IMG/VR virus record: IMGVR_UViG_3300021255_004321 | Location: 27,823 to 91,822 of that record | Strand: one strand, 5' to 3' | Length of the DNA stretch: 64,000 bases | Source of the DNA: a virus | Taxonomy: Duplodnaviria; Caudoviricetes | Part shown: one piece after another, positions 1-64,000 of the stretch | How the letters are laid out: every line of letters starts with the position of its first letter | Position numbering within the stretch: position 1 is the stretch's first letter | Position numbers and translations under genes: made by a program | Notes under the pieces: generated by a model | The model's input: only the letters and a program-made list of their open reading frames with translations | Database searches by the model: none | What the model was told of the DNA's origin: nothing

Positions 1-474
1 CTCTTCACCGATAAACTTAAAACGTGGCTTTCTGTCAGGACCGCGGTAACAAAGAGCTGTTCTCTTAATACCGTCTTTTGAACTTTCAACTGTCCAAGTA
101 TCAGCAACAGAGAACGGAGATTTTGCTCCAACTCCAAGGCCACCAATCTGGTCGTTTGTATCACGCTTGTCAGAACCGCCGTAAGTGAAGACATTACGCA
201 TTTTTGCGGCATCCATTCCTATACCGTAATCACGAACCCAGAAAGTTGGGTCAATTTCGTTAGGAAAGTGTATCTGCACAGGATTTTCAACTCCTGCAGC
301 GATATTTGCGTCAATTGCGTTTGAAAGAACTTCGCGAATTACTGACTGAATTGGGTTTGAATAGAGCTTTGTCGAAAGAATGTCGAACAAGCCTGCATCG
401 TTTGAATTGAGTGAAAATACTTCACCGTCGTCGATATTTGACTGAATGTCGGCTGCATTTGCATTGATTACCAT
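1..474 (-). CDS. rIIA: rIIA-like protein, N-terminal GHKL ATPase domain (runs off the window start)
   Basis: Own translation from ATG 474: MVINAN...FDILSTKLYSNPIQSVIREVLSNAIDA...VRDYGIGM...QIGGLGVGAKSPF; GHKL motifs in the T4 rIIA arrangement; SD AAGGAG upstream. Confidence 0.8.
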   Translation of the reverse strand, partial: MVINANAADIQSNIDDGEVFSLNSNDAGLFDILSTKLYSNPIQSVIREVLSNAIDANIAAGVENPVQIHFPNEIDPTFWVRDYGIGMDAAKMRNVFTYGGSDKRDTNDQIGGLGVGAKSPFSVADTWTVESSKDGIKRTALCYRGPDRKPRFKFIGEE

Positions 475-498
475 AGATTTTACTCCTTTTGTTTCAAA

Positions 499-536
499 TT
501 ACAATAATAATATAAAAGGAGTAAAGTAAAAGTTTA
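499..536 (-). promoter_or_regulatory. class A (putative early) promoter TAAACTTTTAC-N9-TTTATATTATTATTGTAA
   Basis: Near-identical blocks with identical spacing at 499-536, 12361-12398, 22728-22765 and 61076-61113, each just upstream of a minus-strand gene. Confidence 0.7.
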
Positions 537-541
537 AAAAA

Positions 542-997
542 TTATGTAGGAATTTGCACAGAAGCGTCTTTTCCGTAAATATAGTCATCTGCGGCAAATA
601 AACCTGTGATTTTGTCCCTAACTGCAACTTTGACATACCAATAAGGTTTTGGTGCCATACATTTGACTTCGCATTGAATAATCTCAGCTTGAGGAAATTC
701 TGCTGCTGCTTGTTTGATAAGCTCTGATTTTATAAGAGGTTCTGAGTCAGCATTAAAAGGATATTCGTGGATAGTCTCTGTTAAGAATCCGCCGTAACCT
801 GCGTTACGAATATAAGAGGTACTTCTTGATTGCAACCACATTTTTAAGGCATTAAGTACAGGTGAGCCTTTTCTTAATTCAATGTTCTCAGGATTGCTTG
901 CATCAACACCTTCATAGTTTAAGTCTTGATAATCAATATTCTTTTGTAAAGATTTTTCAAGTTGTTTTAAGTTTCTTAAAATTACTGAACTTGCCAT
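542..997 (-). CDS. baseplate wedge protein, T4 gp25-like
   Basis: 151 aa; pattern 'VLNALKMWLQS...YIRNAGYGGFL..IHEYPF...IKSEL...EFPQAEI' resembles gp25/gpW; next to tube-like genes. Confidence 0.6.
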   Translation of the reverse strand: MASSVILRNLKQLEKSLQKNIDYQDLNYEGVDASNPENIELRKGSPVLNALKMWLQSRSTSYIRNAGYGGFLTETIHEYPFNADSEPLIKSELIKQAAAEFPQAEIIQCEVKCMAPKPYWYVKVAVRDKITGLFAADDYIYGKDASVQIPT

Positions 998-1007
998 TTG
1001 TTACCTC

Positions 1008-1652
1008 TTAGAATAAACGAAGCTTTTTAGCAGAACCCCAGAAATCGTCTTCACTAATCTCTGTGATTGCTGATGTTACGTTTTGATAATCAATACGAAC
1101 AACTTTATATGTTACTGTAACTGTTTTAATATCTCCGCCACCTGCAGAATCATATTTAATTTCGCCAATACTTATAGGTTGCAAGCCTTTCATAAAACAG
1201 TAACCTGTCTGCTTTGGAACTGGGAGAGAGTCAAAAGGTGACTCTAAACTTTCATTGCCTTCAACAAAAGCATACTTCACAACATTCATATCAATCATAG
1301 GTGGGTGTCCGACTGCCCAAATGCCTGTGCCAAAATCAACGGCGCGGCTCATTAAAGCAAGATGATACTTTTGAATTGAGTCGAAAGCATCTTCATACCA
1401 GTTGATTGTGACTGTATCGTTGATAGTTGCTTTCTTTGGAAATGAAGCTCTTAATTGGTCGTCATATTCATACTCAAGTGTAGGCGGAGTTATTGTAATA
1501 TCTTTAATACGAAATCTTGCATTCTTAACTCCTGCTGTTCCTATCAAGTCTGCAATAAACAAAGAGTCATTGGCTACAGGCATAACACCATAAAGGTAGT
1601 CTAATGATTGAGATTGAAAATCTAAAAATTCATTCTGAGTTGTGTCTGCCAT
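1008..1652 (-). CDS. tail tube-fold protein (gp19/gp54-like)
   Basis: 'DITITPP...TVTINWYED...GLQPISIGEIKYDSAGGGDIKTVTVTYK' fits the gp19-family beta-strand pattern. Confidence 0.5.
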   Translation of the reverse strand: MADTTQNEFLDFQSQSLDYLYGVMPVANDSLFIADLIGTAGVKNARFRIKDITITPPTLEYEYDDQLRASFPKKATINDTVTINWYEDAFDSIQKYHLALMSRAVDFGTGIWAVGHPPMIDMNVVKYAFVEGNESLESPFDSLPVPKQTGYCFMKGLQPISIGEIKYDSAGGGDIKTVTVTYKVVRIDYQNVTSAITEISEDDFWGSAKKLRLF

Positions 1653-1662
1653 AAAAAATTAG

Positions 1663-2709
1663 TTAATATTTACCATCAGCGGTAATGTGAGCAAGTTTTC
1701 GATATACGAATGGGAATGTTGCAGAAAGTGGGTCTGCACTGTCGTTCTTAAACTGTATACTTGAACTTCTTCCTAAGAAGCGGCAATCGTGGAAAATATA
1801 TCTTTGAACTCTGTCAGTCTTAAATGATTCTGTAGGCGACTTTACAATCTTTACATCAGTTTCACCAAACCCAACTGTTCCCATAAGGTCGTGATAACGA
1901 GAGAATGTAAAGTAGTCAGCATCATATTCAACGACAATGTCCAAGAGTTTACCTTTGCCATTTACTTTACGCATTGCAATACCTAAAAAGTTGTAGAAGT
2001 TTTTTCCTTCAAGTGGGTGCAGTGGAGAATTTTCTATGAAGTCTTTTCTTTTTCTTTCTGCTGCCCAACAATCTGCATTAAGAGCGTGGAAAGCATCAAG
2101 AACATACATATTTTGGTCAAGTCTTATTGTAAGGTCCAACTTTGTGTTTCTTTCATAACGGCCTACGACTTTATTTATTGTGTGGCCTGCATATTGAATT
2201 GTGCCTGTGCTTTGTTTCTTTTGAGGAAACTCTATCCCATCAATTCTTGTGCCTATCAAAGACCATCTTTGCTCAAAAGGAGTTGAGAGAATGTTGCGTC
2301 CTGAGTCGTATGTTACTCTTTCAATGTTTTTTGATACATCAACATCAGTAATGTCTTTTCCGTTATCAACTAATATGAAATAAACATTATACATATTAGG
2401 CATAAAGTCAGGTTCTTGCGACATTAAAACTTCAATAGGTGTTATAGAATCTTCAATCTTTGTAACATCTTTTAAGTTCTTAATCCAATTTATTTCGTAT
2501 TGTTCTTGTCCTTCGATAGGAGAAAGTGTTGGCTGAAAATTATCAATCTCTTTTATGTCAGTATAGTCAACTTCAGTATTAAGCTTGTGCTCAGTGAGAT
2601 CATCATTATCTATACGAGTTGTCTTTTTTGTATTTGTTACATCTTCCAATGTATATTCTTGTGAAACATCATCAAGATGAACTTCATTGATTTGAGTGTA
2701 GTCAACCAT
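1663..2709 (-). CDS. tail tube-fold/baseplate-tube initiator-like protein
   Basis: 'IDGIEFPQ...LDLTIRLDQN...YIFHDCRF...IQFKNDSADPLSATFPFVY' resembles the tube fold; class C motif upstream. Confidence 0.4.
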   Translation of the reverse strand: MVDYTQINEVHLDDVSQEYTLEDVTNTKKTTRIDNDDLTEHKLNTEVDYTDIKEIDNFQPTLSPIEGQEQYEINWIKNLKDVTKIEDSITPIEVLMSQEPDFMPNMYNVYFILVDNGKDITDVDVSKNIERVTYDSGRNILSTPFEQRWSLIGTRIDGIEFPQKKQSTGTIQYAGHTINKVVGRYERNTKLDLTIRLDQNMYVLDAFHALNADCWAAERKRKDFIENSPLHPLEGKNFYNFLGIAMRKVNGKGKLLDIVVEYDADYFTFSRYHDLMGTVGFGETDVKIVKSPTESFKTDRVQRYIFHDCRFLGRSSSIQFKNDSADPLSATFPFVYRKLAHITADGKY

Positions 2710-2724
2710 AATCTAATTAGTCAT

Positions 2725-2748
2725 AAAAAAGGAGGCCGAAGCCTCCTT
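2725..2748 (-). terminator. intrinsic terminator after uvsX/recA
   Basis: Minus strand AAGGAGGC-TTCG-GCCTCC-TTTTTT: UUCG-loop hairpin plus U tract. Confidence 0.85.
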
Positions 2749-2780
2749 GGAGTTTATTATGTCTACATTATGAATGTATT

Positions 2781-3971
2781 CTACGCTTCATCTGCTGCTT
2801 CGTTTTCCTCAGCCTGAGCAACAAGTTTCTCGTATTCTTCTTTAGAGAAGTTCTGTTCTGCCCACTGTTCTTCGTCAGCAGTATTTTCCATACCTTCAAT
2901 CTCATTAGAGATGATGTCCATAATTACATTCTTAATTGCATCCCATTCTTCAGGTTTTACTTCACCTGACTGAATTGCTTTTACGAAAGCGTCTTTTCCG
3001 TGGTAATTCCAACCAAAGTTATTCTTTGAATTGTAGTAACCCTTTGAGCGGCAGTCAACAAGTTTAAGTAATCTTGGGTCTTCTGCAAAGTCATACAAGA
3101 AGTCAACATATTCTCCATCAGAATTGAAGCCGCCTTTGTAGTAAAGGTCCATTTCACATTCACGGAATGGAATACCTGTCTTGTTCTTCATATTGCGGAC
3201 CTGCATATGAATACCTACAACTTTTGAGCCTTCTGTAAGGTTTTCAATCTTACGAACACGGTTAAGAGTTGAAGCAACATATTTCAAAGCGTATCCACCA
3301 GTTGTTGCGATTGCGTGAGACATTGTATTCATCTGAGCACGCTCTTGTGAAATAACAAACATTGTTGTGTGGTAGTTGGCACAAAGAATGTTGAAACGAT
3401 TACAGAAGTCTTTCAAAGCTTTTGCATTGTTACCGAAGTTTGCTTTGTTGAATTCATCATCAAGAACTGTCTTTGTTACTGACATTGACTCAGAGTCAAA
3501 AATAACACAAGCAACTGTGTTTGACTTAATCATCTGCTCGAGAGCAAAAGCGCCTTCTTCAAGGTTATCAGGTTGCAACAATGTAAAGTGAGCATCTTTG
3601 TTGATTGAGCCATCTGGGTTTACCAAAGATGTTACATCAAGACCGTTTTCTTTTGCGTGGTCTGGGTCGAAAGAACGCTCAAAGTCCATATAAACAACCA
3701 TATCGTGGTCAGCAAGTTCTGGGAACTGTTCTCCCAAGTGTTTCTGAAACTGACCTGCAATATAAGTACAAATTGTAGACTTACCGCCCGACTCAGGTCC
3801 AATGTAACGGTGAACTGCTCCGATCTTAATACCGCCACCATACATAAAAGAAAGACGAGGAGAATCAAGTCTCAACATCTTTTTAAGAGTATTTGAATCT
3901 GCAGGCTTAATTGCGTTTGCACATTTCTTCTGAACTGCAGCAACCGCCTTCAAAAAATCTGGACTAGCCAT
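2781..3971 (-). CDS. uvsX: RecA/UvsX-family recombinase
   Basis: Walker A GPESGGKST, 'YMDFERSFD', Walker B VIFDS, 'ISQER', 'TTGGYALKY', 'KNKTGIPFRE'; acidic tail. Confidence 0.92.
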   Translation of the reverse strand: MASPDFLKAVAAVQKKCANAIKPADSNTLKKMLRLDSPRLSFMYGGGIKIGAVHRYIGPESGGKSTICTYIAGQFQKHLGEQFPELADHDMVVYMDFERSFDPDHAKENGLDVTSLVNPDGSINKDAHFTLLQPDNLEEGAFALEQMIKSNTVACVIFDSESMSVTKTVLDDEFNKANFGNNAKALKDFCNRFNILCANYHTTMFVISQERAQMNTMSHAIATTGGYALKYVASTLNRVRKIENLTEGSKVVGIHMQVRNMKNKTGIPFRECEMDLYYKGGFNSDGEYVDFLYDFAEDPRLLKLVDCRSKGYYNSKNNFGWNYHGKDAFVKAIQSGEVKPEEWDAIKNVIMDIISNEIEGMENTADEEQWAEQNFSKEEYEKLVAQAEENEAADEA

Positions 3972-4045
3972 TTTTCCTCCATAAATATAAAGGCCATATC
4001 AAAAGTTGATTGCTCTATTTATAGAGGACACCTTGTAATAAAAAT

Positions 4046-4053
4046 ATATTAAC
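4046..4053 (-). promoter_or_regulatory. class B (putative middle) promoter motif GTTAATAT
   Basis: Also at 5303-5310(-), 8828-8835(-), 10433-10440(-), 22877-22884(+), 25457-25464(+), 38766-38773(-), 58516-58523(-, GTTAATGT), 60293-60300(-), 61194-61201(+), each oriented toward a downstream, mostly non-structural gene. Confidence 0.7.
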
Positions 4054-4058
4054 AGTTA

Positions 4059-4736
4059 TTAAAAACCATCAAGCAAGGCGTTGAATTCATCTTCAATCCA
4101 ATTGCCACTTAAAGTACGATGCATTGTTAAATTCATACGAGGCTGTGTTCTTGGCTGAGGCACATAAGTTCCATTTGCTTTTTGTTCTTCAATCTTTTTC
4201 TGCCACTCAGGTTTCTCAGACTTTGCTTCATAAGGTGACAACTTTATGCCATCTTCACGAAGCTTTTGTCCTACGGGTTTAACTTCTGCGCCTGCTTCTT
4301 CAAACTTTTTTATAAAATCTGGCTTCCCAGGCTGATGTGGGTCTGTAACTTCAAAGTTGTGGTCACCAAAAAGACCAATCTTTGCATCGTATTTATTCAA
4401 GAAAGCAATTGTCTTATAGTTGCCACGAATAATCATACCTTCATTTTTTGGGTTATGACATTCACCATAAATAAACTTTATATAGCCTTCTTCAGGTGTG
4501 TTACCCATTCCTTGAAAGTACTGCATATCATCAATGTCAACATCAATATAGTTGCCTCTGTTTTTTGCAACTGTAATGTGTGGCATTATTGCACCATCTT
4601 TTGTAACAGCTTCTCTTTCAGTATCTGGGTTATCTTCAACAGGCTTTGCCTCTTCCTCAACCAAGTCTTTATCAATAAGACCTAATGCTTTGAGTGCTTC
4701 AAGCTCTGTTTCTGAATATCCTTCAATGTCAACCAT
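4059..4736 (-). CDS. hypothetical protein with acidic/aromatic C-terminus
   Basis: Start moved to ATG 4736, which overlaps the upstream stop (TAATG); ends IEDEFNALLDGF. Confidence 0.6.
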   Translation of the reverse strand: MVDIEGYSETELEALKALGLIDKDLVEEEAKPVEDNPDTEREAVTKDGAIMPHITVAKNRGNYIDVDIDDMQYFQGMGNTPEEGYIKFIYGECHNPKNEGMIIRGNYKTIAFLNKYDAKIGLFGDHNFEVTDPHQPGKPDFIKKFEEAGAEVKPVGQKLREDGIKLSPYEAKSEKPEWQKKIEEQKANGTYVPQPRTQPRMNLTMHRTLSGNWIEDEFNALLDGF

Positions 4737-5296
4737 TACATCCCTCCAAAGATAAACGGGTAAACGTCTTGTTCCCAAATCTCTTCAGGTGTTCTTCCGT
4801 TCAAATGAATAAGCTTCTTATCCAAAGAAGACATTTCATATGCTCTTTCGAAAGCAGCAAGTTCTTGCTTCTTCTTATCAATGTCAAGTGAGAACGACAA
4901 ACCATCGCCTCTTTTCTTGTCTCTTTCAATAACTGCTTCAGGAGTATCTGTAAACACAATCAACTTTGTTACTGGGTTATTATGCTTTACATAATCTTTT
5001 TCATAATCGAAAACAAAGTCACCTGAATAATTACGATATATAGGTGAGTAAACTGTTTCACCAAGATGTGCACGGTCAAATATCAAAACATTTTGATTTG
5101 GAACAACTGACATCAAGCGGAACATTTCACGATAACGAATCTGTGAAGCAACTTTAATTGCATCATTTGTTTCAAGTTTAATGTTTGAATAATGAACAAT
5201 GTGAACAGCTTTTGCAAGCTTCTCAAATTCTTTTTCAATAAGAGCTATCTGGGTGCCTTTACCCATAGCATCGCATCCCTCAATAATTACATTCAT
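4736..5296 (-). CDS. thymidylate-kinase-like dNMP kinase
   Basis: P-loop IIEGCDAMGKGTQ, 'IFDRAHLGETVYSPIYR'. Confidence 0.85.
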   Translation of the reverse strand: MNVIIEGCDAMGKGTQIALIEKEFEKLAKAVHIVHYSNIKLETNDAIKVASQIRYREMFRLMSVVPNQNVLIFDRAHLGETVYSPIYRNYSGDFVFDYEKDYVKHNNPVTKLIVFTDTPEAVIERDKKRGDGLSFSLDIDKKKQELAAFERAYEMSSLDKKLIHLNGRTPEEIWEQDVYPFIFGGM

Positions 5297-5311
5297 AAAT
5301 AAATATTAACC

Positions 5312-6649
5312 TCAGTCTTTGATAATTCTGCGACCTACAGGCGCAGTTGTAGTCCCATTCAATTCTTTTTCACGAGCATCAATAACAGGACCAAATGTAT
5401 CACAAATGAAATCACCGTTAAAGTATTTGTCTTCAAGGATGTCATAAAATTGTTTCAACAACTTTGCATATTCATCACGGTGTTCATACAAATAATCAAT
5501 CTTTTCCCACATTTCTTTAGGAGAAGAAACTTTTACATAGTCTGGGAACTCTTTGAAGTAGCCATCAGTGTCATAAGAGTTCTTGTCATAAAATGGAATA
5601 ATACCATAATAAACCATTTTCCAAGGCTTCTGTGTTACAAAGTTTGGAAGACGATGGTCAAATGCAGGAACATAAGTAAACATTGTTTCCCACATCTCAG
5701 GCTGCATCTGCACAATACCTTTTTCGATAAAAGTATTAGGATGCTTCTGCTTTGCTTCATCACCCCACTTTCCGTAAACCTTTTCCTCAGGATGAATATC
5801 AAGAACCCACTTTTCAAGATAAGACAAACGGTCAGTACCATCATTCAAAGTAAGAACAAACTTTCTCTTTTTCTGATAAACATTTCCGTTTACTTCAATG
5901 TGGTCAGGATTGCTGAAATCAATCTTTGGCATATTTGCCATAAACATTCTTTCAAGTCCTGCATATTTGAAATGCAACTTGTGTTCAACATACTCACCTG
6001 AGTTGTATCTTACAAGACGCTTTACAGAATACTTGTCACTTTCAATCTGGGAGAATGTAAAGATTTCGTGATTGATAATATCTTTATGATTTGATGGCAC
6101 ATATCTTGGGTCTTCATTGATATTATACCAAGGGAAGCCCTGCTTATTCAAAAGATGTATCATCGGTCCACAATAATTTGCTGCCATCTGCATTGGGATT
6201 GCTTCAGTTGGTTTTGTTGCACAAATAATACCTTCACCACCGACTGATACTGAAGCATCAGGTCCTTGCATAAAAAGACCTAAGTCGAACTTCAAACCAA
6301 GATGGTCAACATACTCATCAAGTGTTCGCCAAGCTTCACATCCTTTCTTATGTGTATCAGTTCTTTCCTTACATTTTTCTTTTCCTGCGAACTCTCTTGC
6401 CTGAGCGTGTAAGTCAATAATGTTACTTGGGATGTCAACTTTCTTAAAGACGTTTCCAAACCCGATTGCACTGTTCTTCTTTTTGAAATCAGCAAAGTCA
6501 GATGCACCTACAATATAAAACTTATGCTGCGGGTATCTTTTTGCAAGAGTAAAATAAAATATTTTTGGGCTGTCATCACCTGCATAAATCGACCAAGACT
6601 TTTCATCAAAGTACATTGAACGACCAAATTTTCCAATCGCAATATTCAT
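5312..6649 (-). CDS. putative GT-B glycosyltransferase (phage DNA/nucleotide glycosyltransferase-like)
   Basis: N-terminal MNIAIGKFGRS...AGDDSP, 'NEDPRY', C-terminal 'VYGKW...FVTQKPWKMVYYGIIPFYD...VSSPKEMWEKI' resemble T4 BGT-like GT-B; adjacent to NDP-sugar genes. Confidence 0.6.
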   Translation of the reverse strand: MNIAIGKFGRSMYFDEKSWSIYAGDDSPKIFYFTLAKRYPQHKFYIVGASDFADFKKKNSAIGFGNVFKKVDIPSNIIDLHAQAREFAGKEKCKERTDTHKKGCEAWRTLDEYVDHLGLKFDLGLFMQGPDASVSVGGEGIICATKPTEAIPMQMAANYCGPMIHLLNKQGFPWYNINEDPRYVPSNHKDIINHEIFTFSQIESDKYSVKRLVRYNSGEYVEHKLHFKYAGLERMFMANMPKIDFSNPDHIEVNGNVYQKKRKFVLTLNDGTDRLSYLEKWVLDIHPEEKVYGKWGDEAKQKHPNTFIEKGIVQMQPEMWETMFTYVPAFDHRLPNFVTQKPWKMVYYGIIPFYDKNSYDTDGYFKEFPDYVKVSSPKEMWEKIDYLYEHRDEYAKLLKQFYDILEDKYFNGDFICDTFGPVIDAREKELNGTTTAPVGRRIIKD

Positions 6650-7206
6650 TAGTTGTAACCTCTTACGATATAATAATTTATTCCTGCAGCCATTGCTGCT
6701 TCAATACCTGTCTTTGAATCTTCAAACACAATACAAGTTGAAGGTATCTCATCGAAGTGTTGCATAGTTTTAATGTAGCACTCAGGTGATGGCTTTGTTT
6801 CAACAACATCTTCCTGTCCTACAATAATATCAAACACATCAGTAATCTTGAAGTATTCCAAGATATTATTTATATTAACTTTCGATGCTGCAGACACCAA
6901 AGCAATTTTCCACTTTCTTGACTTAAGGCCTTTAAGCATTTCAATCAACGGAGTATTAAGGGCACCATTTTTGATATACTTTTTATAAAGTTCCTTTTTC
7001 TCATCGTGTATCTGCTGCATAACTTCGGGCGTTATTCTAGGGTCAAGCTGTTTCAAAAAGATTTTATAATTAAGCCCGTTCCATTCTTTGCAATACTGTT
7101 CGTAACCAACATCATACCCGTGCTTTTCGCAGGCTTCTTTGTAAGCAAAGTAATTTATGTTATTTGTGTTGACGAGTGTACCGTCTAAATCAACCATTGC
7201 AAGCAT
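6649..7206 (-). CDS. HAD-family phosphatase/phosphomutase (beta-PGM-like)
   Basis: Motif I DLDGTL, motif II VS, KPSPE, motif IV FEDSKTG. Confidence 0.9.
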   Translation of the reverse strand: MLAMVDLDGTLVNTNNINYFAYKEACEKHGYDVGYEQYCKEWNGLNYKIFLKQLDPRITPEVMQQIHDEKKELYKKYIKNGALNTPLIEMLKGLKSRKWKIALVSAASKVNINNILEYFKITDVFDIIVGQEDVVETKPSPECYIKTMQHFDEIPSTCIVFEDSKTGIEAAMAAGINYYIVRGYN

Positions 7207-7209
7207 TCT

Positions 7210-8124
7210 TTATTCTCTCCAAAAATCATTTAAGTTAACATACTGTGAATAGTATCCGTTATCTTTAGGCTCAGGTAAACAATCGAAAAGACTCTTGACA
7301 TATTTTATATTATCACTGCACCAACGTTTTGTAACATCATCTTTTGCATAAGGCACAATACGATAGATTTTGAAAAGTAAGAAAATCAAAATCTTTTTCA
7401 TCCTAGTGCGATTATTACCGCCAACTCTTTCCAAAAATTCTTGAGAGAATCTTCTTAAGTATTTTTTGTCATCTTCGTCGAGTTCAGTGTAACGATAAGA
7501 CCAATGACATAAGCTGTCCTGAAGAACTGTTGCAATATCAATGTAAGGTGTATCAATGAATGAGTCAAGAAAGTCAATAAGGTATAGAACTCTCGCGGCA
7601 GTAGAATATGTTTCTTTATGTCCTACGATGATATTTTCAAGAGTAAGATCTCCGTGACAGTAACCACCTTTTATGTCTCCAAGATCTTGTTCAAACTCTT
7701 TCAAGAATTCTCGAAGTTCACTCTGAAGTTCAGGAGTCTTTTTAATCATATCATCAATCTTATTTTTGAAAATTACTTTAGAATTCCAAACCTTTCCAAA
7801 AGTAAAGTTGCTTGATATAAAAGCGCCGAGGTCTTCTGCTGAAGAAATACCTTTATGTTTAAGCAACTCTTCTGCAAGTGTATCACCTTCAATAAACGGC
7901 ATCGTTACTGTAACTTTCAAATCATTACCAACCAAGTCTTCTTTAATGTTCAAGACAGGCGTCCCTTCGATTGAGTTACGAGTACCACTCCAACTTGTTG
8001 CACAATACTGTTTTTGTGCCTGTTCACGAAGTCTTGGTGCATAAGAGCCAATTGCAGTCTTTACAACCTTATCGCCCTGCTGCTCAATGTTACAACCCGA
8101 GTTTCCCTTTAAGTTCATTCTCAC
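7210..8124 (-). CDS. APH/choline-kinase-fold phosphotransferase (probable sugar kinase)
   Basis: Gly loop LKGNSGC, VVK, Brenner motif CHGDLTLENI, LIDF. Confidence 0.8.
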   Translation of the reverse strand: MRMNLKGNSGCNIEQQGDKVVKTAIGSYAPRLREQAQKQYCATSWSGTRNSIEGTPVLNIKEDLVGNDLKVTVTMPFIEGDTLAEELLKHKGISSAEDLGAFISSNFTFGKVWNSKVIFKNKIDDMIKKTPELQSELREFLKEFEQDLGDIKGGYCHGDLTLENIIVGHKETYSTAARVLYLIDFLDSFIDTPYIDIATVLQDSLCHWSYRYTELDEDDKKYLRRFSQEFLERVGGNNRTRMKKILIFLLFKIYRIVPYAKDDVTKRWCSDNIKYVKSLFDCLPEPKDNGYYSQYVNLNDFWRE

Positions 8125-8821
8125 TTACCTCTGATTTTAATTCTTTAAGTTCATCAGGTGTTCCAAACTCAAAGTGTTCTTTAACATCAATTCGTTTCAC
8201 ATTGAGTAAGTAATTGTATAAGCCTGACATATAATATTCTTTTTGTGTGCCGTCATTAAAATAAAGAACTGCAGCTTTTGCAAAAATGTCCGCATTCTTA
8301 AAATAATAACAACCAAAGATTGCATAGTTTGAAACAGGATTTTTCTCAACAGTTCCTGCATACTGTGTATCTTTTCCGCCGATGTATTTGATGTAACCGA
8401 AGTGTGGCTCTCTTGACTTAAACGACATAATCGCAGCTTCAACATCTTCACTTATATCAAAGTTTTCGCAACTCATCGCGTGGTCACAATCCTGAAATAC
8501 AATTGGGTCACCATCAGCAAACTGTGATATTCCTGACAAAGCAGTATACACAGGGCCGTTTAACTGATAAGGGAGAACAGAAATTTTAGCACCTGGGAAA
8601 TACTCATAAATCTTTTTATCAATCTGCCATTCATCAATATGTTCTTGAAGAACAATGAATGTTATGTCTTTCATTGGGAAAGCTCTGATTGCTGACTGCG
8701 CAGCCCACCAAAAGAATGGCTTTCCGTAAAGTTCAATAAGTGGCTTTGGTACAGTTATGTCGTCTTTCTTAAATCTTGAACCTGCGCCACCGCAAGGTAT
8801 AACAATATGCACTTTGTTCAT
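8090..8821 (-). CDS. sugar-phosphate nucleotidyltransferase (NTP_transferase, GT-A fold)
   Basis: VIPCGGAGSRF...PKPLI, DCD, VEK, GCYYF, EYY, FGTPDEL. Confidence 0.9.
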   Translation of the reverse strand: MNKVHIVIPCGGAGSRFKKDDITVPKPLIELYGKPFFWWAAQSAIRAFPMKDITFIVLQEHIDEWQIDKKIYEYFPGAKISVLPYQLNGPVYTALSGISQFADGDPIVFQDCDHAMSCENFDISEDVEAAIMSFKSREPHFGYIKYIGGKDTQYAGTVEKNPVSNYAIFGCYYFKNADIFAKAAVLYFNDGTQKEYYMSGLYNYLLNVKRIDVKEHFEFGTPDELKELKSEVSENELKGKLGL

Positions 8822-8851
8822 AAAATGATATTAACATCCTATATAAAAATT

Positions 8852-8878
8852 AAGAGGAACTTGCGTTCCTCTTTTTTT
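8852..8878. terminator. hairpin terminator, probably bidirectional
   Basis: AAGAGGAAC-TTGC-GTTCCTCTT followed by a T tract on plus; GCAA loop on minus. Confidence 0.7.
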
Positions 8879-8892
8879 GATAAAGTTCTTAA

Positions 8893-9414
8893 TTAAAGCT
8901 CAGGAGCATTTAAGATGTCATTATCAAGTTTCTCGAAAGCCTTCTTACGGAATTCGATAATGTCTTTATAATGCTCTTTATACTTTCTGATAGCAGCATT
9001 AGTTGCGGCAACCTGAATGTTGTAGTACTGGTCGTCAAGCTCTTTCTGCTTTGCTTCGATTTCAGTCTTTTCTTTTACTTCTTTCTGTGCGCCTTCGCAG
9101 TCGCAAGAGAATGTAATTGAATCCTTACCTACAAGAACAGCTTCACCCTCAACCTTTGCTTTCTTTCCACAGTAAGGGCAATAAACAGCATCTTCGTAAA
9201 TAGTTTTGATTTCTTTTGCGAAGTCTGTAAGTTCCTTTTCCTGTTCAGGAGCAGGCTGTCTTCCATTAAGCTGCTTCTTTACATTACGCCAATTTCTTAA
9301 CTTGGCTTCCTGATCTTCGTTAATGCAAAGTGCAAATGTTGAAGCACCCGACTTTGCAATAACTTTGCCCAAAAGTTCCTTCTGAGCATCTGTCAAAATA
9401 GTATCTTTTGCCAT
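8893..9414 (-). CDS. hypothetical protein with Zn ribbon and coiled coil
   Basis: CPYCG...CDC followed by a charged helical region. Confidence 0.65.
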   Translation of the reverse strand: MAKDTILTDAQKELLGKVIAKSGASTFALCINEDQEAKLRNWRNVKKQLNGRQPAPEQEKELTDFAKEIKTIYEDAVYCPYCGKKAKVEGEAVLVGKDSITFSCDCEGAQKEVKEKTEIEAKQKELDDQYYNIQVAATNAAIRKYKEHYKDIIEFRKKAFEKLDNDILNAPEL

Positions 9415-9417
9415 TTG

Positions 9418-9735
9418 TTAAACTCCCATTAAAGTTGCTTGTTCAGACTCGGCATCTTCAGGAAGAACAAAACCAAATGAGTTTTCGATTGTCTTCCAAC
9501 CTGTCTTTTCTGTAACAGCTGCGATAACTTCTTCTTTAGCTTTCTTGCCAATTGAAGGAGCATCAATAAGAATGAACTTATCATTGATAGCTTTCATTCC
9601 TCTTTTCTTGTTCTGAAATGTTTCTCCGCTTTCGATAGGAGCATTCAAAACGTCACGAATTACTTCGTTTGCAGAAGGTGTGTTCTCATATCTGAGAAAA
9701 AGTTCACCTTTGCAAAAATCTTCATACATTACCAT
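9418..9735 (-). CDS. hypothetical protein
   Basis: 105-aa ORF with SD GAGG; fits the operon. Confidence 0.6.
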   Translation of the reverse strand: MVMYEDFCKGELFLRYENTPSANEVIRDVLNAPIESGETFQNKKRGMKAINDKFILIDAPSIGKKAKEEVIAAVTEKTGWKTIENSFGFVLPEDAESEQATLMGV

Positions 9736-9804
9736 TAAGATAACCTCTGAAATATTGTTTAGACAACAATCAACGATTGTGCCGCATATATTGCGGCAAC
9801 ATCT

Positions 9805-10404
9805 TTATTTTGCTTTCGTTCCAGTCGAGCCGAATCCGCCCGCGCCGCGATTGTTATATTTGAAGTCCTTATAGAATTCATTCTCTGAAATCTTGTTGTC
9901 AGCTTCAACATCAACTTTCTCTTCAGTATAAATGCGGGCTTCCTCAGTGCAGTAAACACGAGGCGCAAGCTGTGTTATTTTATCGTCTTCATAGATGTAA
10001 AGATAATCATCAGAAGTGTTTGTCAAAGACAAATGAATTTCACCCTGATAGTTTGGGTCAATTTCACAAGCTCCCACATCAAGACCTTTCTTTGTTGCAA
10101 TGCCTGACTTGTTTTCAACATACAAGTCCATCTGTAAACCGTAAGAGATAAGCGGCATCGAAAGTTCAAGATATGATTTAATTCCTGATGGAATACAAAC
10201 TCTTTCGTGTGGACCAACCATAATGCATTCTTTACCTGCATCATCTTTTGTAATGTTTACTGCTGCCTTTGGATTCTTTTCAGCTTCCTCAGCGCAAGTC
10301 TTTTTGAATGCATCATTGAACTTAGGGACAAAGAAATCAAATCCTACATTACCGTCTTCACGATAAGGGTCTGCAACATCCCTAACTTTAAGAAACTTTA
10401 TCAT
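9805..10404 (-). CDS. dut: trimeric dUTPase
   Basis: All five motifs: GFDF, NKSG, GACEIDPNYQGEI, ITQL, RGAGGFGSTG. Confidence 0.93.
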   Translation of the reverse strand: MIKFLKVRDVADPYREDGNVGFDFFVPKFNDAFKKTCAEEAEKNPKAAVNITKDDAGKECIMVGPHERVCIPSGIKSYLELSMPLISYGLQMDLYVENKSGIATKKGLDVGACEIDPNYQGEIHLSLTNTSDDYLYIYEDDKITQLAPRVYCTEEARIYTEEKVDVEADNKISENEFYKDFKYNNRGAGGFGSTGTKAK

Positions 10405-10435
10405 TATTCCATAACCTCCAAGTTATAGAATAATA

Positions 10436-10828
10436 TTAACACTGTTGTTGATTAGGGCCCTCTTCGTAATTAAGCCACTGCCAATCAGCAGAAATCATTT
10501 CAAAAGTTTTATCAAGGTCCGACTCTAAAGGAGAAAGTCGGCCGAGCAAGTTAATTCTGTATTTCATCCAAAGATTATAATACTCAATTGCAATATCAAA
10601 GAAGGCGACTGGGTTTTCACCCCAAGTGTTCACAACATATCTGTCTTCAGTCAACTTGAGAAACTCTTTAAGTTCTTTATAAAAGTTGCGAACATCAGCC
10701 GCAGCAAGTTCCCAATCGAAATCTTGCTTTTTATATATTATTCTTGTTGCGGCTTCCTTAAATCGTTGTAAGTGTCTTTTGACCCTTAATCTTAAATCTT
10801 GTATTTCATTGTCTTTAAGCTGTCTCAT
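10436..10828 (-). CDS. hypothetical protein, tandem paralogue 4 of 4
   Basis: Shared motif WGENPVAFFDI..EYY..W; start set at ATG 10828 after GGAG. Confidence 0.65.
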   Translation of the reverse strand: MRQLKDNEIQDLRLRVKRHLQRFKEAATRIIYKKQDFDWELAAADVRNFYKELKEFLKLTEDRYVVNTWGENPVAFFDIAIEYYNLWMKYRINLLGRLSPLESDLDKTFEMISADWQWLNYEEGPNQQQC

Positions 10829-11198
10829 TTTCTTCTCCACTTTCAAAAGGGTTTGTTAAAAAATACTTAAAAAAGACATCTCTTACTTCTTGTGTTTGTT
10901 GATAACCACTCCAAAGTGTTGCATCAACAGGCTGCCCAACCTGAGAAAGGTGTTCTCTGTATAAATCATTTATTTTTTCAAACCAAGCTTCAGAAAAAGC
11001 AATTACAACATCATAATAAGATCTTGGGTTTTTAAGAAATTGAAAAAAGTTGTATGTGTCACTAATTGTTTCATAAAGAGGAACAAGGATTTCTTGAGCA
11101 AACGTATAAAATGGCTCATCGATGCTTTGAGCAAAATAAGAATGGAGTTTTGTCTTCAGGACTTCATTGATGCCTGTAATCTTATTTCGTATATCCAT
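10815..11198 (-). CDS. hypothetical protein, tandem paralogue 3 of 4 (most diverged)
   Basis: FLKNPRSYYDV..AF...W; start ATG 11198 after AGGAG. Confidence 0.6.
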   Translation of the reverse strand: MDIRNKITGINEVLKTKLHSYFAQSIDEPFYTFAQEILVPLYETISDTYNFFQFLKNPRSYYDVVIAFSEAWFEKINDLYREHLSQVGQPVDATLWSGYQQTQEVRDVFFKYFLTNPFESGEENETA

Positions 11199-11553
11199 AA
11201 GCGCTCCTATAAAGATCTGCTTTATGATGTACATACGCAATCGACTGATGAAAAAATAATTCATCATCAGTCAAACCACTAATATATTCTTCATAAAAAG
11301 GCAACCAAACTTGTTTGTAATAAGCATCACAAACATCATAAAAAGAAACAACATTGTGTTTCCATTCATTTATCTCTCTTGGGCTCTGAAGCAATTCAAG
11401 GAACTCTTTCAAAGCTTCATATGTTTCTTTTATAAAATCTTCAGGGTCAGTACACTTAAGATAAAATCTAACGCAAGGACGAAGTGTTTTTATAAGGCTT
11501 TCACGAAGCTTGTTTTCTACTGAAAAAGTCAGTGCGTTTTTGAGCAATTGCAT
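11182..11553 (-). CDS. hypothetical protein, tandem paralogue 2 of 4
   Basis: WKHNVVSFYDVCDAYY..VWLPF. Confidence 0.65.
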   Translation of the reverse strand: MQLLKNALTFSVENKLRESLIKTLRPCVRFYLKCTDPEDFIKETYEALKEFLELLQSPREINEWKHNVVSFYDVCDAYYKQVWLPFYEEYISGLTDDELFFHQSIAYVHHKADLYRSAYGYTK

Positions 11554-11917
11554 CTTTCTCAATCTCCTCTATTTTATCAAGCTTTGTATCAAGCACATAA
11601 TTGTAATGTATTTTCTTAAAAGTTTCTGTGAGCCAAATTTCCTCACGAACTAAGTTGTGTTCATTTTTATAAGGGATCCATATCTGTTCCCAATAAGCAT
11701 TGCAGATGTCAAGAAAAGCAATTGGGTTTTCCCTCCATCCATCTATGCAGTTCATATTATTAAAAAGATTAACAAGTTCTTGTAAATTGTCAAATACTTC
11801 AACAACATCTTTATCAAGAGTGTCCCTTTTATCACGATAGTTGAATACGCGGAACACGCTTGAGATATGAACTTGAAGTTCATAAAGTAAATGAAATGCT
11901 TCTTTCCATTCAATCAT
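11501..11917 (-). CDS. hypothetical protein, tandem paralogue 1 of 4
   Basis: WRENPIAFLDICNAYW..IWIPY; start ATG 11917 after GAGG. Confidence 0.65.
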   Translation of the reverse strand: MIEWKEAFHLLYELQVHISSVFRVFNYRDKRDTLDKDVVEVFDNLQELVNLFNNMNCIDGWRENPIAFLDICNAYWEQIWIPYKNEHNLVREEIWLTETFKKIHYNYVLDTKLDKIEEIEKDAIAQKRTDFFSRKQAS

Positions 11918-11930
11918 ATTCAACCTCAAA

Positions 11931-11962
11931 GCAAAAGCCCGCACTCGAAGCACGGGCCTTTG
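11931..11962 (-). terminator. intrinsic terminator
   Basis: Minus strand GCCCGTGC-TTCG-A-GTGCGGGC-TTTT. Confidence 0.65.
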
Positions 11963-11978
11963 TTACTACTTATGGAGA

Positions 11979-12335
11979 TTAAGCAGTTTCTACTGCTGCA
12001 TCTTTCTTTGCTTTGTTGCGCTTTACAGCGGCTTTCTTTGCCTTAGGTTCTTTAGGCAGGTCGGAAAAGATGTCGAAAGTATCAACATTTACGTCTCCAA
12101 CGCGGCGGCGGACTGTGCGGGCGATTCCTTCAGCGTAAGTACCCATATCAGCGTATTCTGACTTGCGGAAGCCTTTTACATAAGATCCGTCAGCAGACCA
12201 AACAAAAGTCAGAATGTCGTCGTTGTCCTTGTGAACTTCGATTTTTCCGCCATTTGGAAGATTTACAACTGCATCAACATCTACGCGAGCAATCATCTTG
12301 CGTACCTTAGAAAATGTAAAATTGTGTTTTGCCAT
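11979..12335 (-). CDS. small putative early protein with Lys/Ala-rich tail
   Basis: Strong SD AGGAGG, class A promoter upstream, own terminator. Confidence 0.75.
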   Translation of the reverse strand: MAKHNFTFSKVRKMIARVDVDAVVNLPNGGKIEVHKDNDDILTFVWSADGSYVKGFRKSEYADMGTYAEGIARTVRRRVGDVNVDTFDIFSDLPKEPKAKKAAVKRNKAKKDAAVETA

Positions 12336-12360
12336 ATTTCGGCCTCCTGTTCTGTTTGAA

Positions 12361-12398
12361 TTACAATAATAATATAAAAAGTTGACTGTAAAAGTTTA
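12361..12398 (-). promoter_or_regulatory. class A (putative early) promoter
   Basis: Exact match to the consensus seen at 499-536. Confidence 0.7.
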
Positions 12399-12430
12399 AA
12401 TTTTTATATAAATTTATTCTTTTTTTTTCA

Positions 12431-12493
12431 TATTTATTCCCTCCATTATAGTTCAAATTTTATTTTGACAGATTTCAAGAAAATGTCAAAATA
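12431..12493. repeat. conserved intergenic element, copy 1 (27-bp core plus TATTTTGACA-N13-TGTCAAAATA inverted repeat)
   Basis: TATTTATTCCCTCCATTATAGTTCAAA (12431-12457) is identical at 61145-61171 and nearly identical, inverted, at about 22821-22847. Confidence 0.85.
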
Positions 12494-12515
12494 TGCAGAT
12501 TTAAGTGGTTTTTTG

Positions 12516-12522
12516 ACTAAAT
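12516..12522 (+). promoter_or_regulatory. class C (putative late) promoter motif ACTAAWW
   Basis: Also at 1657-1663(-), 2715-2721(-), 13099, 13885, 17313, 22896, 25847, 28244, 35301, 35666, 38772, 39517, 41630-41636(-), 41655, 42704, 54459, 54736, 56069, 62463; mostly upstream of virion genes. Confidence 0.7.
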
Positions 12523-12526
12523 AAAA

Positions 12527-13099
12527 ATGACTTATCAAAATACGGAGGATTATATAAAAAGACATATTGAAAGGGTCCGTAAGCATCTTTTGACATTTAT
12601 TCTGCTCTTGCAAGTTCGTGCTCAACGCCACGACTACTCTAAATTACAGGAGCCTGAATTAAGTTGGTGGAAAGATATGGACAAGGAGCCTCGTTATCCC
12701 TATGGGTCCCCTCAGTATGTTGCAAAAATGAGAAGATGGAAATATGTGTTTGACCATCATTATAAGTGCAACCGCCACCACCCAGAACACTTTGAATTTG
12801 GCATTCAAGGAATGAACTTAGTCGACGTTATTGAGATGCTTTGTGATTGGATTGGGTATAAAGATTACATATCAATTACTGAAGCGATTTCAACAGTTGA
12901 GCAACAAATGAAAAGATACGGCTTTTCAGATGACTTAAGTTACATTATCAAAAATACTTTAATTGATTACTTCTCAATTATGGGAGGCTTCCATAAAGGT
13001 GAAATGGACCTCCCAGGCGGCTTAGTTGAAGAATTAGGTTATCATAGAGAAAAAGTTAAAGAAGTTGAAGACATACATCATATCGACATCTTGGCATAA
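12527..13099 (+). CDS. DUF5662-family HD-like metal-dependent hydrolase
   Basis: HIERV...HDYSKL...HHYKCNRHHPEHF...MNLVDVIEMLCDW. Confidence 0.75.
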   Translation: MTYQNTEDYIKRHIERVRKHLLTFILLLQVRAQRHDYSKLQEPELSWWKDMDKEPRYPYGSPQYVAKMRRWKYVFDHHYKCNRHHPEHFEFGIQGMNLVDVIEMLCDWIGYKDYISITEAISTVEQQMKRYGFSDDLSYIIKNTLIDYFSIMGGFHKGEMDLPGGLVEELGYHREKVKEVEDIHHIDILA

Positions 13100-13121
13100 C
13101 TAATTATAAAAGGAACCGACT

Positions 13122-13811
13122 ATGGAAAAGAAACAACTTTTTGAAAATATCTTAAAAGAGAATGTTGAACTTGATGATGCTTTCTCACGCTTTAGAGAAG
13201 CATTCCTTGACAATATGAAATCTTATATTGATGAGGAAACAATTGACAACATTTTAAGTTCAGTTTCAGGACGCTGGGCTTTAAGAAGTTATCGCGACTA
13301 TTATGTTGTGTTGAATGTAAAAGGTAAAGGTTGGGGCAACTTCGATCTTTACAATAAAGACAACAGAGCAGCAAGTTGGAAACTTGCCTCAGCAGGATAT
13401 GAAAGTATTATGCAGCACCATCAAGATGATTTCTATCAAGATTGGAATGAAACTTTCAAAGAAGAGTTTGGCGTTGATATTTATGTTTTAGGCCGCAGTG
13501 GCGGATGGTGGGGATTCAAAGAAGATGACTTCCTTGACGAACTTACAGTTGACAATGACAAACTTAGAGAAGTCTTTGACTCAAGATATGCAACATTGTT
13601 CGCAGGTACAGAAGACTCTGACGATGAAGAAGATGTTGCAGTTGAAGTTCTTGAAGATGATTCAGTAAACTTGGCAGAGATTATCAAAATCAACCCTGAG
13701 TTTAAATCTTATATGGAAGACTTTGCAGCATCAGTTGATAAGACATCTGATTACTGGGAGTCTGAAGAGTTCAACGATGAACAGTACAAAGCTGACTTCT
13801 TGCTTAACTAA
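13122..13811 (+). CDS. acidic protein, possible internal head protein
   Basis: N-terminal LFENILKE motif shared with 62474-62656; class C motif upstream; GRSGGW motif. Confidence 0.55.
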   Translation: MEKKQLFENILKENVELDDAFSRFREAFLDNMKSYIDEETIDNILSSVSGRWALRSYRDYYVVLNVKGKGWGNFDLYNKDNRAASWKLASAGYESIMQHHQDDFYQDWNETFKEEFGVDIYVLGRSGGWWGFKEDDFLDELTVDNDKLREVFDSRYATLFAGTEDSDDEEDVAVEVLEDDSVNLAEIIKINPEFKSYMEDFAASVDKTSDYWESEEFNDEQYKADFLLN

Positions 13812-13839
13812 ATAGCTCTCGAAAACAACATTATATATG

Positions 13840-13866
13840 CAAGGGATTTCGTAAGAGGTCCCTTGT
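13840..13866 (+). terminator. hairpin/terminator
   Basis: CAAGGGATTTC-GTAA-GAGGTCCCTTG, GNRA loop with G-U pairs on plus. Confidence 0.6.
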
Positions 13867-13906
13867 ATAGTTTTAAACCGACTAACTAATAATACGAGGT
13901 ATTTTA

Positions 13907-16900
13907 ATGGATGCAAGTGATATTGCTGCTCTTGTAAGTGGAAAAGGCGGCTTATCTCCAGAAGATTCAAACAATTTAGAAAATCTCTCAACAAACAGCA
14001 AAGGCTTTCTCGATGGTATCAATGAGACAAAGTCAATTGCTCAGAAGCAACTTAACTATGTCTCTGACATTGCAGTTGATGTAGGTACTAAAGGTTGGTT
14101 TGCTGAAACATTAGGAAAACTCGTAGATAACTTTGAAGAAAACACTGTAAAAGAAGATGAAGGTAGAACACTCTCTGAAGAGATTAAAGATATATTGTCT
14201 GATATGAAAATCTTCGAAGAGACAACAAACACTGATAATAAAGAAAAGAAAAAGAAAAGAGGTAAAGTTTCAGATAGAACAAAGCTTGATGACTTGAAAT
14301 CTTTGCCATACGAGTTCGCAACACTCGGTGCTGTATTGGCAAATGCCCTTACAAATAAAGATGAAAAGAAAGACAAGAAAGGCGGCATTTCAGGATTCTT
14401 TAAAGGCCTTCTTGAAGGCGTAGGTGGAATCGCTGCTCTCGGTGTAGCTTTGTTCGCATTTGCAGGTGCAACTTTAATATTCAATTTCGTTGACTGGGGC
14501 AAGGCAGTTGTAGGTATGCTTGCATTTACAGTATTCACTATCGGTATAGTTGCGCTTGCCAAAGCTTTGAAACAAGATGAGAAAGATTTAACGAGTTTTG
14601 CAAAAACATCTCTAATGTTGTCAGCGGCTCTTGGAGTGTTTGCTGTTTCATTGTATCTTGTATCTGCTGTCGTAGGTTCAGAAGGCGTTACAATTGCAGG
14701 TAAAGAAATCGTTCCTCCTTTTAGTTTGGGAAATGCAATTGCAGGCACTTTGTTATTCTTAGGATTCTTGACAGGAGTTGCACTTATATCACATATCGTT
14801 GCAAAAGAAAATAAAAGCTTTGTTGAATTCGCAAAAGCTTCATTAGTTCTTTCAGCTGCATTAGGTGTATTCGCAATTTCATTGTATGTAGTTTCTGCTG
14901 TTGTAGGATCACAAGGCGTCATAATTGGTGGAAAGCAAATTGTTCAGCCATTTGACTTAAGTGACGCAATAAAAGGAACTGGGTTGTTCTTAGGATTCTT
15001 ATTAGGCGTTGCAATAATCAGTAATGTAGCAAGTCAAAGTGAAGATGACTTTACAAAGTTTGCAGCTGCATCAATGTTGATGTCAGTTTCATTGGTTTTG
15101 TTCTCATTCTCACTTGCAATCGTTTCAGCTATGTACAGCTCAAAAGAATTAAAGATTGGTGAGTTTGAAGTCCCTAAAGTTGACATCCCAGGTGCTATGA
15201 TTGGCCTCGGCTTATTCTTAGGTTTTATTCTTGCATTTACAGGTATCGCAATTTTAGCAAACTCATTTGGCGGTAACATACTCGCATTCACTGGCGTTTC
15301 ATTGCTTATGTCAGTTTCTTTGATAACATTCTCTGTTGCAATGGCAATTACTGCAGGTGTTGTAAGTGGGCAAGGTGTTTCATTTGGCGATATAAAGTTT
15401 ACACCTCCACAGGATGTTGCAAAAAATGCTTTAATTGGTATTGCTGAGATGGCTGCATTTATGGTAGCATTTGCAGGATTAGGTGCACTCTTCTTAATCC
15501 CATTTGCAGGACAAGCAATGTTAGCAGGTATCGCAATGGCATCAGGTGCATTACTTGCAATTGCAGGAACAACAATTTTATTCTCAAAAGCTATGATGCT
15601 TGCAGGCCTCGCAATGACAGGTGGTGAAGCTGAAATTGGTGGGGAAACATATAAGCTTCCAAAATATAATGAAGCAGCAACAGAAGCAATGTTTGATTTG
15701 ATGGCAGACTTTATTGATATGTTTGCCGACCTTGCTGATGATATTGGTAAGAAAGGGATGAAGGCTGTTGAAAAACTTGGTAAGTCAGTTATTCCTATCA
15801 TCAATGCAATGGACAAAATGGTTGATGTTGTTATTAAAGCAGGAGAAAATTACGATAACATTATAAAGATTGTAAACGGCGACTCAAACGCTCTTGACCA
15901 TTTAATGGACCCAGTTATGTATGTAATCTTGGGCCATAAGCTTGATGGCGAAGGTGGTTTGATGTATGTTGCAAACAATATGAGCAAGTACAGTGCAAAG
16001 GTTCTTAAACTTGTTGGTGAAGCACTTGTTCCTGTTACAGATGCAATGCTCAATATGATTGATGTTGTTATCAAAGCAGCAGACAATAAGCAAAAGATTG
16101 AAGATATAATGTCATCTCAGGGCGGAATGGATATGCTTGACCATTTGATGGACCCTGTTCTTTGGATGATTCTTGGCCATAATATAGACGGTGCAGGTGG
16201 CTTAATGTATGTTGCAACTTATATGAGTTCTTGGAGCGCAAAAACATTAAAGCTCGTAATTGAGTCTATGGTTCCTCTTACAGAAGCAATGAGCAATATG
16301 ATTGACATTGTCTTGAAGGCTGCAACACTTTCTGCAGAAGGTATGACAACAGAAGAACTTGTTGCCCTCGCAATGAACAACCTTAATTTAATTATGGTAG
16401 GAAATGGTGCAATCTCAGGATTCCTTCCAATGTTTGTTGCTACTGCAAGTAAATTAGACGATACATCAAAAGATGCGATAGAAGCAATCAACTCAATGCC
16501 TCCTATGGTACAAGCACTCGGTGATATGATTGGTGTTGTTGCAAAAGCAGGTGAACTTGACCCAGCAAAAATTGATGCAGGTATTTATGGTTTGACTGCA
16601 GCATCAAACTTCTTAAGAACATTCATTAAAACAATTGCTGATATTATCCCAGGCGGAGTTGGCGGCTTCTTTACAAGTATGTTTGAAGGTGACCCACTTG
16701 AAAAAGTTAAAGAAGCTCACAAGTACTTACAGCCGGGCGGTATCTTCTATAACATCTTTGAAGACTTGGCAAATATTGCAAAGAACTTTGATGGAAAAGG
16801 TTTTGAAAATCTTGGTAAAGTATCAATCGTAGGTTCATTTACAACTGATATGCTTAAGGGTTCTGATAACTTCAAAGACATAATGAAGAACATCCAAAAA

Positions 16901-17317
16901 GGTATTGATAATCTTTCAAAGCCTCAGTCTATGACAACTGTTGCAAATGCTCTTGAGACAATTTCAAATGCAGGTGACATCAGCCATAAGTTCGACCCAA
17001 TCTATGAACTTATTGAAAAGTCAGTAAGTATTCACTCAACTGCTCAGGACCTCGAAAGTATTGCTAATTCATATAACAAGATCGCCGCTGCAGAAAAGAT
17101 TGGCGATATGAGTTCAAGATTTAAAGGTGTATTTGGTATTAAGAGTTCAACACCTACAACAGCAGCAGCTCCTGCTGCCGCAGCCGATAATATGAACAGC
17201 GGAATGACTGTTGAAGAGATACTTAATGATTGGTATAAGAACGGCGTTAAGATTAAACAGAATCTTGAAAATGTAAAAGAAGAACCTAAACCTGTTAATC
17301 TTTTAAGCATCGACTAA
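13907..17317 (+). CDS. tail tape measure protein with multiple transmembrane repeats
   Basis: 1136 aa, Ala/Gly-rich and helical, ~78-aa hydrophobic repeats; canonical position upstream of tube-initiator/hub/spike genes. Confidence 0.75.
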   Translation: MDASDIAALVSGKGGLSPEDSNNLENLSTNSKGFLDGINETKSIAQKQLNYVSDIAVDVGTKGWFAETLGKLVDNFEENTVKEDEGRTLSEEIKDILSDMKIFEETTNTDNKEKKKKRGKVSDRTKLDDLKSLPYEFATLGAVLANALTNKDEKKDKKGGISGFFKGLLEGVGGIAALGVALFAFAGATLIFNFVDWGKAVVGMLAFTVFTIGIVALAKALKQDEKDLTSFAKTSLMLSAALGVFAVSLYLVSAVVGSEGVTIAGKEIVPPFSLGNAIAGTLLFLGFLTGVALISHIVAKENKSFVEFAKASLVLSAALGVFAISLYVVSAVVGSQGVIIGGKQIVQPFDLSDAIKGTGLFLGFLLGVAIISNVASQSEDDFTKFAAASMLMSVSLVLFSFSLAIVSAMYSSKELKIGEFEVPKVDIPGAMIGLGLFLGFILAFTGIAILANSFGGNILAFTGVSLLMSVSLITFSVAMAITAGVVSGQGVSFGDIKFTPPQDVAKNALIGIAEMAAFMVAFAGLGALFLIPFAGQAMLAGIAMASGALLAIAGTTILFSKAMMLAGLAMTGGEAEIGGETYKLPKYNEAATEAMFDLMADFIDMFADLADDIGKKGMKAVEKLGKSVIPIINAMDKMVDVVIKAGENYDNIIKIVNGDSNALDHLMDPVMYVILGHKLDGEGGLMYVANNMSKYSAKVLKLVGEALVPVTDAMLNMIDVVIKAADNKQKIEDIMSSQGGMDMLDHLMDPVLWMILGHNIDGAGGLMYVATYMSSWSAKTLKLVIESMVPLTEAMSNMIDIVLKAATLSAEGMTTEELVALAMNNLNLIMVGNGAISGFLPMFVATASKLDDTSKDAIEAINSMPPMVQALGDMIGVVAKAGELDPAKIDAGIYGLTAASNFLRTFIKTIADIIPGGVGGFFTSMFEGDPLEKVKEAHKYLQPGGIFYNIFEDLANIAKNFDGKGFENLGKVSIVGSFTTDMLKGSDNFKDIMKNIQKGIDNLSKPQSMTTVANALETISNAGDISHKFDPIYELIEKSVSIHSTAQDLESIANSYNKIAAAEKIGDMSSRFKGVFGIKSSTPTTAAAPAAAADNMNSGMTVEEILNDWYKNGVKIKQNLENVKEEPKPVNLLSID

Positions 17318-17329
17318 TAAGAGGATATA

Positions 17330-18298
17330 ATGGCAAACGATAAATTTGATAGAAGACAAACAAGCAGTGAAACATTCTTAGAGAATAAAGAAAATCCTGT
17401 TCCTCTTAGACTCGTAGGTCCTTATGGAAAAGTTCCTAATTGGAAATGCATTGACTTTTGGATGGGAGGATTTGAAGGCAAAAATCCAGTAGGTGAGTCT
17501 CTTGTTAAAAGACAAAATTGGCGCAGCAATGCTTACGGTAATATCGATTTCACAAAACACCCTGTAAATGATAACATATTACTTATACCTGAAGGAATGA
17601 CGCTTGAGGTTTCAGGTGGACAAAATCTTGCTGATGTGAATGAGTCATTAGGTAAAAGCGATGACTTCTTGGCGATCTTGTCTGAAGCTACTGCAATTAT
17701 TACAGGCTCAATGTCTGTTCCTCAATGGAAACCTAAAGTTCTTGAGGGCCTTAATCCTCTTAAGCTTGCACAAGGATTTAAATTTAATTTTCACTATGGA
17801 GCGGGCGGACTTTATGATGCTTTTGAAGAAGTAGTTAAACCTATCTTTGCTCTTGTAGGTTTCTTTGGTGTTAAAACAACAAATGGAGCAGCAAGCCCAA
17901 TCATATCAACAAGTGACCTTCCATATCCTACAAAAGGTTTGTTTATGTTTAATAAATTAAAGGGAGCAGTATCAGGTGTTTCTGATTTATTAAAAAATGG
18001 ATTGGAAGGGAAGTCTGGAGCAGAGAAACTTGCAGATGCAAATGCAAAACTTCAAGCTGCTTTGGCAAGTGGCGCTCTTGGAATCGCATCAAGCTCAAGA
18101 TACCACAACTTATGGATTTCTTGGGGCCGTTTTACACTTGGTCCTTTCCAATATTCAGAGATTAAGTATTCTTTTGATATGAGTATGTTCGACTCAAACG
18201 GTTGGCCGATGAATGGCACTTTTGAAATAAGTGGTTTGGAATCTATGCGTGTATCTTCTTCAAGCGCAATGGTTTCACCTGTTATTGTAGGAGCTTAA
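17330..18298 (+). CDS. baseplate/tube-initiator protein (gp48/gpU-like)
   Basis: C-terminal 'ISWGRF...SEIKYSFD...DSNGWPMNGTFEIS' pattern; directly after the tape measure. Confidence 0.55.
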   Translation: MANDKFDRRQTSSETFLENKENPVPLRLVGPYGKVPNWKCIDFWMGGFEGKNPVGESLVKRQNWRSNAYGNIDFTKHPVNDNILLIPEGMTLEVSGGQNLADVNESLGKSDDFLAILSEATAIITGSMSVPQWKPKVLEGLNPLKLAQGFKFNFHYGAGGLYDAFEEVVKPIFALVGFFGVKTTNGAASPIISTSDLPYPTKGLFMFNKLKGAVSGVSDLLKNGLEGKSGAEKLADANAKLQAALASGALGIASSSRYHNLWISWGRFTLGPFQYSEIKYSFDMSMFDSNGWPMNGTFEISGLESMRVSSSSAMVSPVIVGA

Positions 18299-18300
18299 AA

Positions 18301-18627
18301 ATGAAAAGTAGATACGATTATTATGAAAGTTCACAACAAACTGATGTCGATGGCGAACAGTGGCCTGACCCACTTTCAGTATCTTTCAATGATGTTCAAT
18401 TGACAAAAGCACCTACGCTCATTCAAATCACAGATGCTGATATTACAAAGTTTTGGCTTTTTATGAAAGATCATTATGGTTTGCAAGAGATGGACGACAT
18501 CTTACTAAATTTAAACGCCATTCCGTTTTTAGGTATGGAACGCCCAGGTGATAAGATATATCTTGTTGACATCAATGATATGGAAAAATTCAATACACAG
18601 AAGTTGGGTGAGTCGGAGGATTACTAA
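18301..18627 (+). CDS. baseplate wedge gp53/LysM-like protein
   Basis: MKSRY...DHYG...DILLNLNAI...RPGDKIYL pattern and synteny. Confidence 0.6.
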   Translation: MKSRYDYYESSQQTDVDGEQWPDPLSVSFNDVQLTKAPTLIQITDADITKFWLFMKDHYGLQEMDDILLNLNAIPFLGMERPGDKIYLVDINDMEKFNTQKLGESEDY

Positions 18628-19958
18628 TGGCTAAGAAAGCCCCAAACATTGAACTCCCAGAACTTAATGTCCGTTTAGGAGAATTTAATATATTGGGTTC
18701 AGACGCATATCGTTCTTTTGACTTTATTGCAGATGAAGATGCGTTTTTACCAAGATGTGTTATCCGTTTGAGTGATAAAGGCGGAGATGTATTCCGCTCA
18801 TTTTTGAACTTAAGTATTGGAACAAAAGTTGAAGTAACAATAACAGAAGGTTCAGACACAAAGGAAAGAAAAAGTGGCTCAAAAGATAATTACAGTATGA
18901 ACTTAACCAACCTTGCTATAGGTGCAGTATATTCAAACAGTAAGGTCCTTGGCTTCGGTGACGGCGGACTTGAAATTCTTTGTGAGCATCCTTGGTCTAT
19001 CGCTCAAGACTTTAGTCCTCACGCATACGCAGGTAAATCAAATTCAGAAATCATTAAATCTTTAGTTCAAAATACTTCATCAAGAGGCTTTGGCTTTGAA
19101 AAGATTGATAGGGAAATCTTTCAATCAACAGATGAAGACGGCACTACACCAAGATATAACTGCGGTGAAGGCGACCTCAACTTTATTGTAAACAAATTAC
19201 TCCCTTACACAACAGTAAACAACAACCCAGTTGTGTTCTTTGTTGATGATAAGAATAATGTTCACCTTGAGTCGTTTCAGTCAATGTTTTCAAGAGATGC
19301 AAAGTTGTTAGTTATTGGCGGCAATGAAGAAGACGTTGATGATGAGATAAGAGCAAAAGCAAAGTCTTTAGGCGGTCTTGCTATAAGTTCTAATCTTCTT
19401 GCAAAAATTGGAGATAAGAGACCTGATAGGTTTACAAAGATACTTAAAAGAGAAATTGCAATGGACGATTGTTCCGCTTTATTGACATACACAGGTAAAT
19501 TACTTCCTAAAGTTGCAATCGCTAAATACTCACAAGGTAAATCATCAAAAGGCTACATCCCTGTAAACTTTGGAAGAATGATAACATCTGATGCTACGGA
19601 TAAAGTTTATTATACAAATCATATGTATAATGACCTTAAAGCTGCTGCACTTAATGAACAAAAAGATTTTAATTCTTTATTCAAAATTGATATTGATGTT
19701 TCATTCTGTGGTCATTTGGTTTCAGTAGGCGATAATGTTGAAATAAAAATCCCAATAGCAAAAGATGAAAATAATGAAACTGTAAATCACTGGATGGATG
19801 GTAAGTGGCACATTAAAGCAATCAAGTATAAATGGGACCCATCATCAGGAGTCCCAGGGATGACACTTACATTAACAAGGCCTTCATTCGTATTTAACTC
19901 GACTACAACAATCGCAAATCGTGATGAGTTTTACGGTGTAGGTATGACAATAATTTAA
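18627..19958 (+). CDS. baseplate hub (T4 gp27/P2 gpD-like)
   Basis: 'GKSNSEII', 'EGDLNFI', C-terminal 'VGDNVEI...MDGKWHIKAIKYKW...MTLTLTR'. Confidence 0.7.
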   Translation: MAKKAPNIELPELNVRLGEFNILGSDAYRSFDFIADEDAFLPRCVIRLSDKGGDVFRSFLNLSIGTKVEVTITEGSDTKERKSGSKDNYSMNLTNLAIGAVYSNSKVLGFGDGGLEILCEHPWSIAQDFSPHAYAGKSNSEIIKSLVQNTSSRGFGFEKIDREIFQSTDEDGTTPRYNCGEGDLNFIVNKLLPYTTVNNNPVVFFVDDKNNVHLESFQSMFSRDAKLLVIGGNEEDVDDEIRAKAKSLGGLAISSNLLAKIGDKRPDRFTKILKREIAMDDCSALLTYTGKLLPKVAIAKYSQGKSSKGYIPVNFGRMITSDATDKVYYTNHMYNDLKAAALNEQKDFNSLFKIDIDVSFCGHLVSVGDNVEIKIPIAKDENNETVNHWMDGKWHIKAIKYKWDPSSGVPGMTLTLTRPSFVFNSTTTIANRDEFYGVGMTII

Positions 19959-19967
19959 GAGGTTGAT

Positions 19968-20702
19968 ATGATTGAAGCACATAAGTTTGATGGCAGCTTA
20001 AAACTTTACAGAGCAAATATCTACGCAAATGTTAAAAAAGGTGATGACCGTTTACAAGTAAGGATTATGCCTTATATGGCAGGCATCACAGGAGAAGATG
20101 AAGCAAACTTACCTAAATATCCGCCTCTTTATAAAGGCCACGTTATTCGTGGATATGCTGAAACAGATTCACAATCAAATGGTGGTAAAGTTACTTCGAT
20201 ATTTGTTCTTGCTAACGATGACTTTACTGTAGGATATTGTCTTGACCCGATAAATGAGTTTAATGGTGCTCTTAAAGGCGCACTTAAAACATCTTGGAAT
20301 TATCAAGAGACGAAATCAGTTTTGCAAAGATGCGGCTTTATGCCTCAAGAGTTTACTTATGAAAACATTACTTGTGATATGAATGAAAATGGTTCACTCA
20401 TTGAACTTGGAGCATATAATCAACCATTCAAAATTATTATGACTTCAACAGGTGATGTTATTGGTGTTATGGCTCATCGTTGTTTCTTGATGGCTCGTTC
20501 AGGTCCAAAGTCAGGTACCGACTCTTCATACATTGATATAAGACCGACAAGAGTTGAAATTAAATCAAAAGTTGTAGACTTATCAAAATCAGATGCAGTT
20601 ATTTTGGGACACCGTGGTATGAATGTTGTTGCAACATTTGCTGAAAGTGCTGTTCCTTGTGAGGGTGTTAATCTTGCGCCGTGTAAAACAATCAAAGTCT
20701 AA
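19968..20702 (+). CDS. baseplate central spike, gp5/gpV OB-fold-like
   Basis: 'LYRANI...DDRLQVRIMP' N-terminus, beta-rich C-terminus, follows the hub gene. Confidence 0.6.
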   Translation: MIEAHKFDGSLKLYRANIYANVKKGDDRLQVRIMPYMAGITGEDEANLPKYPPLYKGHVIRGYAETDSQSNGGKVTSIFVLANDDFTVGYCLDPINEFNGALKGALKTSWNYQETKSVLQRCGFMPQEFTYENITCDMNENGSLIELGAYNQPFKIIMTSTGDVIGVMAHRCFLMARSGPKSGTDSSYIDIRPTRVEIKSKVVDLSKSDAVILGHRGMNVVATFAESAVPCEGVNLAPCKTIKV

Positions 20703-21021
20703 AAAGAAAACTGCTGCAGCAAAAATGAAAGAAGAGTTTCGTATGACACCTGAATGGTGGGCAATGCGAAAAGAGTTGATTGCTGAACAAAAGAAAGACC
20801 CAGTTACAAATGCCAAACTTTCTCCTAAAGCAAACTGCCATCATCTTGACCAACGAACTGAAAACTATACAAGCACCGACAAAAGACGGTATCTTATGTT
20901 GCAACCGCTTACACACAAGGTTATTCATTTTCTTTACCGCTTGTATAAAAAACAAGGAGAGCATCTTTTCGACACTCTCCGTAACATTTTCAAATTGATG
21001 GATAAGTATTCAAACGATTAG
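20674..21021 (+). CDS. HNH endonuclease-like protein
   Basis: 'FRMTPEWWAMRK...NCHHLD...YLMLQPLTHKVIH'; start uncertain (TTG 20674 after GAGG, or ATG 20725). Confidence 0.55.
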   Translation: MRRVKQSKSKKKTAAAKMKEEFRMTPEWWAMRKELIAEQKKDPVTNAKLSPKANCHHLDQRTENYTSTDKRRYLMLQPLTHKVIHFLYRLYKKQGEHLFDTLRNIFKLMDKYSND

Positions 21022-22715
21022 TTTGGGTACTTTTTCCAGAATGAAGCAGGTGTATTTGCTGCCCAAGCAAACTTTTTCTGCTGTGCTGCATTGTAAATTA
21101 TTCCGATGTCAACTCCCAAATCTTTACAGAAGCTGTATGCAACTTTTGGTGAACTGTAATTCAACTTTGCAGTACCAAGGGCGATGTTCTTTGTTGCCTT
21201 TTTAAGGTCTTTATTTGCTTCAAGTTTCTGAACTCTCAATTCTGCTTTTTCAACCTGAGCCTTGATTTTGTTTTCTCTTTCAGCAATTACATCCAAGAGA
21301 CCTTTAAGTTCTTCACCTGAGTACTTCTTTTTGCAAGCTGCCTTCTGCTTTTTGAGTTTTGCAAGCTGAACTTTTGCTTTTGCAGCGCGGGCTTTTTCTG
21401 TTTCTTTTGCCTTCTTAATTGTTTCGTCAGTCTTATCCATCTGAGTTGCGAAGTTCTTTGCAACATTTTTCTGATGATTAAGTTTTGTTGATACAACCAA
21501 GCAAGCATTGTCGTAAATTGAACGGATTTTCCATTCAGGCATTCCCTTCTTAACTTCAGCTTTCTGAAGTTCCTCAGCAAGAAGCTTTGTTCCGTAAGTT
21601 GTGCGGAAAAGTTTTCCTGTTACATAAGACAGGCAATCTGAAAGGAACTTGTTTACTGTTCCTGCAGAAGCTTTATCAAAAACTCTGTCATTTGGTTTTT
21701 TGTTTGCAACAAAAGTCTTCAAAGCTTTTTCAACATTTGCTGGGATTTCAACTGTGTTGTGGTATCTTACGGTATCTTTTCCAAGGAAGTCAAGTTCCAA
21801 GGTTCCGTTTCCAACCTTGATGTTCTTTACGAGGAGCTGGGAAGCGCCTACTGTTCCGTTTTCAAACTTATCAAGCTTTTCAGTGCCAATACGAATACCT
21901 GTGCGAAGTATCAACCAAGAAACAACGGCTTCCTGCTTGTTTGCGTTTACTCCGTCTTCGATATATTTTTCCATTATCGGCCAATCTTTTGCAAGCTGCT
22001 GAGCTTTTTCATACTTGTGTTTGTCAGCATCCTGCTTTACTGTTGAAGTTGCCCCGAAGCCATACTTCTTTTTAAGAGTTGCATAACCTTCTCCGATATG
22101 AACATCAAAATAAGTTGCAACATAAGCTTCACGGTTTTCAACAACTGCCTTCCACTTGTGTCCTGCAGGAGGCTGAGGGATTTTTGATTTGTCACCGATG
22201 TAATTGATTGTGACATCTTCAGGCTGAATTGCCCACTTCCACATTCCGTTCATTGGGCATTTGCCGCGGCCAACATACACTCCTTCAGGCTCAAGAACAT
22301 ATCCGCCGATCTGCTGTTCAACACCATCAAGATAAATTACACCGTATTCTTTTTTGATTTTTTCGTTTTCGAGTTTCTTTGCTTCACGGGCTTCTTTTGT
22401 ATTTGCAAGCTTCTTTGCTTCTTTAATCAATTCGTTTTCTGTCCGCATTGCTTCGATTGTCTTTTCGTATCCTTCAGGGAAAGTCTGAGGCATTCCTGCA
22501 GGAACATTCTTGAGGAATGTTTTTGCAAAGTTTTTCTGAAAGTCGGTACGATTTCGATAGTCGTCGCCAAGAACTGCCCAGTGCCAAAGCATATCTTCAG
22601 AAAGATAATCAAGCTTTATTCCATTGACAAAAAACTTGCCTTTATATTCATAAGGTTTTGGGAAAAGTGGTCCCTTGTGTTCGATTGTCTTAAATTTTGC
22701 AGCTTTTTTAGCCAT
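21018..22715 (-). CDS. top1: DNA topoisomerase IB, long eukaryote/archaeal type
   Basis: IEHKGPLFPKPYE, EPEGVYVGRG, IQPEDVTIN, PPAGHKWK, IRIGTEK, TVGAS, DFLGKD, KLFRT, LNHQK, coiled-coil linker, IALGTAKLNY: colinear with human Top1 motifs. Confidence 0.95.
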   Translation of the reverse strand: MAKKAAKFKTIEHKGPLFPKPYEYKGKFFVNGIKLDYLSEDMLWHWAVLGDDYRNRTDFQKNFAKTFLKNVPAGMPQTFPEGYEKTIEAMRTENELIKEAKKLANTKEAREAKKLENEKIKKEYGVIYLDGVEQQIGGYVLEPEGVYVGRGKCPMNGMWKWAIQPEDVTINYIGDKSKIPQPPAGHKWKAVVENREAYVATYFDVHIGEGYATLKKKYGFGATSTVKQDADKHKYEKAQQLAKDWPIMEKYIEDGVNANKQEAVVSWLILRTGIRIGTEKLDKFENGTVGASQLLVKNIKVGNGTLELDFLGKDTVRYHNTVEIPANVEKALKTFVANKKPNDRVFDKASAGTVNKFLSDCLSYVTGKLFRTTYGTKLLAEELQKAEVKKGMPEWKIRSIYDNACLVVSTKLNHQKNVAKNFATQMDKTDETIKKAKETEKARAAKAKVQLAKLKKQKAACKKKYSGEELKGLLDVIAERENKIKAQVEKAELRVQKLEANKDLKKATKNIALGTAKLNYSSPKVAYSFCKDLGVDIGIIYNAAQQKKFAWAANTPASFWKKYPN

Positions 22716-22727
22716 ATTTTCGACTCC

Positions 22728-22765
22728 TTACAGTAATAATATAAAGAATTATTGGTAAAAGTTTA
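22728..22765 (-). promoter_or_regulatory. class A (putative early) promoter of top1
   Basis: TAAACTTTTAC-N9-TTTATATTATTACTGTAA. Confidence 0.7.
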
Positions 22766-22787
22766 AAATAAATTAACTAAAATTTGC

Positions 22788-22876
22788 TTTGACAAAATGA
22801 CAAAAAATGTCAAAATAAAATTTGAACTATAATGGAGGGATAGAATATTAAGAATTGAAGGTAAATTTATTATAAA
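22788..22876. repeat. conserved intergenic element, copy 2 (inverted)
   Basis: TTTGACA-N13-TGTCAAA, then TGTCAAAATAAAATTTGAACTATAATGGAGGGA = reverse complement of 12438-12470. Confidence 0.85.
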
Positions 22877-22948
22877 GTTAATATATCTTTATAAAACTAA
22901 TTATTTTGAAATACACTTAAACGGTAAATTTACCTGTGGAGAAAAATA

Positions 22949-24724
22949 ATGAAATTGAAATCAAAAAAGAAAACACTTCCATTTAAAATTAAATGGAGAA
23001 CACGCAAAGATGAAGGCGCACTTGAACGCCCAACAATAAAAACAACTGAAGTTCTTATCAGCGGAAAGATTTTATGTTGTATCTTGCTCTCAATAATCTC
23101 AGCATTTATTGATATTGTATTCTTTAGTGGATTGTCAAAGTCGGGTTATCCATTTTTCGGAGTATATGTTCCTGCTGCAATAATTCTTTCTATTATGTCA
23201 ATCGGTTTCTCAGGAAGCAAGTTCTTTGTTGCGATGCAACTTGCTGCAATAAAAGAAATCGGCGGTCGTTTGAAAGATATGCTTGGTGAAAACTACAAGC
23301 ATCGTCTTGTGTGGTTAAAATTAAAATGGAATCTTATTCATAAGTTTTTGATAACTATTTCAATCATAACTTCTATTTCATTGTCAGTTATCACAATCGG
23401 AAACGGTGTTCGTCAGATGGAGCAGAACATCAAAAATCAAACAATTGATGCGCAGTATTTGATTGATTTGAAAACATCAATGAGAACAAATACAACTGAC
23501 AAACGAGAAGCGGCGAAAGCAAATATCGAAGGCGCAAAGTCAGCACAATCTTCAGCAAAAGAAGCAGTAGATAAGTATTGGACTTTACTTGATGATTACC
23601 AAACTAAGATAAGAGCAGTTAGAACAGATGACTCATTGACAGACGAAGATAAAGATGCTCAAATTGCAAAGATTAAAAAAGAAGCAGTAAATTCTTTACC
23701 TGTAGTTACAAGCAAGAATGTTGAGTATATTTCAAAGCCTGAATTTGAAAGAGAGTTTGCAAAAATTACAAAAGCAAATGAAACTATTGATACATCTTCT
23801 TTATATGAAGAAGCAATTGCATACGATGAAGCTGAACTTAATTCTTATATCATAGCTTTGCAGGATAAAGAGTATCGTACTCCTGATGGACAACTTATTC
23901 AGTTTATCAATGAAGACGGCACACCTGTAAACAGAGAACTTGCCATAGCTCGTTTGCAAAACTCAATTATGGCTTGGCAGTCAGATACAGGAGACGCAGG
24001 TCCTTCTTCAAAAGTATTTACTTTAGTTGCAACATATCTTAAGACTGATGAAAAAGCAGGCGGTATGGGAACATCAGAAGTTATTATGATGGTTCTTATT
24101 ATGGTCTTTGGTATTGTTCAGGAATTTATTATTGCTGCATTTACTCCAAGAGCAACAATAAGTCGTAAGATGCTTTCTCAGTTTAGCGAATATCTTTACG
24201 GTGTTGACATCAACAGATTTATGCTTAAGACTTATAAAGATTACTATGACTTAGGTTTGTTGAAGTCTGATGAATATGAAAGAAAATGTAAGAAAGCAGT
24301 AGGACTTCTTGATAACAATGTTGATGCAATTATCGCAAAATATAAAGGTGAAGATGTTGAGAATCCTGAAGTCGTAAGACTTGAAGCAGAAGTTGATAAG
24401 TATAAACAGCAGGCAGAAGGTTATTTAGCAACATCTGCAGACTTTCACAACAAGCTTATGAAAGAAACAGAAAAGAATGAACAGTTGACAAATGATATGT
24501 TGGCAAAAGACGACCTTGTTCAGGATTTGAAGTATAAGCTTGCTCAAAAAGAAAATGAAATTGCAAACCTTAAAGTTGTCGAAGCGCCTGCAGTTGTTGA
24601 GGCAAAGGTTGAGCCAGTAAAAGTTGAAAGAAAGATTGAAAGAAAGATTGTAAAAGAGCCAAAAGAACAGGAATTCTCATCAGCAGTCGATGAGAAAGCA
24701 AAAGAAGTAGAGGCATTGTTGTAA
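22949..24724 (+). CDS. multi-pass membrane protein with long coiled coils
   Basis: Three N-terminal hydrophobic helices, a large soluble loop, another TM segment (VIMMVLIMVFGIV), C-terminal coiled coil. Confidence 0.75.
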   Translation: MKLKSKKKTLPFKIKWRTRKDEGALERPTIKTTEVLISGKILCCILLSIISAFIDIVFFSGLSKSGYPFFGVYVPAAIILSIMSIGFSGSKFFVAMQLAAIKEIGGRLKDMLGENYKHRLVWLKLKWNLIHKFLITISIITSISLSVITIGNGVRQMEQNIKNQTIDAQYLIDLKTSMRTNTTDKREAAKANIEGAKSAQSSAKEAVDKYWTLLDDYQTKIRAVRTDDSLTDEDKDAQIAKIKKEAVNSLPVVTSKNVEYISKPEFEREFAKITKANETIDTSSLYEEAIAYDEAELNSYIIALQDKEYRTPDGQLIQFINEDGTPVNRELAIARLQNSIMAWQSDTGDAGPSSKVFTLVATYLKTDEKAGGMGTSEVIMMVLIMVFGIVQEFIIAAFTPRATISRKMLSQFSEYLYGVDINRFMLKTYKDYYDLGLLKSDEYERKCKKAVGLLDNNVDAIIAKYKGEDVENPEVVRLEAEVDKYKQQAEGYLATSADFHNKLMKETEKNEQLTNDMLAKDDLVQDLKYKLAQKENEIANLKVVEAPAVVEAKVEPVKVERKIERKIVKEPKEQEFSSAVDEKAKEVEALL

Positions 24725-25461
24725 TGAAAGAAAGTGAAGTATTAGAAAAGTTTGAGCTCTTCAAGAATGGACTTATCAAAAAGAATACAAGAATTGGAGA
24801 ACTTGAGCAAGAAGTAAGTAACTTAAAACAGGAATGCAGCGACAAGTCTTTATCAATCAATCAACTTGTTCTGCAAAATGAAGAAAAGGCGAACGCAATT
24901 GAGCAGTTGCGTTCAGATTATAACAACCGCGCCACTGAGCTTGAAAATAAATATAACGACTTGAAAGAAAAGACTTATAAAACAATCAAGCATTTGGTTG
25001 AGGATGTTATCGAAGCTCAAGAAAAGAAGATTGCAGACTTACAAAAAGAAATTATGCGGCTTGAAAACAGAAAAGAAAAACACGACACAACTGAAGATGT
25101 TGATGTTATGATGACAAAAATTCATACGACTGATGTTGATAAGTCAGCAGTTGATGAAACAATGGAGTCCATAAAAAGAGGTGAAAAACTTTTCAAGCAG
25201 TATTCGTTTGGTGTTGCAAACAAAGAAACTGTAAAAATGTTTGAAACATTTATTCATAATATATATGAACAAGCGCCTTTAATCGGTAGATTTTACATTC
25301 TTAATAACCCATTCAACTGTATGAATGGGCTTGATAAAGACGCTTGTGCCTCTTTACTTCAGCATTTAATTCAAGAAAGGATTGTTGAAACAAGAGGTGA
25401 TGAATATATATCACAATACCTTGAAGAAGACGTTATCAAAGAAATCACAAAAGAGTGTTAA
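24724..25461 (+). CDS. coiled-coil protein with possible C-terminal winged helix
   Basis: Heptad N-terminal half; C-terminal 'DKDACASLLQHLIQERIVETRGDEYIS'; TAATG coupling to the upstream gene. Confidence 0.65.
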   Translation: MKESEVLEKFELFKNGLIKKNTRIGELEQEVSNLKQECSDKSLSINQLVLQNEEKANAIEQLRSDYNNRATELENKYNDLKEKTYKTIKHLVEDVIEAQEKKIADLQKEIMRLENRKEKHDTTEDVDVMMTKIHTTDVDKSAVDETMESIKRGEKLFKQYSFGVANKETVKMFETFIHNIYEQAPLIGRFYILNNPFNCMNGLDKDACASLLQHLIQERIVETRGDEYISQYLEEDVIKEITKEC

Positions 25462-25470
25462 TATCTTTAT

Positions 25471-25830
25471 ATGGAAAAATTAGCAATGGATAGAGACACA
25501 AAAGAACTCCTTGAAGACGTTTGTTCTTTGTTTGGTGTCAAAGCTGATATTATAAAAGACGTTTGGGAATATACAATGATTGTTTGGCTATTAAAGCTTG
25601 CCGACTCAAACGCAAACTTGAAAAGAATAAAAATTCCTTATGTAGGCTCTGTTGGTCTTCGTTTCCTTGGAGAAAAAATGGGAGATGAAAAGATTGATGC
25701 CGATTATGATGCATTTCTTGCATTAAATGAGAACTTTAAGGACGTTCTTAAAACAATCAAAAACAACGGTTCAGATGAGCTTACTGAACTTATTCAACAA
25801 AAAATTAAAAAATTAGCCTCTCAAGTATAA
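25471..25830 (+). CDS. possible HU/IHF-like DNA-binding protein
   Basis: Two helices then 'RIKIPYVGSVGLR', resembling HU 'VxLxGFGxF'. Confidence 0.4.
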   Translation: MEKLAMDRDTKELLEDVCSLFGVKADIIKDVWEYTMIVWLLKLADSNANLKRIKIPYVGSVGLRFLGEKMGDEKIDADYDAFLALNENFKDVLKTIKNNGSDELTELIQQKIKKLASQV

Positions 25831-25835
25831 CGCAT

Positions 25836-25867
25836 TGTCTTCCTTAACTAATTATTTAAGGAAGACA
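25836..25867 (+). promoter_or_regulatory. RBS-sequestering hairpin containing a class C promoter motif
   Basis: Perfect 12-bp inverted repeat TGTCTTCCTTAA / TTAAGGAAGACA; ACTAATT at 25847-25853. Confidence 0.75.
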
Positions 25868-25869
25868 CA

Positions 25870-28248
25870 ATGGCACAAGACAACGAAAGATACGAAAAGA
25901 AATATACATTCCAAAAGAAACCTTGGAAAGTTTGGATGTCATCTGCTCCAAACCCAACTGCTGTATTAGTATCAGCAAGACAACTTCTTGAAGGAACTTC
26001 GCTCGGTCACAACATTCTTATTTATAACGGAAATCTCTATTCAAACGGCGTTTTCTCAGGAACGTCATTCCTTGATTTTTACAGATATTGTCTTGATGTT
26101 GAGCCAGCACTTTTTGATAGAAGAAGTAAGTTTGGTACTTATGAATATGATTTAGGCTCAAGTCTTTATGATGTTCTTCATAGAGACAAAATTACAGTAA
26201 ACTTACATAATAAAGATGCTGCGTTATATCCTGAAGATATTAAAGCATTCTTTGGTGTAAACTCAACTTGGGCACCTTGGTTCCATAAGAACTCAAATAT
26301 GATACAGGACAACTTTGGTGTTTCATATAATGCCGGTGACTGTTTCACTGCTGAAGCAACAAATCAGGAAATTTCTTATGCCAACCTCGAGTCAGATATT
26401 ATCTGTTACCAAAAAGATGATATTTTCTCAAACACAATGGCGTTTGAAGATGGTAAAGTTGCTTACACAAAGATCCAACTTAATCAAAGAAAAACAATGG
26501 TTATGAAGTTGATTGTAGGAGCAATCCTATTCAACTCAAATGAGCCATCACTTATAACAGAAATCAATGACCAGAATGTAACATCAGTATTCTCAAAGTT
26601 TTCAAACGATGATAAAACAAATCATTTATTTGATTATATTTACTTCTGGGTTAAAGCTCCATTCTGTGCTGATTACATTGACCCTGATGACTTCAATCAG
26701 AACTTAAATCAGGATGCTGATGTTGTTCACAGAAACTTATTGATTTCATCACAGTATGTTGACAAAATCAGAAACAACTTCAACCGTTTTAATGAAGCTT
26801 TTGATTATCAGAAAAGTGAAGATGAAGATACTTCTTCATTAACAGAATTCCTTGAACAGTTCTCTCGTCCATACATTCCAACAAACTCACCTCTTAAAGA
26901 CTTTGTTTCAAACAAGTTGTTAGGCGCTGAAGCAATTACTGATTATGATTATGATGAACACTCTAATGTGGTATCAACTGCAGAAGAGTTGATAAAAAGA
27001 TCATACATAATGGACGAAAAGTATGAGATTGAAGACCTTCCTAATGCAAATGTATTGGGTTCTGTTTATTCTCTTCCTGTTCGTAAGGTAAATGGTGAGT
27101 TACAAAGAATCACTCCTTTCAACTTCTACGACCCAGACAGTAGAGAAGATTCTGAATACTATCGTCTTCTTGGTAGACTTCCTACCCTTATCGGTAAAGA
27201 AGGTAACATTACAACTGATGGCCGTATTATGTCGCCAACAATTGACGAACTTTGGTACATCGTTAAAAAGATTATTTCAGGTGAGCCAATTCACGGTTCA
27301 ATTCCATCAAACATTGCTTTGCCTAATAATGAAGTTGCAGAAGATACAACTTTGAAAGAAGCCATTATGGCTCAGTACAAGCAGTCTTTTGATGGCGTTA
27401 GCAAAGCTATTGACCCAATTGATTTTGCGTATGAATACGATGAAAATGGCAAAATAAATAAAGTAAGTGTTAAAGAGTATGTCGTTCAACCTGAAAACAT
27501 TACTCACAAAATATACACATTACTTGCCGCAGTATCAACAAGACTTAATAAGTTCTATAATGAAAATGTTGCATTGAACGATGAGTTTACAACTGATGAA
27601 GAAAGCGGCATTGTAACATACACAGGTAATTCAAGAGCTCTTAATCGTGTAGGCGATTATATTCTTGGCACAACAAAAATGGAAACAGCATCAAATGCTG
27701 ACAAAGAATATGGTCCTCGTGCAAGCGCTCCGTTATCTCTCCGTGAACTTGAAGCTGCAATTCTTGGTAACAAGTACAACATTGAAAACAACTTTGTATT
27801 TGCTTCAAAGACTTATGCAGTTACAGGTAAGTTTGGTAAGAGATTAGTTGACGAAGAAAACAACATCTTGTCAGGCGGTTCATTGTATCAAATGCACCGT
27901 GATTACAACGCTGATGTTGAAAATCCAAATACTTACTTTGAACTTGGCGGAAAAAGAGATGGTGCAAGCGGTTACGATATTACTGCAGGTGACTTGAATG
28001 GCGAGCAAGAAGTAAACACAGAAGGCCCAAGTCCTATCCCAGTTTATATCTTGGACAAAAATCTTAAGAGAACTAAAGTAACAAATATAACACAACTTCC
28101 TATAATGGTTTCAAATTACGGCAAATCTGAATTGTTGTCTGCAGAACAAGGAAAGTACACAGGCGCTGATGTTTATATGGCAGCAGACGGTACTTGGCGT
28201 TACAAAGCAGAACATATGAGATTGCCGATATTAAGAAGCCGTTACTAA
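25870..28248 (+). CDS. putative virion structural protein
   Basis: 792 aa, N/D/Y-rich, class C motif upstream, next to the fibre gene. Confidence 0.6.
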   Translation: MAQDNERYEKKYTFQKKPWKVWMSSAPNPTAVLVSARQLLEGTSLGHNILIYNGNLYSNGVFSGTSFLDFYRYCLDVEPALFDRRSKFGTYEYDLGSSLYDVLHRDKITVNLHNKDAALYPEDIKAFFGVNSTWAPWFHKNSNMIQDNFGVSYNAGDCFTAEATNQEISYANLESDIICYQKDDIFSNTMAFEDGKVAYTKIQLNQRKTMVMKLIVGAILFNSNEPSLITEINDQNVTSVFSKFSNDDKTNHLFDYIYFWVKAPFCADYIDPDDFNQNLNQDADVVHRNLLISSQYVDKIRNNFNRFNEAFDYQKSEDEDTSSLTEFLEQFSRPYIPTNSPLKDFVSNKLLGAEAITDYDYDEHSNVVSTAEELIKRSYIMDEKYEIEDLPNANVLGSVYSLPVRKVNGELQRITPFNFYDPDSREDSEYYRLLGRLPTLIGKEGNITTDGRIMSPTIDELWYIVKKIISGEPIHGSIPSNIALPNNEVAEDTTLKEAIMAQYKQSFDGVSKAIDPIDFAYEYDENGKINKVSVKEYVVQPENITHKIYTLLAAVSTRLNKFYNENVALNDEFTTDEESGIVTYTGNSRALNRVGDYILGTTKMETASNADKEYGPRASAPLSLRELEAAILGNKYNIENNFVFASKTYAVTGKFGKRLVDEENNILSGGSLYQMHRDYNADVENPNTYFELGGKRDGASGYDITAGDLNGEQEVNTEGPSPIPVYILDKNLKRTKVTNITQLPIMVSNYGKSELLSAEQGKYTGADVYMAADGTWRYKAEHMRLPILRSRY

Positions 28249-28266
28249 TTTTTATAACAGAGGAAA

Positions 28267-31200
28267 ATGATGAAAGAAGGTCTTACATTTATAAGTGAAA
28301 GAACAGGTCAGCTTAGATATTCTGACATTGCGACAGAAGAACAGTGGATTCAGCAAACAAGTACATACATTCCAATTCAAACTATCAAAAGAGGACAGCC
28401 TGTTTCAATTGCAACAAAAGAAGACTTGGAAATTGTTGCAAATGGTGATGAAGCTTTGTATGAAGCACTCCTTAATTCATCAGACTCTTATGTAGTTTTA
28501 ACAAACCCAACAAGACATACAAACACAATCGGTCTTGCTTTGGAATATACTGACGGACATCACGAGCTTGTTGATGGAAAACTTGAAACTGCTCCAAAGA
28601 TTCATATTATCAACAATGGTAAATACATTGAAGATGCCAACTATTATGCACAGGCTTTTACAGAAGAAGATTCTTATACAGTTGCAGGTGATGCCGACTC
28701 AGAATATGAGGAATACTGGCCGCCATTCTTTGATGATTATGAAAACTCAATTGGTAAGAAAATCTATGTAAAAGGTTCAGCTGACGGTGAACTTACACTT
28801 GTAAAAGAAGAAGCATACCTCGCTCACAACAATGTTATCGTTCTCGGTTTCGTAACAGACGCTAAACTCAAAGATAAAGAAAATGAAAAAGATGTTGGCG
28901 CAATCGAAGTTCAGGTACAAGGCGATGACCGCGGCCTTATTGATGCAACAATCTTTGAAGCTGTTGTAGGTGAAGACTTTGTTATAGGTGATACAAAAGT
29001 TCAAGCAAACGGCGAAACAAACTGTAAGACAAAAGTATTTGCTTTAGGTTCAGAAGATGATGAAACATTTGAGTTCTCATTCAACATCAATCAGCTTGTT
29101 AATACTCCAATGCCTAAAGGTTTTATCGCTCTTCAAAGAATTGACGGTAAAACATACATCATTCAGACAAATGGCGAAATAAGTGAAAGCCTTCTCAATG
29201 AAGGTGAAGCTTATGATTATAATGACCGCGCCTTCTATCAAGTTGCAAAGTATTATGCTGCAAATTATAATGAGTCAATCGAAAAAGTAGACCTTGCTGT
29301 TACTGAAGCATCAGCAACAAACTTGATTTCAAAGTTGGAAGCTGAACTTAAAAATGCAATGGCTTACATCTCACAAGGCGAAAATGTTTCATTAAAAGAT
29401 GGCCATACATCAAACATTACAGACCTTGATTTTGATGAGTCTGAACTTGGCACAAAGCATCGTCTTATTTGTAGAGCAAACGACATTGGTGGTTACTTTG
29501 ATGTTTATGTTTCATCAAACTTAACAGGTATTTTATCTGACCTCAATATCAAGTCACACGGTTCATTCTTCAACAGAGGATATGCTGTTCTTGCAGACAT
29601 TCGTAATCCTAAGAGACAGAACATTATTGGTATTTACAACTCAGGACATACTGGACTTGTAAAGAAAGGTGAAAATGCAATTTTCTTAAAGCAGGGTCTT
29701 TTCAGAGATGACTCAAATCCTTTTGAAGTAGGTGAAAGATACTATCTCGGTTCACACGGTAACATTTTCAAAGTTCCTCAAGAATACTACAACTCAATCA
29801 TCTCAATCGGTTATGCACAATATAAAGATGCTTTAATTGTCGATTGTTGTGATGTAAGACAATATAACAATGGTGACCTTCCTGTAGGCTATATGAAGCC
29901 TTCTATCAAAGGTGAAGCTGAATTCGGCTTCTTGTTGATGAACGGTCAGCCTGTAGAATATGAAGGACACGAACTTCTTTATAAGAGACTTAAGAACTGG
30001 TATGATGAAGCTGACTTGAAGCTTGGTTCATATTCTTTCGGTGAAGTAGAGAAAGCAGGATTTATTATCCCAAAAGTTCAGTATCAAAAACATACAGGTG
30101 AAGAAGAGTCTTATACTCCTGCACAGATTAAGTGGCTTGCAGAAGGCGTTTATAAAGAAATGCCAAGAACACCTTTTGTTCGTCGCTTCGTTGATATTGA
30201 TTATCCAAAGCAAGTTGTTGATAACAACGGAGAAGAAGAGGAAATCATCTTAGCACATCAGGCAAGAATACCTGACATTGACATTACTCCTCTTATGATT
30301 TATGGTCCTGAGGAAGACCGTTTGCAAATCCCAGATTTGGAGAATCTTGACATCAAGTTCTTCGCTGACTTGTCAGATGGCAATGTTCCTGAATGGGTAC
30401 AAATTGACCCAGGCTTCCATTCATTTGATGCACTTACATACTTTGGTTATAAATGGACTGTAACACAAACTAATGAGCCTTCTGACTCAAATCCTTACGG
30501 AACTTGGGTATTGAGAGCAGCTTATAACGGAACACAGGGTCCTAACGAAGTTGATAACGATGATACTGCTATGGGTATTTGTTATCAAGCTGACCCATTC
30601 TCTCCACCTGTTTCACTTGCAGGTCGTCGTGCAAGAATCTTTGTTGTAAAACACGATTACTACTCAAGACAGTTTGATGTTGAAGCTCTTTTCAAAGATT
30701 ATGTAAAAGAGTCTTTGGTTGATGCAACTGACCAACCTTGGGTAAGCCACGCAATCTCAGGTAACGCTGTTCGTCAGGACCTTTACAGAAGAGTTTACAC
30801 AAAAGACTTATTACTTGGTTCAACTGAAAGAAGAGCTGATGTAAATGGTTATATTCAGTCAATCAGATTGAACGGTGAAGCTCTTGAGAACGAAGATGAG
30901 TTGGCTGCATATACTCTCAACACAAATCTTCGTTTGAAGAATCCTGCAGCTGCAAACGGCGCATTCCTTGATTACTATAACGGAATATTAAAGTATTATT
31001 ATCAGAATGAAACTGAAGATAGCGCAATCTCACATAAAGCAGACTTACAAAAAGACATCTTAAATGAGCCTTACGCATTGCTTCCTTCTTATATGTTCAA
31101 AGCTCATAAAGAGTTGTTGGTTAAAAATGCAACAGCAAAAGACTTTACAGATCATCCTCACGGAATTGTAAATGATGGTTATGAAGGCAACCTTAATGCA

Positions 31201-34200
31201 AAAACTTTACAATCTGCAAACTTGGGTTACCCACAGCATATCTTGTCAAACAATGTAACAGAAGATGTAAATGAAGTTTATGTTGAAAAAGAGAATGCTG
31301 CAATTGCAATCACAATCCCTTATACACAAAAGACTACTACAGGTGATTACAGAACTCGTCTTGGTAACTTGACAGAATACAGAGACGCAGACGGTAACCT
31401 TATAAGACATACAATCAAAACTTATGGTAACACATCTGAACTTGTAGAAGATATTGATATTCGTAATGGCTTTGATTACGTTCAGAGAATACGCGGTGGT
31501 GTTGGCAGCAACAAGTCAATGAATATCAAGTATGGGTTCTCTGACGACGAACACGATATAACTTTTGAAGATGATAACGGAAACCCATTAAGCTTGTATG
31601 GTAACTTTGTTCAAACATCTTCAATTAAAAAGAAGTATGTTCTTTCAAGATTTGAAGGTAAGAACTCTCCTGCTATCGGAAGTGAGTTCTCAGATAAATA
31701 TATCGGTGACGGTGAAGAGCAAGTATTAAATGAAGCTTTGCAGGCAATTTATGAAATGCCTCTTGCAACATTCAAGTATAACAGAGAATACTTATCTGAA
31801 GACCCTTGGTACAAGAGATACTTCGGTATTATCGTTGAAAGAATTGCTGCAACAAAAGAAAACTTTGCAAGTGATGCAGAGTTGACAAACAAGACTGCAT
31901 TAGACGAAGTTGAGTATACTTATACTGATGAAGAGAAAGCTTCTATTGCAGAATACCTCAAACTTGTAACTGACAACCCAGAACAGGGTATGCGTGAGTC
32001 AACTGTTATTGGTATTCTTTTGAAAGCTGCAAAAGAAACACAGGAAAGATTGCTCAACCTTGAAGTATCAACATACGGTAAGGATTCTCCTACACTCCCA
32101 GGTGAGGACGAAAAGAATCCAAACTTTACAGCAAATGACCAAAAGTCAACAATCGCAGGTCTTAACCGTTTGGTTAAAGCATTGTGTCGTGAAGTGTTCC
32201 AAAATGCTGACCCAACAAATATCAATGAACTTGGCGGTTGGTCTGAAGATGGCGAAAACTATTCACGCCTTGACTTGATTGATAAAGAAGTAAACGGTGA
32301 AGCTGCAAAGGATGATAACCAAGAAAGAATCTTCCTTACAAAGGATATTGGTAAAACATATCCTGATGTTGCAGATATTACAGAAGAAGCTACACCTAAT
32401 GAGGCGCTTGTTCCTGATACTGCAAATGATAACGACTTCGGCGGCAAAGATGCAGTTAAGTACCCAACAGATACAACATATACTTCAAACCCAGAAGATA
32501 TTGATGACTTTGATGGTATTAACGATGCAATCAACAGAATCGTAGCTAAACTCAATCAACTCACAATTAACATCAACGGTGAGGACGACATCAAAAAGAA
32601 TCCAAAGAAACTTGATTACATTCGTGGAACTTTGGTAACACTTCTTCGTGATGTTTACTCTGATGGTTCAGTTGATGATGTTGAAAATGGCATATATGTT
32701 AAGAAAGGCCTTTCAAGAATTGATAAGATTCTTCAGGACCTTTACAACTTCGATTTAACTTACGGTGCAACAAGAGCAAAAGTAAATACATACAACGGCA
32801 AAGACTTGTATGGTGTAGAAAATAATGAGTCAGCAAGTACAGAAATGATTGACTCATTCAGTTCTCGTTCACCTGAAAAGATTGAAGATATTTTTGGCAA
32901 GGCATCAATTCTTGATGTTATAATTGAACTTCTCTCAGGTAATGAAAACAACTTGGTTAAGACAAAGTTGACACCTTGGAAAGACCTTGCAAACAATGAA
33001 AACAATTGGAAAATAAACGCAGACAACACAGTAGCAACAACATACGATAATACTGCAGAACTTGAAAACAATAAAAACTCTCGTAATCATTATACTGTTC
33101 TTCAGAGACTTGACGACATTGAAAAAGCATTGACTTTGATGTTCTCAAGATTTGCAAACAAAACTGATTTCACAAAAGATGCTCCTCGTATCGGTGAAGG
33201 CGCTTATGACGGTGTAACATCAGTTGATGATTATATGAAGTTCTTGAGACGCAACTCAGGACTTTGTTTCCACAGCGCAGGCTTGTATGCAGATAAAGTT
33301 GAAAACGATGAAAGAACTTCTGCAGCCAAAGCAATTACTGCTGAAGATTGGGTAAGACCTGTTCACGACACAGTAGACAACTTCGATGTTTACGATACAA
33401 TCTATGATGCAATCAAACGTATTAAGAACAGTGAAATGAACTTGGGCTACAACAATGCTAAGCTCGGTACTGATTACGATACATATAAGAACGGTAACGC
33501 AAGAATTACAAAAGATGCTTACGAAACTCTTGCTCCAAACGGTGAGGTTCCAACTCCTGATTATACTGTAACATCTGATATGAGAGCAGTTCTTAAATTG
33601 CTCTACGGTTCTGACTTGGCAAATGCAGATGCTTCAGATAACAAGACAGGTTCAGTACACTTCAATGTTACTGATGAAGCAAGTGACAACTTCAAGAACT
33701 CTCCTAACGGTGTTTCAGTAATTGATGCATTATATAAGATGTTATATAATGTGCCTCAAGCTTACAACTATGATGCAGGCGCAGGTACATCATCAAGATT
33801 ATCAGGAACAGTTGATGCTATATTTGAAAATGCAAAAGGCTTTGACCCAGCAGTTCCAAAAGCTCATATTGCTGTAGGTGAAAGTGAGTCTCCTGTAGCA
33901 GACGGACATCGTAAAGGCTTCATCTTGCAAAATAAAGATGGTAACGCTTACAGAAAGAATCGTATTGATGTTCTTGAAGATTGGGTAAAAGCTATTTATA
34001 GATATGTTGGCTTTGGTAGCACAGAAGATCCATATTACTTCATCGGTGACCTTCACCTTACTTTCGAAGATAGAGATGATGGCGATAAAGATGTATTCGT
34101 AAATGGAAAACAGTACTGCACAACAGCTTACAACAAGAAGTACATCACAACTTCTGGTAACTATACACTTGCAGAGATTGCTTTACAATCTTACTACAAC

Positions 34201-35301
34201 ACACTTAAACTTGAAAAAGTATTAGGTGATGATCCTAACAATTACCCAGTTGATTGGAACTATGTAATCCCTGCAGAAAGCGAAGACTTCAAGATTAAGT
34301 CAAAAGTTGAAACAGACCCAGATAAGGTTAAAGCAACAGGTGTACACGCTGCTCTTAATAAGCTCTACTCATATATCAATAAACTTGATGTTGCAGCAAT
34401 TGATATTGATGAAAGACTTCAGCAATATGCAAGAGACAACGATAAAGAAGTTAAAGATATTAAAGATGAAATTGGAGCTATCAAAGATGAGATGGGCACA
34501 AAGACTGCAGAGTCACCTATCGAAGCAGAAACTCTTTGGGGAGCAATTGAAGAGACAAATGTTGCAAACCGTTTGGTTGGCGATGTTGATACAGACCTTA
34601 AAGAAAAAGATGGCGATACTGTTCTCAAAGACGACGGAAAGCAACAGCCTGACAATAAAGTTGTAACACCTGCTGCTATGAAAGCTTATGTTGCAGACAT
34701 CGTAGAACAGTTGAGAAAAGAATACGATGAAAAGTGTCAGCAAGTAAAAGAACAAGCAATTATCCTTGCATACCTCAAATGTAGTAACATTACAGTAATC
34801 TCAGATAAGGCAATTCAAATTGACCATAACGGCGAAAATGAGGACTTCATTTGGGAAGAAGGACATACACCTAATGTAGGTACTCTCGAAGTTGTAGGTC
34901 CTGTATCAAAGAGATTCGGTAAAAAGATGTGCAAGATCCGCATCATCGATAATGAAGATAACATTACCTATGAAGCTTGGTTTGATTATGTTGAAAAAGA
35001 ATATAGCAACAGCTCATCTTACAAGCAAAACTTCCTCTTAGGAACAATTGATGTAGGTAACCGCTTAACTCCGGTTATTACAGAAGATGACATCCAAGGA
35101 AATAACTTGAATCCTGTTGTAGAGGAAACTGTTGAGACTGCAAATAACTTGTCAAGCGTTATCACAGATGATGTTGAAAAAGCTAATAACTTGACTCCTG
35201 TTATTACTGAAAACAATCTCACGGTGAATAACTTGACTGTAGGCGATGATAGTGCGACAGATAATTCAACAGGTAGCGAAGATAGCAGTTCAGGAGAATA
35301 A
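28267..35301 (+). CDS. large tail fibre/appendage protein with tail-collar domain and internal S74-like chaperone
   Basis: 'LPVGYM...GFLLMNGQ...LYKRL' (collar, ~29880); 'SSIKKK...ATFKY...FGIIVERI...ILLKAAKETQERL' (S74-like, ~31618-32063). Confidence 0.7.
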   Translation: MMKEGLTFISERTGQLRYSDIATEEQWIQQTSTYIPIQTIKRGQPVSIATKEDLEIVANGDEALYEALLNSSDSYVVLTNPTRHTNTIGLALEYTDGHHELVDGKLETAPKIHIINNGKYIEDANYYAQAFTEEDSYTVAGDADSEYEEYWPPFFDDYENSIGKKIYVKGSADGELTLVKEEAYLAHNNVIVLGFVTDAKLKDKENEKDVGAIEVQVQGDDRGLIDATIFEAVVGEDFVIGDTKVQANGETNCKTKVFALGSEDDETFEFSFNINQLVNTPMPKGFIALQRIDGKTYIIQTNGEISESLLNEGEAYDYNDRAFYQVAKYYAANYNESIEKVDLAVTEASATNLISKLEAELKNAMAYISQGENVSLKDGHTSNITDLDFDESELGTKHRLICRANDIGGYFDVYVSSNLTGILSDLNIKSHGSFFNRGYAVLADIRNPKRQNIIGIYNSGHTGLVKKGENAIFLKQGLFRDDSNPFEVGERYYLGSHGNIFKVPQEYYNSIISIGYAQYKDALIVDCCDVRQYNNGDLPVGYMKPSIKGEAEFGFLLMNGQPVEYEGHELLYKRLKNWYDEADLKLGSYSFGEVEKAGFIIPKVQYQKHTGEEESYTPAQIKWLAEGVYKEMPRTPFVRRFVDIDYPKQVVDNNGEEEEIILAHQARIPDIDITPLMIYGPEEDRLQIPDLENLDIKFFADLSDGNVPEWVQIDPGFHSFDALTYFGYKWTVTQTNEPSDSNPYGTWVLRAAYNGTQGPNEVDNDDTAMGICYQADPFSPPVSLAGRRARIFVVKHDYYSRQFDVEALFKDYVKESLVDATDQPWVSHAISGNAVRQDLYRRVYTKDLLLGSTERRADVNGYIQSIRLNGEALENEDELAAYTLNTNLRLKNPAAANGAFLDYYNGILKYYYQNETEDSAISHKADLQKDILNEPYALLPSYMFKAHKELLVKNATAKDFTDHPHGIVNDGYEGNLNAKTLQSANLGYPQHILSNNVTEDVNEVYVEKENAAIAITIPYTQKTTTGDYRTRLGNLTEYRDADGNLIRHTIKTYGNTSELVEDIDIRNGFDYVQRIRGGVGSNKSMNIKYGFSDDEHDITFEDDNGNPLSLYGNFVQTSSIKKKYVLSRFEGKNSPAIGSEFSDKYIGDGEEQVLNEALQAIYEMPLATFKYNREYLSEDPWYKRYFGIIVERIAATKENFASDAELTNKTALDEVEYTYTDEEKASIAEYLKLVTDNPEQGMRESTVIGILLKAAKETQERLLNLEVSTYGKDSPTLPGEDEKNPNFTANDQKSTIAGLNRLVKALCREVFQNADPTNINELGGWSEDGENYSRLDLIDKEVNGEAAKDDNQERIFLTKDIGKTYPDVADITEEATPNEALVPDTANDNDFGGKDAVKYPTDTTYTSNPEDIDDFDGINDAINRIVAKLNQLTININGEDDIKKNPKKLDYIRGTLVTLLRDVYSDGSVDDVENGIYVKKGLSRIDKILQDLYNFDLTYGATRAKVNTYNGKDLYGVENNESASTEMIDSFSSRSPEKIEDIFGKASILDVIIELLSGNENNLVKTKLTPWKDLANNENNWKINADNTVATTYDNTAELENNKNSRNHYTVLQRLDDIEKALTLMFSRFANKTDFTKDAPRIGEGAYDGVTSVDDYMKFLRRNSGLCFHSAGLYADKVENDERTSAAKAITAEDWVRPVHDTVDNFDVYDTIYDAIKRIKNSEMNLGYNNAKLGTDYDTYKNGNARITKDAYETLAPNGEVPTPDYTVTSDMRAVLKLLYGSDLANADASDNKTGSVHFNVTDEASDNFKNSPNGVSVIDALYKMLYNVPQAYNYDAGAGTSSRLSGTVDAIFENAKGFDPAVPKAHIAVGESESPVADGHRKGFILQNKDGNAYRKNRIDVLEDWVKAIYRYVGFGSTEDPYYFIGDLHLTFEDRDDGDKDVFVNGKQYCTTAYNKKYITTSGNYTLAEIALQSYYNTLKLEKVLGDDPNNYPVDWNYVIPAESEDFKIKSKVETDPDKVKATGVHAALNKLYSYINKLDVAAIDIDERLQQYARDNDKEVKDIKDEIGAIKDEMGTKTAESPIEAETLWGAIEETNVANRLVGDVDTDLKEKDGDTVLKDDGKQQPDNKVVTPAAMKAYVADIVEQLRKEYDEKCQQVKEQAIILAYLKCSNITVISDKAIQIDHNGENEDFIWEEGHTPNVGTLEVVGPVSKRFGKKMCKIRIIDNEDNITYEAWFDYVEKEYSNSSSYKQNFLLGTIDVGNRLTPVITEDDIQGNNLNPVVEETVETANNLSSVITDDVEKANNLTPVITENNLTVNNLTVGDDSATDNSTGSEDSSSGE
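35059..35241 (+). repeat. 14-aa coding tandem repeat NNLxPVIT(E/D) at the fibre C-terminus
   Basis: NRLTPVITEDDIQG/NNLNPVVEETVETA/NNLSSVITDDVEKA/NNLTPVITE/NNLTV/NNLTV. Confidence 0.75.
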
Positions 35302-35322
35302 CTAAATATTAGGAGATAGAAA

Positions 35323-35670
35323 ATGGCAAAAAGATATGAGGCAACACAGGAGACTTTAACAGATGCTTCTTATGAAGTAAGATTGGAAGGCAGCACAATT
35401 GATATAAAAAACATCACAGGTATAGACCCAGGCACATTGTATGCAAAGAAAGGCGACACTCCTGTTATGGTTAATGGAACTTCTAAAAGCCTTGCTATTT
35501 CAGGCAGCATAACAAGTATTGAAGCTGCAGCTACAGCAATTAAGTCAATCTTGTATGTTTTGAAAGGAGCTTCTGACCATACTACTGAAGCAATCACTGG
35601 TGCACAAAATATCGCAGGTGATCCTGCCCCAGCAGACCTTACATTCGGACAACTTATAGCAATAAACTAA
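35323..35670 (+). CDS. hypothetical late protein
   Basis: SD AGGAG and class C motif upstream. Confidence 0.65.
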   Translation: MAKRYEATQETLTDASYEVRLEGSTIDIKNITGIDPGTLYAKKGDTPVMVNGTSKSLAISGSITSIEAAATAIKSILYVLKGASDHTTEAITGAQNIAGDPAPADLTFGQLIAIN

Positions 35671-35678
35671 TATAACTT

Positions 35679-36686
35679 ATGTCAAACAACTTATATGGCG
35701 AACAGTATGATAGCTGTTCGCCTGTAGCACAAACAATATCTTTAACTCTTCAGCATCTTACGATAGATGGCAAAACTTTAGCAGGTGAACAAGCCGACTA
35801 TTCAAGTTTCTTTTCAGGCGGTATAACTGAGAAGTTTTTGTTACTTATTAAAGCCCCGTTAAAATATACTTTGTGGTTTGATTACGATTATAATAAAAAA
35901 GACGCTAACGGCGTAAAAGAGCCTAACGGACTTTTTGAAGGTTTGATTTTCAACGTTGATGGTTCTTCAGATGCAAATTGTGAAATACTTCCTATGTTTG
36001 TTGATGATGATGGAAATCCTATTAGGGTGTTTGCAACATTCAAAATGTATCGTAATTTGAATTATGATGCAAACTCAGGTGAAAGCTGGAGAACCGACTT
36101 ATTTAATTTCTTAAAGCAACATTTATATCTTCTTGACAGCATAGTTGATGACAACAATAATGATTTAAAATCCGACTTAATATATTTTGAGCAATCTCGA
36201 GACGTTCCAGAACAGTTTGCAGGGTATTACTGCTATGCATCTGCAGGCCACGAGGAGCAGGCACTAAGTAAAGATATTCTTAAAAGAGATGCATATTTTA
36301 GTTGTATTAAAGAAGCAGATGATGTTTCTTATAAAAGGTTTGTATCTTTACGTTCTTGTCGTCGTTTCAAGTGCACAGGTGAAGCATTATATAAAAATAA
36401 TACAGGAGCTATATCTACAGTATATGTAAATGGGTATAATTCATTGGGTAAGTATGTTGCTACACCTCAGATAGATGAAAAGACAATTCTTGCAGGAACA
36501 TATGATGATTACACAGAGATAGAAGCTTCTGATCTTACAACGCCATCCGCTTATATAATCAATTCTTTAGGAGAAACATTTTTCTCTAAATTTGAAAATG
36601 CCCGCAAAATACAAAATCTTGCAGGCCAATCAGTTGGGACTGATAAAGTACTTCGTCCTATGATGTATATTATTTCACAAAGCTAA
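35679..36686 (+). CDS. hypothetical late protein
   Basis: 335-aa ORF; ATG 13 nt after the start of ACTAATA, no SD. Confidence 0.65.
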   Translation: MSNNLYGEQYDSCSPVAQTISLTLQHLTIDGKTLAGEQADYSSFFSGGITEKFLLLIKAPLKYTLWFDYDYNKKDANGVKEPNGLFEGLIFNVDGSSDANCEILPMFVDDDGNPIRVFATFKMYRNLNYDANSGESWRTDLFNFLKQHLYLLDSIVDDNNNDLKSDLIYFEQSRDVPEQFAGYYCYASAGHEEQALSKDILKRDAYFSCIKEADDVSYKRFVSLRSCRRFKCTGEALYKNNTGAISTVYVNGYNSLGKYVATPQIDEKTILAGTYDDYTEIEASDLTTPSAYIINSLGETFFSKFENARKIQNLAGQSVGTDKVLRPMMYIISQS

Positions 36687-37524
36687 CACCGTCAGGAGTC
36701 ATAAAGCCGGCTTTTACAGTTGCAGGACAACCTGAGAAGCCTTCTTTATTTGGCTGTGACCCACAATAAGGGCACCAAGAACAAGAATGAGTCATATTGC
36801 CGCGGGCTCTTGACCAGTTCATTGTGTGAATTGCTTCGATGTTTCCAATATAATGATTGTTGATTAAGTCTTCCATTTCTTCAGCGGTGTATTTGATTTC
36901 TTTTACACCACGAAGCATATTCTGCTCAACTGTTTTATTTTCCAAATCCTTCTGCATAGGACCAAAAATAAACAACTTTACACGAGCAGCAGTCTGTTCG
37001 ATTGTCCAACCTTTTTCAAGGCCTTTCATATAAGCATACAAAACTTGCTGAGGTTTGTAAGAGTTTGCGTTGATTGAAGCGCCTGTCTTATAATCGTAGA
37101 TAATTATTTCATCATCTTTTTCAAGACACAAGTCAAGATAACCAATAAAAGGTTCTTTGTTGATTGTATTTTTTACTTTACCTTCCTGAGAAACTTTCCA
37201 TCCTTCTGCTTCTTTTGGGGCAATCAATTTATTCCAAAAGGCGAAAAACTTTGCAACAGCAGGATGATAGTCGTAATAAAATTCTTTTTCTGGGTCAGTT
37301 ACATTTACTTTGTAATGTTCAATTCTTTCATTAAGAATTTTCCAGAAGTCTTCTTCAGACATACCTGTATGATACTTTTCAGCTGTTTCGTGAAAAGCAG
37401 ATCCTTTATCTGCAAGCTGTGTGTTTACAGGCGCGGTTGATTTCCAATGTTCAACGTAATTGAGTTTATATTTAAGTGGGCATTCAACGAAACAACCAAC
37501 TCTTGATGCTGACCAATTTGACAT
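36670..37524 (-). CDS. PD-(D/E)XK nuclease, Cas4/RecB-like (probable Fe-S)
   Basis: WSASR..CP, GSAFHE, E..GYLDL..IYDYKTG, QQVLYA, CSWCPYC. Confidence 0.88.
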   Translation of the reverse strand: MSNWSASRVGCFVECPLKYKLNYVEHWKSTAPVNTQLADKGSAFHETAEKYHTGMSEEDFWKILNERIEHYKVNVTDPEKEFYYDYHPAVAKFFAFWNKLIAPKEAEGWKVSQEGKVKNTINKEPFIGYLDLCLEKDDEIIIYDYKTGASINANSYKPQQVLYAYMKGLEKGWTIEQTAARVKLFIFGPMQKDLENKTVEQNMLRGVKEIKYTAEEMEDLINNHYIGNIEAIHTMNWSRARGNMTHSCSWCPYCGSQPNKEGFSGCPATVKAGFMTPDGVSFVK

Positions 37525-37557
37525 AATTTTTCCTTCAATAATAATATAAAGTGTTTT

Positions 37558-38391
37558 TTACTCGGGTTTAATTATTCCTTTGAAAACTTCAAAGTTATTT
37601 GAGTAAGGATTGTCATAAATTGCAAAAACAATCGTCTTAAAAAGAGTACATTTGTTGTATGCGGCGTCTTTCCAAGCTTTTGCAACTGTTGCTGGGTCGT
37701 TCTTAAATGCACCGCATCCAAAAGCGCCTACAACAATATGATCTACCTTCTTTTTATATGCAACATCGAAAATGCGACAAGCTCTTTTGTAATGTATTTT
37801 ATACAACTCATCATTGCTGACTTTACGGTCTATCGCTTTATCGACATTGAACATATCACAATTCTTTTCACGAAGGTTTGGAGCTGCACAAGTAATTACA
37901 TCAATCTTTGGATATGGACTTTTCAAAAGAGTGTAGTTATCCGCTTTGAAAACTGCAACTTTAGGAGTCCAAATAATGTCGTCATTGTGAAGCGGGTCGA
38001 GATTATCACGATGTGGCTTATAAAACTCATTCCAACACTTTTCGTTTGAGATTGTGTTGTATAAAGTTGAACAACGACAAAGACTCTCTTCCTGTGCAGA
38101 TGACCCTTTTACAACACCTCCGCCTGCAGTTGTTGCTGAAGCAAAGTTTAGTGCTGCAACATTACCACCGAGCTTTTCAAACAAGCTTCTTGCAGCGTCA
38201 AAAGTACCCGACTTTATAACTGCAATGTTTGCTGATTTTGAGTTGATTGAAGGCTCGAGCTTCAAATCCTTTCCTTCGGGAATTACCTGCATATACTGAT
38301 TTGTGTAAGCTATCGCATCCTGTAATTCTTTTGTGTTTGCAATTCTTGCACAACTGTCTCTAAAAACTTCGATGTTACTTTCCCTGCTCAT
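37558..38391 (-). CDS. TIGR02452/DUF2263 bacterial PARG-type macrodomain (ADP-ribose glycohydrolase)
   Basis: LNFASA..GGG...GSSAQEESLCR, ITCAAPN, VGAFGCGAFKND, VFAI. Confidence 0.9.
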   Translation of the reverse strand: MSRESNIEVFRDSCARIANTKELQDAIAYTNQYMQVIPEGKDLKLEPSINSKSANIAVIKSGTFDAARSLFEKLGGNVAALNFASATTAGGGVVKGSSAQEESLCRCSTLYNTISNEKCWNEFYKPHRDNLDPLHNDDIIWTPKVAVFKADNYTLLKSPYPKIDVITCAAPNLREKNCDMFNVDKAIDRKVSNDELYKIHYKRACRIFDVAYKKKVDHIVVGAFGCGAFKNDPATVAKAWKDAAYNKCTLFKTIVFAIYDNPYSNNFEVFKGIIKPE

Positions 38392-38749
38392 CTTCGCCTT
38401 TCCTATAAGTACCTACATATTCTGACTGAGGTTCATTAGCAATTTCCTCATCAGTAATATTAACACCTCTTTCTTTATATGCAGCAATAAGCATTTCAAG
38501 AGGCGAATGTGGGTGTTTCATAAAGAATTCATCATCGTGTCTTGGGAAACGAATATCTGATACATAACCGCATCCCATACAATACATATCAAATCTTGAC
38601 TTTTTATCTTCAGTATCAATATAACTGAAAATTGGAGCAGAACATTTACAATGTCCCATCATAACAAGATTGTTGGATATGTCTTTTGTTGCTTTCAACG
38701 ATTCATTTTTTAATATGTTCTTTCCAACCTTTTTTGCTTTTGAACTCAT
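38375..38749 (-). CDS. Zn-ribbon hypothetical protein
   Basis: HCKCS...CMGCG. Confidence 0.65.
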   Translation of the reverse strand: MSSKAKKVGKNILKNESLKATKDISNNLVMMGHCKCSAPIFSYIDTEDKKSRFDMYCMGCGYVSDIRFPRHDDEFFMKHPHSPLEMLIAAYKERGVNITDEEIANEPQSEYVGTYRKGEDEQGK

Positions 38750-38782
38750 CTTCTACCTCTGAATTATATTAACTAATTCTAT

Positions 38783-39517
38783 ATGGACGAAGAAAACAAA
38801 AATCAGACAGAAGAACAGCAAACACAGAACAATGCAGCTGCACAACCTGCAGCCGCTGCTCCTGCTGATAATACACAGCAGGCTGCTCCCGCTGAACAAC
38901 CTGAAGATAATGGTGTTGATGTAGACCCAACAGTCGACTCAGGTGACCAAGTTTCAGCAGCTGCTCAGGACCAACAGGAAACAGGTGACGCTCCAATGAA
39001 AATGCCTGCAGCCGCTCCAATACCAGCAGGCGGAGGAATATCATCAGAAGGACAGCCACTTGAACTTGATGATGGCACTGATGTAAATGTTGCTCAAGAT
39101 ACTTCTTTACAATACGACGCAATCAATCCTGAAGGTGATGCTTCAATATCTTTTGCAAGCGGAAACTTCAAGAATATATCACAGATTCCTCAAGTAGTTA
39201 ATCAAAAAATTGTTACTATCACAAAAACAGTTATGCCTCTTTGTGAAGCAGGCCTTATTGAATTATTAGGAAACAATAAAGCTTATAAAGGTAACAGCTT
39301 TAATGCAAACTTTAATATCTTGAACGGAGAGCCTCAGTTTGAAGTCAATGCTGAATACAGCGTTGAGTCTTGGATAGGAACTGATATTTCACAGCAAGAT
39401 ATTGCAGAAGATGCAAAGTATTTACTTGACAGACTTAAGGTTGTCCCAGGTGTTCAATGGAACGAGTGTTCAATTGATTGTACCTCAGGAATATTTAAGT
39501 TAGGTTTCATAATCTAA
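38783..39517 (+). CDS. hypothetical late protein with Q/A/P-rich disordered N-terminus
   Basis: 244-aa ORF; ATG 11 nt after the start of ACTAATT. Confidence 0.65.
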   Translation: MDEENKNQTEEQQTQNNAAAQPAAAAPADNTQQAAPAEQPEDNGVDVDPTVDSGDQVSAAAQDQQETGDAPMKMPAAAPIPAGGGISSEGQPLELDDGTDVNVAQDTSLQYDAINPEGDASISFASGNFKNISQIPQVVNQKIVTITKTVMPLCEAGLIELLGNNKAYKGNSFNANFNILNGEPQFEVNAEYSVESWIGTDISQQDIAEDAKYLLDRLKVVPGVQWNECSIDCTSGIFKLGFII

Positions 39518-39589
39518 CTAATTAAATAAACGATAGTCAATAGTTAGGTCATTCCTAAGCCTGATTATTGATAAATATAGGAGAATAAA

Positions 39590-40297
39590 ATGGCAGTAAA
39601 TCCAGACCAGCTTTGGAGTACTTTAGACAAAATCGAGCAAAAACTTCTTTCAATAGTTGATGACTTCGATGCAGTTTCACAGGCTGCAGTTGCACTTGGT
39701 GGAAACGTTGCCCACGTTTTGCCAATTCAGTTGAATGCATCTGCTGACGCTGTTCTTAACTTGGTTAATGGAGCAGGACAGAACTCCATTAAAAACTTGA
39801 AGGACTATGTTGACAATATCCCTCTTGGAGATTTGAGAACAAAGTCTGCAGGCGAAGCAATCCGCAATGGTCAGCGTGAAGCTCCTACTCAGGGAAATGC
39901 ACCAACTGCTCCTGCAATTGATACAACACCTCACGTAGGTGACGCACCTAAATCTGCAATTGTAAATGAAGGCAAGGAAATCAATCTTGACGATTACAAA
40001 AAGCAGCCAATGAAAGAAGCAAAAAAGTTGAATGAAAACGGTGAGTTCTCATTTGACGCAATTCTTGATGAAGCAGATATTGATGGTGAAGGTTATGATT
40101 CAGATGTTCCTGAAGCTGATACTGAATACCTTGAGTCTGATTTGACAGATGGCTTTAACGATGACTTTGAAGATGAAGACAACTTCTCTTTTGATGACTT
40201 CGAAGCTGACAGAATTGCAAATATGGACAACCCGCCAATTGACCCATCTTATGAAGATGCATTTGCTTTTGGTGAAGAGTTTTCTGAAAACAACTAA
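39590..40297 (+). CDS. acidic prohead core/scaffold-like protein
   Basis: Helical N-terminus, very acidic C-terminus, L/M-x-E sites (MKE, LNE, ILDE); strong SD. Confidence 0.45.
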   Translation: MAVNPDQLWSTLDKIEQKLLSIVDDFDAVSQAAVALGGNVAHVLPIQLNASADAVLNLVNGAGQNSIKNLKDYVDNIPLGDLRTKSAGEAIRNGQREAPTQGNAPTAPAIDTTPHVGDAPKSAIVNEGKEINLDDYKKQPMKEAKKLNENGEFSFDAILDEADIDGEGYDSDVPEADTEYLESDLTDGFNDDFEDEDNFSFDDFEADRIANMDNPPIDPSYEDAFAFGEEFSENN

Positions 40298-40317
40298 TGT
40301 TAAATTGAAATAAAATT

Positions 40318-40342
40318 GGCGAGGAAGTTCCTCGCCTTTTTT
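40318..40342 (+). terminator. intrinsic terminator between convergent genes
   Basis: GGCGAGG-AAGTT-CCTCGCC-TTTTTT. Confidence 0.8.
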
Positions 40343-40346
40343 GTTT

Positions 40347-41624
40347 TTAAATATGTTGTCCTACAAGACCCGTGATTTTCTTTTTGTTTATTTTTTCAGG
40401 TGTTGGCGCCATATCGTTCGGGTCTGCTTTTGTCGTTACTGATAAGTTGAAAGTTGTAATGTTTCCACTTGTTGAATAAGTCAAAATAACAAGGTCATAA
40501 GTTGAACTTGGGTTCAATCCTTCAATAACAACTTCTTTTGATTTACAATCTGTTATGATGATAGGATCTTTTCTTCCTGGGACTATGATACGCATCTCTT
40601 GGAAGTATTTATGGTCAGCATTCTTTATTTTGTATTTGATAACAGCAGAATGCGGTGTTGATGTTGGCTCATAATAATAAAAAGCATCAAGATTTACTTC
40701 TGTTGTTTCTGTAAAGTAACCCTTAATAATATCATAAGTTGTTGTGTTCATCAAATGTTTTCCAAGAATCTGAACTTGCTCTTCTGTATAATCTGTATCT
40801 TCGAAAAACTTTTTCGCATACATATTAAGTTCTTCATCTTTAGGGTCTACAGGTGATTCCAAGTCAATGTTATCCCATTTATCAGCAACAAATTCCAAAA
40901 CAGTTTCTTCTGTAAGAAACATATTGTCGCCTTCATCAACATTGTAATTTGAAAATCTATAAGGAAGACGAATGACACCCATCTTTGGAATAATAACTTG
41001 ATATGAACGAACAGTAAACTCAACCTCAATTGGGAATATACGTTGTTGCTCAAGGAACTTAAGTTCTTCCCATTCAGGTGTTGTGTTTACACTTTCAATC
41101 GTTAAATAAGAAGGAATTGCAATAGGGTGTCCTTTCCAATTAAAAACAGAATACATCCACGCAGGATGCTTAGGTTCTTGTTCCCAATAAAGAAGTTGTT
41201 GTGCAGCTCTTACATCTTCACGAGAACTAAAAAATATCTGAGCTTTATATGTTGACTTACAAGCAAGAGAACGAAGTCTTCTATATAAAGTCATATCATA
41301 AATACCAAGAACTGCTTGTGATGTGTTTTGAGCAAAAGGGCGGTCATCTGCTTCCCAGTCGCTTGACTGATGATACGCAGCAAAAGGCAAGTTTAATGAT
41401 ATAGGTGAAAGCTGTGTATCTTCCTTCTTTCCTCTATCCATTGTTTCAATTCTTCTACGGAAAACTGAATCTGAAGGAGAGAATACAACACGACTCTTAT
41501 CTTTCATAAACAACAAATCAGCCAAAAATTTTTCAATACAACACTTGACTGATTGATGTATGTCAATCCATTTTGAGCCTATTTCATCTTCATAAAAACT
41601 TTTAATGTATTCATCTCTTGCCAT
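40347..41624 (-). CDS. neck/tail-terminator-like protein (gp15-like) with C-terminal fibronectin type III domain
   Basis: 'LNLPFAAY' and 'YKAQIFFSSRED' fit the gp15/gp3 fold; FN3 signature 'VIEGLNPSSTYDLVILT'. Confidence 0.5.
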   Translation of the reverse strand: MARDEYIKSFYEDEIGSKWIDIHQSVKCCIEKFLADLLFMKDKSRVVFSPSDSVFRRRIETMDRGKKEDTQLSPISLNLPFAAYHQSSDWEADDRPFAQNTSQAVLGIYDMTLYRRLRSLACKSTYKAQIFFSSREDVRAAQQLLYWEQEPKHPAWMYSVFNWKGHPIAIPSYLTIESVNTTPEWEELKFLEQQRIFPIEVEFTVRSYQVIIPKMGVIRLPYRFSNYNVDEGDNMFLTEETVLEFVADKWDNIDLESPVDPKDEELNMYAKKFFEDTDYTEEQVQILGKHLMNTTTYDIIKGYFTETTEVNLDAFYYYEPTSTPHSAVIKYKIKNADHKYFQEMRIIVPGRKDPIIITDCKSKEVVIEGLNPSSTYDLVILTYSTSGNITTFNLSVTTKADPNDMAPTPEKINKKKITGLVGQHI

Positions 41625-41676
41625 AATTGAATTAGTTGAAAATTGACTAGTATGACTAATTTTTAGGAGAACTTTA

Positions 41677-42135
41677 ATGGGTGATAAAAATTTATTTGAA
41701 AAGCCAATGACAATTTTTCAACAGAATGTTAACGACATTATTAAAGATAACCCAGTAAACGATCTTATCAAAGACTTAATAAAACTTAATATGCTAAAGA
41801 ATTCCGAAAAAGACGATAAGCAACTTGTATTAGTTGAATTATATAATCTTTTGGGGACTGAAAAGTTTATGGAAGTAATTGAACTCCTTAGTGGAAAAAC
41901 AGTTAAGTTCCCAACGAAGTCTGACTTCAAAGAAACAATTCAGATAGCGTTATGTTATTATTTAAGACAGTATAGAGATTTATCGTGGGACGAAATAAAA
42001 GAGGTTATCCAAGACGACGAATTAAGTTCTGTAAAGCTTGGAGTTAGGGTTCAACAGTTACAAAGATTTATTGAACACTACAATGAAAATCGTATTAAAA
42101 AGGAGATTCTTGAAAATGGACGAAGAGTTGACTAA
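41677..42135 (+). CDS. Mor/C-like transcription regulator
   Basis: 'LYNLLGTEKFMEVIELLSGKTVKFP' resembles the Mor dimerisation motif; HTH-like 'LSWDEIKEVI'. Confidence 0.5.
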   Translation: MGDKNLFEKPMTIFQQNVNDIIKDNPVNDLIKDLIKLNMLKNSEKDDKQLVLVELYNLLGTEKFMEVIELLSGKTVKFPTKSDFKETIQIALCYYLRQYRDLSWDEIKEVIQDDELSSVKLGVRVQQLQRFIEHYNENRIKKEILENGRRVD

Positions 42136-42712
42136 AGAAGAAGCAGATAAAAACATTGCAATTCTTCAAGAGATGAATGACCTTGCAAAGACAAACTCGA
42201 AGAATGTTCAGCAAGCTCGTATGAATGAAGCTCCTGTAAGAGATGTTGAGTCTTCACTTGCATCTTTCACAAAACATACATTTAACATTATCAGTGAAGA
42301 ATACGACTTTCAAAAAGATATTGAAAAAGAGATAAGAGCTCGACTTCAATTATCAGAAAAGAATGGCGGCTTCTCATCAAAAGAGTTGATTGCATTACAT
42401 ACAAACAACTTTGTTAATCTTAATGACCGTGTATCAAAAGTATTGGGACCAACATTCCAACTTATGACTTCGGAGATAAACGCTGATATTGCTGCAAGAG
42501 CACAAATGGAAAAACAGCAACAGGCTCAGGTAAACATTTCAATTGGACAGAATGCAGAAAGTGCAAAGAACTTAAATGAGAATTGTGGCTCAAAAGATGA
42601 AGCACAGGCAATTCTTCAAGGTATGTTCCAATTACAAAATCTCTTGCAAGGATTAGGTATTAAGACACCTGCAGAGCAAAAAGCTGAAGCGCTCCAAAAT
42701 CAAACTAATTAA
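42116..42712 (+). CDS. hypothetical helical protein (terminase small subunit-like position and size, unproven)
   Basis: Start at ATG 42116 after AGGAG; 'QVNISIG' near the C-terminus. Confidence 0.55.
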   Translation: MDEELTKEEADKNIAILQEMNDLAKTNSKNVQQARMNEAPVRDVESSLASFTKHTFNIISEEYDFQKDIEKEIRARLQLSEKNGGFSSKELIALHTNNFVNLNDRVSKVLGPTFQLMTSEINADIAARAQMEKQQQAQVNISIGQNAESAKNLNENCGSKDEAQAILQGMFQLQNLLQGLGIKTPAEQKAEALQNQTN

Positions 42713-42730
42713 AAATAAATTGAGGTTAGA

Positions 42731-45700
42731 ATGTACACAAGCAACTCAGAATTTGATTTAGAAACAAGAGTTCAAATCACTAACGAAGTACCTGCTGTAA
42801 GAACTTTCCAGCAGATGCATCATTCATTACAAAATGAAACTTGGAAATGGCTTATCGGAACAGAAGATGTAGATTACGACTTACCTGTAGGCGGTAAATA
42901 CATTGAAGGCGTTGATGCTGACGGTAACCCAGAAACAAGAGAGCTTATCGCACCACCTGTTAAAATTGTAAATGGAAAACAGGCAGCTTCTTATGGCCCA
43001 AGTAAAAGTGAAAAATGGAATCCTGATACTGAATCTTATGAAGAGTATGTTCCAAAATTTCATAGAACAGAAATCAATGGTACACTTACTGTTGAGCAGG
43101 ATTTATTCTTGCACGAAATCTATCGTTACCTCAATTGTATTTACCCAGATCACCCTGATTGGTTGAACTTGCTTACAAGAAATGAAGTTCTTGATGCTTT
43201 CAACAATGCAGCTGCAATGGTTGATTATAAACCTAATAATGAATTCTTCAAACTTGTTGCAGACTCTATCGGCGACGTTGATGGTTCAGAAGAATTTAAA
43301 CTTAACCTTCGTAACTTGACATCAAATGCTGCAAGAAGAAAGTTCTTTGGTTCAACACTTGGCTATCGTATGACAGGACACGATGCATACGAAGACATTA
43401 TGGTATTCCCAATTGGAAAGAACTTGACAATTGCTCCAATGATGGGTACTGACTCAGGAAAAACAAATTCAAACGGCGATGTTCTTTATAAGCCAAGTGA
43501 AATTCCTGTAAAGAATTATATTATTGATACTTTTGATGAGCGCTATCAAACATTGTTCCGTCGTATTGACTTCAATGGCGACAGCCGTGATACATCATTC
43601 GTATCATCAAACTCTGTTATACTTCCTGCTTATACACTCCCTGGGTATGAGGACTTTGTATTTGAATTTGTATCTTCAAAAGATGGCTACTCAACTTTAC
43701 AAGACCACAAAATATATAAAGAAAACGACTTCTCATTCTTCACAAACCATAATGAAGACATCGTAGGTTCGATTGCAAACTTGAAACAGTATAATGTTAT
43801 CGAGCCAAAAATTACAACAATCGATGACAAGAGCTATGTTGAGTATGTTTCTTCTGATGACAAAGTTTACGGGTTCCAATTGTCTGCTTTGTCAAAACCT
43901 TCATACTTGAAACTTTATAAGTATAAAACAATTGATGAACTTGAGCAGTTCCAAAAAGATCATAATCTTGACACAACAAACATTAAAAACTGGGATATGT
44001 CTTTCGGGGCAGATGGAAAAGCAAATCGCACAAAAGCATTCTTCTCAGAATACTTAAGACCTTTATTCCACTACTGCGCAGGATTTGATGCTCTTAAAGG
44101 ATATGAATCCCTCAGAGATACAGTTGACTATGCATACAACTCAATTGTAAAAAATACAATCGTTCTTCCTCCTGAAGAAATGATTAAACTTTATGGTGAA
44201 ACAGAGTTTGATGAAGGCGTTACAGTAAATAAAGCATCACCTGAATTGGTTGGCACATCACTTGAGAAAGGTGACTTTATATCTTTTGATGATGCTTCAA
44301 TGAAAAGTACAACAACTTATGAAGTTGTAGGTGCTTCTTGGGGTGTTCTTGAAGCAACATTCCACCACGACAAAAACATTTCAGATTATCTTGCAATCAA
44401 AAATTATTCACCTTTCGATGAATTAAACGATACAGTTGTATCAGATGATAATTCCGCAGTCGTTGTTCAGAACAGAGATGGTGACTATATCGTATTGCAC
44501 GGTTCGTTGAGATGCTTCTGGAAAACAATGACTCAAGGGCCTTTCACAGCTTCATACCTTGACTCAATCAGATTTGTAGTTAAAGCTATCCCAGAAACAA
44601 AGTCAGAACAGTTATTCCGTACTCTTTATGGTGATGACAGCTTTAAGTTAATTGATGAAATCAATGAAGAGATCTTGCAGTATGATAGAGATATGGCAAG
44701 AGCTCGTGCTTTAATAAAACAAGTTGAAAATACTCTTACTGATACACCTCTTGAAACATATGAAGAGTTGTCTGTAAAAGAAACACTTACTGCAGAAGAA
44801 CAAGAAACTCTTGATGCAGCAATTGCAAAACTTGAAGAGTTTGCATATTCTTATTGGTCTGATTACAAAGCTGCTGAAGAAAAAGTAAAAGATGCAACTG
44901 AAGACCTTGTTAAAGCAAATACAGAACTTGCTCGTCTTAGAAAGAATAAAGAACTTCTCTTAAAAGATGGCGTTATATCTTTTGGCTATGATAGCAAAGT
45001 TGTATTCTTGGGACAGGTTGGTGACCAAGGTATTTATGGTAAATATCAATTCTTGTTAGACTTGGGATTTGTTGAAAGCTTCAATCTTGGTAATGTTTCA
45101 GTATTACCTATTGACCCAATGAATGGCGCAATCCCAATGGAAAGAAACTATGTAAATGGCGACTTTGAAAAAACTTACTATCTTGCACAAGTTGACCAAA
45201 GCAAGTTGATTAAAGACACATCTCAGATTGGACAACTTTACAGCAACATTCTTGATGATGATAGAGCTCTTGCATTTAAGTCAACAATAAAATTTGAAGT
45301 ATACAATGAAAAGACATACACTGTAACTGCACAGGTATTTGTTGATAAGAAAGCAAATCAGGTAACCCACGAAATGCAGTTCTTGACTGATGATGCAAAG
45401 AAAAAGTTTGAGTCTATCAGTGTAGGTTCAAAAGTTCGTGGCCCAGGTATTGGCAACGCTTATGTTGTATCTTTAGGAAACAATTCATTAACATTGAACA
45501 CATCAATCCCTAAAGGCGGCTACTTGACATATCATTTTGAATGCCCAGTAACAACAACACCTAATGAGATTAAAGATGACCCATTCAACTACAAAAGAGT
45601 AATGAATGACTTGGGTATTTATGATAAAGTTTCTTTCTTTGACCACGGTGTATATGGCACAAAAGAATGGCCTAATGTTTCAGCCGTTGTATTTGATGGT

Positions 45701-48700
45701 GACTTAAGAGATAAACAAATTCTCAATCCTAAGACATTCCGTCAAGTAGTTAAATATCTTTATGGTGATAAACTTTCAGGTAACCCTGCAGAATACTTAA
45801 CACCTTCAATTGCAAAATACACAAGAGATGTATTTGTTGACATTAAGGCTGATAAGTTGATTAGTTCAAAGAACTACAACGGACATACAGAAAACTTGAT
45901 GAATGTTGACTGGCTTGACTACATTCAAAATAATAATGAACTTCCTCTTGCAAAAGAAAATGTAAATGTTGGCGCAAATGTTATCTTGAACACTGACTTG
46001 TCAGGTTATGCATCTTTGATTAAGAATGCAAATTACACAGATGAAAAGTTGAAGACATTGTTCCAAACAAATAACTGGGATGATACAACAATTCCTGCTT
46101 ATGTTCAGATTGGTACTGGTGGTAAGAATTATAAGTCTTACTTCAAGTTGATGTCAGATATTTTCTATCCTAACGTTTACGGTGCAACATTCTGGGATCA
46201 TCAGATTGAGCCAACAAAAGGTGGTAATCCTGAAGACACAATTGATGACTGGAGAACAGTCGGCGAAACAAAGTTGAAGAAAAGATCAACTTATTCAAAA
46301 GTAAACACTTTGGCTGACGCATCTTCAGTTTACCACACATATGAAAATATCGACAACCCAATATTTGAAATTCCTCTTAATGAATACAACATTCAGTTGA
46401 AGACTTTCCAAAACGGTAAGACTTACACAATCATTGATGCTTTATTCTATGAGCAGGGATTTAAGAACATCACAAAGAAGAATGAGTTGAAGATTTCAAA
46501 AGCATCTGAATTGTATTCAAACTTCATTGATGCTTATCCTATCGTATCTGACCTTAAAGATTCTATCGCTGATGGTATTCAGTATTATTATTTTGCAGAC
46601 GGTTCAAAGTACGGTGAAAAGAAAGCTGACCTTTGGTTCACAAAGAAAACTACTGCAGAAGGTACAACACAAGATGAAGTTGATAGAGAGTCAAGAGAAT
46701 TCAACAGATACACAAGATACGACATTTATAACGGCGGTGTTTTTGGTTCTCAATTGTATCACTTTAATACAATTTTCTATGACATCTTAGGTGCAGGACT
46801 TTTCTCAGATGTTAACTACCTTAAACTTTATAATGATGGTGTTCTCGCAGATGATAAAGATACTCGTATCAAAAACTTCTTAGACTTGCCTCATAATGAA
46901 ATATTAAGACGCCTCTTAATGCTTAAGGCTTTCTATAACAGCAACAGTTCAAACATTGATAAAGCACTTAAGTATAAAGCTTACATCATTCGTAATGTTC
47001 AAGTATTCAATTCTGTTGAAGAAGCTAAGGCAGCTATCGACAACGAAGATCTTGGCATTGAAGCTAAAAATGTTACAGAGTATTCTATCGACGATAAGAA
47101 AAATGGTAAATATGTCATTACAGGTGATGGCACAGAATATATCGTTGATGATAATTGGAATAAAACATTTGAAGACAAGTTGATTTTGTTCTCTTACATA
47201 AAGGGTGCTTGGGACACAAAAGACGATAAGCCTGCATCAGAAGATGACCAAACAACAAGTAATTATGAAAGCAACAGCGAGCTTGATAAAGAGCTTCCTG
47301 ATTTCTTTGGCCTTAAGTCTTATGATACACTTGGTATTTTCTGGAATGGAACTTCTGCTGAACTTATCAATGTTCATAAGAATTACACAATTTGTACTAC
47401 TGACGCAATCAAGCCTCTTCCTCTTATTACAAAAACAGAAGAGAACTTATACTACGGATATTTCAATCGCCCAATCTTTACAGTATACAGCAAGTTGCGT
47501 ATCACTGCTAAGCAAGATAAATCTGCAAGTTCAGGTGAAGGACAGTGGCTTGCTGTAAGTCACGATTTAAGTGATTGGAATATGGACTTGGGTAATTCAT
47601 TTATCAATTACTCATACATCATCTTCAACATTATTAAGTTGCCTAGAAAGTATATCGCAAACGGTTCTTATGACATCAACTTGTTTATGGACCCACAATT
47701 CATTGGTAGAGGTTATAAGTTTGATGATTACATCAACGGCAACAAGAGCAATGAAATTGATTTTAACATTTCACAGTCAGCTATCAGATACGATAGAGAT
47801 CATAACACATTCTATACAATCGCAGCTCCTGTTGTAAAAGATGCAGATGGTAATGAATCATTCGCATCAGAGAATGAAAAGATTGCAATCAAGTTTGAGG
47901 AACAGAAGTACTTCAAGGATTTGAAGTTCTTATTTGGTTCATATCAAACAAGCAATACACAGTTTGAAGGTTCAACTGACATTACAAAAGAAGCTTACAT
48001 TAAAGGCGTTGCTTTGCAGCCTTTCAGTATCTCTGACCTTTCAACATCTGATAAGTTTGTATCTATCCAAGAAGTTGACCTTCGTTCAATCTATACACCT
48101 CTTTTGAACTCAAGAGTATTTGAAGGCACAAGACAATTCTCAGGTGAAGTTTATGGTGTTACTGATAAAGGTGAATACTTCGTATCAGGAAAAAGAACAC
48201 AACCTTTCTCAAGAATATACGATAAAGATGTTACAACAACATTGAATGATATTCTTCCTTGCCGCATTGATACTAACGGTAACATTATTAAGTTGCCTAA
48301 GTATGATAATGTAGGTGTAAACTTTGATGACCCAAACACAAATCTTGTTGCTCCTACATATGAAAATGTATCACTCAGAAAATCAATTGACCCAAGATAC
48401 GTTGTTTCAGATGTGCCTGAGTTTAAGTATTATAAGAACCTCTTGGTATTTGAAGGTCTTATCAATCTTAAGAAGCCTAACGCAATTGAAGCTCCTGTAG
48501 AAGACCCATCAACATTCAATCTTGTTCTTCAAATGTTGAACGGTGGAGACACAGTAGAGGGCGCAGTTTGCCTTTCAGGTGGTTCTTACGCAACACATAC
48601 AATCACAACAAACATTGAAGAAAAAGCATTGTTCGTTGCTGTAAACGGAAGCGATGTTCAAGTTATAACTACATCAGGTGTTTGGAAAAATGATGAGCCT

Positions 48701-51700
48701 ATCAACTTTGATGCAGTAAATAATGCCACATTCAGTAAAGTTGAAGGTATTCCTGAACTTGAAGGAACAATCACAAATGTTATCTGGGATGAAGACCTCA
48801 ACTCATTTGTTGCAACTCTCGGAAGAAGTCCTTCAATTGGACCTAATGAAACAGATGACTTTGGTCTTATGTATTATAAGTCATCTGTAGCAGTTCAGTT
48901 GACTCCTGTACCTGCAGGTGAAAAACCTATTGAAGTTTACGCATCGTTGTTCGATACAAATGTTGAGAACTGCTTCAGACAAAGAGAAGATGGTATTTAT
49001 ATTTGGAACGACCTTTCTCACGGTATTCCTGTAGGAAAAATTGTTGAGCAGGACAACATCATTGAGACTGAATTGGTAAACCCTAATGATGTTGCATTCC
49101 GTATTTACAGAAATGTTGAAAACGCAACAAACACTAAAAATGATGCTGACAAGATTTACGGTATAGGTGATAATAAAGATGGCACTCACCTTGTAATGAA
49201 AGAAGGCCCATATATTCCTAGAGTACCTGAAGAAGGCGAGTTGCTTCACAGATCTTTGTTCTCAACTGATGATATTGATATTGCTCTTATGGAAGAGTAC
49301 ATCTTTATTAAGTCAAAGAACTATCTTGTTGATAGTGAAAACAATTATACTCGTACTCTTTCAACAAACAGACACTGGAAAGCTACAAAGTTGCCTGAGA
49401 TTTTGGATAACACAGAACTTTTCTTAAAGTCACATACTCTTACAGGTTCAAATTCTGTTTACGAATACGTTAAGAAAGTTTACAATACATTTGCAAGTTG
49501 GGCTTTCAAAGATGATGCTATAATTGAAGGTGAAACTGAAGGTGAGGTAACACTTGCAGGTCTTAGCCTTGATAAAGCATATAAGAGAGAAGATGTTGAA
49601 TACTTCAGAAATGCAGTTAAGGATTATATGGAAAATAAATTCCTTGATTACAATGCATTCAAAGCAAAATGTAAATACTATGATGAGAACGGTGTAGTTG
49701 AAAACATTGAAGCAGAAGGCGTTACAATCCCAGTAGACTCTTCAAATTATACAAGTCTTGATACAGCAATCGTTAAAGTTGAGTGTGACACAGGTCTTCC
49801 TTTGGATGAAAACTTCAGAATTGATACTGATAAGAGTTATAAGATTTCAGGAACAACACTTGACTTTGTAATTCAGTCAAAAGTTGCTCAGAACTATGTC
49901 AACTTTGATGAAATGTATTATCAGTATGCAACAATTGTAATGAAGTATCTCATCGGTGAAGTTGAGTCTGAAAACTTTGGTACAACTTGTATCACAGATG
50001 TTAAGTCTTCAGGTAACAGATTCTTCTTTAAGACATTTAATGATGACTTCTTCTACATTGATAAAGACAAACTTTATAAGTATGAAGATTTCAGCAATAT
50101 GATAAACTGGAATGTTGCTTTAATGCCTGCAGGAACTTACTTAAGAGGTTCTTATGCAAAGACAATAAACAACTTCCACACAGTAACAGTTAAAGGTTCA
50201 AATGGTGATGATATTGTTATCCCAGTAAGTGCAAAGACAATGCCTATTAAGTTCTTCCGTCTCAAAACAGATATGTATGTTTCTCCTGACGGAAAACATA
50301 TCTTCTTTGGCGGTTGCACAGTTCCTTTCCCAGAAATCAAAAAGGCTGTTGCTTTGGCAGGCGGAGATGACAGCGACTTTATAGAAGATACATTATTGCA
50401 AGCAAACCTTAAGTCTTGGATGAATGATGAAGAGAACACAGGTACTGCACCTATGGTTTTATACTCAGATGATGCAGGAAAGACTTTCAAGATTCTTCCT
50501 ATTAAGCAGTTTGTTGATAAGAGCCTATTCTCAAATGACAACTTTGAGGTTGCTTCATTCAAAGAATATGATGATAAGTTGCTTGCTTTCGTTAAGAAGA
50601 CAAACGGCGGCTTTGAGTCAAGTCAGATTGTAATTTCATTCAACACTGCTACAGGCGATGTTGATACAGAGTCAACTATTTACCAAGCAATGTCAATTGC
50701 TGATAACGGTAAGTTACATACAACTCCTGCAGGAGACGGAACTCTTACTTGGTCAGACGGTGCACTTGGCTTTGGTGTTGATATTGATGCATCAGAAATG
50801 AATGGTTCAGGTACATTGAACTTTGACTGGACAGGTGCCAACTCATTGACAATTCCAACAGGCCTTGCAGTTAAGAGCGCAACATCAAATGCTGTTCTTT
50901 TGAATAAAGGCTTTGCTTCAGGTGATATACCTTCAGGTAAGTTGAGAGCATTGTTTGCAATCTCAACAAAGATGGATATTCCTCAGCAAGTTCAGTTCTT
51001 GTCATCAGACCCATTAAAGTTGAATGAATATAAGAACCGCACAACAGGACTCTTTAAGGTTCCTACAACAAAGCCTGTTCAGAATGAAGCTTTGGCTGAC
51101 CGTATTTACTCACCAAGATACTTGAGTGCAATTGATACTCAAGACAAGGACATCATCGGATTCCCTAGAGTTGATGAAGATGTAAGCCACACATATTATG
51201 AATATGACATTGATGAAAACGGAAAGATTGGCGATGTTAAGCCTCTTAAGAACACATTTGGTAATGAAATCAAATTGTGTACAGAAGACGGCAGCAAATA
51301 TGTATTTGATAATGTAGATGTTTCTGAAGGAACAACTGTTACTCCTTCAATGCCTCAGTCATTGGAAGATATGATTGATGCAAACATTGATGTTATGTTT
51401 GCAAAAACAGCAGGTAAGAATAAAGTATCTGCTAAGTCTGCATTGTCAAACATCTCAACAATGGACATTGATAATGAGTTAACATTCAAAAAGAACGGTG
51501 ACGCATACACAGATGAACATTATTCTTATACACTTAGAGCATTTGATATAAATAATAACAGTGCACTCATTAAGCCTGAATATAATCCTCTTGAGATTGC
51601 AGACATCTTGTCTTGTAAAGTTGACTTTACTACAGATGAAGAAACAACAAAAGCAAAAGCTTTTGATATTGTGTTCGGTAAAAATGGTGAGAATGAAGAA

Positions 51701-54463
51701 GATACTATTCAGCCTCTTGAAGAAGCTTCTGCTCTCAAATCATTTATTGAAAATGTTGAAGGTGTATGGGGCTCAACTGACAACAAGTTCTCTGCATTCA
51801 ATGTTCGCTTTGAATTGAAAAAGATTAGTGAAACAAAAGAGACAGTAGTTGAAGAAGAGCAAGAAGTTGAAAAAGTAAAAGATATTACATACGGCTTGTA
51901 TGATAATAAATACGGATGCTTTGTTCTTAAGACACGCCGCTACATTGATGGTTTGTTCATTTTGCCTTATACATTCTATAACGGCGGAACAGGCATCACA
52001 ATTATAGCTGACCCAACAGTTGAGTATAAAGATGACGGTAATGAGAACATTGCAACTATGATTGGCGACGGCCGTCACTCATCAGGTATTTACTATCACC
52101 CAATGGGATACGGTGGTTTGAGAAACAACACATCAATTACTGACCGTACACCTTGGGATAGAGACCCAGCTGCATTTGAAAACAGATTGCTTAAGAACTC
52201 TCTCGGTAATTATGTTTACTTGACAGATGGTGTAGGAAACTTAATTGATGTTTACAACTCTATCAAGATTGCAGACGGCACAGAACATATCAATTATGAT
52301 GACTTCTTAGATGTTGGTTACAATTATGTTAAGCACGGTAAGACTCTTGAAGAATGTTACTCTGAAGGACACGATGCAAAGTTCTTCAAACTTTACAAAC
52401 TTAATGAAACAGACTTCCGCATTGTGCCATCTTTGACAAAGATTAAGTCAGGTTCAAAGTTCAATATAAGAGTATTCAACAATGCTCAAGCTTGTTGGTT
52501 TGAAACACCTTATAAGGGCGACTTATATGATGAGAACGGACAGGATGTAGGTAACATATCTGTAGATGTTAATGGAGTTGCTACAGTTGGAGAATTGGAC
52601 ACAGCTTCAAAAGTTCACTTCGAGATGCCTGTATCATTCTCTTATGAAAAGGTTGAAGGAAAAGACCCAGCAACAGGTAAAGAGACTGTTACATTTGAGT
52701 TTGATGTTGAAGGCAACACAATCAATGCTTATGCTGAAATCATATCAGAAAAGCCTATTATATTCCATAAGTCAGAAAATGGATATATGGCAATTACTGA
52801 TGTTGGAGTAAACGGTAACATTACTGCACAATATCAATTTAAGGCTTTTGATGATGTCAATGAAATTAAAGATACTACATTACTTAATTGTAGTGTAACA
52901 AGTGGCCACTTAACTTATAATAAAGACCACTTCGTTCTTGACCTTACTTTAGGTATGAGTGAGTTTAAGGATGTTACAATATCTTATAATGGTCTCGAAA
53001 TTTACAGATTGCCAATCTTTGCAATTGATGATGAAATCTTCTTACTTGAAAAAGATGATGGTACTTTCGATTACTACATAGGTGATGCTAAGTTGAGTCC
53101 TGAGTTTGATACTTTCAGAAAGAACATTGAAAACTTTAAGTATACAAAAATTGATAAAGGAAGCACACCTCTTACTTATGGTATGGAAAAACAACTTGAA
53201 GGAATTGAAAAAGGCGATATTATCATCGGTCTAAGAGGTAAGTCAATTTCAAAGGCACCAAAGTATAAGAACTTCAGTGACTTAATCTACTACGAAGGTG
53301 TATTCATCTACAAAGACGTTTTCTACACACAAGATAATTGCAATTGTATTAAAAACATTAAGATTGAAAGTGTTGCTTCAGACAACTCTTCATTCAAATT
53401 GCAAAACACTTTCACAGGTAAACTTGAAAAGTATAATGATGATAAAGAACACTACTTCTTGTTCAGACTTCTCACAATTGCTCATCAAACAACAAAGCCT
53501 GAGAATATGAACAACCCAGATCATTATTACTTATTGAGCTTGGACGAAATGACAACATATCCTCCTGACAGAGTTTGGTTCAATCCTAAGGGTTCTCCAA
53601 AGCCTCCTGTAAAAGTAGGTAATGAAATCTTCAACAGCGAAAACAACTACGCATATTATGACGAAGAATACATCAATGCAAATGATTATAAGATTCGTCT
53701 TTGTAATGAAGAGGGCCGCTATGTAAATTACGATTCATACGGAAACGAGTATTGCCTTGATGATGGCGACGGTGACTGTTCTAAATATGTTTACACAGGC
53801 TTTGATGGAAGATATGTTTCTCCTAAACCCGTAAATGCAACTTGTCAGGAATGGTACAAGAATAACATTTGGTCTAAGAACAAAGAAGTTAACCCTCTTT
53901 GGCAAATTATCAATGTTAAGTCTAACATCAAGAACAAGAGATGGGTTCAAAGTGTTACACTCAACAAGTATACAAAATCAGGTGACAATCAGATTATGAC
54001 AACTGATGTTGAGTACCCATACGTTTCAGTTAAGGACATTACAAAGATTTATGTTAAAGACGATGTAATTTACTTCCTTGACCAAGCAGAGAACTTCGAT
54101 ATTGAAAAAGGTGAACTTCAATTGCTCTTGTCTGACGGTTCAAATTATTACACTGACAACGATGACTTCACAATGTATGGTTTGCACTTCAGTTCAAGAC
54201 AATATAAGAAGAATGTTGGGAATGCAAGAACACAATCAACATTGCAGGCATCTTACACAATCAATACTTTGAGAGACTTTGCTATCAATGTTCAGGAAAA
54301 CAACACAATCGCTGAAATCACAGAGCTTGGTATCTTTGATAAGAATCATAAATTGATTGCTTATGCAAACTTCCCACCTGTAGAATATAGAACTGATATA
54401 CAACACGCTGCATTTACTTGCATTGTATATCACGGAAATATGGCAAAAACAGATGAGGACTAA
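42731..54463 (+). CDS. giant 3910-aa baseplate wedge/tail-fibre attachment protein
   Basis: Uninterrupted ORF; 'RRKFFGSTLGY', 'YVQIGTGG', Asp-box 'YSDDAGKTF', C-terminal 'EITELGIFDKNHKLIAYANFPPV'. Confidence 0.7.
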   Translation: MYTSNSEFDLETRVQITNEVPAVRTFQQMHHSLQNETWKWLIGTEDVDYDLPVGGKYIEGVDADGNPETRELIAPPVKIVNGKQAASYGPSKSEKWNPDTESYEEYVPKFHRTEINGTLTVEQDLFLHEIYRYLNCIYPDHPDWLNLLTRNEVLDAFNNAAAMVDYKPNNEFFKLVADSIGDVDGSEEFKLNLRNLTSNAARRKFFGSTLGYRMTGHDAYEDIMVFPIGKNLTIAPMMGTDSGKTNSNGDVLYKPSEIPVKNYIIDTFDERYQTLFRRIDFNGDSRDTSFVSSNSVILPAYTLPGYEDFVFEFVSSKDGYSTLQDHKIYKENDFSFFTNHNEDIVGSIANLKQYNVIEPKITTIDDKSYVEYVSSDDKVYGFQLSALSKPSYLKLYKYKTIDELEQFQKDHNLDTTNIKNWDMSFGADGKANRTKAFFSEYLRPLFHYCAGFDALKGYESLRDTVDYAYNSIVKNTIVLPPEEMIKLYGETEFDEGVTVNKASPELVGTSLEKGDFISFDDASMKSTTTYEVVGASWGVLEATFHHDKNISDYLAIKNYSPFDELNDTVVSDDNSAVVVQNRDGDYIVLHGSLRCFWKTMTQGPFTASYLDSIRFVVKAIPETKSEQLFRTLYGDDSFKLIDEINEEILQYDRDMARARALIKQVENTLTDTPLETYEELSVKETLTAEEQETLDAAIAKLEEFAYSYWSDYKAAEEKVKDATEDLVKANTELARLRKNKELLLKDGVISFGYDSKVVFLGQVGDQGIYGKYQFLLDLGFVESFNLGNVSVLPIDPMNGAIPMERNYVNGDFEKTYYLAQVDQSKLIKDTSQIGQLYSNILDDDRALAFKSTIKFEVYNEKTYTVTAQVFVDKKANQVTHEMQFLTDDAKKKFESISVGSKVRGPGIGNAYVVSLGNNSLTLNTSIPKGGYLTYHFECPVTTTPNEIKDDPFNYKRVMNDLGIYDKVSFFDHGVYGTKEWPNVSAVVFDGDLRDKQILNPKTFRQVVKYLYGDKLSGNPAEYLTPSIAKYTRDVFVDIKADKLISSKNYNGHTENLMNVDWLDYIQNNNELPLAKENVNVGANVILNTDLSGYASLIKNANYTDEKLKTLFQTNNWDDTTIPAYVQIGTGGKNYKSYFKLMSDIFYPNVYGATFWDHQIEPTKGGNPEDTIDDWRTVGETKLKKRSTYSKVNTLADASSVYHTYENIDNPIFEIPLNEYNIQLKTFQNGKTYTIIDALFYEQGFKNITKKNELKISKASELYSNFIDAYPIVSDLKDSIADGIQYYYFADGSKYGEKKADLWFTKKTTAEGTTQDEVDRESREFNRYTRYDIYNGGVFGSQLYHFNTIFYDILGAGLFSDVNYLKLYNDGVLADDKDTRIKNFLDLPHNEILRRLLMLKAFYNSNSSNIDKALKYKAYIIRNVQVFNSVEEAKAAIDNEDLGIEAKNVTEYSIDDKKNGKYVITGDGTEYIVDDNWNKTFEDKLILFSYIKGAWDTKDDKPASEDDQTTSNYESNSELDKELPDFFGLKSYDTLGIFWNGTSAELINVHKNYTICTTDAIKPLPLITKTEENLYYGYFNRPIFTVYSKLRITAKQDKSASSGEGQWLAVSHDLSDWNMDLGNSFINYSYIIFNIIKLPRKYIANGSYDINLFMDPQFIGRGYKFDDYINGNKSNEIDFNISQSAIRYDRDHNTFYTIAAPVVKDADGNESFASENEKIAIKFEEQKYFKDLKFLFGSYQTSNTQFEGSTDITKEAYIKGVALQPFSISDLSTSDKFVSIQEVDLRSIYTPLLNSRVFEGTRQFSGEVYGVTDKGEYFVSGKRTQPFSRIYDKDVTTTLNDILPCRIDTNGNIIKLPKYDNVGVNFDDPNTNLVAPTYENVSLRKSIDPRYVVSDVPEFKYYKNLLVFEGLINLKKPNAIEAPVEDPSTFNLVLQMLNGGDTVEGAVCLSGGSYATHTITTNIEEKALFVAVNGSDVQVITTSGVWKNDEPINFDAVNNATFSKVEGIPELEGTITNVIWDEDLNSFVATLGRSPSIGPNETDDFGLMYYKSSVAVQLTPVPAGEKPIEVYASLFDTNVENCFRQREDGIYIWNDLSHGIPVGKIVEQDNIIETELVNPNDVAFRIYRNVENATNTKNDADKIYGIGDNKDGTHLVMKEGPYIPRVPEEGELLHRSLFSTDDIDIALMEEYIFIKSKNYLVDSENNYTRTLSTNRHWKATKLPEILDNTELFLKSHTLTGSNSVYEYVKKVYNTFASWAFKDDAIIEGETEGEVTLAGLSLDKAYKREDVEYFRNAVKDYMENKFLDYNAFKAKCKYYDENGVVENIEAEGVTIPVDSSNYTSLDTAIVKVECDTGLPLDENFRIDTDKSYKISGTTLDFVIQSKVAQNYVNFDEMYYQYATIVMKYLIGEVESENFGTTCITDVKSSGNRFFFKTFNDDFFYIDKDKLYKYEDFSNMINWNVALMPAGTYLRGSYAKTINNFHTVTVKGSNGDDIVIPVSAKTMPIKFFRLKTDMYVSPDGKHIFFGGCTVPFPEIKKAVALAGGDDSDFIEDTLLQANLKSWMNDEENTGTAPMVLYSDDAGKTFKILPIKQFVDKSLFSNDNFEVASFKEYDDKLLAFVKKTNGGFESSQIVISFNTATGDVDTESTIYQAMSIADNGKLHTTPAGDGTLTWSDGALGFGVDIDASEMNGSGTLNFDWTGANSLTIPTGLAVKSATSNAVLLNKGFASGDIPSGKLRALFAISTKMDIPQQVQFLSSDPLKLNEYKNRTTGLFKVPTTKPVQNEALADRIYSPRYLSAIDTQDKDIIGFPRVDEDVSHTYYEYDIDENGKIGDVKPLKNTFGNEIKLCTEDGSKYVFDNVDVSEGTTVTPSMPQSLEDMIDANIDVMFAKTAGKNKVSAKSALSNISTMDIDNELTFKKNGDAYTDEHYSYTLRAFDINNNSALIKPEYNPLEIADILSCKVDFTTDEETTKAKAFDIVFGKNGENEEDTIQPLEEASALKSFIENVEGVWGSTDNKFSAFNVRFELKKISETKETVVEEEQEVEKVKDITYGLYDNKYGCFVLKTRRYIDGLFILPYTFYNGGTGITIIADPTVEYKDDGNENIATMIGDGRHSSGIYYHPMGYGGLRNNTSITDRTPWDRDPAAFENRLLKNSLGNYVYLTDGVGNLIDVYNSIKIADGTEHINYDDFLDVGYNYVKHGKTLEECYSEGHDAKFFKLYKLNETDFRIVPSLTKIKSGSKFNIRVFNNAQACWFETPYKGDLYDENGQDVGNISVDVNGVATVGELDTASKVHFEMPVSFSYEKVEGKDPATGKETVTFEFDVEGNTINAYAEIISEKPIIFHKSENGYMAITDVGVNGNITAQYQFKAFDDVNEIKDTTLLNCSVTSGHLTYNKDHFVLDLTLGMSEFKDVTISYNGLEIYRLPIFAIDDEIFLLEKDDGTFDYYIGDAKLSPEFDTFRKNIENFKYTKIDKGSTPLTYGMEKQLEGIEKGDIIIGLRGKSISKAPKYKNFSDLIYYEGVFIYKDVFYTQDNCNCIKNIKIESVASDNSSFKLQNTFTGKLEKYNDDKEHYFLFRLLTIAHQTTKPENMNNPDHYYLLSLDEMTTYPPDRVWFNPKGSPKPPVKVGNEIFNSENNYAYYDEEYINANDYKIRLCNEEGRYVNYDSYGNEYCLDDGDGDCSKYVYTGFDGRYVSPKPVNATCQEWYKNNIWSKNKEVNPLWQIINVKSNIKNKRWVQSVTLNKYTKSGDNQIMTTDVEYPYVSVKDITKIYVKDDVIYFLDQAENFDIEKGELQLLLSDGSNYYTDNDDFTMYGLHFSSRQYKKNVGNARTQSTLQASYTINTLRDFAINVQENNTIAEITELGIFDKNHKLIAYANFPPVEYRTDIQHAAFTCIVYHGNMAKTDED

Positions 54464-54470
54464 TTGATAT

Positions 54471-54740
54471 ATGATGTTGGATGTTTATGGATGTTTTGAC
54501 AAATGGTTGGAAAAGACGAAGGGTAAAATCGATCTTAAGAAAGATTATACCCTTTCGGACAACCTTATGACTTTAAGACCTGCTCTTTCAGATTTTTATA
54601 ACAATGTTTTGTTATGTTATTATGTGCCTAATGATGTTTGCTTTTACATAAATAAAACAATTGATAATCTTAACGATTTTATGAAAATCAAAAATGAAAA
54701 AGCGTTCTTAAAATATCTGCAAAAATTGAACAAAGACTAA
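54471..54740 (+). CDS. hypothetical protein
   Basis: ATG 12 nt after the start of ACTAATT. Confidence 0.55.
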   Translation: MMLDVYGCFDKWLEKTKGKIDLKKDYTLSDNLMTLRPALSDFYNNVLLCYYVPNDVCFYINKTIDNLNDFMKIKNEKAFLKYLQKLNKD

Positions 54741-54760
54741 ATATATAATTGGAGGATTTA

Positions 54761-55849
54761 ATGGCTGAACAGCAGTTAAACAACGAAGAAGTCGTTACAG
54801 CAATTGATGAGACACGCGAAGAACAGAAAATCCCTGCAGGTTATGTAACAATCGAACTTTCAACAAAAGGAAAGTTTGGTGCACCTAAAAAGTTTCATAT
54901 GCGTAACTTTGCAACAGAGGACTTGGTAGGCCTTTCGCTTTCTGATGACGATAAAGTTCAAATGAAAGTTTTGGAAATGATGCAAGATCTTATTTATGAA
55001 AAAGATGTAAAGATTGCAAATTTCCACGAGAAAGAAGTTGTTGAGACATTGGTAAGACTTTATAGAAAATTTTATCAAACAAAACTTCGTGAAGTTACTT
55101 GGGAATTGACTGACGAAGATAGAGAAGTAATTGCAACAGAGATGGGCGGCAAAGATAACCCACAGTATAAAGCTCGTATTGCTGCAATCGAAAGAGGTGA
55201 AGAAAAACCAACATTTGACATTGATTTGAATGCACTCGAATTCTATAATGTAGATGAGGCAAAAGTTACAGGTACTGCCCGCGCCACAACAGAAATTGAT
55301 GGAAAGAAGTTTGTTGTTGAATACACTTTCCCAAAATACGGTGACTCAGTTCTTCTCCGTAACTTTATGTACAACATTCCTGAGTTTAAGGAAGGCGAAA
55401 AGAAGTTCCGTGCAATCCGCGAAAATGTAAAGTTCCGTCAAAGAATGGAGCAGCAGTGGGAAGAAGGTAAAAATGTTGACCTTACAAGAATCCCAAGATT
55501 CTCAGAACAGGATATGGATGCTTTCAAAGAGTATGAGGAAAAGAAGGCACGTTTTGCAACAAAATGTGTTAAAGCTCTTCACTTGAAGACAATTGATGGC
55601 GAAGACGTTTCAAGTTTACCTCTTGAAGAAAGATTGAAGTATGCAGATGACCCTCGCCTTGACCACAACACCTTCGCTCAGATTAACAAAGTATATGATG
55701 AGATGAAGATTGGTGTGAATGAAAACATCAAAGCGGTAGACCCATTCACAAGGAAGGTGACAGAAATCAAGTATCCCTTTCGAGTATTTACTCTTCTTCA
55801 GACCTTACGCGATAACAAGTCTGATGGAACTTCTATTGAGTTTGTCTAA
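54761..55849 (+). CDS. T4 gp26-like baseplate hub/tail assembly chaperone
   Basis: 'IELSTKGKF...MRNFATED', 'FPKYGD'; SD GGAGG before ATG 54761. Confidence 0.65.
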   Translation: MAEQQLNNEEVVTAIDETREEQKIPAGYVTIELSTKGKFGAPKKFHMRNFATEDLVGLSLSDDDKVQMKVLEMMQDLIYEKDVKIANFHEKEVVETLVRLYRKFYQTKLREVTWELTDEDREVIATEMGGKDNPQYKARIAAIERGEEKPTFDIDLNALEFYNVDEAKVTGTARATTEIDGKKFVVEYTFPKYGDSVLLRNFMYNIPEFKEGEKKFRAIRENVKFRQRMEQQWEEGKNVDLTRIPRFSEQDMDAFKEYEEKKARFATKCVKALHLKTIDGEDVSSLPLEERLKYADDPRLDHNTFAQINKVYDEMKIGVNENIKAVDPFTRKVTEIKYPFRVFTLLQTLRDNKSDGTSIEFV

Positions 55850-56030
55850 GGAAACAAGCAATACCGTTGCGGAGATGATGAAGATGCCTTCTCACTTCGT
55901 AATTGGTATGTATAACGCTTTGCGTAAGATTCTTGAAAAAGAGGCAAAAGCAAGAGAAGAGGCAGAGAAGAAGGCAAACAAAAACATTAAAGCGCCTTCA
56001 ATGCCGCACATAAATATGCCAAAGTTTTAA
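55782..56030 (+). CDS. gp51-like chaperone extension, probably reached by a +1 frameshift (alternative own ATG at 55824)
   Basis: +1 frame open from 55761: EYLLFFRPYAITSLMELLLSLSKE...EMMKMP; no SD before 55824. Confidence 0.6.
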   Translation, partial: EYLLFFRPYAITSLMELLLSLSKETSNTVAEMMKMPSHFVIGMYNALRKILEKEAKAREEAEKKANKNIKAPSMPHINMPKF

Positions 56031-56037
56031 AATAAGC

Positions 56038-56065
56038 AGGACGGCTCAAAAGACCGTCCTTTTTT
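56038..56065 (+). terminator. intrinsic terminator
   Basis: AGGACGG-CTCAAAAGA-CCGTCCT-TTTTT. Confidence 0.8.
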
Positions 56066-56078
56066 GTGACTAATTGAT

Positions 56079-56288
56079 ATGGGTATGGAGTGGTACTCTC
56101 AAGGGAAAAAAGAAAATAATGTTGTAGACCCTTGGGAAAATGTAACTGAAATGTGTGATGTTTGTGGAAAAGATATACCTGTAAGAGAAACTCAAAGAGT
56201 TGTTTGGTTCTCTCCTACAGGTACTAGGTATGTTATAAGAAAACATCCTTCTTGTGATCCAATGCAAATAATACAATACTTACATTAG
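56079..56288 (+). CDS. small Zn-binding hypothetical protein
   Basis: CDVCG...HPSC; ATG 10 nt after the start of ACTAATT. Confidence 0.6.
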   Translation: MGMEWYSQGKKENNVVDPWENVTEMCDVCGKDIPVRETQRVVWFSPTGTRYVIRKHPSCDPMQIIQYLH

Positions 56289-56911
56289 TCTTTTATGATA
56301 CGACGTGCAGGAGCTTCTGACCTTCTTTCTTCTTCTGACATCCAATCCAAAACAAGTTCACCCTGTTCATCGAACTTACAATCATAATAAGCTCTTGATG
56401 CCATATAATCAGCATAATGCAAAACCCATTCGTCAAACTTTCTTGGCTGTTCGTTTTCAAACCCAGGCATCTGTCTTGATGTTATCCAAATACCTTGATG
56501 TGCAGCAATTAAACGTCCGATTGTTTCAAAGCCGTGTTCTTTACAATAATCACCGCCAAGCTTTGGGTGGTCGAAAGCAGTAAACTCGTGGTCTCTTCCT
56601 TCAGGATACTTCCACATATCGTGCAAGATTGCAGCAGCAACCAATTCATCTTTTTCACTTTCAACTGCAGGTGTTGCACGAACTAAGTCAAGAACATTTC
56701 TTACAACAACTTTAATGTGGCGGATAAGTCCCCCTTCACCTGAAGCAAACTTAGGATGGTATTTACCTGTTGATGATGCAGGCTTGATACGATGGTCTGG
56801 GTGGACATCGTCAAGGGTCTTACGAACAAAGTTGGCAATCTCGATGTTATCAATTTGAGCAACTTCGTAAGCAAGCAATTCATTTAATGTTCGATCTTTG
56901 TAGTTAACCAT
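56285..56911 (-). CDS. HD-domain hydrolase (YhaM-like subfamily)
   Basis: PASSTGKYH...GGLIRH...ILHDMWK...DHP...AHQG...LHYADYMAS; start ATG 56911 after GAGGGG. Confidence 0.85.
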   Translation of the reverse strand: MVNYKDRTLNELLAYEVAQIDNIEIANFVRKTLDDVHPDHRIKPASSTGKYHPKFASGEGGLIRHIKVVVRNVLDLVRATPAVESEKDELVAAAILHDMWKYPEGRDHEFTAFDHPKLGGDYCKEHGFETIGRLIAAHQGIWITSRQMPGFENEQPRKFDEWVLHYADYMASRAYYDCKFDEQGELVLDWMSEEERRSEAPARRIIKD

Positions 56912-57185
56912 TTGTCCCCTCGAAAAACTTAAACAAAGTTTCATTTGCATCCATCAACAAATCTTCTTTTGTCTTTTTGCTTTTGGCTCTTCTTTTCAAG
57001 TTGGCGGCCATTACCATAACCGCGCCTTTTTCTTCTTTCAAAATTGGGTCGATACGATTTACTAAATCATCCTGCAACTCCTGAAGAGTTGCCTTCTGAT
57101 ACTTCGTACCGCCCCACGCAGACATAAATGCCTCGATAGCTTTTGAAAGAGGATTGTTCCCTTGAGGAATATCTGCTTTTTTCAT
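56904..57185 (-). CDS. hypothetical protein
   Basis: 93-aa ORF within the dnaX operon, SD GAGG. Confidence 0.6.
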   Translation of the reverse strand: MKKADIPQGNNPLSKAIEAFMSAWGGTKYQKATLQELQDDLVNRIDPILKEEKGAVMVMAANLKRRAKSKKTKEDLLMDANETLFKFFEGTNG

Positions 57186-57189
57186 AAGC

Positions 57190-58497
57190 TTACCTCTGAA
57201 TAATTCTTCTTCCTACAGGAGCTGCAGGCTGAGGAGTAGCCGCAGGTGCAGGTGAAGACTCAACAATTCTCTGAGGAGTTGTTGACACTGACTCTCCACG
57301 ACAAGCTGAAATGATTTTTGTCATTCCAAGAATGTATGAAGCTTTTGTGCTGTAAATGGAATTATCTTTGTAAAACTCCATAAACAGGTCGCGAACTTTT
57401 GCATAATTCTTATGCGCAATCAACGGCTTAATCTGAGCAATTGTATGGTTCATCTGCCAATCAGACATCGTTTTGGCATCAGCCTTGCTTTTTGAAACAG
57501 AGTCAAACAATGAAATGAGCTCGTCATCGACTTGGTCTTTTTTCTTTCCGTTACCGTTGTATTCGTTAAGGTGTCCAAAGAGTCGATATGTTTCAGCGTT
57601 CGCAATTGCAAGCACTGACAACCTTATCATTCCATCGTAATCATTTACATTGAGAAGTGTTTCAAACAATTCATCTGACTTTTCACCATCAAGTAAACGA
57701 AGAAGTGTTGCATAGAAGTCCTCTATATTTGCAACACCGAAGTTGGCCTTGATTTCTTCAAGGTCATAAGTCTCTGTCTCAACACACTGCTGTAAAGTCA
57801 TTACTGCCTTTCTCAAAGACTGTTCTGAACTTTCAGCAATCATCTTAAGACCGTAAGTTTTGAATTCAGTTGATGCCTCAATTCCCTGAGACTTTACAAT
57901 TGAATACAAATATTTTATGATGTCAATTGTTGTAAGATTTGGATATTTGAAAACCATACAGCGGTTCATTAAAGCCTTTACCGCTGCTGCAGAGCTTTCT
58001 GCTCCACCTGCCATTGAAGTCATAGCAGTGAATATGAAATGAACATTGTCGCGTTTTGTTTCAAGCATCTTCAAAAGAGACGCTTTACAAGCTGAAGAAC
58101 AGTTCTGTACTTCATCGATAATTACAACTTTTTTCTTATCGCGCATAGGTGCTGTCAAAGTAAATGACTCAAGCTGTTCTTTAATCTTTGCAGAATCATC
58201 ACGGGCACCATCAAGATTGATAACGTCTCTTGACCAAGTTTCATTTATGATTGCCTTACAAGAAGGACATTCACAACAAGGTTCTCCTTCAGGTGTCAAG
58301 TTGGTACAAACCATCATCTGGGCAATAATCTTTGCCGCAGTTGTCTTACCTGTTCCTGTTGTTCCCTGAAGCATAATGCCTACAGGCCAATCACCTTTCT
58401 TGGCAGCCTTATAAGCAAAAGTCTTTAACTTGTCGAGACCGTAAACCTGTGAAAATTTTGTAGGTCTTAAAGCAATAGACCAATTTATGTTTCCCAT
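57190..58497 (-). CDS. dnaX: DNA polymerase III gamma/tau-like clamp-loader ATPase
   Basis: LRPTKFSQVYG, Walker A GTTGTGKTT, Zn module PCCECPSC, Walker B IIDEVQ, LLKMLE, NRC, SLRKA. Confidence 0.9.
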   Translation of the reverse strand: MGNINWSIALRPTKFSQVYGLDKLKTFAYKAAKKGDWPVGIMLQGTTGTGKTTAAKIIAQMMVCTNLTPEGEPCCECPSCKAIINETWSRDVINLDGARDDSAKIKEQLESFTLTAPMRDKKKVVIIDEVQNCSSACKASLLKMLETKRDNVHFIFTAMTSMAGGAESSAAAVKALMNRCMVFKYPNLTTIDIIKYLYSIVKSQGIEASTEFKTYGLKMIAESSEQSLRKAVMTLQQCVETETYDLEEIKANFGVANIEDFYATLLRLLDGEKSDELFETLLNVNDYDGMIRLSVLAIANAETYRLFGHLNEYNGNGKKKDQVDDELISLFDSVSKSKADAKTMSDWQMNHTIAQIKPLIAHKNYAKVRDLFMEFYKDNSIYSTKASYILGMTKIISACRGESVSTTPQRIVESSPAPAATPQPAAPVGRRIIQR

Positions 58498-58523
58498 CTT
58501 ATACCTCTATAAATAACATTAAC

Positions 58524-58541
58524 AGCAGGCCGAAGCCTGCT
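58524..58541 (-). terminator. UUCG hairpin, possible weak terminator
   Basis: AGCAGGC-TTCG-GCCTGCT with a poor U tract. Confidence 0.5.
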
Positions 58542-58546
58542 ATCAA

Positions 58547-59269
58547 TTATTTATTCTTGTTGTCCTCGTCGATCTTGTTCATCAACTCTTCGACTTTTTT
58601 GAGCCAATCTTTACGCTCTTTCTTTGTCTTTGCTGATTTTGCAAGCATCAAGTACTGCCAAATATGTACTTCATCGAAGTTTGGCTGGGCAAGAGGTTCC
58701 TTACCGCGGGAATAAGAGAACTCTTCAGGACAGAAGTAGCGCTTTACGCGATTCTTGAAATGTTCGAACTGAAGTTCATCTGATGACTTCAAGTAAGGCG
58801 ACTTGCTTTCCATCTCAATGTCGTTGCCTTTGTCACGGTTTTCGATGGCGCGGCGGAGAGCGATTGCCTGACCGATTACAGAGTGAGGATACTTTTCGTT
58901 TTCTGAAACATATGTAAAGCCACTGAAAATTGTTTTACCATCTGCTCCGAGAACTGCTGCAAGATAACCGTAAGGACGGCCACGAGTTGTCTGAACAAAC
59001 TCTGACCCGTCAACAGTCGACACTTTCTTTCCGATATAACCTGAACGGAATGTGTCTGTTGCGAAGCGTTCTTTTGCTGCAATTTCTGCAATATAGTCGC
59101 GGCTTTCTTTCAACTGAATTGCGGCCATCTTGAGCTCGTCAATCTCTTCTTTTGTAAGAGCCGAGTTTTTCTTTGCAAACTCTTCATCGGTAATTCCTTC
59201 ACGAATTGCCTTTTCTGCCTGACGAAGTGTCAAGCGTGTCTTAGGAACATACTTTGTACCTTTTCCCAT
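58547..59269 (-). CDS. hypothetical protein
   Basis: 240-aa ORF with SD AAGGAG. Confidence 0.7.
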   Translation of the reverse strand: MGKGTKYVPKTRLTLRQAEKAIREGITDEEFAKKNSALTKEEIDELKMAAIQLKESRDYIAEIAAKERFATDTFRSGYIGKKVSTVDGSEFVQTTRGRPYGYLAAVLGADGKTIFSGFTYVSENEKYPHSVIGQAIALRRAIENRDKGNDIEMESKSPYLKSSDELQFEHFKNRVKRYFCPEEFSYSRGKEPLAQPNFDEVHIWQYLMLAKSAKTKKERKDWLKKVEELMNKIDEDNKNK

Positions 59270-59306
59270 TTTTATCTCCTTTGAGGTTTCTTGACAAACC
59301 TCTTTT

Positions 59307-59633
59307 TTAATATTGTTTCAAACTGATAACTTTAGTGTCGTTAGAGACTTCCAAATAAAAGTCTGCGTGGCCATCTGCACGAAGGAAAACAAATCGAATA
59401 GCATCGCCAAGAGATCTAAAATATATGGTTCGTCCTTCGATTGAAGTATAATGAGCACAGAGAACACCGTTCAGTTCTGCTCTTGTTGGGCGTCTAATTT
59501 TTAATTCTTCTGCTTCGCGTTCTGTAAGATAAGAATTTTTGTAAAGTAAGTCAACAGCAGGGAGAGCGTGCTTTTCCATTACATCGTCTAATTTGCTGAT
59601 GAATTCTCTAAGGTCCATTGGCTTACTTTCCAT
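59307..59633 (-). CDS. hypothetical protein
   Basis: ATG 59633 after AAGGAG. Confidence 0.55.
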   Translation of the reverse strand: MESKPMDLREFISKLDDVMEKHALPAVDLLYKNSYLTEREAEELKIRRPTRAELNGVLCAHYTSIEGRTIYFRSLGDAIRFVFLRADGHADFYLEVSNDTKVISLKQY

Positions 59634-59638
59634 AAATG

Positions 59639-59923
59639 TCACTCCTTATCTTCAGGCACAACAATTTTATCTTTGTTGTAGCGACGCCAAGCTTTGCCCC
59701 ATTCTGGCTTGTAGTTGTCGATAAGGGACTCGGCTTTTGTGAAATTGTCTTTTACTTCGTGATCTTTCAAAGCTTCAAGAACTTCTTTCTGTGTTGCTTC
59801 GTCAAGATAAGTCAGTTCAAGACCGTCCATTGCTGTTGCATTCTCACGCATAACAAAAAGTTTGCGTTCAGAAATTCCGCCTTCTTTTGTAGGATAAACA
59901 AATTCCTTTACATAAGATTTCAT
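59639..59923 (-). CDS. hypothetical protein
   Basis: SD GAGG; 'YPTKEGGISERKL' and 'WRRY' are WYL/SH3-like hints. Confidence 0.6.
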   Translation of the reverse strand: MKSYVKEFVYPTKEGGISERKLFVMRENATAMDGLELTYLDEATQKEVLEALKDHEVKDNFTKAESLIDNYKPEWGKAWRRYNKDKIVVPEDKE

Positions 59924-59943
59924 ATAAATACCTCTTAAATAAA

Positions 59944-60276
59944 TTACATTTCAAAAATAGGTATGATACCGACATCGACTGCGGTTCTTAATTCAAGACG
60001 TGCACCTGTCGACTGTTCCCAACCCTTCAACATAAGAATATGAGTACAAGTCATAAGGTGTCGAATATCACGCCTAAGCATCCAATTCCAAAGTTCTTTT
60101 GAGCCTTCAGGAAGCTGCTGCCGAATTTCAACACACTCAGGTTCGTTTTCAAGAGTAAGAGGATTTACAACTTCACAATTTGGAAAAGCTTTACGGAGAT
60201 ATTCTTCTCCGTCAGCAAAGTGTTCTTGCCAATGTTCTGGGTCGATTGTGATAGGACCTGCAATATAGAACTTCAT
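59944..60276 (-). CDS. DUF4406 family (nucleoside 2-deoxyribosyltransferase-like fold)
   Basis: YIAGPIT...VVNP...DIRHLMTC...LKGWEQSTGARLE. Confidence 0.85.
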   Translation of the reverse strand: MKFYIAGPITIDPEHWQEHFADGEEYLRKAFPNCEVVNPLTLENEPECVEIRQQLPEGSKELWNWMLRRDIRHLMTCTHILMLKGWEQSTGARLELRTAVDVGIIPIFEM

Positions 60277-60300
60277 AAATCCTCCAAAAATTATATTAAC

Positions 60301-60714
60301 CTACTCGAAAGAAATCTTTACTTTTGAAACTTCAAGCTTATTGATAAGGCTTTCAATCTTATTGATTTCTTTTTCCTTTTCATCTTTCAAGTCAGTCTGA
60401 TCTTCATAACGATTTTCAATAATTGTTGTAAGAGCTGCACGAACAAGACTCTTCAAGGCAACTTTCTCTCCGTCATCAAGATTTGTGATAGCAACTTCAA
60501 AGTCATCGTTTTCATTGAAATATGCTTCAGTTTTGTCGTCGATAAGTGACTGCAAGCGGCACTTTGTATCAACCTTGTTCACAACATCCCAGTAAGACAT
60601 TGTGCCGATGTTTGCAACAATATCTTCGTATTCGTCGTGGTCTTTTGGAACAAAAACAGACTTACATCCGTTTTCTGCAACTGTCAAACCATCAGGTGTT
60701 ATAATATGAAACAT
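60301..60714 (-). CDS. hypothetical early protein
   Basis: AAGGAGGAAATT-ATG leader identical to that of the upstream gene. Confidence 0.7.
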   Translation of the reverse strand: MFHIITPDGLTVAENGCKSVFVPKDHDEYEDIVANIGTMSYWDVVNKVDTKCRLQSLIDDKTEAYFNENDDFEVAITNLDDGEKVALKSLVRAALTTIIENRYEDQTDLKDEKEKEINKIESLINKLEVSKVKISFE

Positions 60715-60724
60715 AATTTCCTCC

Positions 60725-61054
60725 TTAGTAATCGGCTCTTCTTTTTGCTTCCCAGATTTCCTGAAGTTCTTTATAAGCTTTATCTTCAATCATCTTTGCA
60801 ACAGTATAAGCGCAACTGTATTTGATTGCACATTTGTCAAACTGATCTTTTATCCATTCTTCAGGAACTTTACCTTCCTGAAAGAAGTAAGCTTTGTTGT
60901 TATGACCGTTGAAAATTGCCCGTCCGTTTTCAAGTTCAACAAGAGCAATTCCGTTCTTCCATTCAAGGATATTTACATAATGCCAATCAAAAACATCACA
61001 GTATGCGTAAAAATCACCAAACGATTTGCATTCCTGAAGTTCATAATTTGCCAT
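60725..61054 (-). CDS. hypothetical early protein
   Basis: AAGGAGGAAATT-ATG; class A promoter upstream. Confidence 0.7.
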   Translation of the reverse strand: MANYELQECKSFGDFYAYCDVFDWHYVNILEWKNGIALVELENGRAIFNGHNNKAYFFQEGKVPEEWIKDQFDKCAIKYSCAYTVAKMIEDKAYKELQEIWEAKRRADY

Positions 61055-61075
61055 AATTTCCTCCTTGACTATCAA

Positions 61076-61113
61076 TTACAATAATAATATAAAGAAGTAC
61101 AGTCAAAAGTATA
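61076..61113 (-). promoter_or_regulatory. class A (putative early) promoter
   Basis: TATACTTTTGA-N9-TTTATATTATTATTGTAA. Confidence 0.65.
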
Positions 61114-61116
61114 AAA

Positions 61117-61171
61117 ATTTATATAAATTTATCCTCAATATTCTTATTTATTCCCTCCATTATAGTTCAAA
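61117..61171. repeat. conserved intergenic element, copy 3
   Basis: 27-bp core identical to 12431-12457; shared TTTATATAAATTTAT block upstream. Confidence 0.85.
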
Positions 61172-61221
61172 AATTCGCCGAATTTGCTTTAATGTTAATA
61201 TTGATATACAGGAGTTAGGAA

Positions 61222-61611
61222 ATGAAGAATTTAGGTAAAAATATGCCGAATGACCCTGCAGTTTTGATTGACGGCATAAACTTAAATAAAAAAGAATACG
61301 AAACAGTTGGCAAGATATTCAATAAGATGGCAAAAAAGTATGGACAAAGATACTCTTCAAAGCAAGAGATAATTGATACTTTCAAATCTGAAATGCGTCA
61401 ACATTTTAACGCAAAAATTGATTTTGAGGATGTATCACTTCGAGAAGAAGCAAAAGAAGCACCGTTCCAATTGATTGCCTGCCGCTTCAAAAAAGAAAGA
61501 CCACTGATCTTTTTGATTATTGATATGAGTTCAAACACTTGGGGAATTGTTGATGAAAAGCGTTTCCCACCACTCGATGAAAAGAGCCCATTTTTACCAG
61601 TAAGTATTTAA
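61222..61611 (+). CDS. hypothetical protein
   Basis: SD AGGAG, class B motif at 61194. Confidence 0.65.
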   Translation: MKNLGKNMPNDPAVLIDGINLNKKEYETVGKIFNKMAKKYGQRYSSKQEIIDTFKSEMRQHFNAKIDFEDVSLREEAKEAPFQLIACRFKKERPLIFLIIDMSSNTWGIVDEKRFPPLDEKSPFLPVSI

Positions 61612-61623
61612 TAAGGAAGATAT

Positions 61624-62457
61624 ATGGAAAGAATTTTTAATAAAGCGGATGCTATGACATACCCAGCAGGCACCTCAATTAAAAGAGCGCCTGCTCCAAC
61701 AAGAGCAGATACTGATGATGACTTTATTATTTGCAAAGGTAGAAACATCCGTCGTTCAAAAAATCATATTTATTTTTATGATACAATCGATGATGAAACA
61801 CAGATGTGGTTGCAGCAGGCAATGAACGCTGCATACGAGGAATGTGTTGTTGAAAATGCAAAAGAGATTGCGAGAACACGACACTTAAATGAAAACCTTT
61901 ATATTCATATCAACAGCCCAGGCGGTGGTGTATTATCGTCATTGGCATTGTATGACTTTATCAAAAATTTTCCTATGTGTACGGTAGGTGTTGTTGAAGG
62001 CTTTTGTGCTTCAGGCGCAACTATCTTGCTTTGTGCTTGTCAGTTAAGAGAAATGAATGAAAATTCAGTTGCTCTTGTTCACGAGCTCAGAAAATGGGAT
62101 TGTTCTTTCAAAAAGTATTCTGACATCGAAGATGAATATGAAAATGTATCTCTTTTGATGGACAGACTTGTAAACATTTACACAACAGAAACAAAGATTC
62201 CTGCTGATAAAATCAGAGATACATTGAAGCGTGACATTTATTGGGATGTCAATCAGTGTAAAAAGTATGAACTTTGCGATGTTGTTGTAGGCACAAGTTT
62301 GACTGAAGCTGAGGATAAAGAGGTAGATGAAAGAGTAAGACGCCGTTTACAAGGCCCTGTGGCTGAAGTTGCAAAAGAACAGGCAGAAGAGGACAATGCA
62401 GAGAAAAAATCAAAAAAGATAAGACTGCCTAAAAAGTCCAAGCCTCAAACAACCTAA
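61624..62457 (+). CDS. clpP: ClpP-family serine protease
   Basis: LYIHINSPGG, GFCASGA (Ser), LVHE (His), RDIYW (Asp); basic C-terminal extension. Confidence 0.88.
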   Translation: MERIFNKADAMTYPAGTSIKRAPAPTRADTDDDFIICKGRNIRRSKNHIYFYDTIDDETQMWLQQAMNAAYEECVVENAKEIARTRHLNENLYIHINSPGGGVLSSLALYDFIKNFPMCTVGVVEGFCASGATILLCACQLREMNENSVALVHELRKWDCSFKKYSDIEDEYENVSLLMDRLVNIYTTETKIPADKIRDTLKRDIYWDVNQCKKYELCDVVVGTSLTEAEDKEVDERVRRRLQGPVAEVAKEQAEEDNAEKKSKKIRLPKKSKPQTT

Positions 62458-62473
62458 CCCAGACTAATTGTAT

Positions 62474-62656
62474 ATGAATAACGAATTATTTGAAAGCATT
62501 CTTTCTGAGTCGAAAGATACATCTGATACAAAACAAGCTTTCTTTGAATCTTTGCTTAAAGAAGATGTTTGTGCAGGTGATTTTTCAGGATTTGTTCCTG
62601 AGAACGCAACTGATCTTAAGAAAAAGGAAGATGACGGCAATTCAGCAGTCTGCTAA
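62474..62656 (+). CDS. small acidic protein, possible internal head protein
   Basis: Tandem LFESILSE / FFESLLKE; ATG 11 nt after the start of ACTAATT. Confidence 0.55.
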   Translation: MNNELFESILSESKDTSDTKQAFFESLLKEDVCAGDFSGFVPENATDLKKKEDDGNSAVC

Positions 62657-62664
62657 GTTTATTT

Positions 62665-62686
62665 GGAGGTTTTTATAAGACCTCCT
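62665..62686 (+). terminator. hairpin/terminator before nrdD
   Basis: GGAGGTTT...AGACCTCC. Confidence 0.5.
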
Positions 62687-62705
62687 AATGTATTTTGAGG
62701 TGAAA

Positions 62706-64000
62706 ATGGTTGTTATAAAAAGAGATGAGAAGCGTCAAGAATTTGACCTCTCAAAGATTGTGAGAGCCATAAAAAAGGCTAACGCAAAGTCGAATGAAAA
62801 AATCGATGATGAAAAATTAAAAAAAGTTGTAGTTTCAGCACAATCATTTATTAAGAATCTGAAGTCCGATGTAGTAAATGTTGAGGACATTCATAAGGCA
62901 GTTGAAAATTCTTTAATGAAGAACAACTGTTATGAAGTTGCTCGACAGTATATGAACTTTAGAAGAGAGCGTGATTTGAAACGCTTTAAGAAACTTCCGC
63001 TTGTTGGCGTTATGGAGTCAAAGCTTTTTGTTCAGAATGGCAAAGGTGAACATCAGAATGCAAACCTTGATGAGTTTTCTTTTGGCGGACGTAAAGGTGA
63101 AATGGACTCTGCTTTCTTGAAAGAGCACGCATTAAATTATTATATTTCGCCTAAGTTTGCAAAAAATCACATTCAGAACAGAGTTTACATCCACGACTTG
63201 GATTCTTATATTTTAGGAATGCATAACTGTTTGTCAGTTCCTATGGACGAAATGTTATCGTCAGTTATTAAAACAAGACAAACATTGATAAGACCTGCGG
63301 GTTCAGTAAACACAGCTTTCCAATTGATTGCAGTTTATTTCCAATTGCAGTCATTACAGCAGTTTGGCGGTGTTGCTGCAACTCATATTGATTGGACTCT
63401 TGTTCCTTATGTACGCAAGTCTTTTATGAAGCATTACATTGTTGCTTATTTGAAATCAACTGAAGAGTTTACAAAACTTGATTTGCCTGATATGATGTTC
63501 AAAGATTATAAAGACAAAGCAGGTATTTGGAGAAACAAACTCGATGATTGGATTGATGAACATAAGAAAGAGTATCTTGACCGCTTAGGTCTCAAACTTG
63601 AAGACTTTACATTTGATAATAAAGTACTTGACAAAAACTTCCGTCAGGCTGCTGTGTTCGATACAATTCAGGAAACAAAGCAAGCTGCTGAAGGTATGTT
63701 ACATAACTTAAACTCACTTCAGTCTCGTTCAGGTAATCAGCTTCCTTTCTCAAGTATCAATTACGGAACTTGTACTCTTCCTGAAGGTCGTATCATTACC
63801 AGAGCAATTCTTGATGCAACAATTAAAGGTACAGGAAACGGACAAACATCAATTTTCCCTTGTCAGATTTTCCAAATGATGGACGGTGTAAACACAGGCA
63901 AGAATGATCCAAACTATGATTTGTTCAAACACGCAATCAAATGTACTTCAATGCGTATGTACCCTAACTATGTTAACTGTGATTGGAGTCAGGACCAAGG
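62706..64000 (+). CDS. nrdD: anaerobic (class III) ribonucleotide reductase with N-terminal ATP cone (runs off the window end)
   Basis: Own translation: MVVIKRDEKRQEFDLSKI (ATP cone), YIHDLD..HNC, QFGG, NLNSLQSRSGNQLPFSSINYG, IFP, RMYPNY. Confidence 0.93.
   Translation, partial: MVVIKRDEKRQEFDLSKIVRAIKKANAKSNEKIDDEKLKKVVVSAQSFIKNLKSDVVNVEDIHKAVENSLMKNNCYEVARQYMNFRRERDLKRFKKLPLVGVMESKLFVQNGKGEHQNANLDEFSFGGRKGEMDSAFLKEHALNYYISPKFAKNHIQNRVYIHDLDSYILGMHNCLSVPMDEMLSSVIKTRQTLIRPAGSVNTAFQLIAVYFQLQSLQQFGGVAATHIDWTLVPYVRKSFMKHYIVAYLKSTEEFTKLDLPDMMFKDYKDKAGIWRNKLDDWIDEHKKEYLDRLGLKLEDFTFDNKVLDKNFRQAAVFDTIQETKQAAEGMLHNLNSLQSRSGNQLPFSSINYGTCTLPEGRIITRAILDATIKGTGNGQTSIFPCQIFQMMDGVNTGKNDPNYDLFKHAIKCTSMRMYPNYVNCDWSQDQ

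Follow-up and report, generated by a model that had tools for sequence, protein, structure and literature searches.

The glucosyl-5-hydroxymethylcytosine system of phage T4 uses host UDP-glucose, and its genes follow the order uvsX-segA-bgt-42, gp42 being the dCMP hydroxymethylase. The arabinosyl-5-hydroxycytosine (Afh) clusters of RB69, DLP3 and HY126 (sections of PMC13326640, which cites He et al. 2026 and Mahler et al. 2025) comprise phage-encoded enzymes that turn a sugar phosphate into an NDP-sugar, namely a kinase and a nucleotidyltransferase fused in an AfhE-like protein and a HAD phosphatase, together with a GT-B glycosyltransferase (GT) and a TMK-like kinase; in RB69 the order is uvsX-TMK-GT-TS-...-HAD-kinase/nucleotidyltransferase, where TS denotes a thymidylate-synthase homologue. 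In bacteria, the MupP-AmgK-MurU pathway of anabolic MurNAc recycling converts a sugar-6-phosphate into a UDP-sugar by means of a HAD_2 phosphatase, an APH-fold anomeric sugar kinase and a small sugar-1-phosphate nucleotidyltransferase (excerpt of PMC5371407).

The locus analysed here belongs to an uncultured giant phage, represented by a contig of 91,822 bp (estimated to be 31% complete), of which a stretch of 64,000 nucleotides, hereafter the window, was studied. We regard its cluster as the sugar arm of cytosine hypermodification in a phage of ~300 kb with a family-A DNA polymerase, and consider it probable that 5-hydroxymethylcytosine (5-hmC) is glycosylated post-replicatively with a phage-activated sugar, while the TMK-like kinase phosphorylates hm-dCMP. 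The five packed, co-oriented genes of the original prediction were confirmed, with their families, at 4736-8821 on the minus strand of the window, where they overlap or are separated by gaps of 3-15 nt:

9805-10404, minus strand: trimeric dUTPase, context (PF00692, 4e-7; TIGR00576, 3.3e-14)
8852-8873, minus strand: terminator-like hairpin after the preceding gene, 9-bp stem, then a T-rich tail
8828-8836, minus strand: TGTTAATAT motif, putative, extended -10-like, 6 nt before the nucleotidyltransferase ATG
8090-8821, minus strand: predicted nucleotidyltransferase, 243 aa (PF12804, PF00483, phrog_3980)
7210-8124, minus strand: predicted APH-fold kinase, 304 aa (PF01636)
6649-7206, minus strand: predicted HAD (HAD_2) enzyme, 185 aa (PF13419)
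5312-6649, minus strand: BGT-like GT-B protein, 445 aa (AlphaFold model, Foldseek, VIA-align)
5303-5310, minus strand: GTTAATAT motif, 6 nt before the ATG of the TMK-like gene
4736-5296, minus strand: TMK-like kinase, 186 aa (PF02223, phrog_761)
4059-4778, minus strand: ORF without assigned function, 239 aa from TTG or 225 aa from the ATG at 4736
2781-3971, minus strand: UvsX/RecA-like recombinase, context (PF00154, 1.7e-28; phrog_97, 3.3e-51)
2729-2748, minus strand: strong terminator-like hairpin after uvsX, 8-bp stem with 5 GC pairs, then a T run

The hairpin at 8852-8873 likely marks the start of a separate transcription unit and that at 2729-2748 its end. The dUTPase, in which all five dUTPase motifs can be read by eye, and uvsX flank the cluster as predicted, but further ORFs intervene on both sides: two small ones (9418-9735 and 8893-9414) towards the dUTPase, and the 225-239-aa ORF (4059-4736/4778) between the TMK-like gene and uvsX. 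The latter, co-transcribed judging by its position, is retained by just the two closest relatives (L007 and L095); it has no Pfam or PHROG match, and the ESM Atlas gave no lead. The assignment of the cluster to a class of DNA-metabolism motifs stands only as regards the excess and upstream placement of two motifs: GTTAATAT occurs 12 times in the window (2.8 expected), including three matches to the arrangement GTTAATAT-N6-ATG (0.04 expected), and TGTTAATAT six times (1.0 expected), some of these sites preceding the genes for the nucleotidyltransferase, UvsX and the dUTPase. As in the maps of T4 and RB69, the GT lies beside uvsX, which stands on the same side of the cluster.

The 445-aa protein showed no match in Pfam, PHROG or NCBIfam, and none to PF09198 (T4 glucosyltransferase). 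Its AlphaFold (AF2) model is of high confidence (pLDDT 92.2, pTM 0.90), and Foldseek returned T4 BGT at ranks 1-6 and T4 AGT at rank 7. VIA-align also identified T4 BGT, the DNA beta-glucosyltransferase, as the best match (Z 21.1, rmsd 3.6 A, 308 of 344 residues), followed by the next different protein at 18.3, the DNA glycosyltransferase of phage HY126 at 16.7 and T4 AGT at 15.7. The proposed comparison of the predicted structure with T4 BGT thus bears out the GT-B-like assignment, and the model supports a GT-B enzyme with T4 BGT, some 95 residues shorter, as its nearest solved structure. The sequence link is weak (hhalign of the family profile against T4 BGT: E 1.1e-4, probability only 56.6%), no equivalent of BGT Asp100 was established, and a common fold alone is no proof of the acceptor; we predict that the protein is a DNA (5-hmC) glycosyltransferase. 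In the ESM Atlas its feature neighbours are virus-only clusters, and its structure neighbours also include PF09198 clusters. The family appears to be restricted to viruses: 142 relatives were found in IMG/VR, from which 79 viral loci were fetched, and among cultured phages a homologue could be detected solely in Enterococcus 9183/Planchet (Denvervirus) and Pseudoalteromonas XG4 (five records in all, 25-28% identical across 90% of the protein).

The neighbourhood of this family points to the modified base. A TS homologue lies within 10 kb of the GT in 50 of the 79 viral loci, and the GT homologues of 9183/Planchet and XG4, on whose DNA chemistry no report was found in the literature searched, likewise adjoin one. 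All 48 TS-homologue ORFs longer than 150 aa from the viral loci, as well as those of the relative G001, 9183 and XG4, exhibit D/C/D/D at positions 143/146/169/177 of E. coli ThyA; this is the pattern of T4 gp42, whereas RB69 gp48 has E/C/N/D (PMC13326640, section 28, explains what positions 169 and 177 diagnose). As originally noted, the window has no TS homologue, and neither PF00303 nor PF02511 was matched in the whole 91,822-bp contig (0/1 each). The recommended search for a hydroxymethylase in the rest of the genome therefore failed in the contig, but succeeded in two close relatives with the same cluster, where a gp42-like gene lies ~55-63 kb away, beyond the span of the contig. G001, which is collinear with the contig and 88-96% identical in nucleotide sequence over the common region, encodes a 274-aa TS homologue ~63 kb from the cluster; in cultured phages, the proteins closest to this homologue are gp42 of the T4 type (33-38% identical, E 1e-34 to 1e-37; 33% for T4 itself). 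The ten-gene block recurs in L095, a 306-kb contig, along with a TS gene 97% identical to that of G001. We infer the hydroxymethylase of the contig's phage from these relatives, and the modified base is probably 5-hmC. Unlike in T4, the hydroxymethylase gene of the relatives is ~60 kb from the cluster, the phage is not T4-like, and no gp56-type dCTPase turned up in G000, G001 or G004 (the last 97% complete), with 0/3 matches each for PF03819 and the RB69 gp56 protein. This leaves the exclusion of dCTP unexplained, and cytosine replacement may be partial.

The TMK-like kinase (PF02223, 6.3e-6, 26.4 bits, just below the 27-bit cut-off) exhibits a visible P-loop and DR motif and belongs to phrog_761 (1.6e-12), together with RB69 gp45 (BLASTP E 3e-4) and ORF043 of phage 9183; the dNMP kinase of T4 is, by contrast, gp1-like. 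In G004 the gene overlaps the TS gene by 4 nt. We predict that it is an hm-dCMP kinase.

T4 depends on its host for UDP-glucose; the present phage brings a kinase, a HAD enzyme and a nucleotidyltransferase of its own. The product of 8090-8821 is a predicted sugar-1-phosphate nucleotidyltransferase, with PF12804 (5.3e-6) and PF00483 (1e-4) barely over their cut-offs, a better match to phrog_3980 (3.1e-31) and similarity to the NDP-sugar pyrophosphorylase 4evw in the PDB (8.1e-9). The kinase (PF01636, 1.3e-6; homologues favour the ATG at 8118) has invariant HGD...IDF motifs, and its model (pLDDT 93) retrieved with Foldseek mycobacterial maltokinase (8.1e-9) and then APH(2'') enzymes; it is predicted to be an APH/ELK-fold small-molecule kinase and a candidate sugar kinase. 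For the HAD protein (PF13419 HAD_2, 3.2e-33; TIGR02009, 2.6e-30, under its cut-off; 3kbb, 2.2e-19; beta-PGM, 4.2e-16), the matches suggest a HAD-IA sugar-phosphate phosphatase or a beta-phosphoglucomutase-like enzyme. The three-gene cassette is bacterial in origin: of 79 bacterial loci with a kinase homologue, 30 have a nucleotidyltransferase homologue beside it and 29 have homologues of both the nucleotidyltransferase and the HAD at a distance of up to 7 kb, the bacteria being those of gut and rumen. Among viral loci, the nucleotidyltransferase adjoins the GT in 16 of 79, whereas a fused nucleotidyltransferase-kinase is found there in 46 and a small HAD similar to RB69 gp51 in 41-42. The cassette stands in for that fused protein of the sister phages; 9183/Planchet and XG4 have the fusion (phrog_4098/24015) and the small HAD, and the clusters of 9183/Planchet resemble our locus in including a dUTPase as well as a TMK-like kinase (12 of the 79 viral loci have a dUTPase homologue in the vicinity of the GT). 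The likeness to MupP-AmgK-MurU is one of family composition and implies no orthology, MurU (4y7t) being absent from the nucleotidyltransferase's 30 PDB sequence matches at E <= 1; here, moreover, the product is proposed to go to a DNA-type GT.

The steps that we infer begin with a gp42-like hydroxymethylase, encoded elsewhere in the genome, which would produce 5-hm-dCMP; the TMK-like kinase would phosphorylate it towards the triphosphate, and the base would enter DNA at replication. The three cassette enzymes (6649-8821), HAD_2 phosphatase, APH-fold kinase and nucleotidyltransferase, would turn a phosphorylated host sugar into an NDP-sugar, either from sugar-n-P through the free sugar to sugar-1-P, following the logic of MupP/AmgK/MurU, or through sugar-1,n-bisphosphate to sugar-1-P, as in AfhE/AfhF and GmhB. 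With this sugar the BGT-like enzyme would then glycosylate 5-hmC in double-stranded DNA at its hydroxymethyl group, which would shield the genome from restriction and CRISPR nucleases. Given a T4 BGT relative, a sugar-activating cassette and a nucleotide kinase, hmC in the phage's own DNA is most likely sugar-decorated; because of the BGT fold, the gp42 and sugar-gene neighbours and the RB69-like layout, DNA hypermodification with a phage-made NDP-sugar and a dedicated dNMP kinase, as originally predicted, remains the best reading. Other parts of that prediction fared less well: since gut and rumen bacteria commonly carry the cassette, the sugar may well be one that the host produces too rather than lacks, and the scheme is already known; this GT family and its combination with the cassette are uncharacterised.

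A chemistry of the RB69/DLP3/HY126 type, with a flavin-dependent TS homologue generating 5-hydroxycytosine, to which a sugar such as arabinofuranose is ether-linked, would fit the parallel gene order beside uvsX, the same make-up of kinase, nucleotidyltransferase, HAD, GT-B and TMK-like proteins (PMC13326640, sections 25 and 27) and the structural proximity of the HY126 enzyme to the GT (Z 16.7). It is very unlikely, as the Asp at ThyA position 169 in 48/48 homologues and both close relatives indicates a hydroxymethylase without the D169N of 5-hydroxy-dCMP synthases; no SIS-type arabinose-5-phosphate isomerase was found in the contig, the kinase and nucleotidyltransferase are separate and bacterial-type, and the HAD belongs to another subfamily without a BLASTP alignment to gp51. 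Pairwise similarity of the cluster proteins to RB69 enzymes is marginal or absent, which also counts against our preferred reading, and not significant for the GT and the nucleotidyltransferase. Glycosylated 5-hydroxymethyluracil, for which dUTPase and dCMP deaminase would feed a dUMP hydroxymethylase and the TMK-like kinase would handle hm-dUMP, we rate lower still. The adjoining dUTPase, the dCMP deaminase that G001 encodes 3.5 kb away from its TS homologue and the single TS-family gene found in each of G001 and G004 agree with it, as does the fact that TMK-family kinases act on thymidylate-like substrates. Against it stand the gp42-type matches of the TS homologue, the TMK-like kinases beside TS homologues in the cytosine-modifying RB69, DLP3 and RL38J1, and the Asp at position 177 in every homologue examined, a determinant of dCMP specificity according to work cited in PMC13326640, section 28.

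The suggestion that the GT acts on hm-dCMP or hm-dCTP, with the adjacent kinase phosphorylating the glycosylated nucleotide, draws on the kinase gene directly downstream of the GT gene, but is the least probable: T4 BGT acts on DNA according to the titles of its solved structures, the DLP3/RB69 precedents likewise glycosylate DNA (tri-arabinosylation, by the heading of PMC13326640, section 26), and in G004 the TMK-like gene overlaps the TS homologue, not the GT; an hm-dCMP kinase is the better interpretation. A non-DNA target, with the NDP-sugar serving host surface polysaccharide (superinfection exclusion), virion proteins or phage flagellin, is unlikely, yet it gains from the chromosomal bacterial homologues of the cassette, whose target is not DNA and which count against the DNA reading, from jumbo-phage sugar clusters read as surface-polysaccharide modifiers (excerpt of PMC7824862), and from the flagellin genes of the phage. 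It leaves the linkage of the GT to gp42-type genes in 50/79 loci without explanation; both T4 DNA glucosyltransferases are the nearest structures, and the cluster lies amid DNA-metabolism genes, beside a dNMP kinase, with no membrane-protein-like ORF discernible by eye and no match to flippase, polymerase or lipid-carrier transferase families. The proteins in question are a flagellin and a FlaA homologue, both encoded by the phage and conceivable protein targets for glycosylation.

The gene cluster between dUTPase and uvsX probably leads to glycosylated 5-hydroxymethylcytosine (5-hmC) in the DNA of the phage. The original prediction had described it as five tightly packed, co-oriented genes, which is correct save for three extra ORFs in the same interval, and the protein families and coordinates were confirmed. 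Neighboring genes overlap or are separated by gaps of at most 15 nt. The features of the region (window coordinates) are as follows, with the sites of the motif GTTAATAT in the last line:

9805-10404, minus strand: dUTPase gene, first in the order of transcription
9418-9735 and 8893-9414, minus strand: two small ORFs between the dUTPase gene and the following hairpin
8852-8873, minus strand: terminator-like hairpin upstream of the nucleotidyltransferase gene
8090-8821, minus strand: nucleotidyltransferase (family matches)
7210-8124, minus strand: APH-fold kinase (family matches)
6649-7206, minus strand: HAD_2 hydrolase (family matches)
5312-6649, minus strand: 445-aa protein (no family match)
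4736-5296, minus strand: TMK-like kinase (phrog_761)
4059-4778, minus strand: ORF of unknown function between the TMK-like gene and uvsX
2781-3971, minus strand: uvsX
2729-2748, minus strand: strong terminator-like hairpin after uvsX
8819-8835, 5294-5310 and 25457-25473: three GTTAATAT sites (9 further ones lie elsewhere)

A megablast search with positions 4000-9000 against 50,697 phage records returned no match, and the 225-aa ORF at 4059-4736 gave no lead in the ESM Atlas. The TMK-like kinase belongs to the same PHROG as its RB69 counterpart (BLASTP against RB69 gp45: 23% identity, E 3e-4). With 12 matches where 2.8 would be expected, the motif GTTAATAT is over-represented in the window. In three cases, as against 0.04 expected, it stops exactly 6 nt short of an ATG, namely in front of the nucleotidyltransferase gene, the TMK-like gene and one other; it looks like a putative extended -10-like element that would yield leaderless or near-leaderless mRNAs. 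Upstream of the dUTPase gene, four tandem small ORFs (10436-11953, minus strand, 126-150 aa) appear by eye to be paralogs; three of them have W-x-x-N-P/V-[VI]-[AS]-F-x-D-[IV] in common, and none of the four matches a known family.

The 445-aa protein shows no similarity to any Pfam family at E <= 0.01, including PF09198 (GT63). Its homologs form 78 clusters among 2,266 candidates in a collection of 5.8 billion proteins, some of them encoded on contigs of 200-300 kb and none named beyond four generic 'hypothetical protein' labels. The structural model built from an alignment of 43 homologous sequences is of high quality (mean pLDDT 92.2, pTM 0.90), and its comparison with T4 DNA beta-glucosyltransferase (BGT), set beforehand as a check, turned out favorably: the model exhibits a GT-B fold of two Rossmann domains superposable on BGT, which is its top structural match. 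In the Foldseek search of the PDB, BGT occupies ranks 1-6 (E 1.6e-7 to 1e-6), followed by T4 DNA alpha-glucosyltransferase (AGT) at rank 7 and then by generic GT-B enzymes. VIA-align likewise places BGT at the top (Z 21.1, rmsd 3.6 A, 308/344 residues), about 3 Z units over the next different protein (Z 18.3), with the DNA glycosyltransferase of phage HY126 and AGT scoring 16.7 and 15.7, respectively. At the sequence level, hhalign of the family profile against BGT revealed a weak but non-random relationship (E 1.1e-4, probability 56.6%, 230 columns), and the same profile searched against PDB sequences gave a best E no better than 0.1. The best BFVD matches of the model are two proteins of uncultured phages, one of them labeled DNA beta-glucosyltransferase, and the feature neighbors in the ESM Atlas are virus-only clusters; the family is apparently restricted to viruses. 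With regard to Asp100, the catalytic base of BGT, the acidic residues D180 and D360 are invariant in the family alignment and D122 is nearly so. The modeled structure thus supports the assignment of the 445-aa protein as a BGT-like predicted DNA glycosyltransferase (GT).

The GT family keeps characteristic company. Only 5 records of cultured phages contain a homolog, Pseudoalteromonas phage XG4 and four Enterococcus Denvervirus records, and in these the GT gene adjoins a thymidylate-synthase (TS) homolog, a small HAD protein and a fused nucleotidyltransferase-kinase (of the PHROG of RB69 gp52:53); the Enterococcus phages also encode a TMK-like kinase and a dUTPase at this locus. A scan of IMG/VR yielded 142 GT relatives, and 79 loci were fetched, in which every ORF of 70 aa or more was compared by phmmer (E <= 1e-3). 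A TS homolog is found in the fetched flank of 50/79 loci, the fused nucleotidyltransferase-kinase in 46 and a small RB69-gp51-like HAD in 41-42, while homologs of the window's own nucleotidyltransferase, HAD and kinase occur in 16, 3 and 2 loci, respectively; many loci are short or incomplete, and all these counts are lower bounds.

The TS homologs bear on the identity of the base. According to a section of PMC13326640, Asn at position 169 (numbering of E. coli ThyA) is the mark of 5-hydroxy-dCMP synthases, and position 177 decides between dUMP and dCMP specificity. In an alignment with ThyA, T4 gp42 and RB69 gp48, which leaves out the truncated ORFs of L023 and L069 (about 100 aa each), positions 143/146/169/177 read Asp/Cys/Asp/Asp in 48/48 ORFs from the GT loci and in the homologs from phage 9183, XG4 and G001, a close IMG/VR relative of the window's phage. 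The same four residues are found in T4 gp42, as against Glu/Cys/Asn/Asp in RB69 gp48 and Leu/Cys/Asp/Asn in ThyA; the GT family therefore travels with enzymes of the hydroxymethylase type and not of the hydroxylase type. The 91,822-bp contig that includes the window exhibits no match to the ThyA and ThyX families (PF00303 and PF02511) and no gp42-type hydroxymethylase, but the full signature (catalytic Cys, Asp 177 and Asp 169) is present in two close relatives. One is G001 (a record of 188,745 bp), which contains the same cluster, with five collinear blocks of 88-96% nucleotide identity around it, and, against window positions 56,000-64,000, shows 94-95% identity in the same orientation as the window's contig. 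Its TS homolog (274 aa; 43,574-44,107) lies about 63 kb from the GT gene, and if the collinearity holds, the corresponding gene would lie to the left of the window's contig, about 30 kb outside it. The best matches of this protein in 50,697 phage records are of the T4 gp42 type (33-38% identity, 85-91% coverage, E 1e-34 to 1e-37). The other relative, L095, is a contig of 306,108 bp that had been binned with a gut MAG. It possesses all ten genes of the block that starts with dUTPase and finishes with uvsX, its kinase being 80% identical to that of the window, and a 97%-identical copy of the G001 TS homolog; the TS homologs of both relatives carry Asp at position 169 and not the Asn of the arabinosyl-5-hydroxycytosine (Afh) systems of RB69, DLP3 and HY126. 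In another relative (G004; 262 kb, 97% complete) the TS homolog, 2 kb away from the GT gene, adjoins a TMK-like gene with an overlap of 4 nt. The base is probably 5-hmC. A dCMP deaminase is encoded near the TS homolog of G001. Neither a profile search for a MazG-type dCTPase (PF03819) nor a search with the RB69 gp56 protein, the latter run with no positive control, gave a match in the window's contig, G001 or G004 (0/3 each), so that there is no explanation for how dCTP would be excluded. The TS homolog of G001 also neighbors a 238-aa protein (2363-3079 of locus L087) with a match to the S-adenosylmethionine lyase family that is weak and below the cut-off (PF23780, 1.2e-5); next to a hydroxymethylase, such a protein could serve against restriction.

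In the sugar module, the model of the kinase (pLDDT 93) is closest to a mycobacterial maltokinase, and then to aminoglycoside kinases; maltokinase is an anomeric sugar kinase. Against PDB sequences the best E for the kinase is no better than 0.14. The nearest matches of the HAD protein are a sugar-phosphate phosphatase (3kbb) and beta-phosphoglucomutase, with scores below the cut-offs of the NCBIfam equivalogs, and the nucleotidyltransferase is similar to generic NDP-sugar pyrophosphorylases. There are 1,355 homologs of the kinase, the named ones including proteins of gut and rumen bacteria. A scan of one genome per species revealed 170 kinase relatives. From these, 80 loci were retained, and in the 79 counted (taken as bacterial from their record titles alone, with the phage-like L095 excluded) homologs of the nucleotidyltransferase and of the HAD (E < 1e-20) lie within 7 kb of the kinase gene in 30 and 33 loci, respectively, and both together in 29. 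The median identity to the window proteins is 38% for the nucleotidyltransferase, 42% for the HAD and 29% for the kinase. This joint presence in 29/79 loci indicates that the triad is a conserved bacterial cassette, which the phage has probably captured. The original prediction that the activated sugar is one which the host lacks is not supported, as the triad is common in gut and rumen bacteria. Sister phages (L010-L014, GT 53-55% identical) retain the frame of dUTPase, small ORFs, TMK, GT and uvsX, yet encode a 542-aa fused nucleotidyltransferase-kinase and another HAD in place of the triad; the sugar module has been exchanged inside a conserved locus. Compared by families alone, the triad, a jointly encoded HAD_2 phosphatase, APH-fold predicted anomeric kinase and sugar-1-P nucleotidyltransferase, has the same composition as the MupP-AmgK-MurU system. 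As described in part of PMC5371407, MupP (Pfam HAD_2), AmgK and MurU convert MurNAc-6-P to UDP-MurNAc; in the AfhE/AfhF pathway, as a portion of PMC13326640 has it, the kinase acts first and the phosphatase second. Either order of steps may apply to the triad. The cyanophage matches of the nucleotidyltransferase are located in general sugar clusters. Its best match in the phage database (MT837550, 39% identity) was rejected as evidence from a phage, being a short, bacterial-looking scaffold: this 6,634-bp record (MT837550.1, 'Bacteriophage sp.') encodes a GT2, an NAD-dependent epimerase, a nucleotidyltransferase and an LPG-synthase-TM/APH fusion, and looks like a bacterial surface-glycan locus.

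The gene orders of two known systems invite comparison: uvsX-segA-bgt-42 in T4, and uvsX-TMK-GT-TS-...-HAD-kinase/nucleotidyltransferase-isomerase-polymerase in RB69. The window has the order of RB69 minus the TS homolog and the isomerase. The cluster also has in common with the Afh type the NTP_transferase, APH and HAD domain families and a TMK-like nucleotide kinase, but it encodes two separate proteins instead of the bifunctional AfhE-type kinase/pyrophosphorylase and has no small HAD of the AfhF type. In pairwise BLASTP against the RB69 counterparts, similarity is marginal for the TMK-like kinase (E 3e-4) and for the APH-fold kinase (gp52, E 0.055), and not significant for the GT, the nucleotidyltransferase (gp53, E 0.47) and the HAD, for which gp51 gave no alignment. 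Neither protein of the window's nucleotidyltransferase-kinase pair matches phrog_4098 at E <= 0.001, but those of RB69, 9183 and XG4 do. An arabinose-5-phosphate isomerase (SIS, PF01380) was not found in the 92-kb contig (0/1, a genome fragment), while the control was positive in 14/14 genomes; a search of the genome for PF09198 gave no match, but neither did its control set. Judged from the sequences, the cluster would work like the T4 and RB69 systems but belongs to neither, since it lacks the D169N substitution, the isomerase and the AfhE/AfhF proteins of the Afh type as well as the PF09198 and gp56 matches of the T4 type.

The core of the original prediction, a sugar hypermodification of phage DNA, is supported by the BGT-like fold and the hydroxymethylase-type TS partners. 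Its further suggestion of glycosylation at the nucleotide level found no support, as the T4 and DLP3/RB69 precedents act on DNA. The rival explanation that the cluster modifies surface polysaccharides, the role in which sugar clusters of jumbo phages are taken in a passage of PMC7824862, is kept as a much less probable alternative to glycosylation of DNA, for which the fold and the TS partners argue. A 2023 preprint about virus-encoded DNA glycosyltransferases (10.1101/2023.12.21.572611) deals with enzymes tied to methyltransferase/TET pathways. In the literature we found no description of this GT family, of the chemistry of the Denvervirus cluster, or of gp42-type 5-hmC together with a phage-encoded NDP-sugar route. 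To our knowledge, phage-made NDP-sugars have so far been tied to 5-hydroxycytosine (RB69, DLP3, HY126), and 5-hmC glycosides to host-supplied sugars; our analysis suggests a third combination, gp42-type 5-hmC with a phage-encoded sugar supply.

Returning to glycosylated 5-hmC, a more detailed reading can be put forward tentatively, and we regard it as somewhat more doubtful than sound: the sugar would not be glucose, the bacterial triad would have been captured into the conserved dUTPase...GT-uvsX locus and would stand where the sister phages have their fused kinase/nucleotidyltransferase, the DNA would contain an undescribed 5-hmC glycoside, and the BGT-like family would represent a widespread 'glyco-hmC' system. 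If this is true, the 142 IMG/VR relatives and 78 protein clusters would constitute such an uncharacterized system, in which marine, gut and Enterococcus phages join a gp42-type hydroxymethylase to one of several exchangeable sugar cassettes. The system would be a counterpart of the glycosides of 5-hydroxycytosine reported in 2025-2026, and the swapping of sugars among close relatives would be a means of diversification. The sister phages, which share the GT, the flanks and the TMK-like kinase and differ in the sugar-activation module, offer a concrete case of possible change of the DNA sugar by cassette swap. Few phage defenses against restriction enzymes and CRISPR nucleases are as strong as glycosylated cytosines, which also impede the sequencing and engineering of phage DNA. 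The GT family is widespread in uncultured phages and occurs also in cultured Enterococcus and Pseudoalteromonas phages, which makes the prediction testable at the bench.

The window covers positions 27,823-91,822 of its contig, which CheckV estimated to be 31% complete. The whole genome would accordingly measure about 300 kb; an identical kinase protein on a 301-kb contig and the related 306-kb contig both fit this size. The latter is almost certainly the genome of a jumbo phage, complete or nearly so, that was binned into a bacterial MAG, as it carries the full dUTPase-to-uvsX block and a gp42-like gene. A T4-like phage, suggested by the uvsX synteny, was rejected on the grounds that the DNA polymerase belongs to family A. 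It is encoded on the plus strand in two ORFs at 21,746-22,798 and 23,620-25,680 of the contig (2746-3798 and 4620-6680 of locus L092), in permuted order: the first holds the C-terminal part of the polymerase domain, the second its N-terminal part together with the exonuclease.

Several other features of the genome deserve mention. Upstream of the window, a full-length flagellin (PF00669, 2.6e-42; PF00700, 2.2e-26) adjoins a homolog of FlaA (PF04620, 3.4e-10), a spirochaete protein, the pair being encoded on the minus strand in the region 13,037-14,809 of the contig (13037-13849 and 13952-14809 in locus L091). In Pfam, PF04620 stands for a protein of the outer layer of the flagellar filament. 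Such genes are unusual in a phage and may be a clue to the host. A 565-aa protein (window 21018-22715, minus strand) comprises all three domains of a eukaryotic-type topoisomerase IB (PF02919, 6.3e-38; PF01028, 3.1e-47; PF14370, 1e-17); a complete eukaryote-like enzyme of this type is uncommon in phages. Directly after uvsX, G001 carries an IS200/IS605 element (14069-15708 of locus L007; TnpA Y1 transposase, 2.7e-30; TnpB OrfB_IS605, 1.7e-21) that is absent from the window's contig. A dispersed repeat of about 60-130 bp and about 80% identity, located in intergenic regions of which some are divergent, occurs in the window at 61047-61171, 12328-12457, 479-555 and 22728-22879 and in at least 10 copies in G001, and is probably a shared promoter or regulatory region. 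Finally, two giant ORFs lie on the plus strand of the window, at 28267-35301 (2,344 aa) and 42731-54463 (3,910 aa).

What the first reader, a model, noticed from the sequence alone, without database searches (positions are those of the whole stretch)
21018..22715. Eukaryote/archaeal-type (long) topoisomerase IB in a bacteriophage
Seen: the 565-aa ORF is colinear with human Top1 (human motif after the tilde): IEHKGPLFPKPYE~LEHKGPVFAPPYE, EPEGVYVGRG~EPPGLFRGRG, QPEDVTIN~MPEDIIIN, PPAGHKWK~PPPGHKWK, DFLGKDTVRY~DFLGKDSIRY, KLFRT~KVFRT, NHQK~NHQR, a coiled-coil linker, and IALGTAKLNY~IALGTSKLNY. The R-K-R-H-Y catalytic pentad and equivalents of the camptothecin contacts R364, D533 and N722 are kept. 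Established: bacterial and poxviral TopIB are short (~320-350 aa) and lack these subdomains and the linker; the long form is typical of eukaryotes and some archaea. Inference: a cross-domain acquisition or a deep viral lineage, expressed early from a class A promoter and possibly camptothecin-sensitive.
Basis: partly seen in the sequence, partly recalled or inferred. Interest (0 to 1): 0.85.

Follow-up and report, generated by a model that had tools for sequence, protein, structure and literature searches.

The report
Eukaryote-type topoisomerase IB in jumbo phage
A roughly 306-kb bacteriophage from ruminant guts encodes a complete, intact copy of the long DNA-relaxing enzyme topoisomerase IB that the literature places only in eukaryotes, their giant viruses and some archaea, and it sits on a large phage-borne branch of that family that I could not find described.

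Summary
Observation confirmed. Window 21018-22715 (minus strand) is a 565-aa ORF with all three Pfam domains of long TopIB. It aligns end to end with human Top1 (E 1e-69) and folds like it (pLDDT 93.9; TM 0.85). The R-K-R-H-Y residues are invariant in 37 of 37 relatives, and dN/dS against a sister genome is 0.04.

The carrier is a prokaryotic virus. A sister genome is a circular 306-kb contig, 92% coding, with Shine-Dalgarno sites, a T4-type portal, UvsX, NrdD, a bacterial-type clamp loader and FlaA/FlaB flagellins. I found no other topoisomerase on it.

In trees the protein lies in a strongly supported clade (100/99) of compact proteins known only from metagenomes. Those whose context I could check are carried by related huge phages. 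The clade is separate from the archaeal and the eukaryote plus giant-virus clades. The root is unresolved. A recent cross-domain capture is therefore not supported; a deep viral lineage is.

Early expression and camptothecin sensitivity remain untested, and the archaeal homologue is drug-resistant. No deposited phage record holds this form, and four full-text searches found no paper on it. It is, however, recurrent in uncultivated viral contigs, and this scan found it before on other DNA (at least 25 genomes).

The parts
21018..22715 (-). Long-form type IB topoisomerase gene, 565 aa plus stop
   Evidence: ORF list and translation; three Pfam domains; human Top1 E 1.3e-69; AF2 model pLDDT 93.9, TM 0.85 to 1k4t
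22110..22697 (-). CAP / DNA-binding clamp region (Topoisom_I_N, residues 7-202)
   Evidence: Pfam PF02919, E 6.3e-38, 130.9 bits against a cut-off of 25
21390..22046 (-). Catalytic core (Topoisom_I, residues 224-442) holding R275, K313, R371, H414
   Evidence: Pfam PF01028, E 3.1e-47; these residues are invariant in 37 of 37 aligned compact relatives
21195..21452 (-). Linker: two long antiparallel helices (residues 422-464 and 467-507)
   Evidence: DSSP on the AF2 model; aligned with the human linker region
21039..21236 (-). C-terminal domain (Topo_C_assoc, residues 494-559) with the catalytic Tyr520 codon at 21156-21158
   Evidence: Pfam PF14370, E 1e-17; Y520 aligned with the human catalytic Tyr; invariant in 37 of 37
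22724..22729 (-). Shine-Dalgarno AAGGAG, 8 nt before the ATG
   Evidence: Read directly; SD cores are enriched upstream of ORF starts across the sister genome (27% against 1.9% of random 17-mers)
22728..22767 (-). Phage promoter-like element TTTAAACTTTTAC-N9-TTTATATTATTACTGTAA
   Evidence: Three exact copies of the 11-mer core in the window, at 526, 12388 and 22755, all on the minus strand. The alignment shows 13 + 18 conserved positions with fixed spacing, each copy just upstream of an SD and start codon. The sigma-70-like scan also picks TTTAAA-18-TATATT here. Function and timing not tested.
20946..20980 (-). Terminator-like hairpin plus T-tract, 38 nt after the stop codon
   Evidence: 10-pair stem with 5 GC pairs, tail TTGTTTTTTA. 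In the region 6 terminator-like sites were found against 2.0 +/- 1.2 in shuffles. This is a consensus match only.

Best explanation
The ORF encodes a complete, active long-form type IB DNA topoisomerase: a CAP clamp, a catalytic core, a coiled-coil linker and a C-terminal tyrosine domain. It stands as its own small transcription unit, with a phage promoter-like motif, a strong Shine-Dalgarno site, the ORF and a terminator-like hairpin. The carrier is a roughly 306-kb tailed jumbo phage of ruminant-gut bacteria; FlaA/FlaB genes hint at a spirochaete host.

Inferred mechanism, by homology with human TOP1 and archaeal CsTOP1: the clamp closes round duplex DNA and Tyr520 attacks one strand, assisted by R275, K313, R371 and H414. 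This forms a 3'-phosphotyrosyl nick. The downstream duplex rotates under friction from the clamp and linker, which relaxes positive or negative supercoils without ATP. The strand is then religated.

Inferred role: the phage's own swivel for replicating and transcribing a very large genome, because no other topoisomerase is recognisable on the complete sister genome. The gene belongs to an old, diversified, phage-borne branch of the long TopIB family and was inherited within a group of related huge phages rather than captured recently.

Shown: sequence, domains, fold, active-site conservation, purifying selection, phage context, clade membership. Inferred: enzymatic activity, biological role, host.
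For: Identity
- Three Pfam domains.
- Colinear match to human Top1 at E 1.3e-69.
- AF2 model with pLDDT 93.9 and pTM 0.85.
- Foldseek TM 0.85-0.86, rmsd 3.4-3.7 A over about 580 columns, to DNA-bound human Top1. Short variola and Deinococcus TopIB match only about 240 columns at TMq 0.25-0.31.

Functionality
- Catalytic R, K, R, H and Y are invariant in 37 of 37 compact relatives.
- dN/dS is 0.042 against the copy in the sister genome: 76 synonymous and 14 non-synonymous differences.

Expression signals
- SD, promoter-like motif and terminator-like hairpin.
- RNA-library contigs of 1520 and 1750 nt span 21005-22498 and 21005-22707 at about 95% identity in 2 runs of one study. Two short 100%-identical contigs occur in a third run. 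This is a weak hint only.

Phage context
- The window lies in an IMG/VR virus record of 91.8 kb rated 31% complete.
- The colinear sister contig G003:C130 is 306,108 bp. Its ends overlap by 141 bp, so it is circular, and it is 91.6% coding.
- PHROG hits: UvsX, clamp loader, ClpP-like prohead protease, exonuclease, NrdD, SbcC, helicase, HNH.
- The 736-aa ORF resembles T4 portals: 29 of 30 Atlas hits in the Portal_T4 set at 0.97, plus a sub-threshold Pfam hit.
- Bacterial flagellin, FlaA, a pol III delta'-type clamp loader and family-A polymerase pieces.
- An SD core lies upstream of 27% of ORF starts against 1.9% of random 17-mers.

Only topoisomerase found
- PF00521, PF01131 and PF00204 have no match on C130 or G001, while the MAG's other contigs do match.

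Lineage
- The W clade has 100/99 support; eukaryote+NCLDV 96/100; the archaeal clade 99/99.
- The same split appears.
- W-clade loci share 3-11 other genes with C130 within their flanks (up to 10 kb each side).
Against: - No biochemical test exists for any member of the phage branch.
- The RNA evidence comes from contigs of RNA libraries, which can carry DNA and cannot show strand or level.
- The host's own gyrase, topo IV and topo I could meet the phage's needs, so the 'sole swivel' role is inference.
- Absence of other topoisomerases rests on three Pfam families at E<=1e-3. Topo VI/VIII-type and novel enzymes were not searched.
- Relatives carry the gene split in two inside the catalytic core (L006, L041). 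This could mean relaxed constraint in some lineages.
- No terminase, major capsid or sheath was recognised by the Pfam families tried, so the morphology is not established.
- The host is unknown. The MAG labels of related contigs disagree: Ca. Fimenecus, Bacteroidales, Patescibacteria.
- Deep nodes of the tree are unresolved (54/32). The site-heterogeneous model did not finish, so all trees use LG+G4 or FastTree, which join long branches more readily.
- Only 6 of the 43 W-clade rows, plus the window, have a checked genomic context.
Confidence: 0.82

Rival explanations
1. Assembly chimera or contamination: a eukaryotic, giant-virus or archaeal Top1 gene wrongly joined to phage DNA.
For: The nearest characterised homologues are eukaryotic and archaeal. 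The record is a metagenomic contig.
Against: - The same gene lies in the same context in four assemblies: G000, G001 (188.7 kb), G002 (106 kb) and G003:C130 (306 kb). Protein identity is 98% with colinear flanks.
- A DNA run of another study has a 1661-nt contig running from 20944 across the gene's 3' end.
- GC of the region (0.35-0.38) equals that of the window.
- The gene has a bacterial SD and the phage's own repeated promoter-like motif.
- The protein is only 32% identical to giant-virus copies and about 32% to human Top1.
Confidence: 0.01
2. The carrier is not a bacteriophage but a virus of eukaryotes or of archaea, where a long TopIB would be less surprising.
For: - Many IMG/VR contigs with long TopIB are giant-virus MAGs.
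- One viral contig (L042, GC 56%) carries a TopIB that falls inside the archaeal clade.
- No terminase or capsid family was recognised here.
Against: - SD cores precede 21-47% of ORFs in the window-type loci and 0-5% in the 38 NCLDV-like loci.
- Coding density is 91.6% under code 11.
- The genome has bacterial flagellin N and C domains, FlaA, a DNA_pol3_delta2 clamp loader and family-A polymerase.
- It has a T4-type portal signal and a UvsX-like recombinase.
- The flagellin and clamp-loader types are bacterial, not archaeal (family definitions; the Pfam names come).
Confidence: 0.04
3. Horizontal capture of a cellular TOP1 (archaeal or eukaryotic) by a phage, followed by spread among phages. 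The phage branch would then be derived and its depth an artefact of fast viral evolution.
For: - The root of the long-TopIB tree is unresolved (54/32 at the deep node).
- Viral genes often evolve fast.
- The unfinished C20 runs leave long-branch effects untested.
Against: - The phage clade is not nested in any sampled eukaryotic, NCLDV or archaeal subgroup.
- It is itself very diverse: 43-51 representatives at the 50% identity level.
- End branches are not unusually long; none was flagged.
- Divergence of TopIB among related phages (30-63%) parallels that of their other shared genes (24-74%). This fits long vertical descent within phages.
Confidence: 0.13
4. The protein is TopIB-like in fold but serves another task: site-specific recombination or resolution of the phage genome, or a virion-packaged enzyme as in poxviruses, rather than general relaxation.
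For: - TopIB and tyrosine recombinases share chemistry and fold (XerH and P2 integrase appear as weak structural matches).
- The gene lies between plus-strand operons of large proteins of unknown function that may be structural.
- An earlier scan note (e1-6150091, not tested here) reports a phage TopIB among head genes.
Against: - The whole-length fold equals the relaxing enzyme, including the clamp and the linker that control rotation.
- No second recombinase-type domain is present.
- Conservation covers the DNA-clamp residues as well as the active site.
Confidence: 0.08

Closest known systems
Human/eukaryotic nuclear topoisomerase I, Topo70 form (PDB 1K4T, 1A36, 1RRJ, 1SC7)
   Same: Same domain order and fold over the whole length: TM 0.85-0.86 at 32% identity and a colinear alignment at E 1e-69. 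It has the same catalytic pentad and the drug-contact equivalents R150, D314 and N519, and a coiled-coil linker.
   Different: It lacks the long charged N-terminal extension of eukaryotic enzymes: 565 aa against 700-1250 aa for the eukaryote-like rows. It is encoded by a phage with an SD and a phage promoter-like motif, and it lies in a separate clade.
Archaeal TopIB of Thaumarchaeota/Aigarchaeota/Bathyarchaeota (Caldiarchaeum CsTOP1, PDB 6Z01; PMC4824112, PMC8748870, PMC8371274)
   Same: A compact long form of about 520-560 aa without the eukaryotic N-terminal extension, from a prokaryotic setting, with the same three Pfam domains. The sequence match is E 2e-56.
   Different: The window protein scores lower against CsTOP1 (195 bits) than against human Top1 (238 bits). 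True archaeal-type representatives score 363-538 bits against CsTOP1. The archaeal clade is separate at 99/99. The low TM to 6z01 (0.48-0.50) reflects that crystal's open form against my closed-form model (the open form is stated in PMC8748870).
Long TopIB of giant viruses (Nucleocytoviricota; e.g. Dasosvirus, Marseillevirus LCMAC in BFVD; GVMAG contigs)
   Same: A virus-encoded long TopIB with a whole-length structural match (TMq 0.77-0.83).
   Different: The giant-virus copies group with eukaryotes (96/100). Their contigs show no SD signal. Identity to the window protein is about 28-33%.
Short TopIB of poxviruses and bacteria (variola 2H7G, Deinococcus 2F4Q/3M4A)
   Same: Shared catalytic-domain fold and chemistry.
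   Different: These are about 310-350 aa, without Topoisom_I_N, linker or Topo_C_assoc. Only about 240 columns align, at TMq 0.25-0.31. They form the outgroup on a branch of total length about 2.
TopIB-like proteins of cultured jumbo phages (Pseudomonas phage PaBG 'DNA topoisomerase I', 562 aa; Burkholderia phage BCSR5, 577 aa)
   Same: Jumbo-phage-encoded proteins of similar length that contain a Topoisom_I catalytic core.
   Different: Pfam finds only the catalytic core (E 5e-15 and 2e-21), with no Topoisom_I_N and no Topo_C_assoc. tblastn gives E 3e-3 and 4e-4 over 55-57% of the catalytic half. The structural match to PaBG is TMq 0.41 at 16% identity. They are a different architecture.

Membership tests
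Long-form type IB topoisomerase (eukaryote/archaeal TOP1 family) | N-terminal CAP / DNA-binding clamp domain (Pfam Topoisom_I_N) | tested here: met
   PF02919, residues 7-202, E 6.3e-38, 130.9 bits against a cut-off of 25
Long-form type IB topoisomerase (eukaryote/archaeal TOP1 family) | Catalytic core with the Arg-Lys-Arg-His residues | tested here: met
   PF01028, E 3.1e-47. R275, K313, R371 and H414 align with the human residues and are invariant in 37 of 37 relatives.
Long-form type IB topoisomerase (eukaryote/archaeal TOP1 family) | C-terminal domain carrying the nucleophilic tyrosine (Topo_C_assoc, SKxNY-type motif) | tested here: met
   PF14370, E 1e-17; LGTAKLNY at 513-520 with Y520
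Long-form type IB topoisomerase (eukaryote/archaeal TOP1 family) | Antiparallel coiled-coil linker between the core and the C-terminal domain | tested here: met
   AF2 helices 422-464 and 467-507, pLDDT 84-96 in those blocks. Prediction, not experiment.
Long-form type IB topoisomerase (eukaryote/archaeal TOP1 family) | Whole-enzyme clamp fold as in solved TOP1-DNA complexes | tested here: met
   Foldseek TM 0.85-0.86, rmsd 3.4-3.7 A, to 1k4t/1rrj/1sc7
Long-form type IB topoisomerase (eukaryote/archaeal TOP1 family) | ATP- and Mg-independent relaxation of both positive and negative supercoils through a 3'-phosphotyrosyl intermediate | not testable with these tools
   Needs purified protein. Inferred from homology only.
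Eukaryotic nuclear TOP1 proper | Long, charged, poorly conserved N-terminal extension; membership of the eukaryote clade | tested here: not met
   The alignment starts at residue 5 of 565, and the protein lies outside the eukaryote+NCLDV clade (96/100).
Archaeal (Thaum/Aig/Bathyarchaeota) TopIB clade | Grouping with CsTOP1-like sequences | tested here: not met
   The CsTOP1-like clade (99/99) excludes it. It scores 195 bits against 6z01, where archaeal-type representatives score 363-538.
Short-form TopIB (poxvirus/bacterial) | About 310-350 aa, small N-terminal domain, no Topoisom_I_N, no linker | tested here: not met
   565 aa with Topoisom_I_N and a linker. Only the catalytic part aligns, at TMq 0.25-0.31.
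Tailed bacteriophage (Caudoviricetes) as carrier | Portal, head-maturation protease, terminase and HK97-fold capsid genes; prokaryotic gene structure | tested here: inconclusive
   Met:
- Portal_T4-like 736-aa ORF: Atlas 0.97 with 29 of 30 hits; the Pfam hit is below cut-off.
- ClpP-like prohead protease PHROG at E 3e-27.
- SD enrichment and 91.6% coding.
- IMG/VR and CheckV call it viral.
Not found: terminase (PF03237, PF17289, PF03354), Gp23 capsid, sheath.
Camptothecin-sensitive TOP1 | Trapping of the cleavage complex by camptothecin | not testable with these tools
   The contact equivalents R150, D314 and N519 are present. However, archaeal Cs-TopIB is resistant (abstract of PMC4824112), and F361 is Y here. 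No prediction is warranted.

The most novel reading that the evidence does not exclude
Huge tailed phages, not cells, are the main and oldest reservoir of the long TopIB. The phage-borne clades (the window's clade plus the A5 group and smaller groups) span more sequence diversity than the archaeal and eukaryotic clades. The enzyme of eukaryotes and of Thaum/Aig/Bathyarchaeota could then derive from a viral donor, as has been argued for eukaryotic Topo IIA (PMC9752973). In this phage the enzyme is the only topoisomerase and makes replication of a 306-kb genome independent of host gyrase.
Probability: 0.2. Interest if true: 0.9.

Novelty: new member of a known kind. Interest (0 to 1): 0.72.

Why it matters
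The papers I could read state that the long TopIB occurs in eukaryotes and, among prokaryotes, only in Thaumarchaeota and their relatives, while viruses and bacteria have the short form (PMC4824112 abstract; PMC8748870 introduction; PMC8371274).

A large, diverse, phage-borne branch changes that distribution. It adds a third party to the debate on the origin of eukaryotic TOP1, which has been used as evidence for an archaeal-eukaryal common ancestor (PMC2621148, title and abstract).

It also offers compact, probably soluble, mesophilic TOP1 homologues, including naturally two-piece forms. These could serve mechanistic and drug-binding studies.

For phage biology, it suggests how some jumbo phages handle supercoiling without a type II enzyme of their own.

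NCBIfam has no model that names this protein, and one NCBI copy is labelled 'hypothetical protein'. This may be why it has gone unnoticed.

Tried and rejected
- Deposited phages. Megablast of 6 kb and tblastn of the whole protein against 50,697 records gave no match. The tool warns that the window's own record may be left out. tblastn of the catalytic half at E<=1 gave only 3 weak records, PaBG twice and BCSR5, which have a different architecture.
- PHROGs has no family for the protein. NCBIfam has none either.
- Structural hallmarks. Terminase_6N, Terminase_6C, TerL_ATPase, Gp23 and Phage_sheath_1 gave no match on the phage contigs. The Gp23 search rang in no control genome, so it says little. 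PHROG and Pfam scans of 20 further ORFs were mostly blank.
- tblastn of the 792-aa neighbour against phages gave no match. The UvsX-like protein hit 749 records, all below 60% identity and the listed hits about 26-28%, so no close cultured relative emerged.
- Cluster look-ups gave no organism names for 20 representatives. The flagellin search gave no organism names either, so the spirochaete host remains a lead from the FlaA family alone.
- Among 401 genomes of the phylum of the MAG that holds the sister contig, only that MAG has Topoisom_I_N. This was rejected as a cellular gene of that phylum.
- Rooting with 6 short bacterial TopIB left the base unresolved. I dropped 4 of 10 outgroup candidates (L104, L105, L111, L112) because the ORF picked looked like the wrong strand or start.
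- Tree rows. One search used 156 of the proteins held, leaving out rows under 480 aa. One search used 119 chosen rows, and searches used 64 chosen rows.
- The C20 mixture tree did not finish in two 300-s runs, so I fell back to LG+G4.
- RNA runs. Cover outside the gene was sparse, and I draw nothing from parts without cover. The RNA runs held only small shares of the query's sampled words (0.09-0.14) before laying. Only X15, X16 and X17 were laid.
- Papers. Four full-text searches and word searches inside six papers found no report of a long TopIB in a phage. Gene tables of the jumbo-phage surveys (PMC11662467, PMC12880540, PMC13037316) could list such an annotation without my seeing it.


Full report
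THE OBSERVATION. The window holds a 565-aa ORF at 21018..22715 on the minus strand. Pfam finds Topoisom_I_N (residues 7-202, E 6e-38), Topoisom_I (224-442, E 3e-47) and Topo_C_assoc (494-559, E 1e-17). phmmer against PDB gives one colinear alignment of residues 5-554 with human Top1 at E 1.3e-69. Weaker matches are Caldiarchaeum CsTOP1 (2e-56) and the Leishmania large subunit (4e-47). The residues aligned with the human catalytic pentad are R275, K313, R371, H414 and Y520. The equivalents of human R364, D533 and N722 are R150, D314 and N519 (human numbering is recalled and checked only through the length of chain 1a31).

FOLD. An AlphaFold2 model built on 37 compact relatives has mean pLDDT 93.9 and pTM 0.85. 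It shows two long helices (422-464, 467-507) where the human linker lies. Foldseek against PDB puts DNA-bound human Top1 first, at TM 0.85-0.86 and rmsd 3.4-3.7 A over about 580 columns. Short variola and Deinococcus TopIB align over about 240 columns at TMq 0.25-0.31. The low TM to CsTOP1 (0.48-0.50) is expected, because that crystal is the open apo form (PMC8748870, passages read).

IS IT FUNCTIONAL? The five catalytic residues, R150, D314 and T515 are invariant in 37 of 37 aligned compact relatives; N519 is not (N 16, S 11, A 10). Against the copy in the sister genome the gene shows 76 synonymous and 14 non-synonymous differences, dN/dS 0.042.

The gene has AAGGAG 8 nt before its ATG. Upstream lies a 40-nt element, TTTAAACTTTTAC-N9-TTTATATTATTACTGTAA. 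It recurs with the same spacing at two other sites in the window, each just before an SD and start codon. With one mismatch allowed the 11-mer is not enriched over shuffles (6 found; 18 of 100 shuffles reach 6), so the case rests on the three extended exact copies. A terminator-like hairpin lies 38 nt after the stop. The gene therefore looks like a monocistronic unit set between plus-strand operons. Nothing shows that the motif is 'early'.

In RNA libraries of bovine gut, contigs of 1520 and 1750 nt cover 21005-22498 and 21005-22707 at about 95% identity (2 runs, one study). Two short identical contigs occur in a third run. The tool warns that such contigs do not prove transcription, so I count this as a weak hint.

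IS THE CARRIER A BACTERIOPHAGE?
- The window is bases 27823-91822 of a 91.8-kb IMG/VR virus record that CheckV rates 31% complete.
- Two further IMG/VR records (188.7 kb at 65%; 106 kb at 36%) carry the gene at 98% identity.
- A 306,108-bp contig binned into a GTDB MAG is colinear with the whole record at 82-93% nucleotide identity. Its two ends overlap by 141 bp, so it is a closed circle of about 305,967 bp with GC 37%. I called 350 ORFs covering 91.6% of it.
- PHROG or Pfam matches include a UvsX-like recombinase, a clamp loader (DNA_pol3_delta2), a ClpP-like prohead protease, an exonuclease, NrdD, an SbcC-like protein, a helicase, an HNH endonuclease, family-A polymerase in pieces, bacterial flagellin (N and C domains) and a FlaA-family protein.
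- A 736-aa ORF has a sub-threshold Portal_T4 hit in all three genomes, and 29 of 30 Atlas neighbours belong to the Portal_T4 set at 0.97.
- SD cores precede 27% of crude ORF starts against 1.9% of random 17-mers.
- Terminase, Gp23-type capsid and sheath families were not found, so the virion type is open.
- Of 401 genomes of the MAG's phylum, only that MAG has Topoisom_I_N. The contig is therefore a mis-binned phage, not a cellular replicon of that group.

The stretch occurs in bovine and sheep gut metagenomes of several studies. A DNA run of another study was laid and covers it. FlaA is a family I recall as specific to spirochaete flagella, which makes a Treponema-like host a lead, not a result.

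OTHER TOPOISOMERASES. PF00521 (GyrA/ParC/gp52 type), PF00204 (GyrB type) and PF01131 (type IA) match other contigs of the MAG. They match nothing on the 306-kb phage contig or on G001. TopIB is thus the only topoisomerase I could recognise. Type IIB and unknown enzymes were not searched.

RELATIVES.
- The word-indexed search found 39 proteins. Thirty are full-length at 47-97% identity, all from metagenomes. One NCBI copy is named 'hypothetical protein' in a Bacteroidales MAG.
- The exhaustive search of 1.84 billion representatives found 2016 proteins at E<=1e-3 and 409 at E<=1e-30. The best scorers are compact proteins of about 540-590 aa, ahead of the 700-1250-aa eukaryote-like ones.
- Scans of IMG/VR with three alignments returned 62 loci in my table.
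- SD frequency splits them cleanly. Thirty-eight loci, including all giant-virus MAGs, have 0-5%. Twenty-three have 12-47%. One is ambiguous at 11%.
- After removing duplicates and two partial matches, 19 IMG/VR contigs other than the window's own (55-386 kb) are of prokaryote-virus type and carry a whole or split long TopIB.
- Loci of the window's clade share other genes with the 306-kb genome: 3-11 ORFs within their flanks, up to 10 kb each side, at 24-74% identity. The A5 group shares 0-2.
- A contig labelled Patescibacteria shares 5 of its 10 other ORFs with the phage, so it too is phage DNA.

SPLIT GENES. In L006 the gene is cut after the equivalent of residue about 303, with a 234-aa GIY-YIG-like ORF on the opposite strand between the halves. 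In L041 two adjacent ORFs of 306 and 263 aa are separated by 37 nt holding an SD. L040 has only the N half in the stretch fetched. Among the 150 best representatives, 6 N-halves and 4 C-halves end or begin at query residues 300-309.

PHYLOGENY.
- FastTree on 156 rows puts the window protein in a clade of 51 compact rows (support 98) opposite all other rows.
- IQ-TREE (LG+G4, quick) on 119 rows gives a 43-row clade at 100 that holds the window protein and six context-checked phage loci. Its sister is a 9-row group with four other prokaryote-virus loci. The CsTOP1-like clade plus eukaryotes and giant viruses lie together at 95.
- I identified the archaeal clade by its scores against CsTOP1: 538 and 363 bits for two representatives, against 195 for the window protein.
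- Six short bacterial TopIB served as outgroup. They came from a search in which 50 of 301 Pseudomonadota genomes had the catalytic domain. With them a careful LG+G4 search gives: window clade 100/99, eukaryote+giant virus 96/100, archaeal 99/99, A5 group 97/93, window clade + A5 90/89, and an unresolved base at 54/32.

The gene is therefore not a recent capture from any sampled eukaryote, giant virus or archaeon. Whether phages or cells had it first cannot be told. The site-heterogeneous model did not finish.

COMPARISON WITH WHAT IS KNOWN. The abstract of PMC4824112 says that among prokaryotes the long version is seen only in Thaumarchaeota and that viruses and bacteria have a short version. 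PMC8748870 (introduction and discussion passages) and PMC8371274 (passages) say the same, adding Aig- and Bathyarchaeota.

Deposited phage genomes hold no such protein. PaBG and BCSR5 have a TopIB-like protein with only the catalytic core by Pfam. BFVD has whole-length matches only in giant viruses. Four full-text searches and word searches in six papers, two of them 2026 overviews of jumbo phages, found no report. Supplements were closed.

This scan has noted the same thing before on other DNA: 36 findings in at least 25 genomes, including follow-ups that reached the same reading. I reached my results independently before reading them.

VERDICT. This is a genuine, intact long-form TopIB under purifying selection in a roughly 306-kb bacteriophage of ruminant guts. 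It belongs to a large phage-borne branch of the family, and it most likely acts as the phage's own ATP-independent swivel. Early expression and camptothecin sensitivity are open. The archaeal enzyme's resistance warns against inferring sensitivity from three conserved contacts.

Noticed in passing
G000 bases 13037-14809, about 13-15 kb before the window's start (L116:13037-14806, minus strand): The phage carries a bacterial flagellin (Flagellin_N E 3e-42, Flagellin_C E 2e-26) next to a FlaA-family protein (flagellar filament outer-layer protein, E 3e-10). I recall FlaA as spirochaete-specific, so this is a lead to the host. Many near-identical flagellins sit on contigs of about 300 kb.
   Followed up: partly
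L006:10010-12520 (IMG/VR contig of 91 kb); L041:9986-11735; L040:2147-3085: Relatives carry TopIB in two pieces cut inside the catalytic core, near residue 303 just before the catalytic Lys. One has a GIY-YIG-like endonuclease ORF on the opposite strand between the halves. One has a 37-nt spacer holding its own SD. One has only the N half in the stretch fetched.
   Followed up: partly
L042:9992-11401 (IMG/VR contig of 55 kb, GC 56%): A 469-aa TopIB has all three Pfam domains, with Topo_C_assoc starting 10 residues after the core, so it has little or no linker. It falls inside the archaeal CsTOP1-like clade, on a contig with SD signals that shares no other gene with the phage. It may be an archaeal virus or an archaeal fragment filed as viral.
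   Followed up: no
L047-L053 (IMG/VR contigs of 62-189 kb, GC 22-42%): A second set of prokaryote-virus-type contigs carries long TopIB of other clades: the A5 group and small groups near the base of the archaeal/eukaryal side. They share almost no flanking genes with this phage. Their hosts are unknown.
   Followed up: partly
window 28267-35301 and 42731-54463, plus strand: Two giant ORFs of 2344 and 3910 aa. A 1788-aa ORF in L039 has a weak match to the first. I did not scan either against any family library.
   Followed up: no
L117:1746-2795 and L117:3620-5677 (G000 bases 21746-25677, before the window): Family-A DNA polymerase is in at least two separate ORFs. The piece matching the C-terminal part of the Pfam model lies upstream of the exonuclease plus N-terminal polymerase piece.
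   Followed up: partly
window 62688-63998 (runs off the window); L024:14611-16983 in the sister genome: A full-length NrdD-like anaerobic ribonucleotide reductase (PHROG 487, E 4e-170), fitting an anaerobic gut host.
   Followed up: no
window 20623-21021, plus strand: A 132-aa ORF converges on TopIB and overlaps its stop codon by 4 nt. By eye, a similar 116-aa ORF lies near the TopIB gene in L006 (13184-13534). PHROGs has no family for it.
   Followed up: no
window 7210-8124, minus strand: A 304-aa ORF with a weak aminoglycoside-phosphotransferase/choline-kinase-fold match (APH, E 1e-6). It lies in the cluster that another reader took for a DNA-modification module.
   Followed up: no
L114 (Pseudomonas phage PaBG 56209-57897) and L115 (Burkholderia phage BCSR5 114471-116204): Cultured jumbo phages encode 562- and 577-aa proteins with a TopIB catalytic core in the C-terminal half and about 300 N-terminal residues that match no Pfam family. 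This is a third architecture of phage TopIB-like proteins.
   Followed up: partly
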